Below, piece by piece: positions 1-64,000 of a stretch of 64,000 nucleotides of DNA. The number at the start of each line of letters is the position of its first letter. Position 1 is the first letter of the stretch. The position numbers were made by a program, and so were the translations under genes. The DNA lies in the NCBI GenBank assembly GCA_963666285.1, contig OY762711.1; one strand, given 5' to 3'. This DNA comes from Sedimentisphaerales bacterium. Lineage in GTDB: Bacteria; Planctomycetota; Phycisphaerae; Sedimentisphaerales; SM23-30. The notes under the pieces were generated by a model. That model saw only the letters and a program-made list of their open reading frames with translations, was not told the origin of the DNA and did not search any database.

Positions 1-2
1 AT

Positions 3-1697
3 TCCGACAATTCCGCAGCATATTGGGCCTCTGGCATATATACAAGGCTCACAAATGATATCAGCCTTGCCGGGCATCATTTCAACTCAGCACCTATCGC
101 TCCCGACACTTCATCAAACGATGATTATCAGGGCTTCTCCTACAAAGGAACCTTTGACGGCAACGGACACACCATCAGCAACCTGGAAATACTTAATTCA
201 ACCAATGACTATATCGGCCTTTTCGGCATGATCGACACTACTGCAACCGTCAAAAACCTTGGACTGGAATACCTCAATATTTCCACTGACAACATTGCTA
301 TTCATATCGGCGGACTCGCGGCATACAACTCCGGTACAATCTCGCACTGCTGCACCAAAGGCTCCATCACTGCCGATAACAACGCCGGCGGACTTTGCGG
401 CACTAACCATTCTGGCTCTATCACAAACTGCTATTCCACAGTAGAGCTGTCAACTGTATCTTCTGCCGATACGCTCGGCGGATTCTGCGGCTATAACAGC
501 AACAACAGTCTTATCGATAAATGTTATTTCGCCGGCACAATCACTGCTAATGACGGATTTCACATTAGCGTTAACTGCTTCTGCGGACATAATAGCGCAT
601 ACAGCACTATCAGCAATTGCTTTTGGGACTCCGATATTAGTATCTGGCTAAACGATGAAGGATATGCAACTCCGGCTGCAACTATCGAAATGCAAACCCA
701 ATCAACCTTTACCGATGCCGGTTGGGACTTCTCTTTCTCCGACGGCAATTATGCAGACTGGGTAATTTACCCCAACAGCTACCCGCAGCTCTTCTGGGAA
801 AACTCAATAGCATATTCCGGAGAAACTACCTTGTACAAGCCAATCGGCTCTACAGACATAAATTTCTCCATCGATATTTTTGCTACCACTCAGCAATTAG
901 TAACCTGGACTATCACCTGCCCCAGCGAAAGTTATCTCATCGAAGCTGTCGATCCGAAAACAACTGCTTCCACTGGCCCGGATGATATTACCTCAGTTAC
1001 TATATTCTGCCGGGATATAAACTATCCGGAAGGAACTTACACAGAAACTCTAACACTATCATCAGATATCGGCGACAGCATTGAGATACCTATCGAACTC
1101 AATATTTACAGCCCTGTCAACATAACAGATTTTGCCATCTTCGCTCAATACTGGCTCCAGACCGGTTGTGACCTGCCCGATGCTCCCTGTGCCGATGCCG
1201 ATTTTTGCATCGATGGTACAATTGACATATCTGATCTAAACCTGCTTGCCGCCAACTGGCTGGTCATAGAAATTCCATCTATCAAACCAAATCCGTTCGA
1301 CGGATTCGAAACCGGTGATTTCTCGGCTCTGCCATGGGTTATCGACTCAAATGCTCCTTGGACCGTTGTTACAGACTCTTCAAACAGCGGTTCATATTCT
1401 GCCAGGTCCGGCCCTATTCCCGGCGGCGTTTACAGCTCGTTACTTCAACTGGAAATAGACTCAGACCTTACCAATATTAGCTTTGCTGTTAAAACCCAAT
1501 GCCCAAGCTATTTCACACACTTCTATTTCTATATCGATGATGAGTCTGTAGAAAAATTCAGCGGTATAAACGATTGGCAAACAAAATCATATTCCATCGA
1601 ACCAGGCGAACATAAATTCCAATGGTTTTATATGAACCTTACCCCAGACAGCGACCCGGAAAAATGCGCCTGGATCGACGATATTGAGCTGTACTAA
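3..1697 (+). CDS. Secreted GLUG-motif protein with dockerin-like motifs and a C-terminal beta-sandwich domain (5' end outside the window)
   Basis: The frame of ORF 228..1697 is open back to base 3 (..YKGTFDGNGHTISNLEI..YIGLFG). GLUG-like GGLAAYN/GGLCGTN/GGFCGYN repeats; 'NITDFAIFAQYWL' and 'DGTIDISDLNLLAANWL' motifs. Confidence 0.8.
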   Translation, partial: SDNSAAYWASGIYTRLTNDISLAGHHFNSAPIAPDTSSNDDYQGFSYKGTFDGNGHTISNLEILNSTNDYIGLFGMIDTTATVKNLGLEYLNISTDNIAIHIGGLAAYNSGTISHCCTKGSITADNNAGGLCGTNHSGSITNCYSTVELSTVSSADTLGGFCGYNSNNSLIDKCYFAGTITANDGFHISVNCFCGHNSAYSTISNCFWDSDISIWLNDEGYATPAATIEMQTQSTFTDAGWDFSFSDGNYADWVIYPNSYPQLFWENSIAYSGETTLYKPIGSTDINFSIDIFATTQQLVTWTITCPSESYLIEAVDPKTTASTGPDDITSVTIFCRDINYPEGTYTETLTLSSDIGDSIEIPIELNIYSPVNITDFAIFAQYWLQTGCDLPDAPCADADFCIDGTIDISDLNLLAANWLVIEIPSIKPNPFDGFETGDFSALPWVIDSNAPWTVVTDSSNSGSYSARSGPIPGGVYSSLLQLEIDSDLTNISFAVKTQCPSYFTHFYFYIDDESVEKFSGINDWQTKSYSIEPGEHKFQWFYMNLTPDSDPEKCAWIDDIELY

Positions 1698-1790
1698 ACT
1701 CCAAAAATACACTTTTTTATTCAAAAACTGACTGATAATGACGGTTTCTTCTATTTTTTTGCCTTTTTAACCGCTTTTATGACGCCAGTA

Positions 1791-1820
1791 TTGCATTGAT
1801 TAGTACAAAAAAGGTATAAT
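1791..1820 (+). promoter_or_regulatory. Putative sigma70 promoter TTGCAT-N18-TATAAT
   Basis: TTGCAT 1791-1796 and TATAAT 1815-1820, about 50 bp upstream of the 1872 ORF. Confidence 0.45.
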
Positions 1821-1871
1821 ATATCATTATCTAAATCTAGTTTATATATGAATTGTGAATTGTGTTGAATA

Positions 1872-3785
1872 ATGGAGGATAATATGAAATCACTGTATGC
1901 TTTATGTATAATTCTTACACTGTTGTTTGTTGACGCCCAGACTTCAAAAGCAGAAACACCACCAACTAATCTTGCCTTATCACAACCGCTTACCCGTGCA
2001 GTTTTTCAGCGAAACGATCAAAATTGGGCACAAGTTCCTATCCAGGGAACATATAGTGGCACTGCCACCAGAATTGAAGCACGCGCTATTATAATGGACG
2101 GTTTTACAGGCACTGCCACCAACTGGTTAACAATTGAAAACAATCCATCCGATGGCAGTTTTTCCTCTACCCTGAAAATATCGGCCGGAGGATGGTATCA
2201 ACTAGAAGTACAGGCATACAACGGCGACACCCCTTCATCTATCACCAGAGTTTATAGAATTGGCGTCGGTGAAGTTTTCATCACTGCCGGACAGTCCAAT
2301 TCTGCTAACTGCGGTTCTCCGGCTTATACTCCTGCTCATAGCACCGTTTCTGCATGGACCGGCACTAACTGGCGACATGCCTACGATCCCCAGCCAATCG
2401 CAAGCTGCACTGGAGGATCACCATGGTCAAGGCTCGCCGACCTGCTCATCGACGAATTAAACGTTCCGATTGGCTTTGTTTCCGTAGGTGTAGCCGGTAC
2501 CAGAGTTGACCGATGGGTTCCTTCAGCTAACGACTTGTATCCTCTATTGCATGATGCTATCATGGATATTGGGCCTACCGGCATGCGGGCGATCCTCTGG
2601 CATCAAGGAGAAAGCGACGCTGTCAGACCTCCGACAACTGATACAGAAACTTATGCCGCAAGGTTAAAACAGGTTATCCAGCAATCCAGGATAGACGCCG
2701 GATTCCCGGTGCCATGGGGTATTGCACTGGTTTCATGGATGCCTGAATCATATAACCAGCAGGAAGAATGGCGGCAAGGTGTACGAAATGGTCAGATTAA
2801 AGTTATCCAGTCAGACCCTTTCAACTTCCTTGGCCCGGATACTGACATATGGCCGGGTTCTGAATTTCGACATGACACTATACACTTCAACGCTTTAGGA
2901 CTCCAGCTTCACGCCGAAGCCTGGATGCCTACTATCAGGCAAATTATGCATCCATGGGACTTAAATCAGGATACCCAGGTTAACTTGCTTGACCTTTCTG
3001 ATTTTTCCTCTTATTGGCTTGATGATAGATACTGGTTCGATAATAACAGTAATATGGCAATTCATCTAAAACTCGACGATGCTACCAACTCAATAGCTTC
3101 CGACTCTTCCGGGAATAACCGCAATGGTACTTTATTCAATAATCCAACATGGGCCGGTGGAATATATAATGGTGCTATTAGTTTCGACGGCATCGACGAC
3201 TATATTCAGATCGAAGGATACACAGGAATCTCAGGCTACAATCCAAGAACTATTACCTCATGGATCAAACTAAATGAAGACCTGGAAAATAATGACAAAA
3301 ACTTATATGTGATAATGTCATGGGGAAAATCTGACACCACTGATCTATATAAAAAATGGATGGTCTTGATTAATGAAACCAGCGGACAACTGGCATTAGC
3401 TATTTATGGTGCAAGAATCGTCGGCGGACCAGATCTGGAAGATGGTAAATGGCACCATATCGCAATTGTATTACCTGACGGTGCCAATAATATCAACCAA
3501 ATTAAAATGTTTGTTGACGGTATTGAAGTAGCCACTAATGCTGATAGCCTGAACGCTGTTATTGATACTACCGCTTCTGAAGATGTTCTTATTGGCACTA
3601 TAGACACTGACCCGGCAAATGGAATCCAACATCCAAATTATTTCTTCAAAGGGCTTATCGACGATATCAGAATATATGATGTAGCGATGACTGCCGACGA
3701 TTTCGTCCCTTCATGCGACCTCGATAGAAACGGAACCATTAATCTGGCTGACTTCTCCGTAATCGCCTCACACTGGCTCGAATAA
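1872..3785 (+). CDS. Secreted sialate O-acetylesterase (SASA/SGNH) domain protein with LamG domain and two dockerin-like motifs
   Basis: Signal peptide; GEVFITAGQSN, LWHQGESD and DTIHFN SASA motifs; LamG (DGKWHHIA, FKGLIDDIRIYD); DLNQDTQVNLLD and DLDRNGTINLAD. Confidence 0.85.
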   Translation: MEDNMKSLYALCIILTLLFVDAQTSKAETPPTNLALSQPLTRAVFQRNDQNWAQVPIQGTYSGTATRIEARAIIMDGFTGTATNWLTIENNPSDGSFSSTLKISAGGWYQLEVQAYNGDTPSSITRVYRIGVGEVFITAGQSNSANCGSPAYTPAHSTVSAWTGTNWRHAYDPQPIASCTGGSPWSRLADLLIDELNVPIGFVSVGVAGTRVDRWVPSANDLYPLLHDAIMDIGPTGMRAILWHQGESDAVRPPTTDTETYAARLKQVIQQSRIDAGFPVPWGIALVSWMPESYNQQEEWRQGVRNGQIKVIQSDPFNFLGPDTDIWPGSEFRHDTIHFNALGLQLHAEAWMPTIRQIMHPWDLNQDTQVNLLDLSDFSSYWLDDRYWFDNNSNMAIHLKLDDATNSIASDSSGNNRNGTLFNNPTWAGGIYNGAISFDGIDDYIQIEGYTGISGYNPRTITSWIKLNEDLENNDKNLYVIMSWGKSDTTDLYKKWMVLINETSGQLALAIYGARIVGGPDLEDGKWHHIAIVLPDGANNINQIKMFVDGIEVATNADSLNAVIDTTASEDVLIGTIDTDPANGIQHPNYFFKGLIDDIRIYDVAMTADDFVPSCDLDRNGTINLADFSVIASHWLE

Positions 3786-3797
3786 AACCACAATTCT

Positions 3798-3826
3798 GGG
3801 ATACAGGGCTCTGAACCTGTATTCCC
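3798..3826. terminator. Hairpin between convergent genes
   Basis: gggatacagg-N8-cctgtattccc directly after the 3785 stop. Confidence 0.5.
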
Positions 3827-3886
3827 GGATATCAGTTAGTCGTAAGGCAATTTTTCCCATATGCCTTATGCCTGTTTATCTTCTCA

Positions 3887-4693
3887 CTATTCTATCCATA
3901 TCCCGTCATTCATATACGCCGCCGCATACGCATAGCTCATCTTATATCCGCTCCCTTTGGTATTACTATTACGGATCATAAACACACCGCCCCCAGGCAT
4001 ATCAGGATCATCCTCATAGCCGACCAGCAGGATACTATGCCCGTCAAACACACCATCAGGCCCCGGCATATTCAAAACTTTTTCCTTCCACTTAACTTTT
4101 TTCGGCCACCGGCACCCACCGCACACCGGCCGCCCACGGCTCAACACCTTCTTGACCTCCGCCAGCTCTTCATCGGTCAGTCCCGTTTTCGGGTCCCATT
4201 GTTTTATCCAGTGTATCCGCAGCTCATTCTCTTCAGATAACTGCCGCGCCTGCTCTTTCGCCGCTTCATCCGGCACCAGCTCAGGGTCAAACTTCTTCTG
4301 ATACTCCATCGCCTGCTCACCGCAAATACCGTACGCCTCGTAACCCTTCCACAGATCCGAAAAGAAACCGCCATCCTGCTTTTTGCCAACCACCTCGTTA
4401 GACGCCCAGTTCAGATACTCAACACTCAACCGTAAACCCTTATCCTGTTGGCATGCCACGGCATATTCCATCGCACCGACAACTGCAAATACCGAACATG
4501 TACCACGCCCGCCCTGCTGACGCTCCGACAGCCCCCACTTCTTAAACGCCGGCCTCAGGTCAACCCGCCCCGGCATATCATCCGAACCCGGTTGCACTGC
4601 TCCTTCGTCCGCACCCCGGCTCAAATTGCTAACACCGGCTATAACCAATGGTATAACTATCAACAATATTATTCTTCTTTTCCAGATATTCAT
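3887..4693 (-). CDS. Papain-like C1 family cysteine peptidase, secreted
   Basis: VDLRP, QGGRGTCSVFA (catalytic Cys), GHSILLVGY (His), IRNS (Asn). Start moved to the ATG at 4693 (or 4705), ahead of the signal peptide. Confidence 0.85.
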   Translation of the reverse strand: MNIWKRRIILLIVIPLVIAGVSNLSRGADEGAVQPGSDDMPGRVDLRPAFKKWGLSERQQGGRGTCSVFAVVGAMEYAVACQQDKGLRLSVEYLNWASNEVVGKKQDGGFFSDLWKGYEAYGICGEQAMEYQKKFDPELVPDEAAKEQARQLSEENELRIHWIKQWDPKTGLTDEELAEVKKVLSRGRPVCGGCRWPKKVKWKEKVLNMPGPDGVFDGHSILLVGYEDDPDMPGGGVFMIRNSNTKGSGYKMSYAYAAAYMNDGIWIE

Positions 4694-4745
4694 CTCTCTG
4701 ATCATCTGATAGCCATTTATCAAAAAATCTTCAGTATAATTTTCA

Positions 4746-5414
4746 TCAATATTCCGGCACTTCAATCTCAACCCGCCTGAGTTCAAATGACAGATCCACT
4801 TCCTGTCCCGTCTCCGGCACATATTTGCCAATTATTTCGGTGGTATATGTCCAGATATCATTTGCGATCAAGGCCCTTTCCCTCATCGGCTGAAATTCAC
4901 AATTTTCTGCCATTTTCAATAACTTACCAGCTTCGTCGTTTTCAACCAGCCAGAATACATCTTCGCCAACACAATAAGATTTACGCACCAGGCACATACA
5001 TGCATTAACAGGATCTCCAAGGATATTCATCTGGCCAAAACCATAGTCTGGCGGACCAAATTCCTCTATATATTTATATTGACCATTCACATTATCCAGA
5101 AATGCCAGCTCTGTTCGAAGTTCGGCCATTTTCCCCTTTGATATATGACCCTGGTAATATGGCGGGCCCGCTTCAATTTTATTACCCGACCAGATAAATG
5201 TACCGTCATGCCTGATCAGGTACATAACTTTTACCGTCACGGTATGGCCTCCATTACCAAATACCAGGATGAACGGCTTTTCAAATGTCTCACCGTCAGA
5301 TGTTACCGTATAACTCCACAACTTTTTCGCTGGCTCTGTCTGACACTTATCCGTTTCAGACCTCTGACAGCCGCTGATGATCAAACAAATTATTACACAA
5401 CTTAAATATCTCAT
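4746..5414 (-). CDS. Hypothetical lipoprotein
   Basis: MRYLSCVIICLIISGC lipobox-like N-terminus; no recognised domain. Confidence 0.6.
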   Translation of the reverse strand: MRYLSCVIICLIISGCQRSETDKCQTEPAKKLWSYTVTSDGETFEKPFILVFGNGGHTVTVKVMYLIRHDGTFIWSGNKIEAGPPYYQGHISKGKMAELRTELAFLDNVNGQYKYIEEFGPPDYGFGQMNILGDPVNACMCLVRKSYCVGEDVFWLVENDEAGKLLKMAENCEFQPMRERALIANDIWTYTTEIIGKYVPETGQEVDLSFELRRVEIEVPEY

Positions 5415-5700
5415 AACTGTCCACCGCACATCTTTCATTCTAATAACTCTATGTGACAAAATTAGTACTATTAATATAGGTGACCTCTGGAAATTGCTTT
5501 TGATGCGATAGTTTAAGATTTTGGTTGCTGACAAGGAACATAAGATCGTGCATATTGGGCTATATTCACTGTTATATGTGACGCATGTCAGCAGGCAAAA
5601 GAAAAACTAGTCGCTCAAAATGAATTTTCAGAGTTGCCTATATATCTAGCCATTGAAATCAAACCCGCCTCTGGCAAACACCTCCCCTACAGCACGCTCA

Positions 5701-6045
5701 CTACTGCCTGACCTCTTGTATAACTACCGCTGTCCCTTTACCATGAGCCATAATCAGAGATTTGTTCTTTGAACCGATATTATCAAAGTCCAGGCTAAAA
5801 CCAATTACCGCATTGGCACCCATATGGGCCGCATTAAATTGTATCTCAGTCAAAACTTCTGTTTCCATCTCACTCATTACCTCCTGATAACTTTCAGATC
5901 GACCTCCAAAGAAATCTCGAAACGCGGTAAAGAAATCTCGAATCACATTTACCGCCCGCACATTTCGTGAAGTAACCAAACCTTTATACTCAATAATTGT
6001 AGCGTTTTCAATTATCGGCGTTGTCAAAATTGGTATCTGTTTCAT
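5701..6045 (-). CDS. YbjQ/UPF0145 family protein
   Basis: ILTTP..I.EY.GLV, RDFFGGRS.SY, GANAVIG...D, GTAV motifs. Confidence 0.9.
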   Translation of the reverse strand: MKQIPILTTPIIENATIIEYKGLVTSRNVRAVNVIRDFFTAFRDFFGGRSESYQEVMSEMETEVLTEIQFNAAHMGANAVIGFSLDFDNIGSKNKSLIMAHGKGTAVVIQEVRQ

Positions 6046-6081
6046 TACATTTTCCTTTCTTCTTCTAAAATTATATAAAGC

Positions 6082-6450
6082 TCTTCTATTATTTTATCAC
6101 AAACGAAACGAGTCACCTTATAATTATTGGTACTTATCGCAGCCTTGTATTTTTCAGTTCTTCTTAATTCTCAATTCTTATTTTTAATTTAAAGCATTCC
6201 CTTCATGGCCAGGTAATATTCTTTGCGAGCTCTGCGGCCTCTGCGAGCAACAGTATTTTTTTCGTATTGTTTTTTAATAACGTCCATAAAATATTACAAT
6301 ATATAATTGCAACAATTATAAAAGAGCCAACATATGCGTCAGCTTTTAAAATAAGGTCCAGTACCGTACGGTGCAGAACACCTCAACTCTCCCATTTTCC
6401 CTCTTACCTTTTACCTCTCCATCCTCTCTTCTAACTTCTAACTCTTCAAT
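6082..6450 (-). repeat. Composite intergenic repeat (family A), copy 1
   Basis: 6082-6265 is a near-identical direct repeat of 8628-8818. 6340-6450 (heptamer run plus hairpin) is homologous, inverted, to 48640-48708 joined to 50123-50160. Confidence 0.85.
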
Positions 6451-6453
6451 CTC

Positions 6454-7476
6454 TTACTTCATAATTTCTTCCCAGCTCATCCCGCATGTATCTTCATAAT
6501 AGCAGCGAAAGGCTTCTTCGTCCCAACCATCAGAACACTTCAACACAATTTGCCGAGCCACATCCAACATCATTTCCCGATCTTTTTCTATATTGAAAAA
6601 CTGACAAGACAAAAATTTGACATTTAATGCATAAAAGTTATCCGGATCGCCCTCAGGTATTGTGTCAAATATCACCCCGGCTGCAGCAATCTGCCCATCT
6701 ACACACAACGTTTCTCCCATCATTTCCAGCACGTCAACATCGTCAGGCTTTACCTTCAGCAATATACCGCATATTTTTAACGCCTCTTCTTCTTCATCGA
6801 TATCATAATAAAGTACCTCAGCTTTTTGTTTCAGCAAATCATAATTATCAGGATTGCCTTCAAGTTGCTCATCTAAACGACGAATAATTGCTACAGGGTC
6901 ATAAGTTATATTCTCCTTCTCTTGCCGGGCACATTCATTTCCCGACTCTATCGCCAAAACCTTATCAAAACATTCAAGAGCTCCCTCCTTATCATCCAGC
7001 ATGTTCAACAGCTTCGCTTTTGCATTTAGGGCACTAACACTTTCAGGCTTATTTTTCAAGATCCGGTCATAACATTCCAGGGCGTTCCCATGTCGTTCCA
7101 TATCTTGAAAAAAATCACCTTTACAGAACAAGGCATTATAATTGTTCGGATCTTTTATAAGAGCATTATCATAATACCCAATAGCTGTATCCTCTTGATG
7201 ATTTAACCTGAAATATTCTCCTATTCGCCACAGGATATAATCATCACAGGTCTCAATCCCCAGTAGCATCTCTTCGTATTTATCATACTCTCTATCACGA
7301 AAATATAACAGCTCAGCTTCAAAAAACTGCAAATAGTCACTATTGCCGTTAGCCTCAGCTAATTTAACACCTAGCTCCAACAGCTTTATACCATCAGCAT
7401 TACCATTACAGTCATTCACCAGGTAGCTGATATAATTATATGTTTCCTTAAGTTTTCCTGTTGTTTTATCACTCAT
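6454..7476 (-). CDS. Tetratricopeptide repeat protein
   Basis: Repeated A..YD.AL..DP.N..AL..KG / ALECFDKVLAI units. Confidence 0.85.
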   Translation of the reverse strand: MSDKTTGKLKETYNYISYLVNDCNGNADGIKLLELGVKLAEANGNSDYLQFFEAELLYFRDREYDKYEEMLLGIETCDDYILWRIGEYFRLNHQEDTAIGYYDNALIKDPNNYNALFCKGDFFQDMERHGNALECYDRILKNKPESVSALNAKAKLLNMLDDKEGALECFDKVLAIESGNECARQEKENITYDPVAIIRRLDEQLEGNPDNYDLLKQKAEVLYYDIDEEEEALKICGILLKVKPDDVDVLEMMGETLCVDGQIAAAGVIFDTIPEGDPDNFYALNVKFLSCQFFNIEKDREMMLDVARQIVLKCSDGWDEEAFRCYYEDTCGMSWEEIMK

Positions 7477-7997
7477 TATTCAATCCAGATCTTGATGATA
7501 TAAAATTAAATGGTACCGCTCTTAATATACTATTTCATTTTTACTCGTACTGCTACCCTTTATATTCTTATTGCCATATCATTTTAGTCATCATAAATAT
7601 ATATCAAATTAAAACTTTTTCAAAAGAATAAACTTTTGCCTCAGCTGAAATAATCAGTATCCTGAAGAACATCGGGAGACATCGACACGCCTTCACTGAT
7701 ATGCCTTTTCAGTAGGCCCGGCACATTTTCCAGTCATCTATACTGTTTGCTCTTCTTCATTGTATCGATCATTATAATAGTATGTTTTTAACACTTCATT
7801 ATAGGCATAAATCAGCTCGTGCCGATTAACACTAAATTGTAAAAATAATCTATATATGTCCGCCCTTTCCACAAAAAAACAGCTGAGAAAACCTCACTAT
7901 TTACTTAATAACGCACTTTTTCCCTCTTCTAACTTGCAACTGCTATTTCCTAATTTATAACCCTGGTTTGAAACAGGACACCATCCAAAATCATGAT

Positions 7998-8552
7998 TCA
8001 ATCACTATAAACGAAAACATATCCAAATATACCATTATCTTCAACAAATTCTGAAAGATCACCAAAGACAATTAACTCTTGATCGTTATCATTTTGTAAA
8101 ACATAAAAAGTATAATCACGTTTTTTATATGGCAATTCTATTTGCAAAGAAATAGTTCCATCCTTTTTTGTTGCTTGATAAATCAAATTAAAAGACTTCT
8201 TGTGTAATGTAATATCCCATTGGTCAGTCACAACTTCTTCAGTACCAGGAAACTCAGGTTCGGATGGAACATGATAAAACACTTCTTTTCTAAACTGTGA
8301 ACTTGCCCATGACTTTTCAAAATTCCAAATATCAAAATATCCACAATTAGAAATTGGTTGTATCATCCCTCGAAACTTTCCATATGGAATCTCATAGGCT
8401 TTTATTGTTGCTGTTGTATGCTCTGTTAAAGCTTTAACGTTAACTTCAGGATATGAATTAGGCTTATATTGACATTTTTGATTAAACACCAGAGTACAAA
8501 CTATTACTATAATGCAAACTATCGCTAAAATACTAACTATTTTGGTATGCAT
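7998..8552 (-). CDS. Hypothetical membrane-anchored protein
   Basis: 184-aa AT-rich ORF with an N-terminal hydrophobic helix and gaaagg RBS. Confidence 0.6.
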   Translation of the reverse strand: MHTKIVSILAIVCIIVIVCTLVFNQKCQYKPNSYPEVNVKALTEHTTATIKAYEIPYGKFRGMIQPISNCGYFDIWNFEKSWASSQFRKEVFYHVPSEPEFPGTEEVVTDQWDITLHKKSFNLIYQATKKDGTISLQIELPYKKRDYTFYVLQNDNDQELIVFGDLSEFVEDNGIFGYVFVYSD

Positions 8553-8627
8553 TAGTGACTTACCTTTCTATCTTTTAAACAAATAAATGATTAATAATTC
8601 ATATTTCTTCTCATCCACGTAATCAGT

Positions 8628-9353
8628 TCTTCTATTATTTTATCACAAACGAAACGAGTCACCTTATAATTATTGGCACTTATCCGTAGCCGTGGTTTTT
8701 AATGTCAATTATTTTTTTAATTTTTAATTTTGAATTCTTAATTTAATGCTTTCCCTTCATGGCCAGGTAATATTCTTTGCGACCTCTGCGGCCTCTGCGA
8801 GCAACAGTATTTTTTCGTGTTCTTTCGTGAATTTTCGTGGTTGACAATCTTTTTCAGAATTCTGAATTTAAATATGCGACAGCTTTAAAATAAGTTGTGA
8901 GCGACAGCGAATTATTCCTGATGTCAACGTACATCAGGACACCTCCTTTACAATTTTTATTTTACCCTTTACACTTTGATGCCGCTTCGCGGTATCTGGT
9001 CTGCCCAGCAGCTAAAAACAGGTCGAAAGCCTCAATGTAAATTTCCGCCGTTATAGCTCCGCGGCCCGTAGCGCACCCGCCGTTGGCCTGCCGCACTACC
9101 GCCGCATACTCTCCGTTTGTATTCCGTGATACCACAAGAGCTCTTCTCACCGCCGCGCCAATCCACAGCTCCTCCGCAAGCCGCCGTGGCCCGCGGCCCG
9201 GTCTCCGTCACTCGCCGCTGGCCGACTCAGCCGGTTTCAGCTCTTCTTCCCGCCGCGCTAGCGCCGCGGCCCGCCGTTTATACTCCGTTATCCGCCCGCG
9301 AATATTCCGCAGGTCGTCGCGGTTCCTCCGTTTCGATCTATGGCCGTTCGTAC
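8628..9353 (-). repeat. Composite intergenic repeat, copy 2, including the phased RCGG array (about 9040-9353) and the empty IS110 target (8822-8840)
   Basis: Inverted copy of 12521-13018 + 14589-14711 + 16126-16176. Confidence 0.9.
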
Positions 9354-9444
9354 AAAAAAATACAATTATAAACCACACTCCAAAAGCTTTGATCGCCACA
9401 TCCGCTTTTGGTAGCACCAAAATCTAATCCGTTACTCATTTCAA

Positions 9445-11508
9445 CTATTCGGCAGGAACAAATATCCTCGGATTTGCCAGCAAAGTTTCAGCGGCAAAAG
9501 CCATCATCGCCAGTATCAGCAAAGGCACAAAAAGGTCAAATCTTGCAGTACGCAAAAATGCCAGTTTGCTATAGTCGGTGTACTGGTCAATAGTAGCTAT
9601 ACTATGAGCTATCCCGCCAAAAAGTTCGATACTGGTAGTACCATCAGGCATATAATCAAATCGCCCTTCATCGCTATCAGAACTAAATGCCACGGCATAA
9701 CGTCCTTTATCACAATCAATTAGCAATACCGCAGGCCTAACCGGCGAGACAAAACCCAGATAGTCGCCTGTATAGTCAACAGTATCACCGGCGATAGATA
9801 ACGCATGGATATTACCGGCAAAGATATTCACCGGCAGTTCCTGACCGGCCGCCAGGTGGATCACATGTTTGTCCAACGCATCTAAGTTACTGCTGTCATC
9901 AGGTTTAACAACAACCATATTCTGTGCCATAACCACACTCAGCGGCTGCTTGGGCAGGCTGCTCCAGCGGGTGTCAAAAGCCATCCCCAGCACATAAACA
10001 TTGCCTTTGCCGACCTTCCGGCGTGACATGACAATATCCTTATATCCTGCTCCTAAAAGGGTTTCTGTTCCGCTGGTAAGCTTGAGCTTATAGCCCTGCC
10101 AGATGGTCATATCCTCAACGTTTATCTGCCTGGAACCAAAGACTTTATACCAGAACTCACTCTTACGGTCCATCACTTCCAGCCGCCTGCCCTGGCTCTC
10201 GGCAAACCGCTGCTGAACTTCTGCACCCATAAAATCAGGCAGTACTACTTCACTGCCACGCTCGCTGACTGCCGGAACTGCAACCAGGTTGCCGCCATCG
10301 TTTACATAGCTTTCAAGCCAGCCGGGGTTAGTCTTGTCCAATGCTGTAACCGACTGCCAGGTAAGTACTAACATCTCAGGCTTTGACTCATTTACATACT
10401 CATAAACCCTGCCGACCGCACGGAAGGTTGTACCAATTCCGGTAAAAGATGCATCACCAAGCGGCGAAACTGCCAGTGGTAATAAACCATACTCATTCGG
10501 CGAACCGGCAAAAACTACGTTCGCCGGTGACCCGCAGCTTACTACTGCCATGCCGTAACCATCGGCATTAAAGCTGTCACCCTCAATGTGGGCCGACCAT
10601 GACCGAAACCCGCTTTCACCCGGCGGCAGCTGCATCGTTACCATCCGGCTCGACCCCTGCTGCATATCGACATCCCGACTCTCAACTGAGCCGGTACCAT
10701 CATCTAATACCAGGGTAACATTTCCGTCATAATCGCTTGTATTTTCCAGGTTTATGTTCACTGTCGCCGGGTGGCCGGGCAGTATCATCTCCGGCGGATA
10801 GCTAATTGACCGGATAGCAACATTTGCCCCGTTCTGGTCCTGCGGCATGATCTTGTGCACCTGTATCGATACATCTTTGGCACCACCGATAGTCCCGGCA
10901 TATTCAAACTGATGACGCTGCAGGTCGGTAAAAATATGAATTGTACCGCCGGTCTCCAGTAGATCAATAGATTCCCTAACTGCTTTTAACAAATCACCTT
11001 GTGAATATGTTGGCAATACCTGGTCTATAGCTTCCAGGATAAGATTGCGGTCTGTCACTATGGTATCGGGCAGCTTAGAAATTGATGGATCAACAACAAC
11101 AGTCCGCAGCCCAAAGCTCCCTTTGTCTATTGTTCCCAGCAGTTTACCGGCAGCATCCTTAGCCATATCCAGGCAGGTGATATGCCCACCCTGCTCAATT
11201 CGCAGCATAGAGGCAGAGTTATCAATAACCACGACCATCGAAGTAACACCACTTTTGGAAGTACCGCCAAGATTGAATGACGGTCGGCTGAGAGCAAGCA
11301 GCAGAAAGGCCAATACCAACATACGCATAAGTAAGACCAGTAACTGTCGTAACTTATGACGTGCGGTCATCTTGGGATCGGTCTTGTGAAAGAACATAAG
11401 AGTCGGAAACTGGACGTACCTTTTCTTTTGCTTGAGCAAAAAATGGAATACAATCGGCAGCCCGGCCAGCGGCAGCAGCATAAGAAAGAAACCCGATGAA
11501 AATATCAT
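9445..11508 (-). CDS. BatA N-terminal / vWA domain membrane protein
   Basis: LPIVFHFL..K...V.FPTL.F and LLMR...LA.L.LALSRP (BatA); VIDNSASM and IFTDLQ (MIDAS); C-terminal TM helix. Confidence 0.85.
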   Translation of the reverse strand: MIFSSGFFLMLLPLAGLPIVFHFLLKQKKRYVQFPTLMFFHKTDPKMTARHKLRQLLVLLMRMLVLAFLLLALSRPSFNLGGTSKSGVTSMVVVIDNSASMLRIEQGGHITCLDMAKDAAGKLLGTIDKGSFGLRTVVVDPSISKLPDTIVTDRNLILEAIDQVLPTYSQGDLLKAVRESIDLLETGGTIHIFTDLQRHQFEYAGTIGGAKDVSIQVHKIMPQDQNGANVAIRSISYPPEMILPGHPATVNINLENTSDYDGNVTLVLDDGTGSVESRDVDMQQGSSRMVTMQLPPGESGFRSWSAHIEGDSFNADGYGMAVVSCGSPANVVFAGSPNEYGLLPLAVSPLGDASFTGIGTTFRAVGRVYEYVNESKPEMLVLTWQSVTALDKTNPGWLESYVNDGGNLVAVPAVSERGSEVVLPDFMGAEVQQRFAESQGRRLEVMDRKSEFWYKVFGSRQINVEDMTIWQGYKLKLTSGTETLLGAGYKDIVMSRRKVGKGNVYVLGMAFDTRWSSLPKQPLSVVMAQNMVVVKPDDSSNLDALDKHVIHLAAGQELPVNIFAGNIHALSIAGDTVDYTGDYLGFVSPVRPAVLLIDCDKGRYAVAFSSDSDEGRFDYMPDGTTSIELFGGIAHSIATIDQYTDYSKLAFLRTARFDLFVPLLILAMMAFAAETLLANPRIFVPAE

Positions 11509-12419
11509 ACTGCCCTGCTCCTTTCGAGCAGCACATCATATATCTCACGACTGGTTTCAGCCAGAACATACTGGCCGCGAATATTCATAACCCCTTGCCG
11601 AAGCTCGTTTAAGTAGCTGTGCACCTGGTCCTGATAGCTTTCCTTGATCTGGTCGAGATCTACCAGTACCTTACCACCTGTCTCCATACATTCGATATCG
11701 GCCATGGATACGCCATCAGAAAACGCATCGGAAGGCAGCCGCAGTTCGGCCGGGTCGAGTACATGATAGATACTAAGCTCTTTGCCCTCATGGTAGAGGT
11801 GTCTCATGCCGGTGAGGATACTGTTCGGCTCTTCGAGCAGGTCGGAGATAACAACTATAAGTGCTTTACCTTTAACCAGTTCCGCGGTTTTATGCAGTAC
11901 CGATTCCAGGTCACTTTTGCCGCCGGGCTGAACGGCATCGAGATTCTGTAGAATCGGTTTAAGCCCCATATAGTTTGATGCCGGGCCGACATGATCGATA
12001 ATCTTGTTATCAAAAGTAATAAGTGAAACGGAATCGCCCTGCCGAGTCATGGCATATGCCATGCCGGCGGCGAGATAGCAGCTGTACTCAAGTTTGGTAA
12101 GCCCGCCTATGCCGCTGTTATGGTAGGCCATACTATTGGAAGTATCGAGCAGGATATGACATCTGATACTAACATCCTCGTGATACTGGCGGATAACGTA
12201 CCGGTCGCTTCGAGCGTAAACCGGCCAGTCAATACGACTTACGGGATCACCGGGAATGTATTCGCGATACTCGGCAAACTCAACCGACGAGCCGAAAGCG
12301 TTGGAATGGTGCAGACCCTGATAGTGGCCGTCCATCGGCCGCCTTACGGTATACTCCAGGGCATGAAGCCGTTCGGCCATAGTCGCGGGCAGATATTTGT
12401 AGCTGTTTTCTGATGCCAT
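11505..12419 (-). CDS. DUF58 family vWA-like protein
   Basis: G.H.S...GSSVEFAEYREY.PGD....IDW, LLDTSNSM, VVISDL. Start placed at the ATG at 12419; 4-bp overlap with the BatA gene. Confidence 0.9.
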   Translation of the reverse strand: MASENSYKYLPATMAERLHALEYTVRRPMDGHYQGLHHSNAFGSSVEFAEYREYIPGDPVSRIDWPVYARSDRYVIRQYHEDVSIRCHILLDTSNSMAYHNSGIGGLTKLEYSCYLAAGMAYAMTRQGDSVSLITFDNKIIDHVGPASNYMGLKPILQNLDAVQPGGKSDLESVLHKTAELVKGKALIVVISDLLEEPNSILTGMRHLYHEGKELSIYHVLDPAELRLPSDAFSDGVSMADIECMETGGKVLVDLDQIKESYQDQVHSYLNELRQGVMNIRGQYVLAETSREIYDVLLERSRAV

Positions 12420-12520
12420 ATAGTTTCCTATTTTAGCTTTACGATTGCCAAGTATCAATGACTAATAAAGTGAATCGAAGGTGTGATGTTCGGTATGTTG
12501 GTTTGTAATATGTTTTATCG

Positions 12521-13018
12521 GTACGAACGGTCACAGATCGAAACGGAGTAGCCGCGACGGCCTGCGGAATATTCGCGGGCGGATAACGGAGCATAAACGG
12601 CGGGCCGCGGCGCTAGCGCGGCGGGAAGAAGAGCTGAAACCGGCTGAGTCGGCCAGTGGCGTTTAACGGAGACCGGGCGGCGGGCCACGGCGGCTTACGG
12701 CGGGCCAGCGGATTGGCGCGGCGGTGAGAAGAGCTCTTGTGGTATCACGGAATACAAACGGAGAGTATGCGGCGGTAGTGCGGCAGGCCAACGGCGGTAG
12801 TGCGGCGGGCTGCGGAGCTATAACGGCGGAAATTTACATTGAGGCTTTCGGCCTGTTTTTGGGTGTTGGGCAGACCAGATGCCGCGAAGCGGCTTTTAAA
12901 GTGTAAAGGGTAAAATAAAAAGTGTAAAGGAGGTGTTCGCCTGGCGGCTCACAACTTATTTTAAAGCTTTCGCATATTTAAATTCAGAATTATGAAAAAG
13001 ATTGTCAACCACGAAAAT
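12521..13018 (+). repeat. Composite repeat, copy 3, left part, with phased RCGG array (about 12527-12830)
   Basis: Reverse complement of 8831-9353, roughly 85-90% identical by eye. Confidence 0.9.
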
Positions 13019-13137
13019 ACAATGAAAGCCAGAATATTCCTGTAGCATGGCTTGTGTTATAATACACAATAATTTTAGCACGAGCTGTCACAGGGACGCT
13101 CAAATATTTAACCAATTTTATACGGAGTATTCTGGCT

Positions 13138-14184
13138 ATGAAGACTATTATGTCAATTGATTTAGGAAAATTCAAGAGTGTAGTTTGTTTTTATGAGGTA
13201 AAAAGCTGTAAGGCTATATATAAGTCGTTTAAGACTAACCCTCAAGAGCTTCATGACCTGGCAGTATCTCACCCTGCTGATCTTATTGTATTTGAGGCTT
13301 GTGATATCATAGGCTGGATTTGTGACCTTTTTGACACCCTGGAATTAAAATATGAAGTGGCAAATACTAATACCGGCGAATGGTCTGGCAGAAAATTGAA
13401 GAAGAAAACAGATAAAAAGGATGCATTTTGGCTGGCCAAGCGTGCTGCTTTAGGAGATTTATCAACTGTCTATGTTCCTAAAAAGGAAATTCGAGAGAAA
13501 CGATCTTTAATTAATTATCGCCAGAGCCTTACAGAACGGATAACTCAGGTAAAAAATACTATTCGTTCTTTATTAAATGCCCAGGCGTATTCGTTGCCGT
13601 CAGGCAGAAAGTGCTGGTCTAAGCAGAATCTGGAACAGTTAAGAAGTATGGCTATGCCAATGGATAAAGTTAAACCAGATGAGCTCTGGAAAGGCAATCT
13701 ATGGAGCGAGCTTATATTACTGGAACAATTAACAGACGCTTTGCAAGTAGTTGAAGATAAACTGGAAGAGTTAAATAGTACTGATGAAAAGGTAAAACTA
13801 TTACAGACTGTTCCCGGAGTTGGCCCACGTCTGGCAGAGGCAGTTGCAGCTTATATTGATGATCCACATAGATTTAAGAATTGCAAACAAGTTGGCAGCT
13901 ATATTGGTATGACACCGCGTCAGTACCAATCAGGTAATACAGACCGTCATGGGCGGATAAGTAAATATGGCAATAGGTTATTGCGAGCATTACTTGTTGA
14001 GGTTTGCTGGCTGGGTTTGCGTTGGAATCCATGGATAAAAGAAACATACGAAAGAATAAAGAGGGGAAGTAAAACTCGTGCAAAAATAGCGATAGTAGCT
14101 ACAGCCCGACGGTTGTTCGTACGATTGTGGGCGATGATGCGAGATGGGACAAGTTGGCAGATGCCTGAATTGCAAAGTGTTTGA
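13138..14184 (+). CDS. IS110 family transposase/recombinase
   Basis: DEDD RuvC-like domain (IDLGK, FEAC, KTDKKDA); Tnp domain VPGVG and GMTPRQYQSG (catalytic Ser); AIVATARRL. Confidence 0.95.
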   Translation: MKTIMSIDLGKFKSVVCFYEVKSCKAIYKSFKTNPQELHDLAVSHPADLIVFEACDIIGWICDLFDTLELKYEVANTNTGEWSGRKLKKKTDKKDAFWLAKRAALGDLSTVYVPKKEIREKRSLINYRQSLTERITQVKNTIRSLLNAQAYSLPSGRKCWSKQNLEQLRSMAMPMDKVKPDELWKGNLWSELILLEQLTDALQVVEDKLEELNSTDEKVKLLQTVPGVGPRLAEAVAAYIDDPHRFKNCKQVGSYIGMTPRQYQSGNTDRHGRISKYGNRLLRALLVEVCWLGLRWNPWIKETYERIKRGSKTRAKIAIVATARRLFVRLWAMMRDGTSWQMPELQSV

Positions 14185-14229
14185 TACCAATATAAGTAAA
14201 ATATAAATATTACCTATGATTTTGCCCGA

Positions 14230-14380
14230 TTGAAATCGATACGGAACCTTGGTCGTGCATTTGGGTTTTGAACCTGACACGAAAATTAAGCCGTATCGCA
14301 ATATATATAATGGAACCATGGCGTAAAATACAGCCTCGGACACTCCGGATAGAAAGATGAAACAATCAGGTAAATAATGA
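14230..14380 (+). ncRNA. Putative bridge/seek RNA of the IS110-family element (RNA ends uncertain)
   Basis: Stem cgatacgg (14237-14244)/ccgtatcg (14291-14298) encloses tcgtgcattt (14253-14262) and cacgaaaatt (14278-14287), which match the two strands of the insertion target. Confidence 0.75.
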
Positions 14381-14582
14381 TTCGCTACGCGAAAATTGTT
14401 TTAAATAGGTTTATCGCATAAGGTCAAAAAGCAAAAAACGAGGCGGTGTAAAACCGCCCCGGCTTCTTGACAACTTGCAACGCTCGGGTTGCTCCTCAGC
14501 AGAGCCCTATCCTTTGCAAGATAAAGGAATTATAGCAAAAATGAATAAAATTAGAAAATTAATGTTGCATTCTGGCTTCATA

Positions 14583-14711
14583 GAAAATTCACGAAAGAAC
14601 ACGAAAAAAACACTGTTGCTCGCAGAGGCCGCAGAGCTCGCAAAGAATATTATTTGGCCATGAATGGAAAACTTTAAATTAAGAATTCAAAATTAAGAAT
14701 TAAGAAGAACT
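14583..14711 (+). repeat. Composite repeat, copy 3, middle part (9-mer and 7-mer modules) between IS110 and IS3
   Basis: Matches the reverse complement of 8715-8835 and of 6155-6265. Confidence 0.85.
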
Positions 14712-16123
14712 TGTCTGGTCCTGTGATAAGTTGTCACATTATAGATTTAATGTTTTAACAAATAACAGGAGACAACAATGTTGGTAAGTAAACGAACTTA
14801 TAATCGCTACAGCGAAGCCTTTAAATTACAGGTGGTAAATGATCTTGAATCTGGTAAGCTAAGCAGTATTTATGAGGCTAATTCCCGCTATGGGATTTCT
14901 GGTACAACAACAGTAAAGAGTTGGCTAAGAAAATATGGCCGTAACCATTTGATACCAAAGGTGATACGCGTGGAAAAACTAGATGAACAAGATCATGTAA
15001 AGAAGTTAGAATCAGAGATTAAGCAGCTTAAAGAAGCGTTAGCAGACAGCCATATAGAGAATATTGTAAGTGAAGCCAGGTTTCAGGTTATTTGTAAAGA
15101 ATACGGGCTGGATCCCGAGGAGTATAAAAAAAAAGTCGATACCAAACGGTTCAACAAGCGTCCGAGGCAACCGTTGAAAAGAAAGAGGAAAAAATAGCGA
15201 TAACTTCCTTATGCAAAGCTGTTGGCATGAGTCGTCAGAATTATTATAAATCACATAAAGTTCGGCGCAGGCGGCACTATGAAAAAGACCTGATAATATC
15301 TTTGGCCAGGCTGGAAAGATCATTGCAGCCTGAGATGGGTTGCAGAAAGGTTTTGAAGCGTATAAAGCCCAAACTGGCAAAAGCCGGTATTAGTATAGGG
15401 CGAGATAGATTTTATGAAACGATGTCAGAAGCAGATATGTTGATAGAGCGTAAAAAGCGAAGTGTGACAACGACAGACAGTCGTCATAACTTTAAGACTT
15501 ATAAGAATATACTGAAAGATGAAGAGCTTACAGGAGCCAATCAGGCCCTGGTAAGTGATATAACGTACATATATACAGATGAAGGATTTATGTATCTGTC
15601 GTTGATAATGGATGCATTTAGTCGCAAGATAGTTGGCTATGACTGTAGTGATAGTTTGGAAGCAGAAGGTTGTTTGCGTGCATTAACAAAGGCGATAAAG
15701 CAATTGCCCAAAGGTAGTAATACGATACATCATTCAGATCGTGGCAGTCAGTATTGCTGCCATAGATATATAGATAAGCTTAAAAGAAATGGGCTGCGAG
15801 TTAGTATGACCGAAGATAATCATTGTTATGAGAATGCCCAGGCCGAGAGGTTAAACGGTATATTGAAGCACGAGTATGGATTGAAGAATACGTTTAAGAA
15901 AAAAGCTCATGTTCATGCTGCGGTTAAACAGGCGATAGAACTGTATAATACCTGTCGTCCACATTTTGCTTTGGGATATCGTGTGCCTGAGGAAGTGCAT
16001 ATGGCGGCGTGATATATTCCTCCGTTCCGGTCGCCCTTCGGGCTCCCTGCACTACGGAATATATCATCAAAAAACAATAGTAAATAGAAACGGAAAGTGA
16101 CAACTTTAAATCAGGACTTGACA
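14712..16123 (+). mobile_element. IS3-family element, copy 1
   Basis: TG..CA ends; IRs TGTCTGGTCCTGTGATAAGTTGTCAC / GTGACAACTTTAAATCAGGACTTGACA; apparent 2-bp CT duplication relative to the empty allele (reverse complement of 6146-6165). Confidence 0.95.
14778..16012 (+). CDS. IS3 transposase OrfA (14778-15197) and OrfB (to 16012), joined by a -1 programmed frameshift
   Basis: HTH OrfA; A9G slippery run at 15126-15135 with the -1 frame open into OrfB; DDE motifs SDITY, HHSDRGSQY, ENAQAER. Confidence 0.92.
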
Positions 16124-16280
16124 CTGAAAAATACAAGACTGCGATAAGTGCCAATAATTATAAGGTGGCTCGTTTCAGCCTTCGCTAAAGCTATGGTTCA
16201 ACAAGACCGCACGTGATTAATAATTTTGAACCACTGATGCACGCGGATGGACACCGATAAGAAAATGTTTAGAGATAACT
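16124..16280 (+). repeat. Composite repeat, copy 3, right part
   Basis: Near-identical to 54950-55084; the first 50 bp match the reverse complement of 6105-6157. Confidence 0.85.
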
Positions 16281-16350
16281 AACAAATTAAATGCAGTTGA
16301 ACTTCAAACATAGAACAAAAATAATAGTAGTATTAGAGAATGCTGCTTTT

Positions 16351-17912
16351 GGGAGTGTTCATTTGACTGTGTAAATGGTACTATTGGTATAGGCAGAATA
16401 CACTTCTGTCTTGAAATTTACACATTTCTATATTAACTTGTATATTATCGTTCTGAAGGATAGGGCTCTGCTGAAGAGCAACCTGAGCGTCAGAATGATG
16501 CCGAGACAAAAGGCTCTGGAAGAACAAACATTTTCCACGAGCCTTTTATTTTGTTTTGGCTGATAAGCGAAAAACTTATAAAAACAGCTCCGCCAAAGGC
16601 GGCACCTCTTTTATCTTTCAGGCATTCGATCGCCGAACTTGATAGCGAACTGGTTTATCGCCTGATTCCAGCATCTAATTGGCATTGTCCACTTTTTAGA
16701 TATGTTTTCAAGAGCCAAATAGAATATCTTTAAGATCGATGCTTCGCTAGGGAATGCACCTTTAGTTTTGATAACTTTTCTCAGAGAACGATTCAGAGAT
16801 TCAATTGCATTGGTGGTATAAATCGCTTTACGGATTTCTGGCGGATAATCAAAAAACGGTATGATGTTTTGCCAGTTATTACGCCAGCTTTGGCTAACCA
16901 TAGGGTACTTATCATCCCATTTTTGAGCAAATTCGTCCAGAGCCATTTCAGCTTCCTGCTCAGTGGCTGCGGTATAGATTAGCTTTAAATCAGCACATAG
17001 CTGTTTGCGATCTTTCCAGTTAACAAACCGCACTGAATTACGAACCATATGTACAATACATAACTGTACCTGGGTTTTAGGGAAAACGGCTTCTATAGCT
17101 TCTGGAAAGCCTTTTAAGCCATCTATGCAAGTGATGAATATATCTTTAACACCTCGATTTTGAAGCTCTGTAATGATATTAAGCCAGAATTTTGCTCCTT
17201 CAGTTTTAGCTATCCAGATACCCAATAATTCCTTCATGCCATCCATATTTACACCGAGAGCAAGATAAACTGACAAATTGGATACTTTGCCGTCCTGGCG
17301 ACATTTAACAACAATACAGTCAAGGAATACTATTGGATAAACTTCATCCAAAACTCGATTTTGCCAGGATTTAACTTCCTGCATTATACTCTCGGTTGCC
17401 TGGCTGATAAGACCTTCAGAGACATCAACGTGATACATATCCAGAAGACATGCCTGAATATCACGGACACTCATACCACGACCATACATGGCTATGATCT
17501 TATCATTAAAACCTTCAAAATACTTCTCGCCCTTGGGGATAAGCTTAGGTTCAAAGGTGCTGTTGCGGTCACGGGGAGGATTAAGTTCAACTTCGTCAGA
17601 ATCGATTACAACAGACTTTTTACCATTGCCATTACGACTATTGCCACTGTTATTGCCCTTAGGGTCATGCTTGCTGTAGCCCAGATGGTCGCTCATCTCT
17701 GCTTCTAAAGCTCGTTCAACTATTCGTTTTTTGAGCTCAGAAAATAAACCTGATTCTCCCCAAAACTCCTCCGGAGTATTGTAACCTCCTAGAAGCTCAT
17801 CAATTAACTCATCTTTACGTTTGTCTTGTGCCGATCGTTTAGCCATAGTTCTTTACCTCACATTATAGGTTAACAAATCTATGACCATTTACACAGTTTA
17901 ATTTACACCCTC
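16351..17912 (-). mobile_element. IS256-family element
   Basis: IRs GGGAGTGTTCATTTGACTGTGTAAATGGT and GAGGGTGTAAATTAAACTGTGTAAATGGT (rc); 8-bp TSD CTGCTTTT at 16343-16350 and 17913-17920. Confidence 0.95.
16611..17846 (-). CDS. IS256 family transposase
   Basis: NSRNG, PRDRNSTFEP, YPIVFLD, DGLKGFPEAI, QLCIVH, YTTNAIES. Confidence 0.97.
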   Translation of the reverse strand: MAKRSAQDKRKDELIDELLGGYNTPEEFWGESGLFSELKKRIVERALEAEMSDHLGYSKHDPKGNNSGNSRNGNGKKSVVIDSDEVELNPPRDRNSTFEPKLIPKGEKYFEGFNDKIIAMYGRGMSVRDIQACLLDMYHVDVSEGLISQATESIMQEVKSWQNRVLDEVYPIVFLDCIVVKCRQDGKVSNLSVYLALGVNMDGMKELLGIWIAKTEGAKFWLNIITELQNRGVKDIFITCIDGLKGFPEAIEAVFPKTQVQLCIVHMVRNSVRFVNWKDRKQLCADLKLIYTAATEQEAEMALDEFAQKWDDKYPMVSQSWRNNWQNIIPFFDYPPEIRKAIYTTNAIESLNRSLRKVIKTKGAFPSEASILKIFYLALENISKKWTMPIRCWNQAINQFAIKFGDRMPER

Positions 17913-18317
17913 CTGCTTTTCACTTATAAATATCTTCATTATCCTAAAATCCCTTAATAATAGATTTCCATTTTAAAATACATAGTTGTTCCAGATTCAG
18001 TTTAGTCAGAATTTACAAAATATCTCCCTGAAATTCATTCCAAGATCTATTAACCAGACAATCAGACAACCAGACAACCTGTCAATAACATTTTCCCAGC
18101 CTTAACTGCCAAATATCTCCTTTTCAAATCTATTCATTAAATTACTCCCCAACATTTTCACATATCCACTATTCATCCAATTCATCATACCACACCTCCA
18201 GCAATACCTGTAGCATATCCAACACCTCAATCAGCTTCTCATCTATAATCCAAATCAGGCATACAGCCCCAAAAATGGAAGGCAAGATATAACATGAATA
18301 ATAAGCCTTCAAAAACC

Positions 18318-18755
18318 TTACCACCACGGACGATAGTGGCTTGAGAGTCTTTTTACCGAATAGTAATCATTTTCACAAGTAAAAACAAAAACATCAATAT
18401 CACTTGGTAGATCTGAAACACAATAGACTTTAATCAATATTTTATTATTTCTTGTAAGTTCTTCAAACACGTTATCATATTTTGATAAATCTAACTCAAT
18501 ATTTGTGCATTTTTGAGGGTAAATGTTTTCGTTTAATTTATCTTTTACTTTTAGAAGTATTTCATCTTCTGAATAAAGACTTATGTTATGAATAAAAACA
18601 AAAGCCAAACCAACTGTTTTAAATTTGATTACTGGTTGTTTTTTATTAACAATATATGCTTCTACTCCATGGTAAGGAATTATTACAAGATAAATAATAG
18701 TCAAAGAAACAATAAAAACAACAAGAAGCGGTATAATTATTTTTTTTACTTTCAT
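18318..18755 (-). CDS. Hypothetical membrane-anchored protein (candidate orphan immunity protein)
   Basis: Very AT-rich, N-terminal TM helix, downstream of an Rhs tip module. Confidence 0.55.
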   Translation of the reverse strand: MKVKKIIIPLLVVFIVSLTIIYLVIIPYHGVEAYIVNKKQPVIKFKTVGLAFVFIHNISLYSEDEILLKVKDKLNENIYPQKCTNIELDLSKYDNVFEELTRNNKILIKVYCVSDLPSDIDVFVFTCENDYYSVKRLSSHYRPWW

Positions 18756-19137
18756 TATTTATCCAAATTGGTCTATGTTGACTGGACTGTTCCTTGAAAT
18801 TTAGCTCAGAATATATTAAACAGGTTACCTGGGTATCTTGTCAATCACATTTTTTTGAGTCTGATACGATAAATATCAGGCTGAATAGTCTAACATTGCT
18901 CCTCTATGCCCCTAACTCGCCACCCCCTGAAGTGGCAGAATAATGCAACATTAACAGAATATTGACATCCCGCACAGTACTGGATGTCAATATTTTGCAA
19001 AAGCCTTATTACTTTTCTAGTCTTTATCGCCGGTTTTTAGATTTCTTTAGCCAGAAGCTATAACGCATAGGACTTATCATCTTGGGACTCCAAGAGCCAA
19101 ATATGGTTGGTTGGGGGAGAAGTTATAACTTATTTCA

Positions 19138-19701
19138 TCAATCACATTTTCCTAATTTATCTAAACGAGAGATTAAAGTGGCAAAGTTACTATAACACAT
19201 AAGGTATATAAAAGATAAATAGTAATCTTTATTATTTGTAGAAATACGATAACCTAACCTTTCTTTAGTTATTTTTTTTATATTGCTGTAATCAATAACT
19301 ATTTCCTTACCACGAAGTAAAATTAGAGAAGTAGACTTAAATATTATTGAATGTCTATGAGAAGCCTTGTTTATTACATAAAATACAAAATAAGGTAACC
19401 AAAATAATATTACATAAAATGAACCGATAAATACCCTGACCATATAACTATCATTATGGCTTGGTAACTTAATTGGAAATAATAAGGCTAATATAAAAAC
19501 AACGATGGAAGAAAGAACCATATATACCAATCCTTTAAATGAAAACATCCATATTTTATGTTTTCGTTGAAACTCATCACAATAGTCAATTTCAAAATTA
19601 CTAATAGCAATTCGTTTTTGTATTTTAAAAAATATAAAATACAAAATAAAGTAAAGTAAAAAAGTTATCAACCAATGTATCCAAAATAATACGTATATCA
19701 T
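19138..19701 (-). CDS. Hypothetical membrane protein (candidate immunity protein)
   Basis: About three TM segments; agagg RBS; starts 18 bp after the Rhs tip stop. Confidence 0.6.
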   Translation of the reverse strand: MIYVLFWIHWLITFLLYFILYFIFFKIQKRIAISNFEIDYCDEFQRKHKIWMFSFKGLVYMVLSSIVVFILALLFPIKLPSHNDSYMVRVFIGSFYVILFWLPYFVFYVINKASHRHSIIFKSTSLILLRGKEIVIDYSNIKKITKERLGYRISTNNKDYYLSFIYLMCYSNFATLISRLDKLGKCD

Positions 19702-19719
19702 AAAATACCTCTATGTGAA

Positions 19720-20181
19720 TTAATACCACCACGGTTTGTTTATTTGCCTATTTTTTTCTTTTTTATCCTCTTCAAAACCAGGAAAGATATACCCAAATAA
19801 ATCTCCTAAGGCACCACCCAAATAATTACCGCCTACGGGTGCAAGTGTACAAGCTGCGGTTCCAGCCCCACGTGCTAACATCGCATTTTGAGTATCAGAT
19901 TCCATCCATGACATTGCAGCTCCATTTAAGAAAGTCGCACCTATTGCACCAATAATTGATATCAAAGGATCTTTTGCAATTCCAGATACAAATCCACTAA
20001 CAAAACCAACAGCAAATGCAAGGACCCGATTGTTTTCATTTTTAACACTTCCGGCATTTAAAATACCATTTACAATACCTCCAACTAACCCTCTAATGAA
20101 AATTATTGCGGCTTGAGTTAAACGACCATCCATGTCAATATTATTAACCGGGTCATTGAGGCAGTAGAGGTACCGGTGAAA
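19720..20181 (-). pseudogene. Orphan Rhs C-terminal toxin module
   Basis: The frame upstream of ORF 20133 reads FHRYLYCLNDPVNNIDMDG (Rhs core-end motif), preceded by TGA. The tip is Gly/Ala-rich and hydrophobic. Confidence 0.8.
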
Positions 20182-20285
20182 TCAGGGATAACTTTACTTG
20201 TGAAAGAACCATAAAGCAGGTTGTAATTATAGTTCCCTGATGTTAAAATGCCAGAAGAAATTAATATTTTAGGCCAGTTGTAGAA

Positions 20286-22235
20286 ATGCAAAAAGTGAGA
20301 AGTAAAATGAAAATGAAATTACGAATAATGATATTGACTTTGGCTGGAATGGCGGCGGCGGTTTGGGCGACAGGTGCGGCTGACCCGTACCGGGTGCCGG
20401 GCGAGGTTGTGACATTTGATGTCTGGAAGTATTTTGACGATGCCGGGATAGAGGGTACAGAGCAGCGGGCAGATATGCTGTATTTTTTAACGAGCCTGCA
20501 GGGGATAGTCAACCGCGAGCAGCCGAGACTGTACCTGTTTGTATCGCTGGCATTGTTTGATATCGAGATCGGTCATCACGATGACCCGGACTATAAGAGT
20601 AAGCCGGTAACGGAAATAGACAGATACTGGTTCGAGCATTTTCGCCAGGAAGGATATTTTGATGACTGTTCGGTGCAGGAGGCGGCCGGGCTGAAAGAGC
20701 TGGTTGAATATTTCAGGTCGGATATAAGCGGGCTGGTATTGTGGGATACGAAAGTACCGGCTTCTGTTAACGTGGCAATGATGGCGGCGGGCTGTGAGGG
20801 ATTGCTGCCGGTTAGTAAGGATTTGGGCGGCGGTAAGCTGTGGAAGAGGCTGGAGGGAGAATGCCCGGAACTGAAAGTTAAGCTGGACCTGGCAGGAAAG
20901 TTTGACGGGAAGAAGGATGTGGAGATAGATGGGAAGAAGTTTCCTACGACCGGCAGTGCCAAGAATGATGCGTACCTGTATGCGATCGAAAAATATTTAC
21001 GGCCGGGGCTGAGCAACCCATATAAGATGTGGTTTAACTGCGATGCGAGTATGCTGGGTAAGTTCAGGAGTTTTTATAACAGGAACTGCTATGGTTTTCT
21101 GGGTGATAAAAATGAGCTGCAGCAGAACGGGATGTATAATGCCGACTACTGGGTGAGTCAGAAGGCGTTTATCTTTGATCTGCTGCCGTGGGCTGACCAT
21201 ACGCCGGCAGACGACCCGGACCAGCCGCTGGGTACAGATAATAAGACATGGCACGATATACTGGAGATATCATACAATCAGCGGGAAGGCAAGTTCGGCG
21301 TTGCGGGCGGCTTTGTGCCGTGGTGGATAAAGTATACATCACATACAGGTGAAAAACACCCTGATGTGGCGACGGAATGGGAGTTTGTGGCATTGCTGAC
21401 ATCGTATAACATGGGTAATGATGCGGATGCCGCGTTTGGAATTGCTAACAGTTCGTTCTTTCAGTATATGCCAAAGGTCAGCAAAGAGGAAGCAAAGTTC
21501 AGAGACAGCGAGCCAATGGCATATGACGAGGAAAAGACATATGTTGCGGTACTGATGCTGGACTATGACGGCTCGGCGTGGCTGAACCAGATGGTGCCAA
21601 CAATCTATAATGACCCGATGAGGGGGAAGATGGTACTGAACTGGTGCCTGAACCCGATCCTGAACGAGCGAATTCCACATGTTTTCAGATATATTTATAA
21701 GAACAGGACGGCGAATGATTGCCTGGGCCTTTCGGGTGATGGAGCAGCGTATATTCAGCCGGACAGTTTAGTTAACCGTAAAGGCCGGATATCAGAAAGC
21801 GGAGTTCCCTATTATGAAAGCTTTGCCAAGGAGTTGAACGAGCGATACGGGGTAGAATATAATGTGTTTTATATCGATGATAAATTCGGCCTGGAATGGG
21901 CGGAGATGGCAGCGAGGATAACACCTAAAGGATTTGGCTTTAACTGCCCTATCGAAAGTCAGCTGGTGAATGGTACGCCGGTGAATTTTGTCGAGATGTT
22001 TCATATCTCGCAGGTAAAAGGGCTTGGAAGAAGGCTGGAGGATCTGTATAAAAATTCGGTTGAAGGAAAGTATTCGGAAGCTCAGCTGCATTCGTTGCGA
22101 TGTATACTGATACCGCCGCATAAGATATATTCCATCGTGGAAAGGCTGGATAAGAAATACCCGGCAGCGAAGGTAGAGTTTGTCGATATACCGAATTATT
22201 ACAGGCTGCTGAAATATAAGCTTGAAAATAAATAA
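20286..22235 (+). CDS. Secreted GxGYxYP-family putative glycoside hydrolase (start may be 20307 or 20313)
   Basis: Signal peptide; SLQGIVNREQPRLY; YVAVLMLDYD; GDGAAYIQP variant of the GxGYxYP motif. Confidence 0.7.
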   Translation: MQKVRSKMKMKLRIMILTLAGMAAAVWATGAADPYRVPGEVVTFDVWKYFDDAGIEGTEQRADMLYFLTSLQGIVNREQPRLYLFVSLALFDIEIGHHDDPDYKSKPVTEIDRYWFEHFRQEGYFDDCSVQEAAGLKELVEYFRSDISGLVLWDTKVPASVNVAMMAAGCEGLLPVSKDLGGGKLWKRLEGECPELKVKLDLAGKFDGKKDVEIDGKKFPTTGSAKNDAYLYAIEKYLRPGLSNPYKMWFNCDASMLGKFRSFYNRNCYGFLGDKNELQQNGMYNADYWVSQKAFIFDLLPWADHTPADDPDQPLGTDNKTWHDILEISYNQREGKFGVAGGFVPWWIKYTSHTGEKHPDVATEWEFVALLTSYNMGNDADAAFGIANSSFFQYMPKVSKEEAKFRDSEPMAYDEEKTYVAVLMLDYDGSAWLNQMVPTIYNDPMRGKMVLNWCLNPILNERIPHVFRYIYKNRTANDCLGLSGDGAAYIQPDSLVNRKGRISESGVPYYESFAKELNERYGVEYNVFYIDDKFGLEWAEMAARITPKGFGFNCPIESQLVNGTPVNFVEMFHISQVKGLGRRLEDLYKNSVEGKYSEAQLHSLRCILIPPHKIYSIVERLDKKYPAAKVEFVDIPNYYRLLKYKLENK

Positions 22236-22257
22236 ACACAAACAGTGTAATATGCAC

Positions 22258-22292
22258 AAAAAAACGCCCGGCAGGAATATACCGGGCGTTTT
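22258..22292. terminator. Bidirectional intrinsic terminator
   Basis: aaaaaaacgcccgg-N10-ccgggcgtttt between convergent genes. Confidence 0.8.
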
Positions 22293-22317
22293 GTAAATTT
22301 TGATTTATTGGCGGGCT

Positions 22318-23634
22318 CTATGCCTTGACGACTTTTTGCCTGCCGACTTTAACATCAGCACAGGCGTTGCGGGTATCGACCACGAGCCTGGCATTTTTGA
22401 CGATCATATTCATATCGTATTCGCTGTGGGCGGTGGCGATAAGGACGCAATCGTATTTTTTGATATTGGCCGGGGTGAGCTGGATTGATTTCATTTTGAG
22501 ATTATATTCGCGAGTCTTTTTGGTCTGCGGGATATACGGGTCGTTATAATCGACTTTGGCACCCTTTTCGAGCAGCAGTTCGATAAGCTCGAGGGATGGC
22601 GATTCGCGGATATCGTCGATGTCTTTTTTATAGGCAAGACCGAGAACGAGTACTTTTGATCCTTTGAGACTCTTTTTTTGGTCGTTCAGAGCTTCCATGG
22701 TACGATGAACAACATAGTGAGGCATATTAGTATTGATCTCACCGGCGAGCTCGATAAAACGGGTTGGCATGCCATACTGGCGGGCCTTCCAGGTGAGGTA
22801 GAACGGGTCGATCGGGATGCAGTGGCCGCCAAGACCGGGGCCGGGGTAGAACGGCTGGTAGCCGAATGGTTTAGAGCTTGCGCCGCGGACGACTTCCCAG
22901 ACATCGATGCCCATGCGGTCGAAGAGCTGCTTGAGTTCGTTAACCATCGCGATATTGACGCAGCGATAGACGTTTTCGACGATTTTGATAGCTTCGGCCG
23001 TTTCGCAGCTGTCTACTGGGATCATGGTGTCGATGGCGCAGCTGTATATGTTGAGGGCGAAGTCCATGGATGGCTTGTCGATGGCACCGATGACCTTCGG
23101 GATTGTTCGGGTGTTGAAATGTGCGTTGCCGGGATCTTCGCGTTCAGGCGAATATGCCATGTGGAAGTCCTTGCCGGCTTTGAGACCGGATGCTTCGAGG
23201 ATCGGCTTCATAACTTCGTTGGTTGTGCCGGGATAGGTTGTGCTTTCGAGGACGACGAGCTGGCCTTTACGGAGATATTTAGCAACAGTACGGCAGGACT
23301 CTTCGACGTAGTACATATCCGGCTCGCGGTTTTCGGTGAGCGGGGTAGGCACGCAGAGGATAAGAGCGTCCGGCTTTTTCATGAGTTTCATGTCGCCGGT
23401 GGCCTTGAAGCGTTTGGACTTGACCATCTCGGTAATATGCTCGTGCGGGATGTGTTTGAGCGGGCTTTTGCCGGAGTTAATTCGTTTGACGGCGGCATCG
23501 CTGATATCGAAGCCAATAACAGATGCTCCGCCGCGGACGAATTCTATGGCAAGCGGCAGGCCAACATAACCGAGACCGATGATGCCGACAGTGGGGGATT
23601 TTTTCACATTCTTTTTAGAAGTTGTTTTTGTCAT
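22318..23634 (-). CDS. Nucleotide-sugar (UDP-GlcNAc type, WbpA-like) 6-dehydrogenase
   Basis: GLGYVGLP, CVPTP, ESTTYPGTT, SPEREDPGN, GPGLGGHCIPIDP, GLAYKKDIDDIRESP. Confidence 0.93.
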   Translation of the reverse strand: MTKTTSKKNVKKSPTVGIIGLGYVGLPLAIEFVRGGASVIGFDISDAAVKRINSGKSPLKHIPHEHITEMVKSKRFKATGDMKLMKKPDALILCVPTPLTENREPDMYYVEESCRTVAKYLRKGQLVVLESTTYPGTTNEVMKPILEASGLKAGKDFHMAYSPEREDPGNAHFNTRTIPKVIGAIDKPSMDFALNIYSCAIDTMIPVDSCETAEAIKIVENVYRCVNIAMVNELKQLFDRMGIDVWEVVRGASSKPFGYQPFYPGPGLGGHCIPIDPFYLTWKARQYGMPTRFIELAGEINTNMPHYVVHRTMEALNDQKKSLKGSKVLVLGLAYKKDIDDIRESPSLELIELLLEKGAKVDYNDPYIPQTKKTREYNLKMKSIQLTPANIKKYDCVLIATAHSEYDMNMIVKNARLVVDTRNACADVKVGRQKVVKA

Positions 23635-23661
23635 AAATATACCTCATATTATATTGATATT

Positions 23662-24747
23662 TCAATATTTCCTATCAGCAATAACCTTGCCGATTGATTT
23701 AGCGTTTCTGTTTGGGAATTTAAAAAATACCGTCAGTACACCTTTTAGACTACCTAAACCGTAGGCGACATGCATAACAATAAATGTCCAAAAAATCAAA
23801 ATAACATTGCCACGTTTTTCTTTTGCAGCTTTCCTGGCGAAATGTAAAGCACAACCTAAATATAATGCCAAGTCAGCAAATAGCAATATTAGAACGTAAG
23901 GCAGAAATATTGAGATAACCGACAAAAGTAATAAGCTAAAGACAAAAAACATAGGAACAAAATGCCTTAGGCATAAACCTCCGCCGACAAGCCAGATGGT
24001 ATAAGGATTCCAAAGGCCATTATTGAAGGACTGCTGCCAGATACCTGAATATGATGCCCTGTTAAAATATTTAAGTTTGATTTCAGGAGAAATAATAATT
24101 TTACCGCCATTAGCCCTGATCCTGGAATTTAGTTCAATATCCTGATTTCTGACAAGGCGTTCATCATACATACCGTATTTTTTAAAGTGATCTTTGCGAT
24201 ATGTGCCAAAAGGTACGGTATCAACCTCTTTTTCGACCATCTCGCCAATTCTGAAACTGGCATTACCAACACCAAAGCTGCAAGAAGTTGCATGAGCGAT
24301 AGCCATGGCAACCGCAGAATCACTACCAGGGCAGGTTACCCCATATCCGCCTACATTGTCAGCTCCTGTTTTTTGTGAGACTTCGATACATTTGCGAATA
24401 TAATCCGAGGCAAACCAACTGTGACAATCAATTCTAACAATATACTCACCTTGTGCCCGCTCAATACCAATATTCATTGCGGTCGGTACAATTTTATCGG
24501 GATTATCTACCAGTTTAATATTAGGATATTTTTCTATATACTGCTGAACAATTTCCCTGGTGCCATCATTACTCATACCATCAAGAATAAGAAGCTCTAT
24601 TCTGTCCGAAGGGTAATCAGAATTTATTATAGATTCTATTGTGTTAGCAATAAAGAATTTTTCATTTCGACAAGGGGCTAAAACAGAAACAAAAGGTAAC
24701 TTTTCATCATTTATGAGCATTATTATCTCCAACATAATGAATATCAT
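23662..24747 (-). CDS. Glycosyltransferase family 2 (ExoA-like)
   Basis: PCRNE, DGMSNDGT, RIDCH, DTVPFG, RNQDIELN; C-terminal TMs. Confidence 0.9.
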   Translation of the reverse strand: MIFIMLEIIMLINDEKLPFVSVLAPCRNEKFFIANTIESIINSDYPSDRIELLILDGMSNDGTREIVQQYIEKYPNIKLVDNPDKIVPTAMNIGIERAQGEYIVRIDCHSWFASDYIRKCIEVSQKTGADNVGGYGVTCPGSDSAVAMAIAHATSCSFGVGNASFRIGEMVEKEVDTVPFGTYRKDHFKKYGMYDERLVRNQDIELNSRIRANGGKIIISPEIKLKYFNRASYSGIWQQSFNNGLWNPYTIWLVGGGLCLRHFVPMFFVFSLLLLSVISIFLPYVLILLFADLALYLGCALHFARKAAKEKRGNVILIFWTFIVMHVAYGLGSLKGVLTVFFKFPNRNAKSIGKVIADRKY

Positions 24748-24809
24748 TTGAAAACATTGTCCTCAAAGCAAATACTTCTCCAGCTTGAATGTATTACATA
24801 ATACAAATA

Positions 24810-25658
24810 TCATATATGCACTTTTTCATTTTTCCTACTTATATCATAAACAGATAGTAAACTCTTTAAATTTCTGGCAATCTTATTGGGCAGCAATACG
24901 AAAATAACAGATCTTGAAATACTAAACAAAACGAGTAAAAACCTAAACCACCAACAGGTATACAAGCTCAAATTTGAATATGCTTTTCTCCAACCTAGTC
25001 GAATTCTAAATTCTTCTATGTTTGTCTCATGATTCAGAGTCCGATTTGCACCAACAAGACTTTTCAGGCCTAATTCATTCAAATAATAATCAGCCGCGGT
25101 AAAATACATGCCACACATTGGATAAAGAGTAGAATGATCTGGAGAAAACTTGGCAATGAGTAATATTTTATGGTCATCACCATCGAGGAAAATAGAGTAT
25201 GCTATTATTTCCTCATTATATTTTACAATCCATCCCTCATATCCGCCAACCTCACAAAAATAATTCATTTTATCGTAAAAAGCAGACTCAGATACAGTAT
25301 CAAAATTGCTATATCTTTCAGCTGCTTTTACATACAGTTGGTAACAATGGTCCCGTATGAAAGAAACATCAACTCGCTCAACACAACATTCTCGCAGGCA
25401 TTTTCTAATATGCTGTCTATCCTTCTTTCGCTCAATATTTTCAATTCTGTATGGTTTACAATCACAAATATACCTATACCACTCACCCTGTTCAAATAAA
25501 TCAAAATCAGTAGTCCAATACCCAAACCATGCTTTATTTTTTTTCAAATATTTCCTGACATCAGAATCTCGCTCTCTTGATATCGGTATGCCTACATGAG
25601 TCCATAGCTTCCCCCTCAATTTAAATTCCCATACCTGCTGACTATATATATTATCCAT
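24810..25658 (-). CDS. Hypothetical protein, possibly GNAT/FemAB-like, in the polysaccharide cluster
   Basis: 282-aa ORF in operon orientation; weak acyltransferase-like pattern. Confidence 0.5.
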   Translation of the reverse strand: MDNIYSQQVWEFKLRGKLWTHVGIPISRERDSDVRKYLKKNKAWFGYWTTDFDLFEQGEWYRYICDCKPYRIENIERKKDRQHIRKCLRECCVERVDVSFIRDHCYQLYVKAAERYSNFDTVSESAFYDKMNYFCEVGGYEGWIVKYNEEIIAYSIFLDGDDHKILLIAKFSPDHSTLYPMCGMYFTAADYYLNELGLKSLVGANRTLNHETNIEEFRIRLGWRKAYSNLSLYTCWWFRFLLVLFSISRSVIFVLLPNKIARNLKSLLSVYDISRKNEKVHI

Positions 25659-25764
25659 TAAATAGTATCCTCTTAAGCCTCATATTGAATTTCCAATGAT
25701 TCACTAGAAAGTAATACCTGATAAATAATATTTCCAGCCGTATTATTTTCAAACTATTAACCAA

Positions 25765-26964
25765 CTATAAACCTAACTCTTCTAATATTTTTTTTGCCAG
25801 GTAACCATCAGTCATTTTAGAAGCTGTTTGCAATCCAGAACCTGAAATTTCAATAACCTTTTGACTGTCTAATTCTGCCAGATTATCTAACAGCTCAGAC
25901 AACTCATTAACATTTCCAGCTTCCACTAAAAAGCCATTTTCCCCATCAATAATAATTCCATCTACACCTTCATTTTTGGACGCTACAACAACACACCCTT
26001 GTGAAAGAGCTTCAATATAAACCATCCCAAAAGTTTCACCACGGCTAGACATTATAAAACAATCTGCATCATTCATACTTTCAAATACTTTTTCACGATC
26101 TAATCTTCCATGAAATACTACATGATCCTGTAAACCAAGTTCTTTAGCTAAGTTTTCAAGATCATTTCTACAAGGCCCATCACCAATAATATCTAAAGTA
26201 AATAGCTCTTTGCGACCAGCATTCGCTATAGCTTTTAAAAGGACATCAACATTTTTTCTTTTTATTAATAACCCAACATACAGAAGTTTCCTGATTCTAT
26301 TTCTTGGCATACCAAATTTAATATTATCAGGAACGCCTGTTAAAATATAATTAATCTTAGAATTGTCAAATTTGAATTCATTTATGTGCTTTTCCTGGGA
26401 AAATGACCTCAATAATACCCCAGAAGCTTTATTGACCATATTACAAAATCTAGGATGCTTTCTCAAATAAGCAAAATCCGTATCGTGAAATATTTGATAA
26501 AACTTAGTGTTATATTTCTGACTAATAAGAACCGAAATATCTATAGAAGGTGTAATAAAGTCTGAAAAAACAACATCAGGAATAAATTCTGATTCCTGCA
26601 AACGTCTCAAAATTTTCTTTTTATGAACAAATAAATCACAAAACAGATAATCTCTATGGGGAATTAGTTTTCTAATAGGTGTACGAATAATTTTTATACC
26701 TTCATACTCGTATATGGAAGATTTCACTGAGTCCCAATTTTGCCTGTATCTTGATAGATGATACTTACTAAAACCCAAATAATTTTCGACAAATTCAACT
26801 GCTGGTGAAAAAAACCTGGGATATCGAGGAGAACTGTGAAGTACCAATACATTATGACCTTGCTTTAACCATTCAGATGCATAATAATAAACAAACTTAG
26901 TTTGCGCAGCGTCATATTCTACATCAAAAGAAGGAAATAAACATGTAACAAACAAAATATTCAC
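25765..26964 (-). CDS. Glycosyltransferase family 4
   Basis: YVGLLIKRKNV, GDGP, ETFGMVYIEAL, DGENGFLV. Confidence 0.9.
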   Translation of the reverse strand: MNILFVTCLFPSFDVEYDAAQTKFVYYYASEWLKQGHNVLVLHSSPRYPRFFSPAVEFVENYLGFSKYHLSRYRQNWDSVKSSIYEYEGIKIIRTPIRKLIPHRDYLFCDLFVHKKKILRRLQESEFIPDVVFSDFITPSIDISVLISQKYNTKFYQIFHDTDFAYLRKHPRFCNMVNKASGVLLRSFSQEKHINEFKFDNSKINYILTGVPDNIKFGMPRNRIRKLLYVGLLIKRKNVDVLLKAIANAGRKELFTLDIIGDGPCRNDLENLAKELGLQDHVVFHGRLDREKVFESMNDADCFIMSSRGETFGMVYIEALSQGCVVVASKNEGVDGIIIDGENGFLVEAGNVNELSELLDNLAELDSQKVIEISGSGLQTASKMTDGYLAKKILEELGL

Positions 26965-27014
26965 GATAATGTTAACTTTCTAATTCTACACACACACTTG
27001 ACGATTAGCCAAAG

Positions 27015-28268
27015 TTATTCATTTGTGCTACCAGTTATGCAATTTACGTAACTATCATACACAATACTTCTATCATAAGTATTTGTACACTGCAATAATG
27101 CACGAGATTTCATATCATTTAATATGGAATCATCATTAATCAGTTTTAATATTTCACCACAACAACTTTTTATATCCCCAGCCGGGTAATCCAGTCCGCA
27201 ATTGGCATCTGCGACAATTTGGCTGCATTGGCCGGGAATGGTATTGAGAACGGCACAACCGGCGGCGAAATAATAGAATATTTTATTAGGCAGATAGATC
27301 ATCGCTTCTGGGAAGCTGGCATTAAACCCTACATCGCACTGACTGAGCAGGTATGCCCACTGGGGGAAATCCAGAAACCCTGTACGAATAATACTGTTTG
27401 ACCCGGAGTCGGAAATTATGCTGTCAAGCTCATTGTCAAGTTGACCGCGACCGGTAATGAACAGTTTGATTTTTTTATCAGTCTTTTTTTCTGCTTCAAT
27501 AAATGCTTTTGTCAGAGTCAGGCAGTCATAACTGACATTGAGACTGCCGGTATAGGCAAACCATATTTCATCTTCAGGCTTAGTAAATTTATCACATACC
27601 CCATCGCGAGATGCCTGTTGGAACTGGCCGAGGTCAACGCCAAGCGGAATGGTAATATGTTTTTGCGGGTTGGCTCCCATTTCAAGAGCATGATTGACAT
27701 ACTGATCAGCGACACCGACGATGACGTCCGCATTGCAATATGCCGACTTTGAGGCTAATTTCCAAGGCATTAGTACAAGTTTTAAGATAGACCGGGCCAG
27801 ACCTGATGTGAGCCGGTAAAATGTCTCGGGCCAGAGATCCTGGATATCAATTATAGATTTAGCACCATTGTTTTTGGCATAATGAACGGCAGCTTTAGCC
27901 AGAAACGGCGGCGGTGCACTGACGAGAACAACATCAGGGTGATCATTACGGGCATTGGCTGTCCTGATAAATGATTTTGCCAGCTGATAATGATTCAAGA
28001 GTCTATTTATACTGACATTTTTCTGGTAGGCCCTGCCTTCCAGAAAAACAACTTCCATGCCAAGAGTGGAGCAGGTTTCGCTTAGTTTCTGTTTTGCGAC
28101 AGGCTTTTTGAACCTGTGACTGAAACTGCTGGTCCACCAGACGAGCTCATGGCCCTTTTCATGCAGCATTCTCGCCAGAGTGGCATAGCGTCCTTCCTGT
28201 TCAGGGTCACCCGGCAGCGGGTCAAATGGATTTATCAGCCAGATACGCATATTTCTTAACTTAGACAA
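27015..28268 (-). CDS. Glycosyltransferase family 4 (WbuB-like, candidate L-FucNAc transferase)
   Basis: DIQDLWPE, YTGSL, LPNKIFYY; next to fnl genes. Confidence 0.8.
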   Translation of the reverse strand: MSKLRNMRIWLINPFDPLPGDPEQEGRYATLARMLHEKGHELVWWTSSFSHRFKKPVAKQKLSETCSTLGMEVVFLEGRAYQKNVSINRLLNHYQLAKSFIRTANARNDHPDVVLVSAPPPFLAKAAVHYAKNNGAKSIIDIQDLWPETFYRLTSGLARSILKLVLMPWKLASKSAYCNADVIVGVADQYVNHALEMGANPQKHITIPLGVDLGQFQQASRDGVCDKFTKPEDEIWFAYTGSLNVSYDCLTLTKAFIEAEKKTDKKIKLFITGRGQLDNELDSIISDSGSNSIIRTGFLDFPQWAYLLSQCDVGFNASFPEAMIYLPNKIFYYFAAGCAVLNTIPGQCSQIVADANCGLDYPAGDIKSCCGEILKLINDDSILNDMKSRALLQCTNTYDRSIVYDSYVNCITGSTNE

Positions 28269-29380
28269 TGCTCATAAAGATTTTTCATTTTGGAAAATTC
28301 GCTATCCCAGTTATATTTTTCGGTGATGGCATTTCTGCCGGCCTGAGCCATATTTTTCAAGCTCTGCCTGTCGTCAAGCATTTCGCAGCATGTAGAGAAT
28401 ACCTGTTCGATATTTTTGGGGTCAACCATTCTGCCGGAACCGGTATCTTTGACATATAATCTCCAATTATCAAAATCAGAGGCCAATACCGGTGTGCCTG
28501 CCATCATATATTCAAGAATTTTGGTGGCCAGACAAGAGGTATAATTAGGTTCCGGAAGAAGAACGCATAATCCGATCGAACTTTCAGAAACAATTTTCAT
28601 TGCTTCCTGCCAGTTCATTCGTCCGGTAAGTTCGACACATTCATCCAGATGGTTTGCCTTGATATATTCCTGCATTTGCCTGCCTAAGGCTTGACTGTAC
28701 TGACCGATTATAGTAAGTTTAAACCGACGTCCGGACTGCTTAAGCCTATTTGCGAGTTCCAAGTATATTTGTGCTCCTCTACCTGCTTCAACTGCTCCAA
28801 AATAAACCAGAGTTGATTTGTCGCCAGCGAATTTATCATCAAGCCGACCTTCAAATTCATTACCAATATCTTCGGGATAGTTCTGAACCAGAACAGCCCT
28901 GCCTGGATAATTCATTATACAGTTCTGATTGGCAACTATTATATTCTGGCCGCAGAGCAGAGTTTTTTCTATAAGTTTGTAGAATAAAGAAATAATACCC
29001 CTGAATGGTTTGGGCAGGTATTCTTTACTTTTTAGATGACCAGGAATATCTTCATGGACATCAAATATAACTTTTTTACCGAATAACCACCTGAGCATAA
29101 AGCCAACCGGAAGCAGCTCCGGATCGTGATAATGGTATAACCCAGCTTTTGTCGACAATGCCTTTTTCATAGCGGCAAAAGGCCGGCAAAGCATTCTTTG
29201 CAGGCGGCTGGAAGCAGGCTTTAAGGCATGAATATTAACCCCATCAACTACTACATCGGCATCGGCGGTTATGACAAGATGAACATTATATCCATTTTTT
29301 GCCAAATAACCGCATTCTCTATAAAGTATCCTGGTGTCATTCCATGGATGAACAGTTGAAATGTGGCAGATAGTCTTGAT
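28256..29380 (-). CDS. Glycosyltransferase family 4 (start non-canonical or uncertain)
   Basis: HDPEL, FDVHED, TKILEYM. The conserved-looking N-terminus KTICHISTVHPWNDTRI lies upstream of the called TTG at 29305. Confidence 0.85.
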   Translation of the reverse strand: MKTICHISTVHPWNDTRILYRECGYLAKNGYNVHLVITADADVVVDGVNIHALKPASSRLQRMLCRPFAAMKKALSTKAGLYHYHDPELLPVGFMLRWLFGKKVIFDVHEDIPGHLKSKEYLPKPFRGIISLFYKLIEKTLLCGQNIIVANQNCIMNYPGRAVLVQNYPEDIGNEFEGRLDDKFAGDKSTLVYFGAVEAGRGAQIYLELANRLKQSGRRFKLTIIGQYSQALGRQMQEYIKANHLDECVELTGRMNWQEAMKIVSESSIGLCVLLPEPNYTSCLATKILEYMMAGTPVLASDFDNWRLYVKDTGSGRMVDPKNIEQVFSTCCEMLDDRQSLKNMAQAGRNAITEKYNWDSEFSKMKNLYEHCLS

Positions 29381-29395
29381 AACAAAAAAACCGTA

Positions 29396-30529
29396 TTACT
29401 GCAAATCGTTTTGTTTGATGCCGTTCCACATATTACTCAAATGGGCGGTACCAATAATAAGTTTCACGACGCGATGAGAGGTATTATCGATTTTATAATC
29501 ATCGGGTACTTCAACATCTCGTGACATAATACTATCGGAAGTCTGGAGTTTTACAGCGTTTAGAATAACATCCGGATCAAGGCCGGTTACTACGATAGAA
29601 CCGGTGTCCATAGCTTCCGGGCGTTCGATAGCGTTGCGGCATGTTATCGCTGGGAAATTCAGAATACTGGACTCTTCGCAGATAGTACCGCTATCGGAAA
29701 TAACGCATTTTGCATTCATTTGAAGGAAGACATAATCCAGGAAACCAAAAGGCTTCATAAATTGAATTTTATCAGACACTTTGCGTCCGAGAGTTTCAAG
29801 TCTTTTACGGGTTCTAGGGTGAGTGGAGACAATTACCGGATAGTTGTATTCATCGGCAAGCTTTTCCAGGGCATCGAGCAAACTGGAAAGACTTTCCTTT
29901 CTGTCAACGTTTTCCTCACGATGGGCACTAACAAGGAAGAATTTATCTTTTTCCACACCAAGTTCCTGCAAGGCATTGGATGACTTGATCTTGTCAAGGT
30001 TCTGCAGCAGAACTTCTTTCATCGGTGAACCGGTCACATAAATCCTGCGATGTGGAATGCCCTCAGATAAGAGATGTCGCCGGGCATGTTCGGTATAGAC
30101 CAGATTGAAATCACTAACATGGTCAACGATTCTGCGATTAGTTTCTTCCGGTACATTAAAATCGAAACAGCGATTACCAGCCTCCATATGGTATACCGGG
30201 ATTTTCATTCTTTTGGCAATAATAGCCGCAATTGCACTATTGGTGTCGCCTAGAATCAGGACGGCATCGGGTTTTTCTTCGCGGAAGATTTCTTCAGCTT
30301 TTATCAGGATATTTCCATAAACCTTGCCAAGCGTACTGGTATCAACATTCATAAAATAATCCGGCTTACGCACGCCCAGGTCTTCAAAGAAGACTTCATT
30401 AAGTTCATAATCATAATTCTGGCCGGTATGCACTATTTTATGATCAACATGCTTATCCAGCATTTTCATAACAGCCGAGAGCCGTATTATTTCAGGACGA
30501 GTGCCTAATACAGTTACTACTTTCATCAT
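29396..30529 (-). CDS. fnlC: UDP-HexNAc 2-epimerase (FnlC/WbjD/Cap5G type)
   Basis: GTRPEIIRLS, HTGQNYD, GDTNS, HMEAGNR, SDSGT. Confidence 0.9.
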   Translation of the reverse strand: MMKVVTVLGTRPEIIRLSAVMKMLDKHVDHKIVHTGQNYDYELNEVFFEDLGVRKPDYFMNVDTSTLGKVYGNILIKAEEIFREEKPDAVLILGDTNSAIAAIIAKRMKIPVYHMEAGNRCFDFNVPEETNRRIVDHVSDFNLVYTEHARRHLLSEGIPHRRIYVTGSPMKEVLLQNLDKIKSSNALQELGVEKDKFFLVSAHREENVDRKESLSSLLDALEKLADEYNYPVIVSTHPRTRKRLETLGRKVSDKIQFMKPFGFLDYVFLQMNAKCVISDSGTICEESSILNFPAITCRNAIERPEAMDTGSIVVTGLDPDVILNAVKLQTSDSIMSRDVEVPDDYKIDNTSHRVVKLIIGTAHLSNMWNGIKQNDLQ

Positions 30530-30551
30530 TAGTCCTTGTCATATCAATATA

Positions 30552-31697
30552 TTATTGTTTATCGATTTCAACCGATTCAAAGAATGTATCCGGATCGTCC
30601 GGATTAAAATGTTCGTTGATCCAGAATAAAGTTACCAGTTCGGTACTGCCAATATTTGTGATATTATGGGTATAATAGATTGGCATCTCTACCCATGCCG
30701 GTTTGTCGCCGGAGACTTTGTATTCAATAACCTTATCAGTACCAATACGTCGCAATTTGATGCTTGCATCACCACTTATAACGCAGAATTTTTCATTTTT
30801 CCTGACATGATAGTGATTACCGCGGGTAATGCCGGGCTTTGTGGTAGAAAAAGATACCTGGCCGCCCTTTTCAAGTTTGAATACTTCTATAAATGAACCA
30901 CGATCATCAGTATTGAGTTTGAGGTTTCGCTGCCAGCTGGTTTCATCCATATATGTGATAAAGCAATTATACAGATCACGTTCAAAATCACTGTTTACTG
31001 CCGGAACCATGCCGCATTCAGTGTATCCGGCCTGGAATTTCTTTAATAAAGCGAGCAGTTCGGAAACTTTAACTTCGGCACGAGGTTTGATATATTCAAC
31101 AGAATATCCCTGTCGTTTTTCCTGTATAAGTCTATAAATATCATCCACCAGGTCATTTATATAGATCATATTCATTGTGCCGTCATTCTGAATCGAAGGT
31201 TCTTCGCCATGAGTAACCTGATAGCAGAAAGTAGCAACCACTGAATTATAGAAAGGCCTGCCATTGTCGCCAAACACATTTGGAACTACCATTGATATGC
31301 CGGAGCTGTTGTTTTTAGTGCAAAACTCTTCGAGCAGCTCCATTCCCCTTTTCTTGGCACGACCATATTCATTATCCCGCTCGATCTGGGTTGATGCTGA
31401 AAACAAGATACATGGATAATTGCCGGATTTAGCACAATATTCTAGCAGCTTTTCCATTAGTTCTATATTCTTGCTATAGATAACCTCCGGTTCATCCCGA
31501 TTTACGCCGGCAAGATGTACGATGAAATCAGCCTGGGCGGCAAATTCTATGAATTTATCTGGATGATCATAGTAATTTTTTTCGAACGGCAGGATTTCGA
31601 CATTATCTTCACTTGATAATCTATCCCGCAGATGAGAGCCGACAAAACCGGCCATACCGGTTATTCCAACTTTGATATTAGACATAGTTCGCTCCAA
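30552..31697 (-). CDS. fnlB: UDP-L-FucNAc pathway reductase with C-terminal cupin (FnlB/WbjC/Cap5F)
   Basis: HLAGVNR, PFYNSVVATFC, DDRGSF.E, PGITRGNHYH, DPDTFFE. Confidence 0.9.
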   Translation of the reverse strand: MERTMSNIKVGITGMAGFVGSHLRDRLSSEDNVEILPFEKNYYDHPDKFIEFAAQADFIVHLAGVNRDEPEVIYSKNIELMEKLLEYCAKSGNYPCILFSASTQIERDNEYGRAKKRGMELLEEFCTKNNSSGISMVVPNVFGDNGRPFYNSVVATFCYQVTHGEEPSIQNDGTMNMIYINDLVDDIYRLIQEKRQGYSVEYIKPRAEVKVSELLALLKKFQAGYTECGMVPAVNSDFERDLYNCFITYMDETSWQRNLKLNTDDRGSFIEVFKLEKGGQVSFSTTKPGITRGNHYHVRKNEKFCVISGDASIKLRRIGTDKVIEYKVSGDKPAWVEMPIYYTHNITNIGSTELVTLFWINEHFNPDDPDTFFESVEIDKQ

Positions 31698-31700
31698 TCC

Positions 31701-32738
31701 CTATTTTTTCCAATCTTTTAGCTCGGCCTGAACTTCCGGTAATGATAGAAGGAGTTCTTCCATCTGTTTAACATCCATCTGGTCGGTATTGTGAGAATGG
31801 TAGTCCTGAAGTTTAGTTTCCTCTTTGTCACCTTCGGTAAAATAAATAGTATAGTTTAGATCGCGGTCATCCAGATGGACCCGGAAATATTCTCCCATAT
31901 CTTCAGCACGGCTAACTTCTTCCACGGTAAGAAGAGTTTCATAGAGTTTTTCGCCATGGCGAATACCAATAACCTTGATATTCTGCGCCACTCCAAATAC
32001 ATTGCAAACGGCACGGGCCAGGATATCAATGGTACATGCCGGTGCCTTGCGAACAAAAAGGTCGCCATGGTTGCCATGCTCGAATGCAAACAAAACAAGT
32101 GCAACAGCTTCGCGCAACGGCAGCATAAAACGCGTCATTTCAGGAACAGTAAGAGTCAGCTCCTTACCCTGTTTGATCTGATTGACAAACAGAGGAATAA
32201 CAGAGCCGCGAGAGCACATTACATTTCCATAACGAACCGAGCAGATAACGGTATCACCAGAAGCATTCTGACGGGAGGCTGCCTGAGCAACCTTTTCCAT
32301 CATTGCTTTGCTGATACCCATGGCATTGATTGGATACGCCGCCTTGTCGGTACTAAGACAAACCATCTTATCAACTTTATGCTTGATCGCGGACTGGATA
32401 ACATTATTGCTGCCAAAAACATTGGTCATCACCGCCTGCATCGGGAAAAATTCACAGGAAGGAACCTGCTTTAATGCCGCGGCGTGGAAGACCAGGTCAA
32501 CGCCGATCATGGCATTATCAACGGAATCGCGGTCCCGGACATCGCCTATGTAGAATTTTAACCTGGGTTCGGCAAAATCAATTCGCATGAGTTCCTGCTT
32601 GAGCTCGTCCCTGCTGAAAATTCTAATTTCCTTTACTCCAGTTTCTAACAGACCCTTTACAACGGTTTTGCCAAAAGAGCCGGTACCGCCGGTAATAAGG
32701 ACTGTTTTACCTTGTAGTCTATTTGCTAAATTATTCAT
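31701..32738 (-). CDS. fnlA: UDP-GlcNAc 4,6-dehydratase/epimerase (FnlA/WbjB/Cap5E)
   Basis: TGGTGSFG, HAAALKQVPSCEFFP, STDKAAYPINAMG, RYGNVMCSRGSVIP, GIRHGEK. Confidence 0.93.
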   Translation of the reverse strand: MNNLANRLQGKTVLITGGTGSFGKTVVKGLLETGVKEIRIFSRDELKQELMRIDFAEPRLKFYIGDVRDRDSVDNAMIGVDLVFHAAALKQVPSCEFFPMQAVMTNVFGSNNVIQSAIKHKVDKMVCLSTDKAAYPINAMGISKAMMEKVAQAASRQNASGDTVICSVRYGNVMCSRGSVIPLFVNQIKQGKELTLTVPEMTRFMLPLREAVALVLFAFEHGNHGDLFVRKAPACTIDILARAVCNVFGVAQNIKVIGIRHGEKLYETLLTVEEVSRAEDMGEYFRVHLDDRDLNYTIYFTEGDKEETKLQDYHSHNTDQMDVKQMEELLLSLPEVQAELKDWKK

Positions 32739-32835
32739 AATATCTCCGAATAATACTTGTAGATAATTATCCCATTTTAAGTAACAAACATTTGAATTAG
32801 TAATACTACCAATAATTAAAAGGGATGACCAGTTG

Positions 32836-33001
32836 AGTGCGGTTTATGCTTCGCATCATATGCATGACGCACTTTTAACTGTTCAACGTTATACGCAAAG
32901 GATTGTATTTCGAGTTATTTCTCGAAAGTTTATTATAATCAAAGTGTTGCATGAAGGCCCTTTTAGGCGATTTTTGCAACTTAAAAACAGGGAAAGAAAA
33001 C
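32836..33001 (+). repeat. MITE-like repeat (family B), copy 1
   Basis: Shares agtgcggttt..cgcac.ttt.actgttca..acgcaaagg and gttgca.gaaggcccttttaggcgattt..gcaactt.aaaac with 58866-59123 and 62612-62794. Confidence 0.85.
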
Positions 33002-33022
33002 GTTGCCATACAACAACAGATA

Positions 33023-34243
33023 TCAACAGACTTTCCAAACCTCTTTTTCGACAAACTCAAGAACTCTTTTTGCCTGAATCGTATTACTCTTATTTTCTAA
33101 AACAAATTTTTTGGCATTAAGGCCAAATTCATGTAATTCTTCCCTGGGCCTACCGAGTAAGTCTTGAAGGGTTTCACGCATCCCCTCAACAGTTTCATCA
33201 TTAAACAGATAAACATGAGGATGATATTCCTGAGGCATACCGGGAAGATTCGTAGTAACCAATGGTGTACCAGATACCATCGACTCGATGTTTTTGGATG
33301 GAAAAGAATATTTGGTTAATTCTTCAGAAGTTGGGCGAGGATTCAACAATAAGGTTGCCTGCATCTGCATTTTTACAACTTCTGCATTTTCAACAACTCC
33401 AAAATATTTAATACGAGAATCTTTTTTACAATAATCCGGCATATCCTTCGCCATCGGACCATCACCATAAATATAAAATCTATAGTCTTCTCCTTTTAGC
33501 TGCAGAAATGCATCTATAAGAGTTTTAACCCCATAAATTTCATATATCCCCCCTGCATAGATAATAATTTTCTCTTTTGCCTTGTTTACTAGCCTGTTTT
33601 CCATTTCTGCCATTGCTTCATCTACAAGACCTTCCATAATTATATGAGGCTTTCCTGCAGTATTAACAACATCATTAAGCTGCCTGGTTAAAACGACAAA
33701 ACCGTCAAAAGCAGATATGATTTTATAATTAAACCAGAAACGGAGCTGCCTAATCAGTTTTGCATTACCACTGGTAGAGACAGTCAAATGAGGCATATCT
33801 GTAACAATTACAACAGTTTTCGATCTGGTTATTTTACCGGCAACCATAGCTGCTGTTGCTATTGTTAAGTTCAAGGCATCACAAAATACAACTCTTCGAC
33901 ATCCAATAGAACTTATTGCCCAAATAAAAGTTTTTATAAAAGAATTCAAATAAACCATAACATTTTTCAAAAATGGCAGATTAACCATATGTGCATAACT
34001 ATATTTAACTCTATTAACATTCTCTGAAGGCAAAAACCATATACGACGAGAATGTGAAGAATGAATAACAGGTACCGAGGTTAATGTTCCAACCTTACAA
34101 TTTTCATCAGACTTCGCAAAACCTTCGACCAAAAGGCGACTAAATTTCTGTATTGACTGAACAGGTTTTCTTGAAGCCGTTTTAAGAAGATAGTCTACCA
34201 TCTTCGGCGAACATAATGTACTTACGTATAATATTTTTTTCAT
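33023..34243 (-). CDS. Glycosyltransferase family 4
   Basis: YAGG...YGV, YGDG, NPRP.....KYSFPSK.IE.M.SGTP. Confidence 0.88.
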   Translation of the reverse strand: MKKILYVSTLCSPKMVDYLLKTASRKPVQSIQKFSRLLVEGFAKSDENCKVGTLTSVPVIHSSHSRRIWFLPSENVNRVKYSYAHMVNLPFLKNVMVYLNSFIKTFIWAISSIGCRRVVFCDALNLTIATAAMVAGKITRSKTVVIVTDMPHLTVSTSGNAKLIRQLRFWFNYKIISAFDGFVVLTRQLNDVVNTAGKPHIIMEGLVDEAMAEMENRLVNKAKEKIIIYAGGIYEIYGVKTLIDAFLQLKGEDYRFYIYGDGPMAKDMPDYCKKDSRIKYFGVVENAEVVKMQMQATLLLNPRPTSEELTKYSFPSKNIESMVSGTPLVTTNLPGMPQEYHPHVYLFNDETVEGMRETLQDLLGRPREELHEFGLNAKKFVLENKSNTIQAKRVLEFVEKEVWKVC

Positions 34244-34269
34244 CTTAATTCAATCTTCAATCAAACAAA

Positions 34270-35535
34270 TCAATAATTACAATCATTAATAATTTGACTA
34301 TCATTCAGCCCTGACTGTTCATTTTCATAATAATATTCAGCTAATTTAGCCTTATAATTCTGAAAATCGGCAATTGTCATACCCCAAAACATTGTTAAAC
34401 ATAAAAACCAATCAGTCTGAGATAATAAAATACTGAACATAGACCCCCAGGCAAACCAAACCAAAGATACAGCATATGCTCCCAGATGAGGATATTGATA
34501 TTTTTTCATTTCAATTAATATTTTTATGAGGGATACAATAAAAGCTATATAGAAAAACAAACCAAAAAGACCATAGTCAAAAAGAATTTCTAATAAGTCA
34601 TTATGAGCATACTCACCCATAGTAATAAATACAGCTTCACGCCCGTGACCAATCAACCAACAACTAGGCTCAGAAAGAAATGCATCTATCACACGCTGAT
34701 AGATATATAATCTTCCACTACCAGCATCCTGAGTAAGGCTACTAAGTCTGCTCGACCAATCTATCTCAAAAACCATAGACAAATGTTTATAAGCAAAAAA
34801 TAAAATAGAGATAAAAACTAAAGCACCGAAAAACACAACAAGATTTTTCCATAATTTATTGCCCGAATTAAGCTTATAAAGACAATAAAAATAAACTGCC
34901 ATTGATGAAACATACGCCATAATTGCCATGCGTTTATAAGACAGGACAACACAGATGAAAATAACAAGAAGCAAACCTATCTTTACAAGTTTAATCCTTA
35001 AAAATAAGACAATAGGCATAAAATATGCAACAAAATAAACCGGGTTCAATGCAGTATATGTTGTATTAGTTACTCTAAAGCTTAACGCATAATATACATA
35101 TGCAATAAAAATAACCATAAAAACCATAATTGCATTATGATATTTAACTGTCTTAAGTTTCAAAACAGAATAGTAGGACAATATCATTACTGAAACCCAA
35201 TAAAATATAATAACAAACCTAAACGGAAGCTTATTAATTACATATAAGCCGCTTATAGCCGTTGTCAAACAAGCAAAACTAGCAAACACTATTGCAAGCC
35301 ATAAAAATCGCCCAGTATTTCTCATCATACTATTAACAACCAAATCAATAAAAGATATAACGACAACCATAGCCATAAAATAGGAATACTTGCCTACGCC
35401 TACATCTGTAAAACCATCAACATAGACATAGATTTTATATCTAAAATTAAAGATTATTGCAATAAAGAGAGCAAAAGACAATAATACTTCAAAACTAAAT
35501 AATGAAGAAATACATGTTTTATTTTCAAGTAACAT
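34270..35535 (-). CDS. O-antigen polymerase/ligase (Wzy_C) family membrane protein
   Basis: Many TM helices; SGRLYIY, IGHG, AHNDLLEIL..YGLFG. Confidence 0.85.
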   Translation of the reverse strand: MLLENKTCISSLFSFEVLLSFALFIAIIFNFRYKIYVYVDGFTDVGVGKYSYFMAMVVVISFIDLVVNSMMRNTGRFLWLAIVFASFACLTTAISGLYVINKLPFRFVIIFYWVSVMILSYYSVLKLKTVKYHNAIMVFMVIFIAYVYYALSFRVTNTTYTALNPVYFVAYFMPIVLFLRIKLVKIGLLLVIFICVVLSYKRMAIMAYVSSMAVYFYCLYKLNSGNKLWKNLVVFFGALVFISILFFAYKHLSMVFEIDWSSRLSSLTQDAGSGRLYIYQRVIDAFLSEPSCWLIGHGREAVFITMGEYAHNDLLEILFDYGLFGLFFYIAFIVSLIKILIEMKKYQYPHLGAYAVSLVWFAWGSMFSILLSQTDWFLCLTMFWGMTIADFQNYKAKLAEYYYENEQSGLNDSQIINDCNY

Positions 35536-35577
35536 CTAACTACCTTTTTTTACAACTTAATATGATCAATAATTATA

Positions 35578-36756
35578 TCATTCATTATCTTCAAATAATG
35601 CTAAGTACATATTAGAAATATTATCCCATGAATATATATCTGATTCAAAAAAGGATAAAGCTCCATCTTTAAGTTTTTTATATAAATGTGAATCATTAAT
35701 CAATTGAATCATTTTCATAGCCAATTCCTCTTGGTTGTCAGGAGAAACAAGTAACCCATTCTCACCATCAACAATATATTCATTAAAGCCTCCAACATTT
35801 GATGCAATAATAGGTTTACCAAAAAGAAACGATGTGGAAACAATACCGCTCTGAGAAGCAGACTTATACGGACAAACAACACAATATGCTTTTTTATTTA
35901 AATATACTATTTCTTCATTAGATAGATATCTATTTATAACTATATATCTTGGATCATTTACTATTTTACTCAAACATGGATCATCACCACGCCCTGCAAC
36001 AACAATTTTAATTTTATCAAGCTCAGAACCAAGAATTTCAACAGCACCACAAAAAACATCAAGTCCTTTATAAGGTAACAAATTTCCATAATTAAGAATA
36101 TACGGCTGTTCAATTGATAGGTCACACTGGCTATCATCGATAATAGTATATGTTTCAAAAACTCCAAATGGAATAACGCTAATATGATTACTTGCTGATT
36201 CATCAAGCTGAAGAAGTCTTTCTTTGGAAGCGTTTGAGTGTGTAATAATATTTATTCTATTAGTTAACAAATAATCTATCAATTTATAATCTGTACTTTG
36301 AGAAGAATAATGTGGTGTCACCTCATGAAGAGACACATAAACACATTCTTTTACAGACTTTAACGTTTTAATAAGATCAAGCAATGGCGGATTTTGGCCT
36401 ACAACATTTATATAATCGTATTTCTTGTATTTTATCCACAACCCCATAAAAATAAATAACAAACGAGAAAACCAAGATAAATATCTTTGAGGATAAGGAG
36501 GTAAAACAACCAAATATATATTTACCCTATCAGACTCCATGTAGTCATAATAAGGCTTCATATATTTTCTATTATTTCTCCAAAGGCCGGGCAGTCTCAT
36601 TTTTCTCCCAAAATCAAATGCAGACGAACAATGATTACCAAAACGAGTCACAAAATAGTAATCAACACAACATCCTTTCTTTGCCAGATGTTTTACCAAA
36701 GGCAAAGTACTTTCAGGGTGATTATATGCGAATACAGCTATTTTTTTATTTTCCAC
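35578..36756 (-). CDS. Glycosyltransferase family 4
   Basis: G.L.PYKGLD, PYKSASQSG, DGENGLLV. Confidence 0.88.
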   Translation of the reverse strand: MENKKIAVFAYNHPESTLPLVKHLAKKGCCVDYYFVTRFGNHCSSAFDFGRKMRLPGLWRNNRKYMKPYYDYMESDRVNIYLVVLPPYPQRYLSWFSRLLFIFMGLWIKYKKYDYINVVGQNPPLLDLIKTLKSVKECVYVSLHEVTPHYSSQSTDYKLIDYLLTNRINIITHSNASKERLLQLDESASNHISVIPFGVFETYTIIDDSQCDLSIEQPYILNYGNLLPYKGLDVFCGAVEILGSELDKIKIVVAGRGDDPCLSKIVNDPRYIVINRYLSNEEIVYLNKKAYCVVCPYKSASQSGIVSTSFLFGKPIIASNVGGFNEYIVDGENGLLVSPDNQEELAMKMIQLINDSHLYKKLKDGALSFFESDIYSWDNISNMYLALFEDNE

Positions 36757-36758
36757 TT

Positions 36759-38003
36759 TTATATTCCATTTTCAATGACAGAAACAATATCAGCCATCAT
36801 TGTTTCATATTCAACTTGAATAGATGTACTAAACTCAGACAGTAAGTGCCGGTTACTTTTAAGATGCAAAACCGACTCCAACACATCAGATGGTCTAGGA
36901 AGTTCACACAAAAAACCAGCATCCCTGGAACGCTGACTCAACATTCCTGCTTTATTTATAATATGATAGATTTTACTAGATTTTGAATTAACAAAACCTC
37001 GCAGATATATAACTCCATAATAATCGAAAATATAGTACGGCACATTGTTATGCATAGAAACAACCATTGGGTGCATATTATGGCCAATGTATGCCGAAGA
37101 ATTTTTAATCAAACCATACCAGTCTAGAGGAGGCAACGGGAGGTCAATTTTTCTCGCCCCGGGGATATCTCTAAAAATATGCCCCTTCGGCATAGGCATA
37201 ATTAGACATTCCAGTTTTTTTGCACGAGCTAGTTTCACAAATTCGGCGATCCACTTTTCATCAACTGATGATTTTCTAATAAAACTAATCAGCAGGTAAT
37301 CCTCAGAAATACTATATTTATTTAAAATGTCTTCTTTTGATAATATTAATTCACCAGCATTTTGATTAAATGAAAACACAGGATCAGGAGTGACAGGAGG
37401 CACTATTTTCCCACATGTTATATGTTTGAACATGGCTTGCGTCCAGTTGTCCCTAACGGAAACATAGGCAAATTCACTGATTGAGTTTGCCATTTCACTT
37501 CTCACTTGTCCTTGGATACCATAATATTTTTCATTCTGAGAAGAAACTGACATCAAGATAACAGGTATTTTTTTATCCAGACTATTCGAGAAGCTTCCCC
37601 AAAAAGGATTAGGATAAATAAGATGAGCCGGAGGCTCAGGAGAAACAGTAACAATCTTTCTTGTAGGAAAATTTATTCTAGCCCAAAAAGATTTGTGTTG
37701 AGCAACAGCATCACTACCAATCACTACAGCGTCTATATTATGATTTTTGATTTGCTCAACAATATCCTGTTCTGTTCGACACCTAGAAGTAAGGGGCAAA
37801 TATTCACTGACAAATTTCTCATGCTCAGCATACTGCTCAGGAAGTATAGATTTACGATATTGGCTATCAACAGCATCTGGAACCCAGTCAATCACCATTG
37901 GATTATACCCTTTTCTCCTAAAGAATCCAACCGTCGATAATGCCTGTAAATTTGCACCAAAATTGCAGACAGAATGGTATGTTAAAATACCAATATTCTT
38001 CAT
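36759..38003 (-). CDS. Polysaccharide pyruvyltransferase family protein
   Basis: IGILTYH...NFGANLQA, IGSD, SVRD, PDPVF. Confidence 0.85.
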   Translation of the reverse strand: MKNIGILTYHSVCNFGANLQALSTVGFFRRKGYNPMVIDWVPDAVDSQYRKSILPEQYAEHEKFVSEYLPLTSRCRTEQDIVEQIKNHNIDAVVIGSDAVAQHKSFWARINFPTRKIVTVSPEPPAHLIYPNPFWGSFSNSLDKKIPVILMSVSSQNEKYYGIQGQVRSEMANSISEFAYVSVRDNWTQAMFKHITCGKIVPPVTPDPVFSFNQNAGELILSKEDILNKYSISEDYLLISFIRKSSVDEKWIAEFVKLARAKKLECLIMPMPKGHIFRDIPGARKIDLPLPPLDWYGLIKNSSAYIGHNMHPMVVSMHNNVPYYIFDYYGVIYLRGFVNSKSSKIYHIINKAGMLSQRSRDAGFLCELPRPSDVLESVLHLKSNRHLLSEFSTSIQVEYETMMADIVSVIENGI

Positions 38004-38087
38004 TTAAAAAACAACTCCTATTAACCAATATTTACACATTCAACAATAACTTATCACAATTATTTGATAATAAGCCAAAGAAATCAA

Positions 38088-39623
38088 TTATTTTTTTACT
38101 TTAATCCTGCTTAGAAAACGATTAAATATTTTTGCAAACAGCTCTTTCTCATATTTACTAAAAGCAACAATCCAGGTAAGACATAGAGAAACAAATACAC
38201 TACCTGCCAAAATGATTAGTAATCGAGCAAATGAAATTTCCATAAATTTATAAACAGTAAATCCTGTTAAATATGAAACGGACAATACAACAAAACAGGG
38301 AATTACAACATAACTAAACCACCGTTTCACAGTAACTCCAAAAAGTCGTCGCATCCAATAGACTCTTCCAGCTGTAACTAAAGCTGCCATTATCACAAAA
38401 GCCCACCCAATACTAACCACTGGTCCGCCGAGTTTGATAAAACCCCAGGCAAGAGGCAGAGTTAACAGAAATAAACCTCCAACAGTGGCCTGATAACCGG
38501 CTATTTTACCAAAGGCACTAACTGCCAACATATTTCCGTATGTCAAATGGTTTATAATTAAAGAGACCAAAATCAATCTACACAAAGAAGCAGAATTTTC
38601 TGGAGGATTCTTGAGCCATAATTTCAAAACATAATCCATTTCTACAATAATAGGAATTGCGAATAAAAGCAGAAGAATTGTTCCAAATTTACATGCAAAA
38701 AGAGATAAGGTCAACATTCTGTCGCGGTCACCACGACCTTCGCTTGCGGTAATCTCAGGCGCAAATGCCCCCATCATAGCATTTGCAAGTTGAGTAGTTT
38801 GTGTTGATACTTGATTAGCAATACCATACGAAGCGTTTGCCGATGGTCCAAAATACAAATTGAGCAGTAGAGCAGAACCTTGGTTACGCAATAATGTTCC
38901 AGTGTTCCCGATAAGATTCCAGCTGGCAAAAGAAATGATCTCTTTCAATCTTGCCAATCCAAACCAGTAAGAGACACAAATTCGACATTCCTTAAATCGT
39001 AATAAAGCCCATATAATTTGAGTTGCCTGAATGGTCACAACAATTAAAACCATTCCGCTGGCGTAAAATATTAGACGGTCACTTGATACCGCAGTCAAAT
39101 ACCATGCTAACCCAAAAGTCAAAACAGATTGCAATATTCCCCAAACAGATAACAATGCAATATTCTGCTTAGCTCTATACATAGCAATAAATGGCACAGA
39201 AAGCATATTAACAAAAGCAGAAATTAGAGAAATCCGAAAAACTTTAGTACAAGCACACAACCTTTCCTGCGGAATCGTTAAGAAATGAGTAATGACATAC
39301 TCACCAACCAGCCAACCTAATAAAACTAAAACTATACCAAGAACAACATGTAAGCTAAATGCGGTATTAAACCATCTATTAACTTCTGCAGTATCTTCTT
39401 TCCCTAAATAAAATGCATAATGGCGAGCTGCACTATTTGACATAACAGCATTTAAAAACACAATAAAAATAATAATAGATCCAACAACGCTGAAAAGGCC
39501 AAAATCAGTCTTTCCCATTGCATTCAATACCCACCGACTGCTGAATAATGCTAATGCCACACCAAGAACAGATCTAATATATGTTGCTGCAATATTTAAA
39601 ATTATCCGATGAGAAGGTTTCAT
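38088..39623 (-). CDS. wzx: Polysaccharide flippase (Wzx/MOP family)
   Basis: 12-14 TMs; R.VLNA.G..DFGLFSVVG; N.YFG...NASYGIANQV. Confidence 0.85.
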   Translation of the reverse strand: MKPSHRIILNIAATYIRSVLGVALALFSSRWVLNAMGKTDFGLFSVVGSIIIFIVFLNAVMSNSAARHYAFYLGKEDTAEVNRWFNTAFSLHVVLGIVLVLLGWLVGEYVITHFLTIPQERLCACTKVFRISLISAFVNMLSVPFIAMYRAKQNIALLSVWGILQSVLTFGLAWYLTAVSSDRLIFYASGMVLIVVTIQATQIIWALLRFKECRICVSYWFGLARLKEIISFASWNLIGNTGTLLRNQGSALLLNLYFGPSANASYGIANQVSTQTTQLANAMMGAFAPEITASEGRGDRDRMLTLSLFACKFGTILLLLFAIPIIVEMDYVLKLWLKNPPENSASLCRLILVSLIINHLTYGNMLAVSAFGKIAGYQATVGGLFLLTLPLAWGFIKLGGPVVSIGWAFVIMAALVTAGRVYWMRRLFGVTVKRWFSYVVIPCFVVLSVSYLTGFTVYKFMEISFARLLIILAGSVFVSLCLTWIVAFSKYEKELFAKIFNRFLSRIKVKK

Positions 39624-39656
39624 TATTTCTTTCTTACAAAATTGTCCTAATTTGCT

Positions 39657-40730
39657 TTATTTATGTTTTTCGTCAATTTTATCAAGAAGTACTTTCAACT
39701 TGTCGGTACTACCTTTGCGACAAATCAATGTTGCATCTTTTGTATGAACAACAACCAGATCTTCGATATCAATTCCAGCAATTAAATGACTCGAATCATC
39801 AGAAATAATAATAATGCCTGAACAATTATCCAAAACAGTTTCTATGCCATGAGCAATACTATTATTATGGCAGTCAACTTGGCCAATATTTGAGGTTAGA
39901 GCCTCAAATGATCCTACATCCTGCCAATCACAATCTAACTTAATCATACAGACTTTCGCCGCCTTCTCCATAATGCCATAATCTATACTTATTTTAGGCA
40001 AAGTTGGGAATACTTCAGAAAGAAATGCTTCAGCCTGGTCTGAACCCCACATAGATGTAATTTTTAATAGTCCTTCAGCATTTTCAGGAAGACTTTTATT
40101 AATCTCTGCAAGAATTGTGCCTGTTTTCCATAAAAACATTCCACTATTCCAGCAGTAATTACCAGATTCAAGGTAACGCTGAGCTGTTGCAATATCTGGT
40201 TTTTCTTTAAATTGATCTACTCTAAATACTTTAGAAGATTTAGTAGCTTCTCCTTGTTTAATATAGCCAAAACCAGTATGAGCACTCGTTGCTTTTATGC
40301 CAAGAGTCATTAGCACATCTGGATTACTATTAACAAAATCAAATCCTGCCTGAATTCCAGACTGAAGCTCTCTTACCGGGGAAATAACCTGGTCAGCACT
40401 GAAAACAGCCATAGCAGAATCACGATCCTTCTGATATATTATATTGGCAGCAAAACCAATAGCATTCGCAGTGTCTCGCCCTACAGGCTCACCAAGAATA
40501 TTATCTTTTGGTATGCCTTCCAGATGGCCTTCAACTATCCCTTTATATTGCTGGTTAGTAACAATATAAATATTTTCCAACGGAAAAATTGACTTGATCC
40601 TATCAATACAAATTTCAAGCAACGATTTCCCTTTGATTACTTTGATCATTTGTTTTGGCATCTTTTGCCGACTTAGCGGCCACAACCTCTGACCACTACC
40701 TCCTGCCATTATTACTGCATATTTATTCAT
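39657..40730 (-). CDS. manC: Mannose-1-phosphate guanylyltransferase
   Basis: IMAGGSGQRLWPLSR..PKQ, EPVGRDTA, FKEKP, WNSGMF, ISIDYGIME. Confidence 0.92.
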   Translation of the reverse strand: MNKYAVIMAGGSGQRLWPLSRQKMPKQMIKVIKGKSLLEICIDRIKSIFPLENIYIVTNQQYKGIVEGHLEGIPKDNILGEPVGRDTANAIGFAANIIYQKDRDSAMAVFSADQVISPVRELQSGIQAGFDFVNSNPDVLMTLGIKATSAHTGFGYIKQGEATKSSKVFRVDQFKEKPDIATAQRYLESGNYCWNSGMFLWKTGTILAEINKSLPENAEGLLKITSMWGSDQAEAFLSEVFPTLPKISIDYGIMEKAAKVCMIKLDCDWQDVGSFEALTSNIGQVDCHNNSIAHGIETVLDNCSGIIIISDDSSHLIAGIDIEDLVVVHTKDATLICRKGSTDKLKVLLDKIDEKHK

Positions 40731-40759
40731 AACTAATCTGTAAGTTAATACTACTTATA

Positions 40760-41656
40760 TTAAATTTCATAATTACTTAGCTTCTCCATAACTAATATTA
40801 TTGAATAGCAATTATCGCCAAACTGCTTAATATACCTGGCTTTTAGTGTGCTTATGGCAAATGGGGTAAATGCCAGTATTGTTTTAACGGCATTTCTTTT
40901 CCAGCTTCTGCCTTTCGTGAGGAATCGTTTTCTGGTGTATAGCTCATCGGCATAAGAAACTGATTCCATGCCGGTGATTTTCATTTCATACTTTTGTGAC
41001 AGATATTCAGGAGTTTTCATCCCCATAAAATGCAGATGGTCCGGCACTTCCCAGTCAAAAACACTGTTTTTCTGAACTTGAGCAGTATATTGCCCGGTTT
41101 TTATCACAAATTTTCCACCTGGAGCAAGCAAATTCTTCACAGCTTCAAATAGTTTGTCATAGCTATAAACATGCGAAAGAACATCTATCAGCGTTATGAC
41201 ATCAAACCTTCTGTCTGAATGAAACTGCTCTATAGGCAGTTCAGTTACCTGACAACCGGTATTTTTCCTGGCAAACTCAGCCCTTTTTGAATTAAGCTCT
41301 ATGCCTTCGCAATAATTTATGCCGGAATTTTTCGCCAGCTGTAACAGATGCCCGGTACCGCAACCAATATCCAGCAAGCTGTCGGCACCCTCGAATGCCG
41401 GCCTGACCAAAGGAAACAGGTCTTCATAATAGGCCTTTCGAGCCAGCGAATACTGCTCCGGGCCAATAACCGTAATATCCGAATGACTATTATTGGCAAC
41501 CGCCTCGAAACGCTGTTGTTCTGATTGAGGATATGGGGAAATATATAACAGGTCGCAATGGCTGCATTTCTGCATATCGTAGCCATTTGTTTCAAATAAG
41601 AAACAGCTTTCCAGGCTATTACATAATGGACATTTATTATCTGTCATAATCAGCAA
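40760..41656 (-). CDS. Class I SAM-dependent methyltransferase with N-terminal Cys pairs
   Basis: CPLC..CSHC; LDIGCGTG; FDVITLIDVLSH. Confidence 0.85.
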   Translation of the reverse strand: MLIMTDNKCPLCNSLESCFLFETNGYDMQKCSHCDLLYISPYPQSEQQRFEAVANNSHSDITVIGPEQYSLARKAYYEDLFPLVRPAFEGADSLLDIGCGTGHLLQLAKNSGINYCEGIELNSKRAEFARKNTGCQVTELPIEQFHSDRRFDVITLIDVLSHVYSYDKLFEAVKNLLAPGGKFVIKTGQYTAQVQKNSVFDWEVPDHLHFMGMKTPEYLSQKYEMKITGMESVSYADELYTRKRFLTKGRSWKRNAVKTILAFTPFAISTLKARYIKQFGDNCYSIILVMEKLSNYEI

Positions 41657-41657
41657 A

Positions 41658-42572
41658 CTACTTCGATTTGAAAAACTCCACTGTGTCGGTCAGGCCTTCT
41701 TCGAAACGATTTTCCAGAATCAACCCGGCACCGGTTAACTTATCAACGGCTGCCAGAGAGTGTTTTACATCTCCGGCACGGACCTGACCGTGTATGATTT
41801 CGCTGGAAGAATTTGTCTTTGTGATAATCTTTTCAGCCAGCTCGTTTATCGTTTGACAGCTACCGTAGGCCGCGTTAAATACGCCTGAAACACCCTGCTG
41901 CTGAGCCATCCAGACGTTTGCCCGCACAACATCTTTTACATAGATAAAATCACGGGTCTGTTCGCCGTCACCATGAATGGTTATCGGTTCACCTTTTACC
42001 GCCTTGTCAATAAAAATCGGGATAGCGGCGGCATAGGCACTGCCCGGATCCTGACGAGGACCGAAAACATTGAAATACCGGAAACAAGCTGTCTCCAGCC
42101 AGCCTTCATCATTAAACATTTTGCAGTAATACTCACCATCCAGTTTAGTTACCGCATAAGGACTCTTGGGTTCGGGAAACATGGTTTCAATTTTAGGCAT
42201 TTGCGGATTATCGCCATAGATCGCTGATGAACTGCTGAAAACCAGTTTTTTAGCACCTGCTTTTGCTGCAGCCTGAAGAACATTAAGCGTTCCAACTGCA
42301 TTGATCTCAACACATTCTCCCGGTAAGTCCATAGATTCAGGAACACTTACCATCGCAGCAAGATGGAAGACATAATCAATGCCTTCAACAGCTTTTTGCA
42401 CCGCGGCTTTGTCGGTAATTGATCCCTGGATTATTTCGACATCAAAATTCTCCAGATTCTTCAAATAACCGGTCCTCAGGTTATCCAGCACTCGAACATC
42501 AGCTTCACCTTGAAAATGTTCGACAATATGTGAACCGATAAACCCGGCACCACCTGTTACTAATATTTTCAT
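41658..42572 (-). CDS. NAD-dependent nucleotide-sugar 4-epimerase/dehydratase
   Basis: TGGAGFIGSH, SSSAIYG, SPYAVTK, RYFNVFGPRQDP. Confidence 0.92.
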   Translation of the reverse strand: MKILVTGGAGFIGSHIVEHFQGEADVRVLDNLRTGYLKNLENFDVEIIQGSITDKAAVQKAVEGIDYVFHLAAMVSVPESMDLPGECVEINAVGTLNVLQAAAKAGAKKLVFSSSSAIYGDNPQMPKIETMFPEPKSPYAVTKLDGEYYCKMFNDEGWLETACFRYFNVFGPRQDPGSAYAAAIPIFIDKAVKGEPITIHGDGEQTRDFIYVKDVVRANVWMAQQQGVSGVFNAAYGSCQTINELAEKIITKTNSSSEIIHGQVRAGDVKHSLAAVDKLTGAGLILENRFEEGLTDTVEFFKSK

Positions 42573-44083
42573 TTATTATTCCATTCCAACTTATAAATAA
42601 ATTCACCGCCGGTTAGCTCTACCGGAATAAATTCAACTTTGTCATCGGTACACTTGCGATATAAGTCTATATTCATCAGAAAATAGACATCCTGATTTTT
42701 ATAATCATTGATATTAAAATAATCCAAATCGATTAGATGTATATCTTTTCTATTTTCCTCGATATAAATTGCATACTCTAATGCTGAATAGGGAGTAGAA
42801 TCGCATACAAAAACAGCATTTGGCGGGAGAACACAGAAAATATCATTAACCATACGCCGTGGGCCTGTCTGATTTTGCTGCCAGGGCTCCAGGTAATACT
42901 CATATTCCTGTCGAAATGGTATGTGTCGATTATGACCCCATTGAAAACCTCTGCTTTTTGCCTCAAAACATATACCGGCATAAGTTGGCACTATCCATAT
43001 GAGCAGAACCATGGCTACAAGCCAGTCGGCAGCAAGTTCATGTGTACGCAAATAAATATAGCCTATCCCAATGAAAATACTGACAAGCATATATGCAGGC
43101 ATAAAAAAGTGATTTTGATTTGGAACATCATAGCGAAAGGCAAACATTATATATAATACCAAACTCGCCAGAAGGAAATTGTAAATACGGGAATCAATTA
43201 CTTTTCTTCCAAATATTATCCCCGGTACGGCTAATATTACCAGTGGAGTTGGAAAATTCAAAATAAAGAATTGTATACTCCTCGTAACAAGACGAACAAT
43301 ATCACCAGAATTAAATACCGCTTTTCCCCAGCGACCGTATATTCCAGACAAAATCGAACCAGAAAGATCGCCGGTTACTTTGTATTCCAGTCCGATAGCA
43401 TACAGCCAGAATACTCCGCCGATCAGCCATAATAACAGACAGTAAATGACATCTTTTACATTTAATTTCTTATGAAAAAAGCTATAGCATATATAAAAAG
43501 CTAAAACTACAAATGCAATCTGGCTCATATTGTGAACACTTACACCTAAACCAAAAATAAAGCAGGAAATGAATAAATAAGCCCTGCGATTGGATAAGAT
43601 ATATATAATTGCATATAGCATGCCCCATATCGTCATAGAATTTGACATACTATATGTCTGGGCCTGGGTAGCCATAAACCAATAGGTATGCCCAAGCCCG
43701 CAAACGCCTGCTGCTAAAACAGCCGGCAATAACCTCCTGGTCAATACATAAACAAGAGCAGTAACTCCTGAGATACCTAATGCAGCAAATATCGCACTTG
43801 TCAGGTTAGCGGCATATGCAAAGCTAAGCGAGGTAAACTTAGCAAGCCAATGTGCAAATACAATATAGAGAGGATGCACACGAACAACATCACCAAGACG
43901 CTCACCAGAGGGAGTGATAATATGCTGCTCAAGTTTGCACTGGGCAACCCAAACCTGGAAATCGCCCTGGTCCTGCCAAACCAAATCAGGAGCGAGAGTA
44001 TAAAAGTATAAGGTAAAGGCAATAATACCAGCAAAAAAGGCTGGTAACCAGCTTATACTGACCTTTGGTTTTATAATATTCAT
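42569..44083 (-). CDS. DUF2723/TMEM260-like GT-C membrane glycosyltransferase
   Basis: LYFYTLAPDLVWQDQGDF, HPLY, ANLTSA, TYWFMATQAQTYS, GLGVSVH. Confidence 0.75.
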   Translation of the reverse strand: MNIIKPKVSISWLPAFFAGIIAFTLYFYTLAPDLVWQDQGDFQVWVAQCKLEQHIITPSGERLGDVVRVHPLYIVFAHWLAKFTSLSFAYAANLTSAIFAALGISGVTALVYVLTRRLLPAVLAAGVCGLGHTYWFMATQAQTYSMSNSMTIWGMLYAIIYILSNRRAYLFISCFIFGLGVSVHNMSQIAFVVLAFYICYSFFHKKLNVKDVIYCLLLWLIGGVFWLYAIGLEYKVTGDLSGSILSGIYGRWGKAVFNSGDIVRLVTRSIQFFILNFPTPLVILAVPGIIFGRKVIDSRIYNFLLASLVLYIMFAFRYDVPNQNHFFMPAYMLVSIFIGIGYIYLRTHELAADWLVAMVLLIWIVPTYAGICFEAKSRGFQWGHNRHIPFRQEYEYYLEPWQQNQTGPRRMVNDIFCVLPPNAVFVCDSTPYSALEYAIYIEENRKDIHLIDLDYFNINDYKNQDVYFLMNIDLYRKCTDDKVEFIPVELTGGEFIYKLEWNNK

Positions 44084-44112
44084 ATTAGAAAGAATAAGAA
44101 TATAAGAACTGA

Positions 44113-45162
44113 CTATTTATAGAAACTCTTATACCAATCAACAAAACGGTTAACCCCATCCTGAATATCGGTATCAGGTTTATAACCTAAGTCATTTATC
44201 AAATCATCAACATTTGCCCAGGTAGCCGGCACATCGCCAGGCTGCATAGGCAGCATTTGCTTTTCAGCTTCAATTCCCAAAGCATTTTCTACAGCTTTAA
44301 TAAAATCCATCAATCCAACGGGCGAAGAATTGCCAATATTATATATTTTATAAGGGGCCTTTGAACTGCCCGGATCGGGTGATAAACCGGTCCAACTTTC
44401 ATTTCCTTTAGGCGGGTTGTTAATAACCCTAACAACACCTTCTACAATATCGTCAATATAGGTAAAATCACGTTTCATGTCGCCATAGTTGAAGACTTTA
44501 ATGGGCTTACCACTTGAAATAGCACTGGTAAATAGTATAGGTGCCATATCCGGTCTGCCCCAAGGGCCGTAGACAGTAAAGAAACGCAATCCGGTAGTAG
44601 GTAAATTGAATAAATGGCTGTAACAATGAGCCATCAGTTCATTTGATTTTTTACTAGCAGCATAAAGACTTACCGGATGATCGACATTATCGCTGGTGCT
44701 AAATGGCATCTTTTCATTGCAGCCATAAACACTTGAACTACTGGCATATACCAGATGTTCAACCTCATTATGGCGGCAAGCTTCAAGAATATTAGCAAAG
44801 CCAACGATATTAGAATTGATATAAGCACCTGGATTTACAAGGCTATAGCGAACACCAGCCTGAGCGGCTAAGTTACAGACTCTATAAAATTTATGTTTGG
44901 TAAATAGATTGTTAAGAGCTTCATTATCTTCCAAATTCAATTTTACAAAACTGTAATTATCAAATTTTGAAGATATAACTTCTTTGTTATATTCCAAAGA
45001 CGCGCCATCAATGCCAGTTTCAGCTAAACGGCCATATTTTAATTGGACGTCATAATAGTCATTGATACTATCAATGCCGACAACTGAATCGCCACGCTCA
45101 ACCAGCCTATTGGCTAAATGATAACCAATAAAGCCTGCGGTACCTGTGATTAATACTTTCAT
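44113..45162 (-). CDS. UDP-glucuronate 4-epimerase-type NAD-dependent epimerase
   Basis: [47 protein letters not shown]. Confidence 0.93.
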
Positions 45163-45261
45163 TATTATATAAACTTAAGGGAAATCAATGAATTGTGATA
45201 AGAATAATAAAAATGGATATTTACCAGCTAATAGGTTAAACTGAATAAAAAGCCATAAGAC

Positions 45262-45936
45262 TTATCTATTACTTAAGATACTGGAAGTAGAATACTTAGT
45301 TGTAGAAAGAATACTTCCGCCGTTAACCCGAGTTTTTTTATTTAATATGGAGCGATTCATGCTCACTTTTGAGTAAGAAAGCCTTCCTCGCCTATTGCCT
45401 TGTAAAAGTCTCTTGTACCTGTCAGTTAACATAGTTGAATTACCAGATATCAATTGCTTTAAGGCCTGATTTGATGTTCTTTTTATCCTTAACGGGAATC
45501 TGTCATAATTATACCCTGCATACCTGGTTGACGTGCCTGGGTTCTGCTGATCATTAGAAGTAGATAAAGACATGTTGGAGCGAGAGTTATATGATCCCAG
45601 CTTAGATCTAACTTTTAAAGAGTTCATACGGGCATTGACCATGCCGCTTCTCTTTCTAAAACTTCCGTAACCTGATTTAGGCATCTGATTAGATGCTTTG
45701 TTGTTATAGCTAAGGGGGTTACCACTGTAAAGAGCCCTAGGCTGACGAAGACGGTTTACGCCGGTAGAATACCTAGAAAAAGAGCTGATATCAGAGTAAC
45801 CAATACTCGCCTTACCTGGAACGTCAAAACGCGTCACTCCCCTGGTAGAACTGTTGCCATAAATCGGATTGGATTCTTCAGCAGTTGCAACAGCAGAAAC
45901 AGACAGTAGTATTAAGATGTATAGTAACTGTTTCAA
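45262..45936 (-). CDS. Hypothetical secreted basic Ser/Arg/Asn-rich protein
   Basis: Signal peptide, low-complexity mature part, aggaaa RBS before a TTG start. Confidence 0.6.
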   Translation of the reverse strand: MKQLLYILILLSVSAVATAEESNPIYGNSSTRGVTRFDVPGKASIGYSDISSFSRYSTGVNRLRQPRALYSGNPLSYNNKASNQMPKSGYGSFRKRSGMVNARMNSLKVRSKLGSYNSRSNMSLSTSNDQQNPGTSTRYAGYNYDRFPLRIKRTSNQALKQLISGNSTMLTDRYKRLLQGNRRGRLSYSKVSMNRSILNKKTRVNGGSILSTTKYSTSSILSNR

Positions 45937-46031
45937 AATAATTTCCTAAAATTGCATCTTATAGGCACTTATCAGTCATTACCATATATATTGCATACTT
46001 ATATTATATCATAAATATAAGTAAATTGATT

Positions 46032-46487
46032 CTATTTTTTGAGTTCCTTAACGACATTTCCTGTTCTTGAATGGAACTCCTTATCACTAATATAGCCAAC
46101 GAGTTTTCTGTATTCGTCTGTATTATATAGTTTTATGACAATCGCAGGTAGCTGTGAAACATCATATTTTTTTGCAACTGATTCATTGTTATCATAATCG
46201 ATAAGAACGGGATTAAATGTCTTATTGATGAATTTCACGACATCCGGTTTGTTAATCGTAGCATAACTCATTCTGTTGCAATCACTTTCGTATTTACCGG
46301 TTTTAGTAGTAAAAAGCACCATAATGGGCTTACCATTGTTTTGAGCTGCTTTTTCTGCAGATTCAATTGAATCGGCCCATTTGACTTTTTCAGAACCACT
46401 GGTAAGATTTACGGCAAGGACGGCCAAAAAAGCGACTATGATGATAATTAACCCAGGATTTTTCTTCTTTTGTTTTGGTTCACTCAT
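46032..46487 (-). CDS. Thioredoxin-fold protein lacking CxxC
   Basis: W...E.A...A....KPIMV.F; single Cys; cis-Pro loop YDVSQLPAIV. Confidence 0.7.
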   Translation of the reverse strand: MSEPKQKKKNPGLIIIIVAFLAVLAVNLTSGSEKVKWADSIESAEKAAQNNGKPIMVLFTTKTGKYESDCNRMSYATINKPDVVKFINKTFNPVLIDYDNNESVAKKYDVSQLPAIVIKLYNTDEYRKLVGYISDKEFHSRTGNVVKELKK

Positions 46488-46527
46488 GTATATAAATCCC
46501 TATTTTATAATATATTAAATACTCATA

Positions 46528-47439
46528 CTAATATAAACTACGGCAGAAACCGCCAAAGGTTTGGCCTTTGGCGACGATCAGGACAGCCATTACTATCCAG
46601 ATTATAGTACCGATGAGGAAAGGTTTGTCTTTGAGAACGATGGAAGTCGGTCCGTCATAAAGGCCTTTCATACTGATGGCAGCGAAACGGAAAATGCAGT
46701 AAGTTACTACCGGCACAGTATATATGAAAGCTGCGGTACCGAATCGATTGATAGTTGATTCGCTCATGCCATAAAGCATGAAGGTAACAATAGCAAGTGC
46801 CGCAGACGTTGTAATTAAATGAGTTAAGAGCTCCGGAGTGTATTCCAGAAGCGACTGACGGTGGTTAACGGCCATTTCCTGATCGAGAGTAACCAGCTCA
46901 TTGATACGCTTACAGAAGCCCATAAAGAGGCAGAGGGTAAAAATGCAGACTATAAGCCACTGGCTGGCAAAGACCTGGATCGCCACAGCTCCGGCGGCGG
47001 CACGTAATACAAAGCCAATAGCGATGACAATGACATCAATAATAGCATAACTCTTTAGCCAGAAGGAATATAGGACATTCATGCCGAAGTATATTGAAGT
47101 TATGATCAGGAACAGGATTGATATCTTAAAGCCAATAACAGCAGATACTAACAGCAAGATAAGGGCAAGGACCGCAGCGGAAGGTTTGGAGACCTGGCCT
47201 GAAGGAATTGGCCGGTTACGTTTTACAGGATGATAACTATCTTTTTGACAGTCACTTATATCGTTAATAACATACACTGCAGAGGATACCAGACAGAAGG
47301 CGACAAGTGCCCGGAGTGTTACGAGATTGTTACTTAAAGCGTTTTCACCAAGGAACTTACAACTGAAAAGTAAAGGCGCAAGTACAAAGATATTTTTAAC
47401 CCAGTGGGCAGGTCTGATGAGTTTTAAGTACGCTAACAA
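46528..47439 (-). CDS. UbiA-family decaprenyl-phosphate phosphoribosyltransferase
   Basis: RPAHWVKNIFV.APL.F, YVINDISD...D..HPVKRNRPI.SG, GFVLR, KR.NE. Confidence 0.88.
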   Translation of the reverse strand: MLAYLKLIRPAHWVKNIFVLAPLLFSCKFLGENALSNNLVTLRALVAFCLVSSAVYVINDISDCQKDSYHPVKRNRPIPSGQVSKPSAAVLALILLLVSAVIGFKISILFLIITSIYFGMNVLYSFWLKSYAIIDVIVIAIGFVLRAAAGAVAIQVFASQWLIVCIFTLCLFMGFCKRINELVTLDQEMAVNHRQSLLEYTPELLTHLITTSAALAIVTFMLYGMSESTINRFGTAAFIYTVPVVTYCIFRFAAISMKGLYDGPTSIVLKDKPFLIGTIIWIVMAVLIVAKGQTFGGFCRSLY

Positions 47440-47836
47440 GATTTGAATATAAGATCTTATATTTCAGATATTTATAAATGCAAGCGGGCGCACCCCGTCC
47501 CTGTGGGTTGCGTTGTAAATAATACGTCACCTACTTGTAATCAGATTGATTAATCTGTTTATAATCTCTTATATCGGTTGAATTTACCGATATTTTAAGC
47601 TAAAAGTTCAGATAAAATATAAATTTAACTCTAATTGTCAGAATAAGTTAGTATCATTTCCCGCTATGCCGGAAGCGGTATATTAATACTAACAAAGCTA
47701 GCACATATGATATCGAAGAATGTTATAATTGTATGACCGAAAAGCAGTTTTAACAAGAATTCTGGTATTACCAAAAACATGCAAAAGATTGTCAAAAAAA
47801 GATAAAAAATCTCAAAATGACATTTATGTTGGTTTT

Positions 47837-47902
47837 ACGGTCGGCCACGGAGACCAACGGAACGCATACGGAAGCGAACGGCGCTATACGGATTATAACG
47901 GA
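47837..47902 (+). repeat. Phased ACGG array (7 units, 10-11 bp period)
   Basis: ACGG starts at 47837, 47847, 47857, 47868, 47878, 47888 and 47898. Confidence 0.8.
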
Positions 47903-48055
47903 TGCGAATTGAACGCATGCCGAGGGGTATATGAAACAGATACTAAGTCCCATTCTTCAGCTGAAAATGCACTTTAGAAAAAACATTATACTGATGGTAG
48001 TACCACATAGCAATGAATGACTCAAAAAAAAACAGTGTGAAAAAGACAAGATTTT

Positions 48056-48538
48056 TTATTCGGCTTTGATCTGCCGGATTTCCTGGGGGATGGTAATTTT
48101 GTCGTTGGTCCTGAGTGACAGTCGAGCGACGGTGCCAGCGGGCAGCTCGATGACATATTTAGCCGGTAGTCTGCCGGAATATAGTTCGGTTTTGCCGGAT
48201 CGCGGGTATTTCATATCTTCGATATTGAGTATTCTGCCGGAGGCGGTGAGGAATATGCCGTCGAGGTCGATGTGGCAGTTCTCCATGTGGAAAGTCAGCA
48301 TCTGCGGATATTGAAAGATGAAGATCATGCCGGAGTTGCGTGGGATGGAATGGCGGTGCATCATGCCCATGGCACGGGTGTCTTCGGTAGAGGCTATTTC
48401 CATGTCGAAGATTTCGCCTGCGATCTCCATCTGGATGGATTGGAGCTTCTGCGGCTGCGGGCCGGACGGAGCTTTGTCTTTTTCGCAGCTGTTCATGAAG
48501 AAGCAGGTAAACATGGCTATTAGTACATGGAGTTTCAT
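48056..48538 (-). CDS. DUF192 family lipoprotein
   Basis: EIA.T...R..G.M.R......GM.F.F, F.M.N....LD..F, YVIELPAG. Confidence 0.92.
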   Translation of the reverse strand: MKLHVLIAMFTCFFMNSCEKDKAPSGPQPQKLQSIQMEIAGEIFDMEIASTEDTRAMGMMHRHSIPRNSGMIFIFQYPQMLTFHMENCHIDLDGIFLTASGRILNIEDMKYPRSGKTELYSGRLPAKYVIELPAGTVARLSLRTNDKITIPQEIRQIKAE

Positions 48539-48584
48539 AGAGGTTGATTATCGGAAATTTGAAGAAAATAGTAAAGGGGAAAAT

Positions 48585-48708
48585 TAGAAGAGAGAAGCGT
48601 ATTAATTATGAATTTTGAATGCTGAATTATGAAAATAAATAAGTTAGAAGTCAGAAGCGAGGAGGGAGGGGAGAGGTAAAAGGTAAGAAGTAAGAGGTAA
48701 GAATTGAG
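48585..48708 (+). repeat. Purine-rich heptamer run of family A, interrupted by IS3 copy 2 (resumes at 50120-50230)
   Basis: aattatg/aattttg/aatgctg then aagttag/aagtcag/agaggta units. Confidence 0.75.
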
Positions 48709-50119
48709 TGTCTGGTCCTGTGATAAGTTGTCACATTATAGAAATAATGTACTAACTTTTTCAGGAGACAGCAATGGCAATAATTAAGAAGGCAAACAAT
48801 AGATATAGTGAGGCATTTAAGTTACAAGTTGTAAATGATCTGGAATCTGGTAAGCTGGGTAGTATATCGGAAGCTAATCGTCATTATGGGATACCAGGTG
48901 GCGAGACAGTAAAGAAATGGCTAATTAAATATGGCCGTAACCACTTAGTACCAAAGGTTATACGCGTGGAAAAACCAGAAGAGCAGAATCAGATAAAGAA
49001 GCTAAAGTCTGAGATTAAGCAGCTGAAAGAGGCATTAGCAGATACTCATATGCAGAGTTTGTTGAATGAAGCAGTATTTGAGGAGCTATGTGAGGAAGTT
49101 AGCGTCGATCCAGAAGCTTTCAAAAAAAAAGTAAGCACACAGCAGTTGAACGTGCCTCGCAGAAGCCGCAGGAAGGTAGTTCCCAAAAGGCGACGATAGC
49201 AGGCTTTTGTCGTCTTGTAGGTATGAGCAGGCAAAACTACTATAAAGCACGCAAGGAACGTAAGAAGAAATCTATAGATGAAGCTTTGATTATAGAACTG
49301 GTTGAGGCAGAGCGCAGATTGCAACCAGAGCTAGGCTGTCGTAAGGTTTTGGAGTTGATAAGTCCAGTACTGGAGCTTGTTGGTATAGAAATAGGCCGTG
49401 ATCGCTTTTTTGAGCTTATGGATAAGTATGATAAGCTGATAAAGCGTAAAAGACGATATGTTACAACTACAAATAGTCGTCATAGTTTTAAGGTTTATAA
49501 TAATTTGTTGAAAGATGCAGAACTGACAGGAGCTAATCAGGCTCTGGTAAGTGATATAACATATATACGTACAAATGAAGGTTTTATGTATCTGGCATTG
49601 GTAATGGATGCTTATAGCCGCAAGATAGTAGGTTATGATTGTAGTGATAGCTTGGAAGCCGAAGGTTGTTTAAGGGCATTGTCGATGGCGATAAAGCAGC
49701 TGCCGAAAGGGAGTAAAGCGATTCACCATTCGGATAGAGGCTGTCAGTATTGCTGTCACAGATATATTGATAAGTTGCAGAGAAATGGATTACAGATAAG
49801 CATGACCGAAGAGAATCATTGCTATGAGAATGCCAAGGCAGAACGGTTAAATGGTATATTGAAATATGAATATGGATTAAAAGAAACGTTTAAGGAAAAG
49901 GCTCATGTATATGCAGTAGTAAGGCAGGCAATTGAGCTTTACAACACTCGTAGACCGCATGTTGCGTTGAAGTATTGTATACCTGCGGAAGTGCATGCCG
50001 CGGCGTGATATATTCCTCCGTTCCGGTCGCCCTCCGGGCTCCCTTCACTACGGAATATATCACCAAAATACAATAGGAAATAGAAACGGAAAGTGACAAC
50101 TTTTAATCAGGACTTGACA
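48709..50119 (+). mobile_element. IS3-family element, copy 2 (diverged relative of copy 1)
   Basis: Same IRs as copy 1; 3-bp TSD GAG at 48706-48708 and 50120-50122. Confidence 0.95.
48774..50008 (+). CDS. IS3 transposase OrfA (48774-49199) and OrfB (to 50008), joined by a -1 frameshift
   Basis: A9G at 49122-49131 with an open -1 frame; SDITY, HHSDRGCQY, ENAKAER. Confidence 0.92.
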
Positions 50120-50511
50120 GAGGGGTGCTGCAACGTACGGTACAGAACCTTATTTTAAATTGGCTAACGCCGAGAAGATATTTCACGAACGGACACGAAA
50201 ATACTGTTTAAAATCGCCTGAGGCAAAGAATAGCCCTTACTGCCGTGCGGGGCTCTGATAATTTAATGCAATGTTGGGGTAATTGGAAATAGTATAGAAA
50301 GATATCAGTATAAGCGGTATAATAAGATGGGCAGGATGAGCCATGAGGAAAAAATATTTGATTTATATTCACCATGAAGGGAGTGAAGTTAATGAAGTTT
50401 TATTTAATACTCAGCTTAGTATTGATCTCTGGATGTATATTTGTTAGTAAAGATTTTATTGTTCATGAAGACAAACTTATATTATAAATATTTGATCTCG
50501 AAGGGATTACT

Positions 50512-50970
50512 ATGAAATATTTTGTATTGCTTATGTTATCATTGACTTTGTTTTGTGGTTGTATTTTGGATTCAGACCGTTTATGCCAAGACAGTACAGA
50601 ACTAATATTACATAAAGGGCTTTCTGAAGAAGAAACAGAAAACATATTAAAAGATTTTGGTTTTCATGACATAGCCATGTCCTCTAGAATTATTGATAAC
50701 GACTTTACTTTTTCGTTTGTAGAAGGAGAAATAGACTATGCGGTTGATGGTAGTGAGACTGGCCTTGCGATTCCTAACACAAGTATACTCGAAAATAAAT
50801 ATTGCCATGAAGTAGATACTACCTTAATGGAAGAATTAAAACTATTTTCTACCCCTAACTTAATAAATAGTGATTGTGCTATATTGATTGAATATATGAT
50901 TGATGGCTCAGGAAATAAAATTCTTAACAGATACTCAATGATAAAACTCAGCAAACTAACTCCAAATTAA
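50512..50970 (+). CDS. Hypothetical lipoprotein (immunity-like)
   Basis: LTLFCGC lipobox; AT-rich. Confidence 0.6.
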   Translation: MKYFVLLMLSLTLFCGCILDSDRLCQDSTELILHKGLSEEETENILKDFGFHDIAMSSRIIDNDFTFSFVEGEIDYAVDGSETGLAIPNTSILENKYCHEVDTTLMEELKLFSTPNLINSDCAILIEYMIDGSGNKILNRYSMIKLSKLTPN

Positions 50971-50982
50971 AAACAGAGAACC

Positions 50983-51090
50983 CAGCTAGTTGAGAAGTGT
51001 AATAAAGATTACCCATACGCTTTTCTTGGAATGTGGTGGTTTGGTGATGGTTCTAATTGCCAAGATTGGGCAAGAGGATTTGCTGAATAA
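50983..51090 (+). pseudogene. Probable toxin C-terminal remnant
   Basis: Reads QLVEKCNKDYPYAFLGMWWFGDGSNCQDWARGFAE* and ends 26 bp before the next gene. Confidence 0.45.
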
Positions 51091-51116
51091 TTTTTTAATG
51101 TAAGGAATAGGTACTT

Positions 51117-51959
51117 ATGTATAAATGTTTGTTATTCTTCCAATTATTATTGATGTTAATAGGGTGTGGATGTGAAAAGGAATCAGATAGTTCATCTGCT
51201 GACGATGTTTCTGGGTTAAGATCACAAACTGATAGAGTTGAGATTTATAAATTATTAAAAGAGTTGAATCATCCTGGAAGGGTTCAAAGCTTGCTGAACA
51301 CGAAAGTTAAATTGAGTAATTACCCCATTTCTCTTGTGTTAGATATTGTATGCAATGACTCTGCTAAACTAAGCGAAGAGTGCCGCATTAAAGGGCTCTC
51401 ATATGTCTCGGATCGTAATTTTTTAATTTATCGTTTGGCTTTGCCAACACTATTAAATGATCCGTCCGAAGTTATCAGAAATTACTCACTTGCTTTTGTA
51501 AAAGAAGAAGATATCACAACAGATGAGATTCCTTTTATTGAGAATATGCTAGATGATAATAGTTTAAATGTAAGGATTCGTGCAGCTAAAATATTATATT
51601 TTCATTCTCCGGATAATTCTACTTTATTAGATAGTATTATTTCGAGTCTCTCTTTTGAGGTAAGGGTTACTGATAATGAGAGTTTCTATCGTCCTCCCTG
51701 GAAGGTAGCAAAAACATCATTACAGGATTTAAGAGAAAAAAATATAATTGATCCAAATTTATTTTTGTTAAAAGCGAAGAATTACAGAAACGAAGACTCA
51801 AAGATATTTTATCACTTGATCAGTTTGTATAAAGGTTGTCAGGGAGAATCAGGTTTATATGAGTTTGATATTAATTTTGATGATAAACACTTACTCGATA
51901 AACTTGATGAAATATATGAACAAAAGATAGCCGAATTAGGTTGTCCTCCTCAAAAATAG
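51117..51959 (+). CDS. HEAT-repeat-like lipoprotein
   Basis: Lipobox LIGC; LLNDPSEVIR and MLDDNSLNVRIRAA motifs. Confidence 0.65.
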   Translation: MYKCLLFFQLLLMLIGCGCEKESDSSSADDVSGLRSQTDRVEIYKLLKELNHPGRVQSLLNTKVKLSNYPISLVLDIVCNDSAKLSEECRIKGLSYVSDRNFLIYRLALPTLLNDPSEVIRNYSLAFVKEEDITTDEIPFIENMLDDNSLNVRIRAAKILYFHSPDNSTLLDSIISSLSFEVRVTDNESFYRPPWKVAKTSLQDLREKNIIDPNLFLLKAKNYRNEDSKIFYHLISLYKGCQGESGLYEFDINFDDKHLLDKLDEIYEQKIAELGCPPQK

Positions 51960-52076
51960 ATTTGAGATTAAATTTGGAATCTCTGTGTCTTACTCAAAAA
52001 CTCATCTGAGCATAAATAGCAGTATTTTCAGATAATTAGCGATGAGAACAAGTATAAATTTCGTCTGGATAAGACT

Positions 52077-52397
52077 ATGGATTTGGCATTTATAAGCTCT
52101 TTGAAAAGAAAATATAGCGATTTAGGCGTACCAGTGCTGTTGTCAAAAACAAAAATATTGTACGATGGAAGCTTTAACTTTAAGCAGCTTGTCTATGACA
52201 TGACTTTAGCAGTCCGCCAAGTCGTTCGATACAGAATATCTCGCCGGTGTTGCCTTTGTAGATTGGTTTGGGATTATACTGATACCTTGCTGGTTGAAAA
52301 TGAATATGATGCGCTTTGCAGACGAATTTTGGCGATTTTATATGACGAAAATGAAGATGTTGACAAAATTGTCCGGTACTATCATAATATCCCTTAG
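52077..52397 (+). CDS. Hypothetical protein or gene fragment
   Basis: 106-aa ORF followed by a hairpin; no motif recognised. Confidence 0.4.
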   Translation: MDLAFISSLKRKYSDLGVPVLLSKTKILYDGSFNFKQLVYDMTLAVRQVVRYRISRRCCLCRLVWDYTDTLLVENEYDALCRRILAILYDENEDVDKIVRYYHNIP

Positions 52398-52414
52398 CGG
52401 TTATGCCGCTAAGG
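52392..52414. terminator. Perfect 9-bp hairpin
   Basis: ccttagcgg-ttatg-ccgctaagg. Confidence 0.45.
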
Positions 52415-52533
52415 AAGTGAAAAACTAAAAATGAAAAGTGAAAAATTGCGGTGTTGCTATCGCAACCTAAGTTTTAATCGCCTGACGGTGAGGAAAACAG
52501 AACCACAGATGGACACGAGATGAACACTGATGA

Positions 52534-52797
52534 AGATATCGAAATGAGTTTGTTTATGGAAATGGAATTGATGAGCCTTTGGTTATGTATTGTTTTGTAG
52601 ATAATGACCCTAACAGCAGCGAGACTTACTACTATTGCTCTGATAATCTCGGCTCAGTTGTTGCTCTGGTTGATTCTTCTGGCGATGTAGTTGAGCGGTA
52701 TTGTTATGATGTTTGGGGTGAGTCGGTGATATATGATGGAAATGGTACTGAGATTGACCAAAGGAAAATAGATACCCCTACGAGAATAGTCCATTAA
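52534..52797 (+). pseudogene. Rhs repeat core fragment
   Basis: EFVYGNGIDEPLVM...YYYCSDNLGSVVALVDSSGDVVERYCYDVWG; truncated at both ends. Confidence 0.88.
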
Positions 52798-52880
52798 ATA
52801 GTGGTATAAAAGCATTAAATATTGCGTTTAGTGTAATGCAGGACTTGTATAGTTCTCAATGTAACTGATTTGGAGGCAAA

Positions 52881-54041
52881 ATGAATCGACTAATATTTCC
52901 TTTTTTGCTTATTATTATATTTTCGGGTTGCCATAGCCCAATGTCTAAATTTTCTTATACTATTTCCTCAGAGGAAAATTCGTTTATCAAAAGACTAAAT
53001 ACTTACGACTTTGATAAGTCAAAACTTAGTGATTTTGTTAAAATTGCTATCGACAACAACTGGTTGTTTTTGATGGAACAACTAATAAATGAAGATATTG
53101 CAAACAGCGAGATACGTATAGAGAAAAAGATAAACTTAAAAACTCATTATTTCAATATGTGGCCATTAGATTATGCTGTTTGTCAAAGAAGGTCAGAAAT
53201 TGTTAAATTACTATTGCGAGCAGGAGCTGACGTTGAAAAAGGTTTGGAACCTCCACTTTGTCAGGCTGTATTAAATGATGATCTTGAAATTGTAAAGATA
53301 CTTGTTGAATCTGGAGCTAAAGTTTATTATGAATCTGATTTTGCTCCGCTATGCACTGCCGTTGGAAATGGAAATATTGAAATAGTAAAATATTTATTAG
53401 AAAATGGTGCTAACCCAAATGAAACCTGGTATGAAAGAGTAACTGCATTACACGAATCGCAAAGTGTTGAAATGGCAAAATTATTAGTTGAATATGGAGC
53501 GGAGCTTAAGTCAGATGAATATGGAAATACGCCTTTACATGAAGCTGCTTTGGCTCATAATGAACCTTTGGTAATGTATTTTATATCAATTGGAGCTGAT
53601 ATGAATACCGTAACTGATTATGGAAAAGTTTCGCCATTATTTTTATTCTATTCATATTATTTAGCAGATAATTTTGGAGATTCATGGTATTATCGCGGTA
53701 ATCAGCAAGGCTATGTTTATAATATACATAAGGTTTTGTTAGAAAGAACATATAATGTTAATCATATTAATGACAAAGGCCAAACTTTACTTCATATTGC
53801 CTCATCTATCCATTGTGAATATGACTATATTTTTGTCCAAGATTTGATAAATAAGGGTGCAAATGTAAGTCTTCATGATAATAGCGGTAAAACTCCATCT
53901 CATTATGCTGCTGAAATTGGTAATATAAGAATACTTAATCAGCTTGTTAAAGCTGGAGCAGACTTGACAATAAAAGATAGTAACGGAAATTCGCCTTTAG
54001 ATGTTCTTAAAGAAAAATATTCCTTTTTGAAATTGAATTAG
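52881..54041 (+). CDS. Ankyrin-repeat lipoprotein
   Basis: IIFSGC lipobox; GNTPLHEAA, GQTLLHIA, GKTPSHYAA, LLENGANPN. Confidence 0.9.
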   Translation: MNRLIFPFLLIIIFSGCHSPMSKFSYTISSEENSFIKRLNTYDFDKSKLSDFVKIAIDNNWLFLMEQLINEDIANSEIRIEKKINLKTHYFNMWPLDYAVCQRRSEIVKLLLRAGADVEKGLEPPLCQAVLNDDLEIVKILVESGAKVYYESDFAPLCTAVGNGNIEIVKYLLENGANPNETWYERVTALHESQSVEMAKLLVEYGAELKSDEYGNTPLHEAALAHNEPLVMYFISIGADMNTVTDYGKVSPLFLFYSYYLADNFGDSWYYRGNQQGYVYNIHKVLLERTYNVNHINDKGQTLLHIASSIHCEYDYIFVQDLINKGANVSLHDNSGKTPSHYAAEIGNIRILNQLVKAGADLTIKDSNGNSPLDVLKEKYSFLKLN

Positions 54042-54214
54042 AAGTTACACAATATCGATAATAATTTTTCTCACTGAAATCATTTCACATAAACCCTTAT
54101 ATTTCAGTTTGTTAGAAGCCATACTTCCAACATCCTATAATAGGATTTATGTATCGTTGAGTATTATTAGGTGGTAGGCGGCGGAAATGGAGCGGGAATG
54201 CGGAAAGCGTTTCT

Positions 54215-54475
54215 GAAGTATAAAGTATAAAGGATAAAGGATAAGAAGAAGAAAAAAGCGAGAAGAGAGAAGTGAGAAGATGGGTGGTAAGCTTCGCTAA
54301 ATGAAAAATGAAAAGTTTAGGTGCCCTGATGTCGTTGACATCAGGAATAATTCGCTGCGCGACGTATTTTAAATCGCGCGGGTGGGCTAAGAGTTGAACC
54401 ACGAATCAACACCAATGAACACCAATAATATATAAGGTGACTCGCTACCGCTCGTGTTTTATTAATATAGGTACT
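54215..54475 (+). repeat. Family A modules (heptamer runs, palindrome cassette, 9-mer run)
   Basis: aagtata/aaggata runs; cctgatgtc-gtt-gacatcagg; accacgaatcaacaccaatgaacaccaat; taaggtgactcg. Confidence 0.75.
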
Positions 54476-54809
54476 TGGGAAGGAAATCCCGATGTGTCGG
54501 GAAAGCTGATTAATTGTTGCAGGTGGGGCGGGAAAATGCTTTACTACTGAAATAACTGAAGAGACGGAAAAAGGATATAGGATATATACGACGTATGTGA
54601 CATATCGGAAGGATGAAAGAAATGTGGTCGCTGCGTGAGGGCTGGTTTATTGACAGGCAGGGATGCCTATCCTACTATGTCCTTAACGATGTCGGTTTGG
54701 TTGGAAATTGCAATTGTGTTATCTGGTGAAATATTACATATTATTTTAATCGAAGAGACGAATAAATGGATGAAAATTAAGTATAAAAGATTAAAGAAAA
54801 CCTGGACAA

Positions 54810-55170
54810 ACACGAACAGAACACAATAAAAACACTATTGCTCGCAGAGGCCGCAAAGAATATTATTTCACCATGAAGGGAATGCTTAAAATTAAGAATT
54901 CAAAATTAAGAATTCAGAAAATAACTGACATTAAAAACCACGGCTACGGGTAAGTACAAATAACTATAAGGTGACTTGCTTCAGCCTTCGCTAAAGCTAT
55001 GGTTCGACAAGACCGCACGTGATTAATAATTCTGAACCACTGATGCACGCGGATGGACACCGATAAGAAAATGTTTAGATAACTTGACGGTAATTTTTTC
55101 ACGAAATTCACGAAAGAACACGAAAAAAAACGATGTTGCTCGCAGAGGGCGCAGAGGCCGCGAAGAAAAT
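54810..55170 (+). repeat. Composite repeat, copy 4
   Basis: Homologous to 14600-14705, 16145-16280 and the reverse complement of 8655-8835. Confidence 0.85.
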
Positions 55171-55306
55171 TACTTGTCACTGTGAAACATGGCATAATAA
55201 GTTTTGATATGTAAGGAAATAATTTGGGCTGGCAAGAAGAGGGCTGAGGGGGTAGAATTGGGTGAAATTCTATTAACTGGGATTGCACATATTGAAAGGT
55301 GTTATT

Positions 55307-56269
55307 ATGAAAAGAATCGTTTTGCTGATAATAGCGGCGCTGGCGTTGGCAGTATTGCCGTTTGGCAGGAGTATGGAAGAGAATGACAGCGGCAGCGGTT
55401 TGGTATGCAGCTGGGAGTGCGGCCGGGATTGTAACGGCGGCGGAGCGGTTGAGCAGGATTGCGCGGATACGACCGGGTGTATAAAGAAAGATGAGCGAAA
55501 ATACGATATTGAGATAATGACTCAACTAAGTAAAGATATCCTGGAGATGAAAGTAAGCGAGACGACGGAGGCGACCGGGGTTCTGTTATGCCAGCTTATA
55601 CGTAATAAGGCCAAAGTTGAGGGGATGGCGGGAGCAGCGGATAAGAGAAAGAGCCCGGCGGAGATATATACAGACTGTATCGATAGTGTGGTGGCGGTGG
55701 CATATGTCTATAAGTGTGATAAATGCGAAAACTGGCATGCTAACGCCGCAACCGGTTTTGTGGTCGGGCCGGACGGAGTGATCGTAACGAACTATCATGT
55801 GATCGGTGCGACTAACGCGTCAGCGTTCGGGGTGATGACACATGACCGTAAAGCCTACCCGGTTAAGGAGATACTGGCAGCGAGCCAAAAGGATGATATC
55901 GCAATATTGAAAATAGAAGCTGAGGGGCTGAAGCCGGCAGCGATTAATACTGTGCCGGAGATCGGCTCGGCAGTGTCGGTTATCAGCCATCCGGCGAATC
56001 ATTATTATACCATGACGACCGGGATAATAAGCCGGTATCTGAAAACCGAAGGAGATATCAGCAGGATAGAGATAACCGCGGATTATGCATATGGCTCGAG
56101 CGGCGGGCCGGTATTTGATGAGTGCGGTAATGTTGTCGGGATTGTAAGAACGACAAGCTCGATATATTACGGTAAAGATGAGAACGGTAATAAGAGTAAC
56201 CTGCAGATGGTGGTGAAGACCTGTGTGCCGGCGGAAAAGATATTGGAGATGGTGGAAATGGAAGAGTGA
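55307..56269 (+). CDS. Secreted trypsin-like (S1) serine protease without PDZ domain
   Basis: TNYHV, DIAIL and GSSGGP catalytic triad motifs; signal peptide; gaaagg RBS. Confidence 0.9.
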   Translation: MKRIVLLIIAALALAVLPFGRSMEENDSGSGLVCSWECGRDCNGGGAVEQDCADTTGCIKKDERKYDIEIMTQLSKDILEMKVSETTEATGVLLCQLIRNKAKVEGMAGAADKRKSPAEIYTDCIDSVVAVAYVYKCDKCENWHANAATGFVVGPDGVIVTNYHVIGATNASAFGVMTHDRKAYPVKEILAASQKDDIAILKIEAEGLKPAAINTVPEIGSAVSVISHPANHYYTMTTGIISRYLKTEGDISRIEITADYAYGSSGGPVFDECGNVVGIVRTTSSIYYGKDENGNKSNLQMVVKTCVPAEKILEMVEMEE

Positions 56270-56415
56270 GAAGGGAGAAGCGAGAAGGGAGAAGCGAGGA
56301 GGGAGAGGTAAGAGGGAAAAAGTAAGAGGTAAGAGGTAAGAGGGAAGAATTGAGGTACCAGAAAGCTGCATCCCTTCGATGAACTCAGGGCAAGCGGCAG
56401 ATCGTTTAAAATTTG
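56267..56415 (+). repeat. Heptamer run plus hairpin (family A)
   Basis: gagaagg/gagaagc/agaggta tandem units starting at the protease stop codon. Confidence 0.75.
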
Positions 56416-56457
56416 AGATTAATAGATCGTCTAAAAACATGTTATAATAATATCCTG

Positions 56458-56490
56458 ATCGGTCAGTTTGAGTAACTGAAACTGACCGAT
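56458..56490. terminator. 12-bp perfect inverted repeat between convergent genes
   Basis: atcggtcagttt-N9-aaactgaccgat. Confidence 0.55.
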
Positions 56491-56513
56491 GGCAGGTTTG
56501 GCAGACATAAGTG

Positions 56514-56711
56514 CTATTTTTCGTCGGAATCGCCGGCAAGCCATGCCAACCAGCCGTGGTCGGTATCGGTATCGACCCGTTCTAATTTTATTAAGTCCTC
56601 GCCATCCCACACACCGCCGCTGAGAAGAATAACAAGTTTTTCGATTTTAGTAGTGCCCGATCCAGTATCTTTTTCCCATTTATCAGCTCCGCCGGGATAA
56701 GGTTTTTTCAT
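56514..56711 (-). CDS. Small hypothetical protein (possibly truncated)
   Basis: aaggag RBS; follows the 56725 gene. Confidence 0.5.
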   Translation of the reverse strand: MKKPYPGGADKWEKDTGSGTTKIEKLVILLSGGVWDGEDLIKLERVDTDTDHGWLAWLAGDSDEK

Positions 56712-56724
56712 GACAGACTCCTTG

Positions 56725-57495
56725 TTATTGAAGTAGTTTTTGGCAATAATTTACAGCAGTTATGACTTTTTTATTGACTCTCAGGATAGTAGAAATCCTG
56801 GCGAGCCGTTCTGATTCGGAATTATAAATACCAATATAATCCTGTGCCGATTCTTTGTTGATTTTAATATAGTTCTCCAGGTCGATAATAGACAATTTCA
56901 GGTTAGCTAAATAGCTATAAAAGTTTCCACCGCTGTTTATCAGACGGGATTCCAGCTCACCTTCATTGAGAATATACCTGTTAAACTCGTTGAAAGGATA
57001 TTCGTTGATTTTCAGCATGGCAGCAAATTCGCTTTCCAGCTCAGCAAGTATTTTTTGGGCAACCTGGTCACCCTGCCTTAACCTGATTTTGAGAATATCC
57101 CTGATAAGATCAATATTGTCGACGGAGAACTGAGTAACATTGACGTCGGCAACGGAATTAAAGATATCCGGCAGTCTTCCACGACCATTCAACTCTGAAT
57201 AAGCATCTCCGGTAATGAATACCGAATCAATAACGAGTCCGTTTTCGCTATCATTACTCATATTGAAATAGTTTATCAGGGAGACAGCTTCCCAGCTGCC
57301 GTCATCTTTCTGTTGCGGCGGGATGACAGTTGCCATGTGGGTACTGGCTGAGAGCGAGCCGGATACCGGTTTTGACGGGTCAGGCCTGGTTTCAAAACTT
57401 AAAGCGAGCTTGCTGGACTCGTAGAAATAAATTGAATCGCAGCCGGCGAGAAAGTATGCCGTAACCATCAATAATAAGATATACAGTTTTTTCAT
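56725..57495 (-). CDS. Hypothetical lipoprotein
   Basis: FLAGC lipobox; 4-bp overlap with the upstream gene. Confidence 0.75.
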   Translation of the reverse strand: MKKLYILLLMVTAYFLAGCDSIYFYESSKLALSFETRPDPSKPVSGSLSASTHMATVIPPQQKDDGSWEAVSLINYFNMSNDSENGLVIDSVFITGDAYSELNGRGRLPDIFNSVADVNVTQFSVDNIDLIRDILKIRLRQGDQVAQKILAELESEFAAMLKINEYPFNEFNRYILNEGELESRLINSGGNFYSYLANLKLSIIDLENYIKINKESAQDYIGIYNSESERLARISTILRVNKKVITAVNYCQKLLQ

Positions 57496-57893
57496 TTTTT
57501 ATCCCCATTAACATCATTTACATTATCAAATATTTTTTCATTGATTTTCCTGATCTGCTCACCATTGGTGATAACAGATTTGGAAGCGTCGCCACTTGCG
57601 ATAAGGTGACAGAACCTGATCTTATCGATTCCCCTGGCACCGACATGGCAAAATGAAACAAGCGACATGGCATCGGCATCGGCAGAATTACTTTTGCGAG
57701 GAACGACAGTGAATACATCGCGTTCGAAGCCCACCATAAGTTTGCTGGTGCCGACCTCCTTTACCGGCTCCAGTACAATACCCAAATTAATATCCTGTAC
57801 ATATACAATCGGTTTGGGCTTACCGGAATTTGCGGTATTGCAGCCAACGAGGCAAACCAGGACCATAGAAACAGAAAGAAAACGTATTATCAT
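57492..57893 (-). CDS. Hypothetical lipoprotein
   Basis: CLVGC lipobox; aaggag RBS; 4-bp overlaps. Confidence 0.75.
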   Translation of the reverse strand: MIIRFLSVSMVLVCLVGCNTANSGKPKPIVYVQDINLGIVLEPVKEVGTSKLMVGFERDVFTVVPRKSNSADADAMSLVSFCHVGARGIDKIRFCHLIASGDASKSVITNGEQIRKINEKIFDNVNDVNGDKK

Positions 57894-58432
57894 TGCGAGT
57901 CTCCTTTTAATAAGAACATCTCAGGTTTAGAATCATTGTTAGTATTTATATATAAGACATTGTCTCGGTCAGACGGCAGCCTGATAACCGATGAACTGCT
58001 GCAGCCGATAGTAATACCCGGACGGTGGCCGGAGAGCCTGAGAGCAAGCCCAAAAGACTGATCCTGCAGAGCGACGGTATCGAGAGCAATCCAGTTAAAA
58101 GAATCTTCGGTCGGCAGCAAAACGTAATTGGAAGAGTCCAGATCCGGCATGTGCAATTTTTTAGTGTTACTTTGGGTACCTTCGAGATAGTAGAATCGTT
58201 CGGTAGAACCGAGGATAATGCCAAAGTCGTCTTTTTTGGTAATCAGGCATATGCCGGCACTGTTTAGTTTGACCGCGGAAGCGGTATTATCCTGATTGGT
58301 ATAAAACTGCAGTTTTGCCGGAGGGAACGAAACTATGCCGGTACTGCAGCCGTTACACAGAAATACAGCAATAGCCATTACAGCTATAAGAATTTTTTTA
58401 TTGGTAATCCATTTTAACATAGTATCAGTCAT
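57890..58432 (-). CDS. Hypothetical lipoprotein
   Basis: FLCNGC lipobox; start moved to the ATG at 58432 (or 58420). Confidence 0.65.
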   Translation of the reverse strand: MTDTMLKWITNKKILIAVMAIAVFLCNGCSTGIVSFPPAKLQFYTNQDNTASAVKLNSAGICLITKKDDFGIILGSTERFYYLEGTQSNTKKLHMPDLDSSNYVLLPTEDSFNWIALDTVALQDQSFGLALRLSGHRPGITIGCSSSSVIRLPSDRDNVLYINTNNDSKPEMFLLKGDSQ

Positions 58433-58865
58433 ATATCCTAGGTAAAACACACGCAATTGTCTTAGTAAAACAATTTTACTATTTTGGAAATATTCAAATA
58501 CTACCTCAACCAAATAGTAAAAAGTAGAGTTTTTGAAAAATACCAACGGATACTAAAAACACCTGAGTAATAAAAGTATTGTACCGCTTTGCGCAAGCAG
58601 GTGTCAATATAATAATATGTAAAAACCGGATTGGGGATATGCTGCATGAGTGAAGCATAATCGGGCCAAAGACTTACAGCCGGCAGTCAAAGAGATGTAT
58701 GGGTAATATTGCAGGTACTTCAGGATAGATGCCGGATAGACGTGGGTTGGGGCGAGATATAAAGGTTATTTTTTGATAAGTAGTGTCTTGACAACTGTTA
58801 AAAGTACGGATAATATGAAAGTAATTATAAAAATGACGGTTTAGGGATAAAGTATCATATCCCGC

Positions 58866-59123
58866 AGTGCGGTTTATGCTTCGCATCATATACATGACGC
58901 ACATTTGACTGTTCAGCATTTCACGCAAAGGCCGGAACAGGGCCAATTAAGTGAAAAATGAAAAATGAAAAATTAAGGTGTCCCGATGTACGTTGACATC
59001 AGGAATAATTCGCTTTCGTCTCACATTTTGTTTAAATTCAAAGCGTTGCAGGAAGGCCCTTTTAGGCGATTTACCAAAGGCACTTCGTTATTGCAACTTG
59101 AAAACTGCGAAAGTAAACCCGCG
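58866..59123 (+). repeat. MITE-like family B, copy 2, carrying a nested family A module
   Basis: Family B ends; internal gaaaaat repeats + aggtgt + palindrome at about 58950-59035. Confidence 0.85.
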
Positions 59124-59358
59124 AATGTTCAGAAAAAGAGGTATCTGGTAAATATCATTTCGGAATATTCTTTATAATTTTTTTCATGGATGAACGTTTC
59201 ATACACATTGTGAATGATTTTGTCCGATCGGTCGAAAGGTAAGTAAAGATTAATATAATCATTTATACCAAGCTCGAACGGGCATTTTCAACTGTTATGG
59301 GTATATATATTTGCATATATCATTTATTAAAAAACGCTTACATAAAGGGGATTACAAA

Positions 59359-62166
59359 ATGAAAAAGGCATTGTTTGTTATTGCCGCGCTCGTGGGATTA
59401 TTTACTATTGAACTATCGGCTTATGAGTTCAAGGCCGGTGACTATGTCGTTATGGAATACGACGGCTACCAGATGCGGATAGATGTTGAAAAATATAATA
59501 AGAAGGTAAACGGATTTTCGGCACTCAGGTTAATTAATGAAGAAGATTATTACGGCGGCGGCAGCTATGTAGCGAAAGTTTCAGGTATCGGCTGGGCTTC
59601 TGTTGGAACAGATGTTCACGATGCAATGACCAGTGAGTACCTGGGAATAGAATATTATTACCCGCCCTGCCCTTATGACGGCGAAATAGAATACGGTGAT
59701 GAGGTTGGCACCAAAACCGAATGGAGAGGATATTTATGCCTGGATGGAGAAGAGCCAGAGGATTATGACCGGACAGTATGGGAAGTAGTAGGCTACGAGG
59801 ATGTGAGTGTGCCGTATGGCGACTTTACCAATGCAATGAAAGTGTTAATAAAAGAATATTACTCTTATGACTATTATGATGAAGACCTGGACCCATATGA
59901 TATCGCCGAGGATGACTGGGAACTATCAGAATCCTGTTCGACCTATGAATGGATTGTGCCGACGGTTGGTACCGTTCAGATATCCGACTATGAATATTAC
60001 GGCGAGGAAGGACCTTACCCGACAGAACTGGTAAGCTGCAAGATAAACGGTAAGACAAACCCGGAACCCGAAGAGCCTGCAGGTCCGGCGGAGTTGTCAC
60101 TGAACATGACAGGTAAGAAGATACCGACATCGGTTTTGTCAGGGACAGAGACCAAGCTTCAATTCCAGGTGGAAATAACCAATGACGGCGGCAGCAGCTG
60201 CGAGAAAGGCGAGACGGTAGATTTGTACTTTTACGCGGAAAATGTTGCTACCGCAGCACAGAGAGCCCTTGGCAGTGTCGAAGGATTTTCGATAAGCAAC
60301 CTGGCAGCGGGCAAGACAAAAAAAGCCAAAGGAACGTTAGTGCTGCCAAGCGATATGGAAGAAGGGACATTCATAATAATAGCAGTATGTGGCGACCTGG
60401 AAGCAGCTTACTATGAGTATATCACAGTTGAAGAAGGTAACGTAACCCTTTCATTGGAAGTGAGTAAATACAAAATACCACCATCAATAATAGCCGGTAC
60501 CTCATCAAAATGCAGCATCGACCTGATAGTGACAAATGACGGCAACCTTAGTACGGATAAGACTGATACTGAGACAATAGAGATTTATGCAGAGTCAAAG
60601 ACAAGTGACTATAGCGATGAGCTTAACTCGGTAGAGGCAAATATCGGCGGCATGAAGCCTGGTAAGAGCAAAAAAGTTAAACTGCCGGTGGAATTTCCCG
60701 CCGATCTGCCGGAAGATGATTATGAAATTGTGGTCTATTTTGGCGATACGAGCCTGATTGTAACTGAGGTATCGATAAGCGAACCTACGGTGGAGTTCGA
60801 AATCGAGTTGGAAAGTTCAGATATTCCATCGGCGATAGTGGCGGGAACAGATGTTGATTGCGAACTAAAGCTGAACGTTACTAATTGCGGCAATATATGT
60901 TCTGAGAAAGATGAAGCGTTAAATATTCAAGTAATTGCCAGGTCGGTAACAGACAGTTCTGAGCAGACACTTGTGTCAGAAGATGCAGGGGTGGGTAATT
61001 TTAAGCCGGGAAAAGGGAAAGGTATCAAGCTGCCGGTGGCATTTCCAGCTAATATGGCAGAAGGAAGCTATGACATAGTGGTAAGCTACGACGGAGAGGA
61101 ACTGGCAGTGACGACCGTCGGAATAAGTGAACCATATATCGAACTGACAGGCTCGACCGATGAAACCGACAGCCCGCCGGCGATTTTCGCAGGCCAGGCA
61201 GGCGGTGTAGAGATTGACCTGGAGATAACCAATAACGGCAACGACACAACCGCAAAAACACAGACAATAGATATTGCCGTGTATCTCAAACCGGAAAACG
61301 GAGATAATACCCTGCTGGAAACTCTGACCGGTCAGGATATCGGCGGACTGGCAGCGGGAAAGAGTACGAAATTGAAACTCGATGCCGATGTTCCGGCTAC
61401 CCTGGAAAGCGGCAGCTATCAGCTTGTGGTGCATATTGACAGCAGTAATGCGATATCGGAGAATAATGAAGATGACAACTGGCTAACAATCGACTTTGAG
61501 ATAATAATAATCGATAGTCTTGCAGATATAATGGAGCCGTCATTATCTGAAAGCTATGATTACTCAGCACTGGTAAAGGGTGACTATTTCTACGGTTCGG
61601 GCCAGGCTACTATCAACGGTGTTTTCTATGAAGAATTCGAATTTGATGATGATTCAGATGCTCATGATTATTCGCTGAGCTGGGAAGACGACGGTGTATA
61701 TTTTTACGAATACAGCATAGGCAGCGGCTATGCTCATTATTATTTTAGCACGGACGATGACATCCTGCTGACATCTAATGAACTGGCACTCAAAACAACA
61801 ATAAAATCAACTAAAACCGGGTATGTCGAACATCGTGTTTATGGTTTAGATTTTGACTTTGACGCAACCATAGTAAGTGAGTTTGAAATCGAAAAAATGG
61901 AAACAGTAAAAGTCAACGGCACAACATACCAGGCATATAAGATTAACTGGAGTTTCTCGATCAGCGGATCAGATATTCTGGATCTGACAGATTATGGCGA
62001 CAAGGCATATAATTATACAGATACATTTGAACAGAACATAACCTATTGGGCGGTTCCAGGTGTCGGCGTGGTCAAACAGACCTCGAAAGGCAAGTTAAAA
62101 CTAAGTATTAACGGTATGGGAACAGACAACTGGACCTTTGACTATACCAAGGAGCTGATACAGTAG
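59359..62166 (+). CDS. Large secreted acidic protein with four CARDB/Ig-like repeats
   Basis: Signal peptide; four [VI]TN.G....L..GK....K.....P.....G.Y.I repeats; IDSSNAISENNEDDN. Confidence 0.8.
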   Translation: MKKALFVIAALVGLFTIELSAYEFKAGDYVVMEYDGYQMRIDVEKYNKKVNGFSALRLINEEDYYGGGSYVAKVSGIGWASVGTDVHDAMTSEYLGIEYYYPPCPYDGEIEYGDEVGTKTEWRGYLCLDGEEPEDYDRTVWEVVGYEDVSVPYGDFTNAMKVLIKEYYSYDYYDEDLDPYDIAEDDWELSESCSTYEWIVPTVGTVQISDYEYYGEEGPYPTELVSCKINGKTNPEPEEPAGPAELSLNMTGKKIPTSVLSGTETKLQFQVEITNDGGSSCEKGETVDLYFYAENVATAAQRALGSVEGFSISNLAAGKTKKAKGTLVLPSDMEEGTFIIIAVCGDLEAAYYEYITVEEGNVTLSLEVSKYKIPPSIIAGTSSKCSIDLIVTNDGNLSTDKTDTETIEIYAESKTSDYSDELNSVEANIGGMKPGKSKKVKLPVEFPADLPEDDYEIVVYFGDTSLIVTEVSISEPTVEFEIELESSDIPSAIVAGTDVDCELKLNVTNCGNICSEKDEALNIQVIARSVTDSSEQTLVSEDAGVGNFKPGKGKGIKLPVAFPANMAEGSYDIVVSYDGEELAVTTVGISEPYIELTGSTDETDSPPAIFAGQAGGVEIDLEITNNGNDTTAKTQTIDIAVYLKPENGDNTLLETLTGQDIGGLAAGKSTKLKLDADVPATLESGSYQLVVHIDSSNAISENNEDDNWLTIDFEIIIIDSLADIMEPSLSESYDYSALVKGDYFYGSGQATINGVFYEEFEFDDDSDAHDYSLSWEDDGVYFYEYSIGSGYAHYYFSTDDDILLTSNELALKTTIKSTKTGYVEHRVYGLDFDFDATIVSEFEIEKMETVKVNGTTYQAYKINWSFSISGSDILDLTDYGDKAYNYTDTFEQNITYWAVPGVGVVKQTSKGKLKLSINGMGTDNWTFDYTKELIQ

Positions 62167-62611
62167 GATAAGACAGCAAATACCTGTATAAGGGATAAGG
62201 GATAAGTGGAAAGCCGCGTTGCGGCAAACTAACTTATTGTTAGCTGACGCATATGTTCGTTTAGTTTGAAACTGCTGTAATATTTAGATTTGCGATTGCT
62301 CATGAATGACATATGTAAAAACGATAGATAAAAAACAAGAATACGATGAATAGCAGTATAGAGCATATGAGAGGATAAACTCTTGTATGCTCTTTTTTTT
62401 TGAACTTTGCGGCAAAAGAGGCTGAATTTTTTTAGGTAGGTTTTAAATATGGATATTTTTTATACCAAAATACGAGTGTAGAATTGAGAATAAGACAAAC
62501 ATTAAAATTCTTAAAATATATCGTCGAAACGCCCTGTTTTTTCTTTGACCCTGCAATATGATATTTGGCATAATAGGAATATGTCTTCTTGATAAATTCT
62601 TATTATCATAA

Positions 62612-62794
62612 AGTGCGGTTTCGCACTTTTGACTGTTCAACATTACACGCAAAGGCCAGAACAGGGCCTTGTGAATGAAAAACTTTATATTTAAATGTAT
62701 TTCCGAGCTAATTCTCGAAAGTACATTTAATTCAAAGCGTTGCAGGAAGGCCCTTTTAGGCGATTTATGCAACTTAAAAACTGCGAAAGTAAAC
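62612..62794 (+). repeat. MITE-like family B, copy 3
   Basis: Homologous to 32836-33001 and 58866-59123. Confidence 0.85.
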
Positions 62795-62915
62795 TTAAAC
62801 AATTAGAGAGAAATACCAGACCAAACAGAAGGTACTGGCTTACCTGAAGAACGTGTACTGACAGAGAATATAGTAAGTAGTTAACGCATCAGTTTGAAAA
62901 GAAAAAGGGGTTAGA

Positions 62916-64000
62916 ATGAGTACAATCATAAGAACATGTTTGCAGGTTTGTATTTTTACAATGCTGATTACATCGCTTAGTTTTGCGGAGGTAATTGTAG
63001 ATACATTCGATGAATCGCATAATTATCTGACCGAGGGAGTAAGCGATACAATCTGGGACGGTTTTATCGGACAGGGAACCGGAGAGACTATAACGGAACT
63101 GAACGCATCGCAGACCGCATCAGGACAATTATACATATCGTCCCAAAACGGCAGATGGGAACCAGGCTGGGTAGATCTTGGCCCGTTTTTATATATAAAC
63201 GTTGAAGGCGATTTCAGCGCAACGGTACGAGTTGTCAGTGCCTCTGCGACAAACTGGAATACCGCCGGGCTGATGGCGCGAGCGGCAACAGACAGCGACG
63301 GTGGAGCGGGAGAGGATTTCGAATCGATAGAGTACTTTAAGGCGATCAGCCAGAATATGGCGAGAACGATTAATAACGGGAGCGAAAATGAGTTTGCCTT
63401 ATCGAGCGACTTTATGCCTTACCTGCGGCTACGCCGGGTAGGAAATGATTTCTATCATGAATACAGCAATGACGGCAGCAACTGGATAGCGATGAGCGGC
63501 TCGCCCATAAGCAGAACAGACCTGGACGGACTTAGCCTGCAGGTCGGCATCCACCATGCCACATATGTAGATACGCTGGGCTATTTCCAGTTTGACGACT
63601 TTGCCATTGAAGTTGAAGACCCAGACAACGAAGCACAGCTCGAGTCACCGGCTGACGGGGCAACAGGCCAGGCAGCTGACGTTACCCTGCAATGGACGGC
63701 AGGAGCTGCGATCGACCCCACCGGCGGGCATGACCTATATATAGGCCAGGATTATGACGAAGTAGAATCAGCAACTCGCAGCAGTCATCCGAACGTTGAT
63801 TATTACAGCCTGGACACAAATTACTATCAGCCGGGGAATCTTACCCCTGGAACAACATATTACTGGCGAGTAGATGAAGTTAATATGCCGGATATCTGGA
63901 AAGGCCAGGTATGGAGCTTTTCGATACTGGGCAGCCAGTCGGCCGGAGCTATACCGGCTGACGGTTCAACCGGCGTGGAAATACTTTCGGTATTGAGCTG
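62916..64000 (+). CDS. Secreted planctomycete-type multidomain protein (concanavalin-like domain plus Fn3-like modules), runs off the window
   Basis: Not in the ORF track. MSTIIRTCLQVCIFTMLITSLSFA signal; GDFSATVRV..WNTAGLMARA; PADGATGQ..VTLQW..HDLYIG..TYYWRVDEV. Confidence 0.8.
   Translation, partial: MSTIIRTCLQVCIFTMLITSLSFAEVIVDTFDESHNYLTEGVSDTIWDGFIGQGTGETITELNASQTASGQLYISSQNGRWEPGWVDLGPFLYINVEGDFSATVRVVSASATNWNTAGLMARAATDSDGGAGEDFESIEYFKAISQNMARTINNGSENEFALSSDFMPYLRLRRVGNDFYHEYSNDGSNWIAMSGSPISRTDLDGLSLQVGIHHATYVDTLGYFQFDDFAIEVEDPDNEAQLESPADGATGQAADVTLQWTAGAAIDPTGGHDLYIGQDYDEVESATRSSHPNVDYYSLDTNYYQPGNLTPGTTYYWRVDEVNMPDIWKGQVWSFSILGSQSAGAIPADGSTGVEILSVLS

What the first reader, a model, noticed from the sequence alone, without database searches (positions are those of the whole stretch)
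13013..14588. IS110/IS1111-type recombinase whose 3' RNA loop spells out its target, a genomic 9-mer repeat
Seen: the empty site at 8822-8840 reads CCAC-GAAAAT-TCACGAAAG on the minus strand. The filled site reads CCAC-GAAAAT-[element]-GAAAAT-TCACGAAAG. Downstream of the transposase, an 8-bp perfect stem (cgatacgg 14237-14244 / ccgtatcg 14291-14298) and a small apical hairpin (ggtt-ttg-aacc) bracket an internal loop. One side of the loop, CACGAAAATT (14278-14287), is 10/10 identical to the target top strand. The other, TCGTGCATTT (14253-14262), is 9/10 identical to the bottom strand (TCGTGAATTT). Known: IS110/IS1111 recombinases use bridge/seek RNAs with such two-strand target loops, encoded downstream of tnp in IS1111-type elements. 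Inference: this is a natural RNA-guided recombinase programmed against the host's dispersed repeat, with recombinase, guide, filled site and empty site all in one window. A donor loop is only partly visible (ATAGAAA at 14349-14355 matches the junction).
Basis: partly seen in the sequence, partly recalled or inferred. Interest (0 to 1): 0.92.

Follow-up and report, generated by a model that had tools for sequence, protein, structure and literature searches.

The report
IS1111-type insertion sequence with bridge RNA

Summary
Window ~13017-14586 is an IS110-family element of the IS1111 type. It has a 348-aa DEDD recombinase, 13/14-nt subterminal inverted repeats and a 394-nt 3' non-coding region. 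The genome holds nine near-identical copies, all beside ACCACGAAA on the left. Seven of them sit in an 18-copy intergenic repeat module.

In an alignment of 19 related elements, mostly Planctomycetota, the scaffold helices covary: 23 of 29 pairs have compensatory changes, and 88.6% of cells pair against 26-41% when the partners are slid. Both loop arms track each element's own flanks (0 of 20,000 permutations reach the observed match).

A complete donor-binding pair is also present. ATAGAAA (14349-14355) matches the right end and TATAT (14304-14308) is complementary to the left end. A long-range helix (14228-32/14363-67) encloses both loops.

Corrections:
- The last 2-3 letters of the '10/10' match are probably donor-matching or scaffold letters.
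- The crossover register (AA or AT) is unresolved.
- The target is a low-copy module, not an abundant 9-mer.

No RNA data exist. This is the published bridge/seek-RNA mechanism (Durrant 2024; Siddiquee 2024), so it is a new member of a known kind, of modest interest.

The parts
13010..13016 (+). Left target half plus putative core (CACG + AAA), host DNA at the filled site
   Evidence: The left flank is identical in 9 of 9 genomic copies. It matches the 3' loop arm 14278-14284.
13017..13021 (+). Left-end terminal extension (ATACA), the right-donor segment
   Evidence: It lies between the junction and the subterminal repeat. It is homologous to AAACT in 14 of the 18 relatives. It is complementary, with 1 mismatch, to TATAT 14304-14308.
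13022..13035 (+). Left subterminal inverted repeat ATGAAAGCCAGAAT
   Evidence: It is the reverse complement of 14569-14581 with one extra A. The same motif is conserved in the relatives.
13138..14184 (+). Recombinase gene, 348 aa (DEDD RuvC-like domain, then the Tnp domain with GMTPRQYQSG)
   Evidence: Pfam PF01548 (1.1e-13) and PF02371 (1.5e-26). NCBIfam NF033542, 213.5 bits against a cut-off of 140. PDB IS621 transposase 8wt6 E 3.5e-14 and ISCro4 transposase 9t56 E 1.7e-15. The frame is open in all 9 copies.
14228..14232 (+). 5' strand of the long-range helix P1 (GATTG) that encloses both loops
   Evidence: It pairs with 14363-14367. 81% of cells pair across 19 sequences, and 2 of 5 pairs have compensatory changes. 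It is recovered in the fold.
14237..14251 (+). 5' strand of the outer stem of the target-binding stem-loop
   Evidence: 8 perfect pairs with 14291-14298, plus CUUG/UAAG. 9 of 10 consensus pairs have compensatory changes.
14252..14262 (+). 5' loop arm (GTCGTGCATTT), the right-target guide plus core complement
   Evidence: Its reverse complement AAATGCACGAC matches AAATTCACGAA at 9 of 11 positions. This arm covaries with the right flank in 19 elements.
14262..14276 (+). Apical hairpin of the target-binding loop
   Evidence: 96.8% of cells pair, and 4 of 5 pairs have compensatory changes.
14278..14286 (+). 3' loop arm CACGAAA + AT: left-target guide, core, and 2 letters that match the element's left end
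   Evidence: It is identical to the left junction CACGAAAAT in 9 of 9 copies. This arm covaries with the left flank in 19 elements.
14287..14298 (+). 3' strand of the outer stem of the target-binding stem-loop
14304..14308 (+). Right-donor guide TATAT, in the junction between the two stem-loops
   Evidence: Alignment columns 125-129. The guide/left-end pairs are AGTTK/AAACT in most relatives, AGCTG/AAGCT in L099 and GATGG/ATATC in L041. The cognate mean match is 4.05 against 3.35 for non-cognate pairs, and 0 of 20,000 permutations reach it.
14311..14347 (+). Hairpin of the donor-binding part
   Evidence: Two consensus helices, with 8 of 9 pairs showing compensatory changes. The single-sequence fold of this copy draws it differently.
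14349..14355 (+). Left-donor guide plus core, ATAGAAA
   Evidence: It is identical to the right end CATAGAAA. The three variable letters take 5 states (AAA, AAG, GAG, ATG, AGG) that follow each element's own right end: cognate mean 2.89 of 3, and 0 of 20,000 permutations reach it.
14363..14367 (+). 3' strand of P1 (CAATC)
14381..14393 (+). Terminator-like hairpin followed by AATTGTTTTA; possible 3' end of the RNA
   Evidence: The same hairpin is conserved in the 66%-identical relative (sequence).
14439..14461 (-). Terminator-like hairpin on the opposite strand, inside the right end
   Evidence: 9 pairs, then TTTTTTGCTT. Its function is not tested.
14565..14570 (+). TTGCAT, a -35-like hexamer. 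On a circle junction it would lie 17 nt from TACAAT (13018-13023).
   Evidence: Read. This is an inference. The papers describe a promoter formed when the ends are joined (PMC11187229, Discussion).
14569..14581 (+). Right subterminal inverted repeat ATTCTGGCTTCAT
14582..14586 (+). Right-end terminal letters plus putative core (AG A + AA)
   Evidence: Positional homology with CATAG-AAG in the relatives. The register is ambiguous.
14587..14597 (+). Right target half at the filled site (ATTCACGAAAG)
8822..8840 (-). Unoccupied paralogous target with four A's (CCACGAAAATTCACGAAAG)
55100..55113 (+). Second unoccupied target-like site in the window, the three-A form without the preceding CC (CACGAAATTCACGA)

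Best explanation
This is an autonomous insertion sequence of the IS110 family, IS1111 group. Its recombinase is guided by a bridge RNA (also called a seekRNA) of about 140-175 nt, encoded just 3' of the gene at about 14228-14395.

The RNA has two parts.
- A target-binding stem-loop. [quoted passage not shown] - A donor-binding part. [quoted passage not shown] The RNA holds the joined element ends and the host site in one recombinase complex, and strand exchange happens within the shared A-run.

Shown here: the anatomy, the site specificity of nine copies, the covariation of the helices, and the covariation of all four guide segments with their DNA partners.

Inferred from the family: that the RNA is made, that it binds the protein, that a circular intermediate forms, and the chemistry of the exchange.
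For: Family domains.

9 full-length copies at 99-100% identity with open frames.

9 of 9 copies are in one orientation beside ACCACGAAA. The right halves are TTCACGA or ATTCACGA in 7, TACACAA in 1 and AACACGA in 1.

There is no variation among the copies anywhere in 14228-14367.

The 19-element alignment gives 88.6% paired cells (0 of 500 shuffles as high), 23 of 29 pairs with changes on both sides, and 26.5-41.0% paired when slid. RNAalifold found 21 of 24 predicted pairs with compensatory change.

Cognate against non-cognate guide-flank matches:
- left target, 3.74 against 1.48 of 5
- right target, 4.42 against 2.15 of 8
- left-donor variable letters, 2.89 against 2.19 of 3
- right donor, 4.05 against 3.35 of 5
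In each case 0 of 20,000 permutations reached the observed value.

Natural reprogramming is visible between close kin: L078 has RC guide AAGACGCCAA with flank AAGACGCCAA, and L092 has AGAGCGCCAA with flank AGAGCGCCAA.

The arm order agrees with PMC11187229 and the strand polarity with PMC11208160.
Against: There is no RNA evidence. No RNA run is listed for this organism, and Rfam has no matching family (searches give neither support nor contradiction).

The right-target arm has one mismatch to every site in the genome. A site perfectly matching the guide occurs 0 times.

The closest relative (L041) matches its right flank poorly in the fixed register, 4 of 11.

The right-donor guide has a mismatch here and scores only 3 of 5 in five relatives.

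The 19 elements include close kin, so the permutation counts are not true probabilities.

Three unoccupied sites that match both arms, but lack the preceding CC, are not explained by the RNA pairing.
Confidence: 0.9

Rival explanations
1. The family is right, but the nine copies are a finished burst. The element no longer moves, and the guides are a frozen record rather than a working system.
For: No insertion polymorphism or circle junction could be shown. Only contigs were available, and the joints seen at 13013/14585 can come from paralogous empty sites. 11 of 18 target modules remain unoccupied, including one (918226) that matches as well as the occupied ones.
Against: The copies are 99-100% identical, with intact frames and invariant guide RNA regions. 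That points to recent spread.
Confidence: 0.12
2. The internal matches act as DNA, not RNA. They would be an internal copy of the target serving as a protein-binding or synapsis site, as with attachment sites of integrases.
For: Similarity between an element and its target is also expected for DNA-DNA site recognition. No transcript was observed (no RNA run is listed).
Against: The sequences around the matches keep base-pairing through compensatory changes in five helices, which is selection on a single-stranded fold. The two arms match opposite strands in a fixed order. The family has been shown experimentally to use such RNAs (PMC11187229 and PMC11208160, sections read).
Confidence: 0.03
3. 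The loop-target matches are chance similarity between A-rich sequences.
For: Single matches are not rare. 858 of 20,000 resampled regions had a top-strand 9-mer, and 2,086 had a 9-of-10 bottom-strand match.
Against: Both matches together within 60 nt occurred in 24 of 20,000 resamplings. The same columns follow different flanks in 18 other elements.
Confidence: 0.01

Closest known systems
IS1111-group insertion sequences with seekRNA (ISEc11, ISPa11, ISKpn4, ISPst6; Siddiquee et al. 2024, PMC11187229; sections 6, 9, 10, 13 and Discussion read)
   Same: - The recombinase is within the 330-350 aa range and carries the G..P....SG motif.
- It has subterminal inverted repeats.
- The long non-coding region lies downstream of the gene.
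- The arm that pairs with the top strand lies 5' of the arm that pairs with the bottom strand, and the two footprints overlap in the target.
- Targets are host repeats.
- Close relatives are naturally retargeted.
   Different: - The hosts are a planctomycete and its relatives.
- The target is a tandem CACGAAA array, so the two guide arms are complementary to each other.
- I also map donor-matching segments and an enclosing helix. The sections of that paper that I read describe neither; its figures and supplements were not seen.
IS621 bridge RNA and recombinase (Durrant et al. 2024, PMC11208160; Hiraizumi et al. 2024, PMC11208158; passages read)
   Same: - One RNA carries two bispecific binding parts.
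- The left guides pair with the bottom strand, the right guides pair with the top strand, and the core is covered by both.
- The recombinase is related (8wt6, E 3.5e-14 over residues 205-339).
- Extra letters beside a target guide match the donor, like the handshake guides.
   Different: - The RNA is encoded in the right end, not the left.
- The order of the arms is reversed.
- The subterminal repeats are long.
- The donor guides lie in the junction closed by a long-range helix, not in a separate internal loop.
- The donor-matching extra letters follow the left-target guide (bottom-strand side), whereas in IS621 they adjoin the right-target guide.
- The core is AA or AT here, against CT in IS621.
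IS110/IS1111 elements that insert in repetitive extragenic palindromes (ISPpu9 and ISPpu10 of Pseudomonas putida; PMC12288879 and bioRxiv 10.64898/2026.03.19.712850, search listings and abstracts only)
   Same: Several identical copies sit in one dispersed intergenic repeat of the host.
   Different: The repeat here is not a palindrome. It is three tandem CACGAAA units inside an 18-copy module.

Membership tests
IS110 family (RNA-guided DEDD recombinases) | N-terminal DEDD RuvC-like domain and C-terminal Tnp domain | tested here: met
   PF01548 E 1.1e-13 and PF02371 E 1.5e-26. NF033542, 213.5 bits against a cut-off of 140. D8, E53, D92 and D95 are invariant among 4 divergent homologues. Equating them with IS621 D11/E60/D102/D105 is an inference.
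IS110 family (RNA-guided DEDD recombinases) | Conserved serine in a G..P....S/T-G motif | tested here: met
   GMTPRQYQSG at residues 257-266 of the translation. S265 and G266 are invariant. The motif is as written in PMC11187229.
IS110 family (RNA-guided DEDD recombinases) | Site- and orientation-specific insertion | tested here: met
   9 of 9 copies are in one orientation at ACCACGAAA / NNCAC(G/A)A.
IS1111 group | Subterminal inverted repeats of 7-17 bp with short terminal extensions | tested here: met
   ATGAAAGCCAGAAT / ATTCTGGCTTCAT, 13 of 14 with one extra A, set in from both junctions by about 5 nt.
IS1111 group | Long non-coding region downstream of the recombinase gene; recombinase of 330-350 aa | tested here: met
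   394 nt lie downstream and about 120 nt upstream. The protein has 348 aa.
IS1111 group | Recombinase falls in the IS1111 branch of the family tree | not tested
Bridge RNA / seekRNA | Two loop arms that match opposite strands of the target and overlap at the crossover; in IS1111 types the top-strand arm lies 5' of the bottom-strand arm | tested here: met
   Arms at 14252-14262 and 14278-14286.
Bridge RNA / seekRNA | Guide arms covary with the flanks across orthologues, and the scaffold helices are conserved by compensatory change | tested here: met
Bridge RNA / seekRNA | Second pair of guides that match the element's own joined ends | tested here: met
   The left-donor guide is clear: 5 covarying states. 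The right-donor guide is weaker: 4 of 5 here and 3 of 5 in five relatives.
Bridge RNA / seekRNA | The RNA is expressed, binds the recombinase and is needed for recombination | not testable with these tools
   No RNA run is listed. This needs bench work.
Bridge RNA / seekRNA | Match to a curated RNA family model | tested here: not met
   Rfam 15 gave only three chance-level matches, E 1.6-8.8, none over 14228-14395. I do not know whether Rfam holds a model for IS1111-type bridge RNAs, so this says little.

The most novel reading that the evidence does not exclude
This planctomycete clade of IS1111-like elements may use a bridge-RNA layout that differs from the solved IS621 one.
- One long-range helix encloses the target stem-loop and the donor hairpin.
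- The donor guides sit in the resulting junction.
- The donor-matching 'handshake' letters follow the left-target guide, on the bottom-strand side. That would hint at a different order of strand exchange.

Several members (this one, L041, L077, L078/L092) are aimed at short tandem repeat arrays of their hosts. This makes the two target arms self-complementary, so the loop could close on itself and act as a brake until the protein opens it.
Probability: 0.25. Interest if true: 0.5.

Novelty: new member of a known kind. Interest (0 to 1): 0.3.

Why it matters
It is a clean, self-contained natural example. The recombinase, the complete guide RNA, an occupied site and two unoccupied sites all lie in one window. 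There are eight more copies in the genome, and a set of relatives with different programmed targets.

That makes it a handy test case for how IS1111-type bridge RNAs hold the donor, which is less well described than for IS621. It is also a test case for how much mismatch or register slip the target arms tolerate (three-A against four-A sites).

It does not change what is known about the family. NCBI's annotation model already names such proteins 'IS110 family RNA-guided transposase'.

Tried and rejected
- Rfam scan of 12800-14800 at E up to 10: only three chance-level matches, none on the RNA.
- Search for RNA sequencing runs: no RNA holder listed, and the three holders are kept as contigs from one study.
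- Laying those contigs on 12600-15000: no piece spans the locus. Joints that skip 13007/13013 to 14585 are what paralogous empty sites would give, so they do not show excision or polymorphism at this locus. Contig depth is not a copy number. One contig in X3 leaves the element at 14288; I did not follow this.
- A fixed-register comparison understates some right-arm matches. L077 and L092 fit 10 of 10 when shifted by one letter, so I did not treat their low scores as counter-evidence.
Neither can be told apart from an AA core with these data.
It was repeated in two lighter scripts.
- Left out of the 19-row alignment: ten element groups of the Pirellulaceae type (right end CATAGTCG, longer spacing between the loops; groups 3, 5-9, 11-13 and 17) and the second IS of this genome (L037-L040).
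- A literature search for IS110 / Planctomycetota / bridge RNA listed 12 of 53 papers, none of which holds 'Planctomycetota'. This does not show that the clade is undescribed.
- ISfinder could not be consulted.
Full report
**What is in the sequence**

- The minus strand of 8822-8840 reads CCACGAAAATTCACGAAAG.
- The filled site reads CCACGAAAAT-ACAATGAAAGCC...GGCTTCATA-GAAAAT-TCACGAAAG.
- Between the two junctions lies one long ORF, 13138-14184, 348 aa. It carries the two Pfam domains of IS110-family recombinases, PF01548 and PF02371.
- It scores 213.5 bits on NCBIfam NF033542, 'IS110 family RNA-guided transposase', cut-off 140.
- Among solved structures it matches the ISCro4 and IS621 transposases (9t56, E 1.7e-15; 8wt6, E 3.5e-14).
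- The element has subterminal inverted repeats, ATGAAAGCCAGAAT at 13022-13035 and ATTCTGGCTTCAT at 14569-14581.
- About 120 nt lie before the gene and 394 nt after it.
- These are the marks of the IS1111 group as set out in PMC11187229 (section read) and PMC11208160 (passage).

**Copies and their sites**

The window's own genome is 6.35 Mb in 4 contigs. Its family-level relatives are labelled Sedimentisphaerales, Planctomycetota. It holds 9 full-length copies at 99-100% identity, and the recombinase frame is open in all of them.

After orienting by the element, all 9 have ACCACGAAAAT-ACAATG on the left. On the right, after CATAG:
- 5 read AAATTCACGAAAG
- 2 read AAAATTCACGAAAG (the window copy is one of them)
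- 1 reads AAATACACAAAAATTCACG
- 1 reads AAAAACACGAAAGG

So no copy lies in unrelated sequence.

The right-hand module TTCACGAAAGA(A)CACGAAAA occurs 18 times in the genome. 7 copies are occupied and 11 are not. The 11 unoccupied ones are:
- 5 CCACGAAAATT
- 1 CCACGAAATT
- 3 CACGAAATT without the CC
- 2 variants

The heptamer CACGAAA itself is not enriched: 459 counted against 775 expected under uniform composition. The target is therefore a low-copy composite intergenic repeat that carries three tandem CACGAAA units, not an abundant 9-mer.

**The RNA fold in this copy**

Folding 14185-14585 and 14222-14400 recovers three features (z -2.92 and -2.68):
- the 8-bp outer stem (14237-44/14291-98)
- the apical hairpin
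- a long-range helix, GAUUG 14228-32 with CAAUC 14363-67

In these single-sequence folds the two loop arms pair with each other (UCGUG/CACGA). This follows from the target being a direct repeat.

A terminator-like hairpin at 14381-14393, followed by AATTGTTTTA, comes after the structure.

Among the nine copies there are 29 variable alignment columns. None lies in 14228-14367; the nearest is 14224.

**Chance**

I resampled the 394-nt region 20,000 times as a first-order Markov chain.
- 858 resamplings had a 9-mer identical to the target top strand.
- 2,086 had a 9-of-10 match to the bottom strand.
- 24 had both within 60 nt.

**Relatives**

A search of 61 related genomes found the protein at E 1e-30 or better in 8, the window's own genome included. 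The hits include:
- a 66%-identical element in G017 (2 copies)
- 50-51%-identical ones in G020 (9 copies) and G038
- a second element, 36% identical, with 4 copies in the window's own genome

A scan of 185,579 species genomes with a 4-protein alignment gave 190 relatives. The 80 best were kept, mostly Planctomycetota.

Using the conserved end motifs (NATGAA.GCC on the left...CATAG on the right) I could place both ends in 27 element groups. Multi-copy groups each show their own conserved flanks. Examples are GAAATTAAG|...|GTGTCCGG in G020, CCGCCAAG|...|ACGCCAAGAG in L078-L088, and CAGGCCAG|...|CCAAC in L112-L120.

**Conserved structure**

I aligned the region from 125 nt before to 32 nt after the conserved ATAG motif. 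The 19 rows represent 18 elements of the closer clade plus the window. The ten Pirellulaceae-type groups and the second IS of this genome were left out.

RNAalifold predicts 24 pairs, and 21 of them have compensatory changes. With the long-range helix added there are 29 pairs in 5 helices:
- 88.6% of cells form standard pairs, against 73.7% in column shuffles; 0 of 500 shuffles reach it.
- 23 pairs have changes on both sides.
- Sliding the 3' partners by 1-3 columns drops pairing to 26.5-41.0%.

The sequences are related, so the shuffle count is not a probability. The slid controls keep relatedness and still collapse.

**Guide-target covariation**

I took the loop arms by alignment column, not by similarity to flanks, and compared them with each element's consensus junctions at a fixed register.

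| Arm | Cognate mean | Non-cognate mean | Permutations of 20,000 reaching the observed sum |
|---|---|---|---|
| 5 variable left-target letters | 3.74 | 1.48 | 0 |
| 8 right-target letters | 4.42 | 2.15 | 0 |

- Some low right-arm scores are one-letter register shifts. L077 and L092 fit 10 of 10 when shifted.
- L041, L099, L104 and L107 fit poorly.
- Five rows (L045, L055, L100, L101, L104) share the left target AATTAAG and are close kin.
- Two close relatives show natural retargeting. L078 has guide complement AAGACGCCAA with flank AAGACGCCAA. L092 has AGAGCGCCAA with flank AGAGCGCCAA.

For the window element:
- The 3' arm ACACGAAAAT carries CACGAAA, which equals left target plus core.
- The reverse complement of the 5' arm, AAATGCACGAC, meets AAATTCACGAA with 9 of 11 matches.
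- A site that would match the guide perfectly does not occur in the genome: 0 hits for either A-run length.

**Donor guides**

Downstream of the target stem-loop all 19 rows carry ATAG followed by three letters that take five states (AAA, AAG, GAG, ATG, AGG). These follow the element's own right end CATAG+3. The cognate mean is 2.89 of 3 against 2.19, and 0 of 20,000 permutations reach it.

Between the two stem-loops, columns 125-129 are complementary to the first five letters of the left end:
- AGTTK with AAACT in most rows
- AGCTG with AAGCT in L099
- GATGG with ATATC in L041
- TATAT (14304-14308) with ATACA here, one mismatch

The cognate mean is 4.05 against 3.35, and 0 of 20,000 permutations reach it. 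Five rows reach only 3 of 5. So the element has a full donor-binding pair. It is formed by the strands that join the target stem-loop, a second hairpin (14311-14347) and the long-range helix.

**Register of the crossover**

In most relatives the junctions read LT-AAG-AAAC... and CATAG-AAG-RT. In the G020 group CATAGG-AG-RT is the commonest right junction. This points to a short core, probably AG.

The homologous letters here are AA, within AAA. That gives:
- donor CATAGA-AA-ATACAATG
- target CCACGA-AA-TTCACGA

This register explains, without any change in the element, why the left junction is constant while the right junction has three A's in 6 copies and four or more in 3. The difference would come from three-A and four-A target variants, and both exist unoccupied.

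Under this register, sites with the ACCACG context are occupied as follows (my tally):
- three-A sites: 5 of 6
- four-A sites: 2 of 7

These numbers are too small to test.

It needs a length polymorphism in the right end of six copies. I cannot decide between them. The sequence of a circle junction would.

The two letters after the core in the 3' arm (AT here and in L041, AA in 15 of the other 17 rows) equal the first letters of the left end. This is one joint change in one lineage, so it is only a hint. It recalls the handshake guides of IS621 (PMC11208158, passages), but here they sit next to the left-target guide.

**Mechanism**

By analogy with IS621 and ISEc11:
1. The element circularises.
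2. The joined ends would read ...TTGCAT-17 nt-TACAAT..., a good sigma-70-type promoter facing the recombinase gene. I read this; it is an inference.
3. The transcript carries the recombinase message and the 3' RNA.
4. The RNA, bound by recombinase subunits, pairs with both strands of the joined ends and of the host site.
5. The serine of the GMTPRQYQSG motif, with the DEDD site, exchanges strands within the A-run.

Only the anatomy and the covariation are shown here.

**Comparison and novelty**

Every defining feature of the IS1111 group that I could test is met. Placement in a reference tree and RNA expression were not tested.

Bridge RNAs were predicted in 93.0% of catalogued IS1111 elements, in the right end. 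The order of the arms found here is the published one. The finding is thus a correct recognition of a known system in a new host clade.

Possibly new details:
- the enclosing helix
- the position of the donor guides
- the side of the handshake-like letters
- the repeated choice of short tandem arrays as targets, with self-complementary arms in this element, L041, L077 and L078/L092

I could not see the figures or supplements of the two 2024 papers, which show six predicted structures including IS1111 members. These details may already be drawn there.

**Verdict**

It is a new member of a known kind, with interest 0.3.

Noticed in passing
G000 C1 1589823-1590821, 2394713-2395711, 5026826-5027824, 5746309-5747307 (loci L037-L040): A second IS1111-like element is present in the same genome, with a recombinase 36% identical and 4 copies. 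Its flanks are AACCACGAAT|...|GGACACGAATTCACACC, so it also lands in CACGAA-type repeats. Both of its loops carry AG where the DNA junctions read AT, the same mismatch in the target and donor guides.
   Followed up: partly
window 14778-16012: An IS3-family element lies 190 nt to the right of this IS. It has orfA of 139 aa and orfB of 261 aa (NF033516, E 7.9e-67). The region is a cluster of mobile elements and repeats.
   Followed up: partly
window 14477-14513 and 16456-16490 (-): A 35-nt piece of the element's right end (CGCTCGGGTTGCTCCTCAGCAGAGCCCTATCC...) recurs once outside the IS at 94% identity. Many metagenome contigs match only 14481-14513, with unlike sequence on both sides. The ~170-nt module 14400-14560 that holds it is shared only with the 66%-identical relative. 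Its function is unknown.
   Followed up: partly
window 13040-13100: The left end contains TGT-TATAAT (13055-13063) inside an inverted repeat (CCTGT...ACAGG). A TATAAT at the same place is conserved in G017, G020, G038 and the second IS. It is a possible internal promoter for the recombinase.
   Followed up: no
G000 C1 714179-718104, 909040-918240, 3961191-3963080; window 8822 and 13013: Occupied and unoccupied target modules lie in clusters a few kb apart. One cluster has two IS copies 486 bp apart with an empty site 323 bp upstream. The left context of the modules comes in at least three recurring forms, so the target sits in a mosaic of intergenic repeat modules.
   Followed up: partly
G000 C1 3248925-3250484 (locus L007): One off-family insertion is flanked on both sides by the same ~35-nt sequence (CTACAACAGTAGAAATTTAATATGTCTTCTAGAC). 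This is a local direct repeat around the element, and it is unexplained.
   Followed up: no
L045-L054 (G020), L078-L093, L041/L042: Several relatives insert at the edge of short tandem arrays of their hosts: GGGGAAATTAAA repeats, CGCCAAGA repeats and GTGAAG repeats. Earlier notes of this scan describe tandem heptamer cassettes in intergenic DNA of this genome. Whether the targets belong to that class was not tested.
   Followed up: no
window 14288 (run X3): In one run from a second sample, a 575-nt contig follows the element up to 14288 and then continues into unlike sequence. This could be an assembly branch or a rearranged copy that ends inside the target-binding stem-loop.
   Followed up: no

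Follow-up and report, generated by a model that had tools for sequence, protein, structure and literature searches.

Helically phased RCGG arrays mark the starts of long, one-way strand-skewed tracts in a Sedimentisphaerales chromosome

Helically phased RCGG arrays mark the starts of long, one-way tracts of strand skew in the genome of a Sedimentisphaerales bacterium (G000: a 6.15-Mb chromosome, C1, and three 65-kb contigs, C2–C4). Three such arrays lie in the window, the 64,000-nucleotide stretch of DNA from which this analysis started. At 51 of the 57 arrays called on the chromosome, G at four-fold sites, read on the array strand, is more frequent ahead of the array than behind it (mean gain +0.097, against a shifted-position null with an s.d. 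of 0.0085 and a maximum of 0.028 in 3000), and these sequences are therefore likely start sites for extra, error-prone DNA copying. We lean towards reading the array as a helically phased DNA element, likely bound by protein, from which such synthesis would begin.

The array in the window (12544..12830, + strand) is built from the unit RCGG(C/A)G, repeated every 10–11 nt in three blocks (12565-12625, 12667-12725 and 12748-12830). A first-pass annotation, made from the sequence alone, had singled it out as a non-coding, strand-biased array with a period of one DNA turn, and that description stands: all 20 CGG starts it listed were recovered in place, each preceded by A or G, and RCGG occurs in 12521-12830 34 times on the + strand and twice on the − strand. 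The periodicity, for which comparison with shuffled sequence had been set as the test beforehand, is pronounced, with 20 RCGG motifs having a partner 10 or 11 nt further on against a shuffle mean of 1.27; 20 phased pairs were reached in none of 3000 dinucleotide shuffles of 12521-12830 and in none of 20000 random placings of 34 motifs, which gave 7.2 pairs on average. Blocks 1 and 2 do end in the common 20-mer that had been noticed, GCGCGGCGG(GA/TG)AGAAGAGCT (12616-12635 and 12716-12735, 100 bp apart), and the array region is, as described, far richer in GC (0.66) than its flanks (0.33 and 0.35). It is also non-coding, since, in 10/10 family copies, stops interrupt each of the six frames over the 300 nt that precede the anchor motif. 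A decayed coding repeat, the alternative named at the outset, is rejected on these stops together with the finding that none of the five overlapping ORFs has a Pfam match (E ≤ 0.1). Rfam returned zero matches across the window, and the fold of the array is no better than that of shuffles on either strand (z −0.39 and +1.64). The '-10-like box' fared less well: its sequence is present at both window copies, but it is absent from the other family copies, and a promoter scan of the window copy placed no site on the array strand, all three sites found being on the − strand (shuffle mean 1.0).

The second copy, already suspected from the sequence, lies at 9044..9353 on the − strand (92.6% identity), at a spot where a relative's operon runs straight into the next gene. 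The copies at 12521-12830 (+) and 9044-9353 (−) thus both point away from the BatA/vWA gene (9445-11508) and the DUF58 gene (11505-12419) that occupy the − strand between them (9445..12419). Divergent array pairs enclosing 3.3–4.4 kb occur four times in the genome, the BatA/vWA-DUF58 block being one of them. The third array of the window (47837..47902, +), with 7 units and from a different subfamily, heads a 62-kb skewed segment.

How widespread is this element? BLAST with the window array detected 12 loci of its sequence family in G000 (72–100% identity), and a second family, family B, numbers 30 copies, conserved over 330 bp upstream of the array. The total of 57 phased arrays on the chromosome, with none on the three 65-kb contigs, rests on a call of at least five phased pairs per 250 bp, a threshold of our own choosing at which a few loci may be chance. 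Over the 57 loci, units follow one another at 10 nt (161 times) or 11 nt (239 times) and conform to RCGG(C/A)G, CGG being followed by C in 48% and by A in 36% of phased units. Variable positions are rarer in the CGG cores (16/96) than in the linkers (77/244). A five-unit pattern matched 40 times in G000, once in a reversed control and once in 60 relatives, among which BLAST likewise found just two weak 37-nt matches. A wider collection of genome contigs gave 36 pattern matches, all within stretches of 60–78% GC, and none of the motif matches in metagenomes (17) and viruses (9) had an array around it.

The genes behind the arrays are unrelated to one another, and some arrays sit within reading frames, namely those of a ketopantoate reductase, an Fe-S protein and a 4613-aa protein. 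In the ketopantoate reductase gene (G000:C1:1530155-1531174) the RCGG array is in frame and adds about 30 residues, leaving the frame intact; in the 4613-aa ORF (G000:C1:4532902-4546743) an array followed by heptamer repeats lies in frame near the N-terminus and starts a 48-kb tract. One further array, at G000:C1:5745891, is located 3.5 kb from the cumulative-skew minimum that we take as the inferred origin (5742436), from which both dnaA genes (6147.5 kb and 1186 kb) are far removed.

Ahead of the arrays the usual layout runs from the phased blocks through a T-rich spacer and a conserved GGGCRGACCAGA to REP-like modules and on to IS elements and accessory genes. In the window, the spacer extends from the last unit to the conserved motif (12831..12867, +) and holds one terminator-like hairpin (12842-12854; 1 found, 1.1 expected). 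The motif itself, GGGC(A/G)GACCAGA (12868..12879, +), lies 45 nt past the last unit, is common to unrelated subfamilies and trails many of their arrays; in 10/10 copies the register between it and the last block is fixed, with units at -45/-56/-66/-77 from its position. Variable modules start directly after it, in the form of REP-like hairpins and purine-rich heptamers (12880..13030, +) that are shuffled among loci and oriented with the G-rich strand. Genome-wide, 117 heptamer modules run with the tract strand and 4 against it, and 36 lie outside tracts. On the other side, the GGGCAGACCAGA motif of the second copy (8995..9006, −) is followed by REP-like modules to about 8700. Next on the + strand of the window come an IS110-family transposase (13138..14184; 9 genome copies) and an IS3-type element with two ORFs (14712-16030, ORFs 14778..16012; 9 identical copies). 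Of the 18 copies of these two IS families, 16 are found in the 8-kb zones ahead of arrays, which together make up 8% of the chromosome, and AT-rich accessory genes come with them, past the modules. The IS3-type copies are mostly inserted in the REP-like modules just ahead of arrays, a target choice unusual for the family; the IS copies are too young to give a mutation spectrum.

The skew shows at four-fold sites, where G in the window rises from 0.140 behind to 0.318 ahead of the + array and from 0.124 to 0.342 at the − array. The tract ahead of the + array covers 11000..33000 (+; HMM segment, 1-kb bins), and that ahead of the − array, a 38-kb HMM segment, begins at 11000 and leaves the window at its first position (1..11000, −). 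Within 3 kb ahead of arrays, coding-strand four-fold GC skew is +0.25 in co-oriented and −0.37 in opposed genes; of the 57 arrays, 30 are on the leading strand and the other 27 on the lagging one. The enrichment in array-strand G ahead is thus independent of gene orientation and of replichore. At lagging-strand arrays the skew moves from −0.16 behind to +0.29 ahead and regains background by about 35–40 kb, while four-fold GC climbs from 0.36 to 0.43–0.46; the decay distance of tracts is 20–40 kb. Averaged over 33 unpaired intergenic arrays, the signal starts to rise 3–4 kb behind and is highest at the array, then falls across the island and is restored by 5–7 kb. At the array inside the Fe-S protein gene (G000:C1:1426953), four-fold G steps from 0.12 to 0.43, and none of six mosaic motifs occurs within −1.5 to +2.5 kb of it.

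A three-state HMM, whose tract frequencies were set from the regions ahead of arrays and whose boundaries were left free, delineated 101 tracts covering 55% of the chromosome. Tract starts fall within 6 kb of a same-strand array in 32 of 101 cases (null mean 5.6, maximum 13), tract ends near one in 3. The other 69 starts are more than 6 kb from any listed array; 13 of them seem, by our own reading, to be near a weaker array (3–4 pairs). Conversely, an HMM tract is lacking 5 kb ahead of 14 of the 57 arrays and a G gain at 6, and tract strength correlated neither with array size (rho −0.12) nor with the divergence of family-B copies (rho −0.09).

What kind of mutation does the G-rich strand record? 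Compared with background matched for replichore and gene orientation, its four-fold purines are raised by 0.10 to 0.125 in 4/4 classes, and at two-fold sites G/(A+G) changes by +0.05 to +0.14 and C/(C+T) by −0.035 to +0.005. Ordinary replication in G000 leaves a transition asymmetry and an excess of T over A on the leading strand but does not raise purines, which sets the tracts apart from ordinary leading strands. In E. coli defective in mismatch repair, one study found A:T and G:C transitions to favour A and C on the lagging-strand template about 2.4-fold, with transversions favouring the pyrimidine there (10.1101/346874); a second study found the same preference, 2- to 4-fold, for SOS-induced transversions (10.1101/2020.01.15.908301), and the authors of both leave open which strand makes the error. 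Because the lagging-strand template is identical in sequence to the newly made leading strand, the tract strand would resemble the leading strand of error-prone synthesis running from the array, a comparison in which composition reflects net change only. Recent singleton changes in repeats match this signature only partly. The 510 singletons from repeated intergenic contexts show a 1.7-fold excess of A>G over T>C (p 0.008) and non-significant tendencies the same way for C>G, T>A and C>T, but no such tendency for T>G and C>A; the equilibrium that they imply (G 0.18) is not G-rich. A matching lean for A>G, C>G and T>A appears among 117 family-B singletons.

The link between phased sequence and skew recurs in a second species. 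G003, of the same genus (median protein identity 65%), has no RCGG arrays, and its tracts, sampled in 40 stretches of 20 kb, are stronger and longer, with four-fold skew of up to 0.6–0.7 over 100–200 kb around the 208-kb position. It carries 9 copies of a phased element whose sequence is unrelated to the G000 arrays, each at a divergent skew switch; one copy was found via such a switch, and two more lay within stretches already sampled. The element heads REP-like modules, and its consensus has TGT at 11, 11 and 10 nt (ATGTACAT, palindromic) and AATYG at 11, 10 and 10 nt, a phasing read from the alignment that an exact 4-mer chain scan did not flag. Around the nine copies skew is positive ahead and negative behind in 34/36 five-kb bins each, so the G003 sites are divergent; the switch lies 0.5–2 kb behind the element, and at the one site examined no second element accompanied the backward arm. 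At 2 of the 9 elements, one of them corresponding to the 47837 array of the window, the genes directly behind are orthologs of those directly behind a G000 array, which argues that the site was kept while the motif changed. The window's main site has neither element nor switch in G003, where the DUF58-BatA genes continue into the next gene within one long tract. Six to ten kb ahead of the 713.7-kb element lies a gene set resembling that of a filamentous phage (L153:10053-14348), including what we take to be a Zot-like ATPase.

Other relatives supply a comparison. In G001, local skew is weak, and relative to their G001 orthologs, over the 400 kb of G001 compared, G000 genes ahead of arrays have more G when co-oriented (0.385 vs 0.214, 6 genes) and more C when opposed (0.364 vs 0.263, 5 genes), whereas 80 distant genes do not differ (G 0.230 vs 0.219). 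G031, from another family, showed no local skew in 20/20 stretches; of five more genomes, viewed in four stretches each, G017 and G020 were suggestive on a sample too small to decide.

What could a phased array do to the DNA ahead of it? Phasing, recurrence at 57 unrelated sites, fixed anatomy, polarity, a tract ahead and a pile-up of IS elements, REP-like modules and accessory genes are what we observe. We propose that a cooperative initiator would cover one face of the array, that the DNA would open or be nicked near the T-rich spacer, and that host enzymes would build a new G-rich strand away from the array, by a run-off fork or by nick-primed strand displacement. Such a strand would evade normal error correction and come to a halt some tens of kb away. 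Over evolutionary time, many rounds of this would build up the skew, and displaced or amplified DNA would promote module shuffling, the spread of arrays and the uptake of foreign genes. On this view, firing would be unidirectional from the polar RCGG motif and bidirectional from the partly palindromic G003 element. Of the two hypotheses in the first-pass annotation, that of a one-face DNA platform is supported at the sequence level, the period being kept over all 57 loci, the register fixed in 10/10 copies, the cores less variable than the linkers, and the period retained with other motifs in a relative; that of a protein-titrating RNA is not, as discussed below. The array is best read as a putative dispersed, lineage-specific counterpart of Bartonella run-off replication. 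A broader view, which we offer tentatively, is that the arrays are self-spreading secondary origins: phased platforms that change in sequence from species to species even as some of their sites stay fixed, and which may fire error-prone run-off synthesis into variable islands, thereby acting as programmed hotspots of mutation and gene exchange and laying multi-origin skew domains over a normal two-replichore chromosome.

The tracts might instead arise from repair, with the array as a polar, Chi-like stop: AddAB arriving from a break ahead would be halted at the array or its bound protein, and the G-rich 3' end would invade the sister and prime forward repair synthesis, which makes the array a restart point, not a programmed origin. 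We regard this as unlikely, if worth serious consideration. G000 has AddAB-type genes (two PF12705 genes, 1165 and 1278 aa) and a special enzyme would be unneeded, and the 3–4 kb of skew behind the array could be explained as the single-stranded tail; yet Chi is read on single-stranded DNA, where helical phase is unneeded. Like the Chi-like motifs described in PMC8022716, the arrays are short, polar, G-rich and lineage-specific, and GCGG is contained in known AddAB motifs given there (AGCGG, GAAGCGG), but that paper has Chi polarised to the leading strand and spread over the core genome, whereas arrays are clustered and phased, border accessory DNA and divide 30 to 27 between leading and lagging strands. 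Single motifs outside tracts are mildly leading-biased (RCGG 11898 vs 9988, AGCGG 1967 vs 1677, about 1.2-fold), and G003 uses AT-rich motifs in an element that lacks GCGG. Transcription could also start at the array and yield long G-rich transcripts or a stable RNA-DNA hybrid, the skew then following from transcription-linked mutation or R-loop-primed replication. The G- and purine-rich array strand, the 330 bp conserved upstream in family B and a gene behind one site orthologous between G000 and G003, presumably NusG-like, would fit, but the window copy has no promoter-like site on the array strand, T and C are enriched on ordinary sense strands relative to antisense ones, contrary to the tract strand, tracts cross genes of both orientations and no fold is conserved, which leaves this account quite unlikely. 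In the repair and the transcription accounts, as in ours, it is the array that determines the polarity of the tract.

Could the arrays be mere passengers, selfish or neutral repeats inserted at, or generated by, skew boundaries of another cause? The onset of skew 3–4 kb behind arrays, the G003 switch 0.5–2 kb behind its element, the arrays without a tract, the many tracts without a listed array and the absence of a dose effect all fit this idea, but arrays start tracts behind unrelated genes and even inside genes, their phase and CGG cores are conserved, and in G003 the window's site, lacking element and switch, has the same genes inside a longer tract; we consider it improbable. The proposal that the array encodes a CsrB-like RNA titrating CsrA or another protein has in its favour the single csrA gene of G000 and the RCGGA form of 10 of the 34 units. 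CsrB/RsmZ-type sRNAs, however, carry many ANGGA motifs with GGA in hairpin loops, whereas only 5 of the 34 units are ANGGA, C rather than A is the commonest base after CGG, the fold is no better than that of shuffles (the z of −0.39 given above) and Rfam has no match; with the tracts, the IS pile-up and the G003 element free of GGA repeats left unexplained, this is a highly improbable reading. Scarcely any credence attaches to inversions or misassembly at inverted repeats as the cause of the skew changes. Arrays are long repeats at which contigs break, and in a survey of about 7000 genomes skew inversions inside a replichore are taken mainly as possible misassembly, which they can signal when found at inverted repeats (PMC7111523). 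Inversion, though, would only flip a replichore skew of ~0.09, whereas tract skew is as high as 0.3 in either replichore orientation, fades with distance and comes with a rise in four-fold GC, as described, and with the replichore AT component retained; a second assembly, G003, has the same pattern, and the divergence of G000 genes from their G001 orthologs is confined to those ahead of arrays (6 + 5 vs 80).

Returning to run-off synthesis as the preferred reading, none of the known families accommodates the array, although several share features with it. Iteron origins, rolling-circle double-strand origins (dso) and oriT sites (for instance the 11-bp bind repeats of pMV158 and the crr octamers of P4) combine phased direct repeats, an AT-rich stretch and a motif in register with polar action, and belong to a replicon with its own initiator. 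Arrays resemble them in their phased repeats, T-rich spacer, conserved motif at fixed distance and polarity, and differ in having cores of 4–6 nt with free linkers and in that none of the initiator families tested was found in G000. The Streptomyces clt/clc repeats, with 8-bp units at an 11-bp period, are bound by TraB, dispersed over the chromosome and linked to DNA mobilisation; the arrays, too, are dispersed chromosomal phased direct repeats, but G000 lacks a TraB-like third FtsK, and we know of no skew tract for clt/clc. REP/BIME sequences are short palindromic repeats. The downstream modules, with their hairpins and 7-mer repeats targeted by IS elements, resemble these and the heptamer repeats of MacGregor (2015; PMC4679880), a paper whose accessible text contains neither the word 'skew' nor planctomycetes; the phased array itself, being neither palindromic nor a 7-mer tandem, is unlike both. 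Closest in proposed logic is the Bartonella run-off origin (Berglund et al. 2009, PMC2697382), a single bidirectional origin of phage descent from which a 461-kb plasticity zone is amplified; as we propose for the arrays, it ties an extra start of chromosomal synthesis to the most plastic part of the genome. It differs in adjoining its own Twinkle-like helicase and in being coupled to a gene transfer agent, whereas G000 arrays have no linked replication gene; G000 in turn has dozens of dispersed one-way sites with a compositional footprint, and 'skew' does not appear in the main text of PMC2697382. Searches of the open literature returned no account of a link between arrays and skew.

Which protein might act at the arrays? 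Profile searches of G000, covering named Pfam families only, detected no MOB_P relaxase (PF03432), Rep_trans protein (PF02486) or IS91 transposase (PF04986), these being the relaxase, Rep and Y2 transposase families covered, and likewise no RecD2/TraI-like helicase, Prim-Pol or GxxExxY protein. A HerA-like search and scans for HUH, helicase and polymerase motifs gave no fitting result. The genome encodes one DnaE, one chromosomal DnaB-domain gene, MutS, Y1 (IS200/RAYT-like) genes and two Y-family polymerases, with no fitting initiator candidate among them. Its FtsK-domain genes number two, one orthologous across the order and one beside WXG100-like genes; the gene at G000:C1:4299786-4304821 (1291 aa), whose small neighbours we take to be WXG100-like, is also present in G001 and G003 and was not found in G031 and G037. 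No phage-derived helicase or primase lies beside the arrays, and a second primase occurs in a recent satellite without arrays. This DUF3987 primase, common to G000 and G003, was considered and rejected: it sits in a 15-kb satellite that is 99% identical between the two genomes, against ~65% for core proteins, and so points to a recent transfer, and that has no phased array. The satellite-like element (L258:1-15208 and L259:683-15897) carries two integrases, the primase, a terminase-small-like gene and cargo that is presumably Hsp20-like and transport ATPase-like. The three phage-like contigs were likewise discarded as a source, as they have no RCGG arrays and their Rep-like genes are without chromosomal homologue.

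In a bacterial chromosome, strand skew is expected to switch once at the origin and once at the terminus, and any additional switch is often attributed to inversion or faulty assembly. In G000, about half of the chromosome lies in local one-way tracts starting at defined phased sequences, and the pattern occurs in two species with unrelated motifs, a warning against judging assemblies in this group by skew alone. The arrays supply exact coordinates and strand with which dispersed secondary origins or repair-restart sites can be tested. They also bear on how mutation and gene uptake are targeted to accessory islands and on the orientation of heptamer/REP mosaics, and they point to a putative, fast-evolving DNA-binding protein.

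Some observations on the wider genome and its read depth accompany these results. In two runs of one sample, where GC differs and depth is not equivalent to copy number, contig depths were 14.5 and 14.2 between the window arrays and 14.9–34.2 ahead of them, a difference that runs in the expected direction. The block 9284-12590 has about half the depth of most flanking contigs, which could reflect GC bias, partial block loss or amplification of the flanks. C2–C4 are three related 65-kb phage-like replicons with Rep-like genes, PEP-CTERM-like cargo and no match to the chromosome; C3 and C4 encode proteins of 4900–5500 aa, and the DnaB of C4 is 65% identical to that of the host. On the chromosome, one prophage is present in two copies (G000:C1:967000-997000 and 2112000-2141000) that are 86–99% identical gene by gene.

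What the first reader, a model, noticed from the sequence alone, without database searches (positions are those of the whole stretch)
14381..16605. Unrelated IS110 and IS256 elements share a ~150-nt 3' non-coding module
Downstream of each transposase, in sense orientation, the same series occurs. First a small hairpin, then tgtttt(a)ata(g/a)gttt(a/t)tcgc(a/t)ta (14397-14420 vs rc 16564-16586), an A-rich linker and a hairpin of different sequence. Last comes a 34-mer, cgctc(g/a)ggttgctc(c/t)tcagcagagccctatcctt, with 32/34 identity (14481-14514 vs rc 16456-16489). The transposases are mechanistically unrelated (DEDD/Ser vs DDE), so this looks like a passenger structured RNA or cis element exchanged between IS families. 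I cannot assign it to a known family.
Basis: seen in the sequence. Interest (0 to 1): 0.72.

Follow-up and report, generated by a model that had tools for sequence, protein, structure and literature searches.

The report
Passenger RNA shared by unrelated transposons
Many unrelated bacterial jumping genes and some viruses carry the same small, tightly knotted RNA gene with its own promoter, a previously uncatalogued RNA whose job is unknown but which appears almost only on elements that move as DNA circles.

Summary
The module is a 110-160 nt RNA gene on the strand opposite these two transposases, with its own promoter at the IS right end. Its 5' hairpin domain is docked by a 3' tail through two long-range 3-bp pseudoknots: both variable pairs of the second are Watson-Crick in 152 of 160 copies (shuffles 54±6), and the window's two copies differ by one such compensatory change. 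It is not local gene conversion. I collected about 270 distinct copies from at least eight phyla, beside IS3/IS481, IS110, IS256, IS21, ISL3, IS30, ISNCY, recombinase and DUF1670 genes, in convergent, tandem and divergent arrangements; a third IS family in this genome carries it in sense. Carriers are almost all circle-forming elements (86 versus 2). A compact form sits ahead of phage terminase genes. No Rfam family matches; it is not the IS110 bridge RNA. Structure and stand-alone RNA gene: about 0.9. Function is inferred: trans-acting binder of a host factor (0.3), new self-cleaving ribozyme (0.25), put-like antiterminator (0.2).

The parts
13015..14586 (+). IS110-family element of IS1111 type (short left end, 400-nt right end, sub-terminal inverted repeats at about 13022-13035 and 14569-14581); ends approximate to a few bases; transposase 13138-14184
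   Evidence: protein; 9 copies and their common ends; IS1111 features from PMC11208160 passages
14225..14365 (+). Candidate bridge RNA of the IS110 element, separate from the module: words matching the target flanks at 14253 and 14278 and the element ends at 14325 and 14349
   Evidence: placement in the right end as in PMC11208160; limits inferred
14529..14537 (-). Extended -10 promoter element (TG-n-TATAAT) of RNA copy A
   Evidence: read from the sequence; not listed by the scan that needs a -35; promoter position supported across homologs
14474..14520 (-).
   Evidence: covariation in 51 type II sequences
14423..14471 (-).
14407..14419 (-). Copy A, tail: GCG 14417-14415 (pseudoknot 1, pairs with the 3' internal loop), AAA 14412-14410, CCU 14409-14407 (pseudoknot 2, pairs with L3)
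14381..14393 (-). Small 3' hairpin after the tail of copy A, weak terminator-like on both strands
14711..16123 (+). IS3-family element lying between the two carriers; carries no copy of the RNA
   Evidence: no model hit here
16351..17912 (-). IS256-family element with terminal inverted repeats and an 8-bp target duplication; transposase 16611-17846
   Evidence: (I2)
16411..16439 (+). Promoter of RNA copy B: -35 at 16411-16416, 17-nt spacer, -10 at 16434-16439 (choice guided by related IS256 copies; the scan proposes an overlapping site 16417-16446)
   Evidence: inference
16447..16499 (+). Copy B, domain I: P1 16447-16456/16490-16499, loop AGGA 16457-16460, P2, P3 16469-16472/16477-16480, L3 GAAG 16473-16476, loop GCG 16487-16489
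   Evidence: z -7.7 on this strand
16500..16560 (+). Copy B, P4: long hairpin with U-rich 3' side, different in sequence from copy A
16567..16577 (+). Copy B, tail: GCG 16567-16569, AAA 16572-16574, CUU 16575-16577, compensatory to L3 GAAG
16590..16618 (+). Terminator-like hairpin and U-rich tail closing copy B just before the transposase stop region

Best explanation
SHOWN by comparison (about 0.9): a small non-coding RNA gene. A host-type promoter starts it at P1. Domain I is a stacked rod (P1, a conserved internal loop, P2, a small bulge, P3, a purine tetraloop). A variable hairpin P4 brings a 3' tail back; the tail pairs with the internal loop (pseudoknot 1, with a covarying third base) and, after an A run, with the tetraloop (pseudoknot 2). 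It has been gained many times by unrelated mobile elements, in any orientation. INFERRED (about 0.3): because its place and direction relative to the transposase do not matter, the RNA itself is the product and works in trans; because the carriers share no protein, the partner is a conserved host factor; because carriers are almost all elements with circular intermediates or processed DNA ends (copy-out IS, IS110, recombinase elements, plasmids, phage packaging), it most likely binds and neutralises, or recruits, a host protein or signal molecule that acts on such DNA, raising the element's transposition or survival. The three-stranded junction (GGA/AG/GC) would be the binding surface. The partner is not identified.
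For: Pseudoknot 2: 152 of 160 copies with a tail have both variable pairs Watson-Crick, 10,000 shuffles give 54.1±5.6, maximum 73; further loop/tail types in diverged copies (164 of 188 with all 3 pairs). Pseudoknot 1: G-C 43, C-G 5, A-U 2, U-A 1, G-U 1, mismatch 1 of 53. Third base covaries: A with C 182, C with G 76 of 269; G-A/A-G swap 53/45 of 99 type I. Stems: 92.9% of 714 cells paired, 148 two-sided changes, 0 of 500 shuffles. Strand and promoter: G-U 46 vs A-C 14 of 877 cells; more stable on this strand in 133 of 163; strict Bacteroidota promoter word 12 of 29 vs 0 of 29 control; loose -10 word 98 of 213 vs 13 of 213. Three arrangements. IS110 carriers are deeply diverged with mixed RNA type and orientation and a non-carrier as the window copy's sister. 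86 adjacent transposases of families listed as circle-forming in 10.1101/2023.06.07.543989 or close to them, against 2 IS4/IS701 neighbours; in G405 only 1 of 51 RNA copies lies within 1 kb of 136 listed DDE_Tnp_1 matches.
Against: No partner, phenotype or direct transcript end is shown. A terminator-like U tract lies before the tail (5 or more U in 62 of 163; 41 of 59 in low-GC loci) and only 25 of 156 copies have a terminator-like hairpin after it, so how the full-length RNA is made and ended is unexplained. No tail was found in 91 of 251 copies (31 too short, 60 long enough). The compact phage form sits in a fixed cis position before terminase genes, which fits a cis role better. Most IS3, IS110 and IS256 elements lack it, even in this genome. 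Loci are related, so counts are not independent, and only DDE_Tnp_1 was tested as background.
Confidence: 0.3

Rival explanations
1. A new class of small self-cleaving ribozyme. After read-through of P4 the tail docks like a substrate strand and is cut in the linker between the two pseudoknots, which ends the small RNA and releases a 5'-OH downstream RNA (in phages, the packaging mRNA).
For: Core of about 60-70 nt, two pseudoknots, many phyla: the traits expected of self-cleaving ribozymes in PMC10085705 section 17 and of 'sophisticated' RNAs in PMC5737381 section 17. P4 is a dispensable insert. 131 of 156 copies have no terminator after the tail. In one of four metatranscriptomes laid on L005, a contig and an adapter-bearing contig both end at 2400, inside the tail linker.
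Against: No permuted forms seen; the promoter is always at P1; an upstream terminator would give nearly the same 5' product; core positions are 88-100% conserved in 43 model-found copies and the CUC/CAA bulge varies; the end at 2400 is one run, from contigs, strand unknown, and also fits exonuclease trimming or priming bias.
Confidence: 0.25
2. A put-like nascent RNA that binds RNA polymerase just after the promoter and makes it read through terminators: at the head of phage packaging operons, and in IS elements across the circle junction.
For: Always starts at a promoter, like putL (about 70 nt, triplex, binds the beta' zinc domain; PMC9378689 passages). Terminase large subunit follows in sense 139-564 nt after the motif in 5 phage loci (L007, L009, L408, L421, L445) of the 13 non-IS phage loci whose neighbours I scanned. 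The conserved tail beyond a terminator-like hairpin implies frequent read-through.
Against: Convergent and divergent copies would drive antisense transcription, tandem copies sense: no common use. Fold is a tail-docked rod, not put's two-stem V. The tail needed for the fold lies after the internal terminator.
Confidence: 0.2
3. A riboswitch-like or antisense control: a ligand decides termination at P4 and so the amount of antisense RNA entering the transposase gene.
For: Promoter, aptamer-like domain, terminator, convergent transposase in both window copies and in most loci. H-type pseudoknot with an A-rich strand resembles preQ1-I aptamers (recalled).
Against: Tandem and divergent copies; the tertiary contacts need sequence after the terminator; no consistent downstream gene; copy B ends before the transposase stop; no conserved alternative pairing seen by inspection.
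Confidence: 0.08
4. A primer or R-loop origin for second-strand synthesis of the element's circle, in the manner of ColE1 RNA II (recalled).
For: Restriction to circle-forming elements; copies on small plasmids and a microvirus; a G-run hairpin follows the tail in 25 of 156.
Against: The 3' tail is locked in the fold; the cited model has a DNA 3'-OH as primer; IS110 and recombinase circles arise by recombination (own knowledge); one literature search gave no such case.
Confidence: 0.07
5. A selfish or neutral hitch-hiker that settles in IS non-coding ends and gives the carrier nothing.
For: Patchy carriage and repeated gain; decayed copies exist (second IS256 copy).
Against: No terminal repeats or free mini-elements found; promoters adapt to each host and tertiary pairs are maintained.
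Confidence: 0.07

Closest known systems
IS110/IS1111 bridge RNA (PMC11208160, passages read)
   Same: IS-encoded structured RNA in the right non-coding end of an IS1111-type element
   Different: Bridge RNA is sense, family-specific and has loops matching target and donor DNA; those words lie at 14253-14355, outside the module. The module is on the other strand here and occurs in IS3, IS256, IS21, ISL3, IS30 and phages.
HK022 put RNA (PMC9378689, passages read)
   Same: About 70-nt highly folded RNA with triplex, directly after a phage promoter
   Different: put is two stem-loops in a V, narrow in range, with a shown polymerase contact; here a tail-docked double pseudoknot, many phyla, mostly on IS elements, function untested
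Small self-cleaving ribozymes, including permuted hammerheads (PMC10085705 sections 12, 13, 17; pistol, twister, HDV recalled)
   Same: Size, multiple pseudoknots, A-rich strand across a stem, presence on selfish elements
   Different: CUGAnGA at most in 111 of 269 copies; no Rfam ribozyme hit; cleavage not tested
preQ1-I and SAM-II riboswitch pseudoknots (recalled, no call)
   Same: Hairpin loop closed by a 3-bp helix with a 3' A-rich tail
   Different: Four-purine loop with no ligand-pairing pyrimidine, second docking site, long inserted hairpin, no metabolic gene downstream, no Rfam hit
IS antisense RNAs: IS10 RNA-OUT, IS200 art200 (recalled; IS200 5'tnpA seen only as a search listing, PMC12594629)
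   Same: Small RNA from a promoter inside an IS end
   Different: Those pair with their own transposase mRNA 5' end; this one lies at the 3' end or in sense and has conserved tertiary structure
Mobile/repeat sequence candidate MRSC-65-2 (PMC11109978 section 13)
   Same: Multi-phylum, multi-copy, sometimes near transposases
   Different: A single long stem with a UYCCGG repeat; no pseudoknot or promoter described; the paper's supplement could not be read

Membership tests
Any Rfam 15 family | Score at or above the gathering threshold | tested here: not met
   0 in the window; at relaxed E-values no credible hit over the motif in the window region, 10 loci and 9 further loci
IS110 bridge RNA | Loops matching target and donor DNA | tested here: not met
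   The four guide-like words map to 14253, 14278, 14325, 14349, none in 14407-14522
IS110 bridge RNA | Confined to IS110-family recombinase elements | tested here: not met
   19 of 86 adjacent circle-type transposases are IS110
cis-antisense IS regulator | Complementary to the transposase mRNA, fixed antisense orientation | tested here: not met
   Same-sense copies after 6 IS110, 9 IS3/IS481, 1 ISNCY and 12 DUF1670 genes, and in a 4-copy IS3 of this genome
Riboswitch | Located 5' of a consistent set of genes | tested here: not met
   Downstream context is an IS end, a convergent transposase or varied genes
Riboswitch | Specific ligand binding that switches an expression platform | not testable with these tools
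   Needs in-line probing
Hammerhead ribozyme, any permutation | Invariant CUGAnGA and GAAA blocks (PMC10085705 section 13) | tested here: not met
   CUGAnGA possible only with L3 GAGG or GAAG, 111 of 269; type II has no GAAA before P2
Small self-cleaving ribozyme (general) | 50-80 nt core with pseudoknot and covariation | tested here: met
Small self-cleaving ribozyme (general) | Site-specific self-cleavage | not testable with these tools
   One weak hint of an end inside the tail
HK022 put antiterminator | Folded RNA directly downstream of a promoter | tested here: met
   phage copies
HK022 put antiterminator | Two stem-loops in a V that bind the beta' zinc domain and suppress termination | not testable with these tools
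   Secondary structure differs; binding and read-through need experiments
'Biochemically sophisticated' RNA (PMC5737381 section 17) | More than one phylum and a pseudoknot | tested here: met
'Biochemically sophisticated' RNA (PMC5737381 section 17) | Several positions at least 97% conserved | tested here: inconclusive
   In 43 model-found copies two positions reach 43 and 42 of 43, many 41 of 43; a few rows were mis-parsed by my script; pattern-found copies overstate conservation
MITE | Short non-autonomous unit with terminal inverted repeats | tested here: not met
   An apparent 355-bp unit was the end of a 1621-bp IS3; no flanking inverted repeat in 14 of 14 stand-alone-looking loci

The most novel reading that the evidence does not exclude
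A new class of catalytic or host-targeting RNA, a compact double pseudoknot, that is traded as a cargo gene among at least seven IS families, recombinase elements, plasmids and phages because it helps any element that moves as a DNA circle: either a new self-cleaving ribozyme, or the first RNA shown to serve unrelated transposons against, or through, a common host factor.
Probability: 0.55. Interest if true: 0.92.

Novelty: categorically new. Interest (0 to 1): 0.83.

Why it matters
IS-encoded RNAs known to me are family-specific partners of their own transposase, nuclease or mRNA. An RNA gene that moves between DDE, DEDD and recombinase elements and phages, keeps tertiary contacts across phyla, and avoids cut-and-paste families points to a shared host pressure on circular intermediates that has not been named. 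It is short, has natural compensatory variants, a compact phage form and carriers in gut Bacteroidales and in Bacillota, so ribozyme, ligand, polymerase and transposition tests can be run at once. It also marks DUF1670 genes as probable mobile-element genes.

Tried and rejected
Sense-strand reading: folds less well (A -37.7 vs -45.3, B -39.3 vs -54.8 kcal/mol) and puts wobbles, U tract and promoter on the wrong side. Local gene conversion: rejected by 15 copies in three IS families of this genome and hundreds elsewhere. Obligate antisense regulator: my first reading, dropped. MITE: noted, withdrawn. Small ORF in the tail (AUG-CCU-stop): not conserved. Plasmid and phage BLAST with the window core gave mostly chance hits (27 and 3 records); two plasmid hits carry the core hairpin without a tail and the microvirus hit is a full domain I. 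No match in 5,426 E. coli genomes with the type II query (BLAST, one query). Model R2 was built with P1 one column off for many rows; I used it only for searching. The type I model found 2 of 151 Bacteroidota genomes, so the RNA is patchy there in spite of many pattern hits. Metatranscriptome contigs (4 of 18 listed runs laid): the module region has depth in 4 of 4 and most of the transposase gene has none in 2 of 4, but contigs show neither strand nor level, and related elements may share only the module; not counted as proof of expression. The IS256 tree did not finish its careful search; I draw nothing from it beyond deep divergence. Literature: 10 searches, none naming this RNA; six 20-letter strings found in 0 papers; readable supplements of PMC8040213, PMC10690425 and PMC10085705 had no string hit but the alignment archives of the first two and the supplement of PMC11109978 were unreadable, so a partial earlier prediction is not excluded (two Bacteroidales rows near IS110 in PMC8040213 table 1, HMP2_2819 and HMP2_8835, could not be compared). 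Earlier scan findings: none bore on it.
Full report
OBSERVATION. The neighbours are an IS110 and an IS256 transposase with an IS3 element between them. The module is inside each element: all 9 IS110 copies and both IS256 copies in the genome have it. Rfam 15 has no match at gathering level in the window and no credible one at relaxed E-values in the region or in 19 homologous loci.

SPREAD. The 80 listed titles are Bacteroidota 30, Acidobacteriota 19, Planctomycetota 15, Verrucomicrobiota/Lentisphaera 4, Cloacimonadota 3, Desulfobacterota/Deltaproteobacteria 3, Proteobacteria 3, Bacillota 2, Myxococcota 1 (my count from the titles). A pattern for the window's subtype gave at least 121 metagenome loci. 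13 of 401 genomes of the own phylum have the exact core, the reversed control none. Covariance models of domain I hit 18 of 151 genomes of the own phylum, 28 of 151 of the phylum of a Desulfosporosinus genome, 15 and 16 of 151 of the phylum of a Magnetococcales genome, 2 of 151 of the phylum of a Paludibacter genome (each count includes the centre genome), and 51 places in one Bryobacterales genome. One BLAST query found nothing in 5,426 E. coli genomes.

STRAND AND GENE STRUCTURE. Read on the strand opposite the two window transposases, each copy begins right after a promoter of the host's type: the strict Bacteroidota word in 12 of 29 loci against 0 of 29 in a control window, a loose -10 word that I defined after seeing the data in 98 of 213 against 13 of 213. 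Variable pairs are G-U in 46 and A-C in 14 of 877 cells; the module folds more stably on this strand in 133 of 163 copies; a tract of 5 or more U follows the linker hairpin in 62 of 163 against 16 of 163 on the other strand. Both window copies fold better on this strand.

FOLD. Domain I is P1, an internal loop (AGGA over GCG in type II, the window's type; type I has an extra non-canonical module), P2, a CUC or CAA bulge over A, P3 and a four-purine loop L3. On 51 type II sequences 92.9% of 714 cells pair and 148 show two-sided change, above all 500 shuffles and all slid controls; P3 looks invariant only because the pattern fixed it, and model-found copies show compensatory P3 variants. P4 is a variable hairpin. 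It pairs with the 3' side of the internal loop (G-C 43, C-G 5, A-U 2, U-A 1, G-U 1, one mismatch, of 53) and, after AAA, with L3: among 251 distinct copies a tail was found in 160 without using the loop's identity, and both variable pairs are Watson-Crick in 152 (shuffle mean 54.1, sd 5.6, maximum 73 of 10,000). The shuffle ignores relatedness, but four loop/tail types recur in both subtypes and rarer types add more (164 of 188 with three pairs). No tail was found in 91 copies (31 too short, 60 long enough). The window's own two copies are such a pair: GAGG with CCU, GAAG with CUU. The first base of the 5' loop covaries with pseudoknot 1 (A with C 182, C with G 76 of 269), as a base triple would, and type I swaps G-A for A-G (53 and 45 of 99). 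In 43 copies found by the models rather than by the pattern, core positions are 88-100% conserved.

CARRIERS. I scanned the nearest long ORFs: 65 of 85 candidates, 57 of 70, 80 of 138, 33 of 48, leaving out shorter or shadow frames, and typed 59 with NCBIfam; many loci were too short to have a neighbour. My tally of adjacent mobile genes is IS3/IS481/integrase-core 33, IS110 19, IS256 18, IS21 6, ISL3 5, ISNCY 3, IS30 2 (86 in all), tyrosine recombinase 3, DUF1670 12, against IS4 1 and IS701 1, both more than 340 nt away and the second apparently a neighbour of a DUF1670 carrier. The preprint 10.1101/2023.06.07.543989 (passages read) lists IS1, IS3, IS21, IS30, IS256, IS110/IS1111, ISLre2, ISL3 and IS1202 as circle-forming; that the ISNCY model covers IS1202-like elements and that IS481 is IS3-like I recall. 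As background, G405 has at least 150 DDE_Tnp_1 matches and 1 of its 51 RNA copies is within 1 kb of the 136 listed; G000 has 8 and all 15 RNA copies belong to IS110, IS256 or IS3. Loci are related and only this one background family was tested. Three arrangements occur: convergent (most), tandem (6 IS110, 9 IS3/IS481, 1 ISNCY, 12 DUF1670) and divergent (4 ISL3 at 38-92 nt, three single cases). This genome itself has a 1621-bp IS3 in 4 copies with a type I RNA in sense. IS110 carriers are deeply diverged, mix types and orientations, and the window protein's sister (35% identity) has no RNA: repeated gain or loss. Further copies lie on plasmids, in a microvirus and in 42 viral loci with the CAA bulge, many of them IS or serine-recombinase elements. 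A compact phage form lacks the terminator-like P4 and has a 6-9 bp pseudoknot 1 (7 loci); a terminase large subunit follows in sense in 5 of the 13 non-IS phage loci whose neighbours I scanned.

NOT THE BRIDGE RNA. The IS110 is of IS1111 type, whose bridge RNA is in the right end (PMC11208160 passages). Words matching the target flanks and element ends lie at 14253, 14278, 14325 and 14349, upstream of the module and on the other strand.

EXPRESSION. Only weak evidence. For a Bacteroidales IS110 copy, 18 runs were listed and 4 laid. The module region has depth in all four; two have almost none on the transposase gene; in one, a 186-nt contig of depth 109 and an adapter-bearing contig end at 2400, in the tail linker. 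These are contigs: strand, ends and level are not shown.

MECHANISM. Shown: fold, strand, own promoter, orientation independence, repeated gain, bias to circle-forming carriers. Inferred: that the RNA is the product, that its partner is host-encoded, and that it helps circular or end-processed DNA. I give a trans-acting binder of a host factor 0.3, a new self-cleaving ribozyme 0.25, a put-like antiterminator 0.2, a riboswitch or antisense switch 0.08, a replication primer 0.07, a neutral hitch-hiker 0.07, and an already described motif 0.03. The unexplained hinge is a terminator-like hairpin before a tail that the fold needs, with a terminator after the tail in only 25 of 156 copies.

WHAT IS KNOWN. 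Ten searches of the held library named no such RNA. I read passages or sections of PMC11109978, PMC11208160, PMC5737381, PMC10085705, PMC9378689 and the IEE preprint (97), and searched readable supplements of PMC8040213, PMC10690425 and PMC10085705 without a hit. Their alignment archives and the supplement of PMC11109978 were unreadable, and subscription journals are mostly missing, so a partial earlier prediction cannot be excluded. preQ1-I, SAM-II, pistol, twister, RNA-OUT, art200 and ColE1 RNA II are recalled, not read.

VERDICT. A real, widespread, uncatalogued structured RNA gene carried as cargo by unrelated mobile elements. Interest 0.83; categorically new as far as I could test; function open and directly testable.

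Noticed in passing
L134, L138, L143, L154, L167, L168, L172, L178, L185, L195, L204, L207 (gene ends about 40-67 nt before the RNA core): DUF1670 (PF07900) genes sit where a transposase would, with the RNA in tandem, in 12 loci: probably an unrecognised mobile-element family.
   Followed up: partly
L007, L009, L408, L421, L445; also L291, L418, L437: Compact phage form with a long pseudoknot 1 and no terminator-like P4; terminase large subunit follows in sense in five loci.
   Followed up: partly
L278 about 1640-1720 (PQ006462.1): A full domain I in a microvirus, in sense, overlapping the 3' end of an annotated hypothetical gene and followed by a terminator-like hairpin; no tail found.
   Followed up: partly
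G000 C1:743486-745106 and three more copies: 1621-bp IS3-family element with a type I RNA in sense; one copy is interrupted by another IS256 that lacks the RNA.
   Followed up: yes
window 14225-14365: Candidate bridge RNA with guide-like words for a dispersed repeat that the IS110 targets; the repeat pieces at 12900-13020 and 14580-14700 match many places in the genome.
   Followed up: partly
G000 C1:155168-156730: Second IS256 copy whose RNA core has 5 changes from the window's IS110 34-mer, some breaking P2: possibly decaying.
   Followed up: no
after the tail in 25 of 156 copies, e.g. L131, L142, L387: A G-run hairpin follows the tail directly; a similar GC hairpin closes the window's IS3 at 16010-16066.
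   Followed up: no
L409, L411, L412, L416, L420, L425, L441: A third loop subtype in gut phage contigs, beside IS256 and a serine recombinase.
   Followed up: no
window 12578-12840: GC-rich degenerate direct repeats of 19-39 nt upstream of the IS110.
   Followed up: no
L001 573-592 (plasmid pOR1) and L002 212-231: Core hairpin without a tail on two small Bacteroidota plasmids, in pOR1 between a 51-aa gene and the mobilisation genes.
   Followed up: partly
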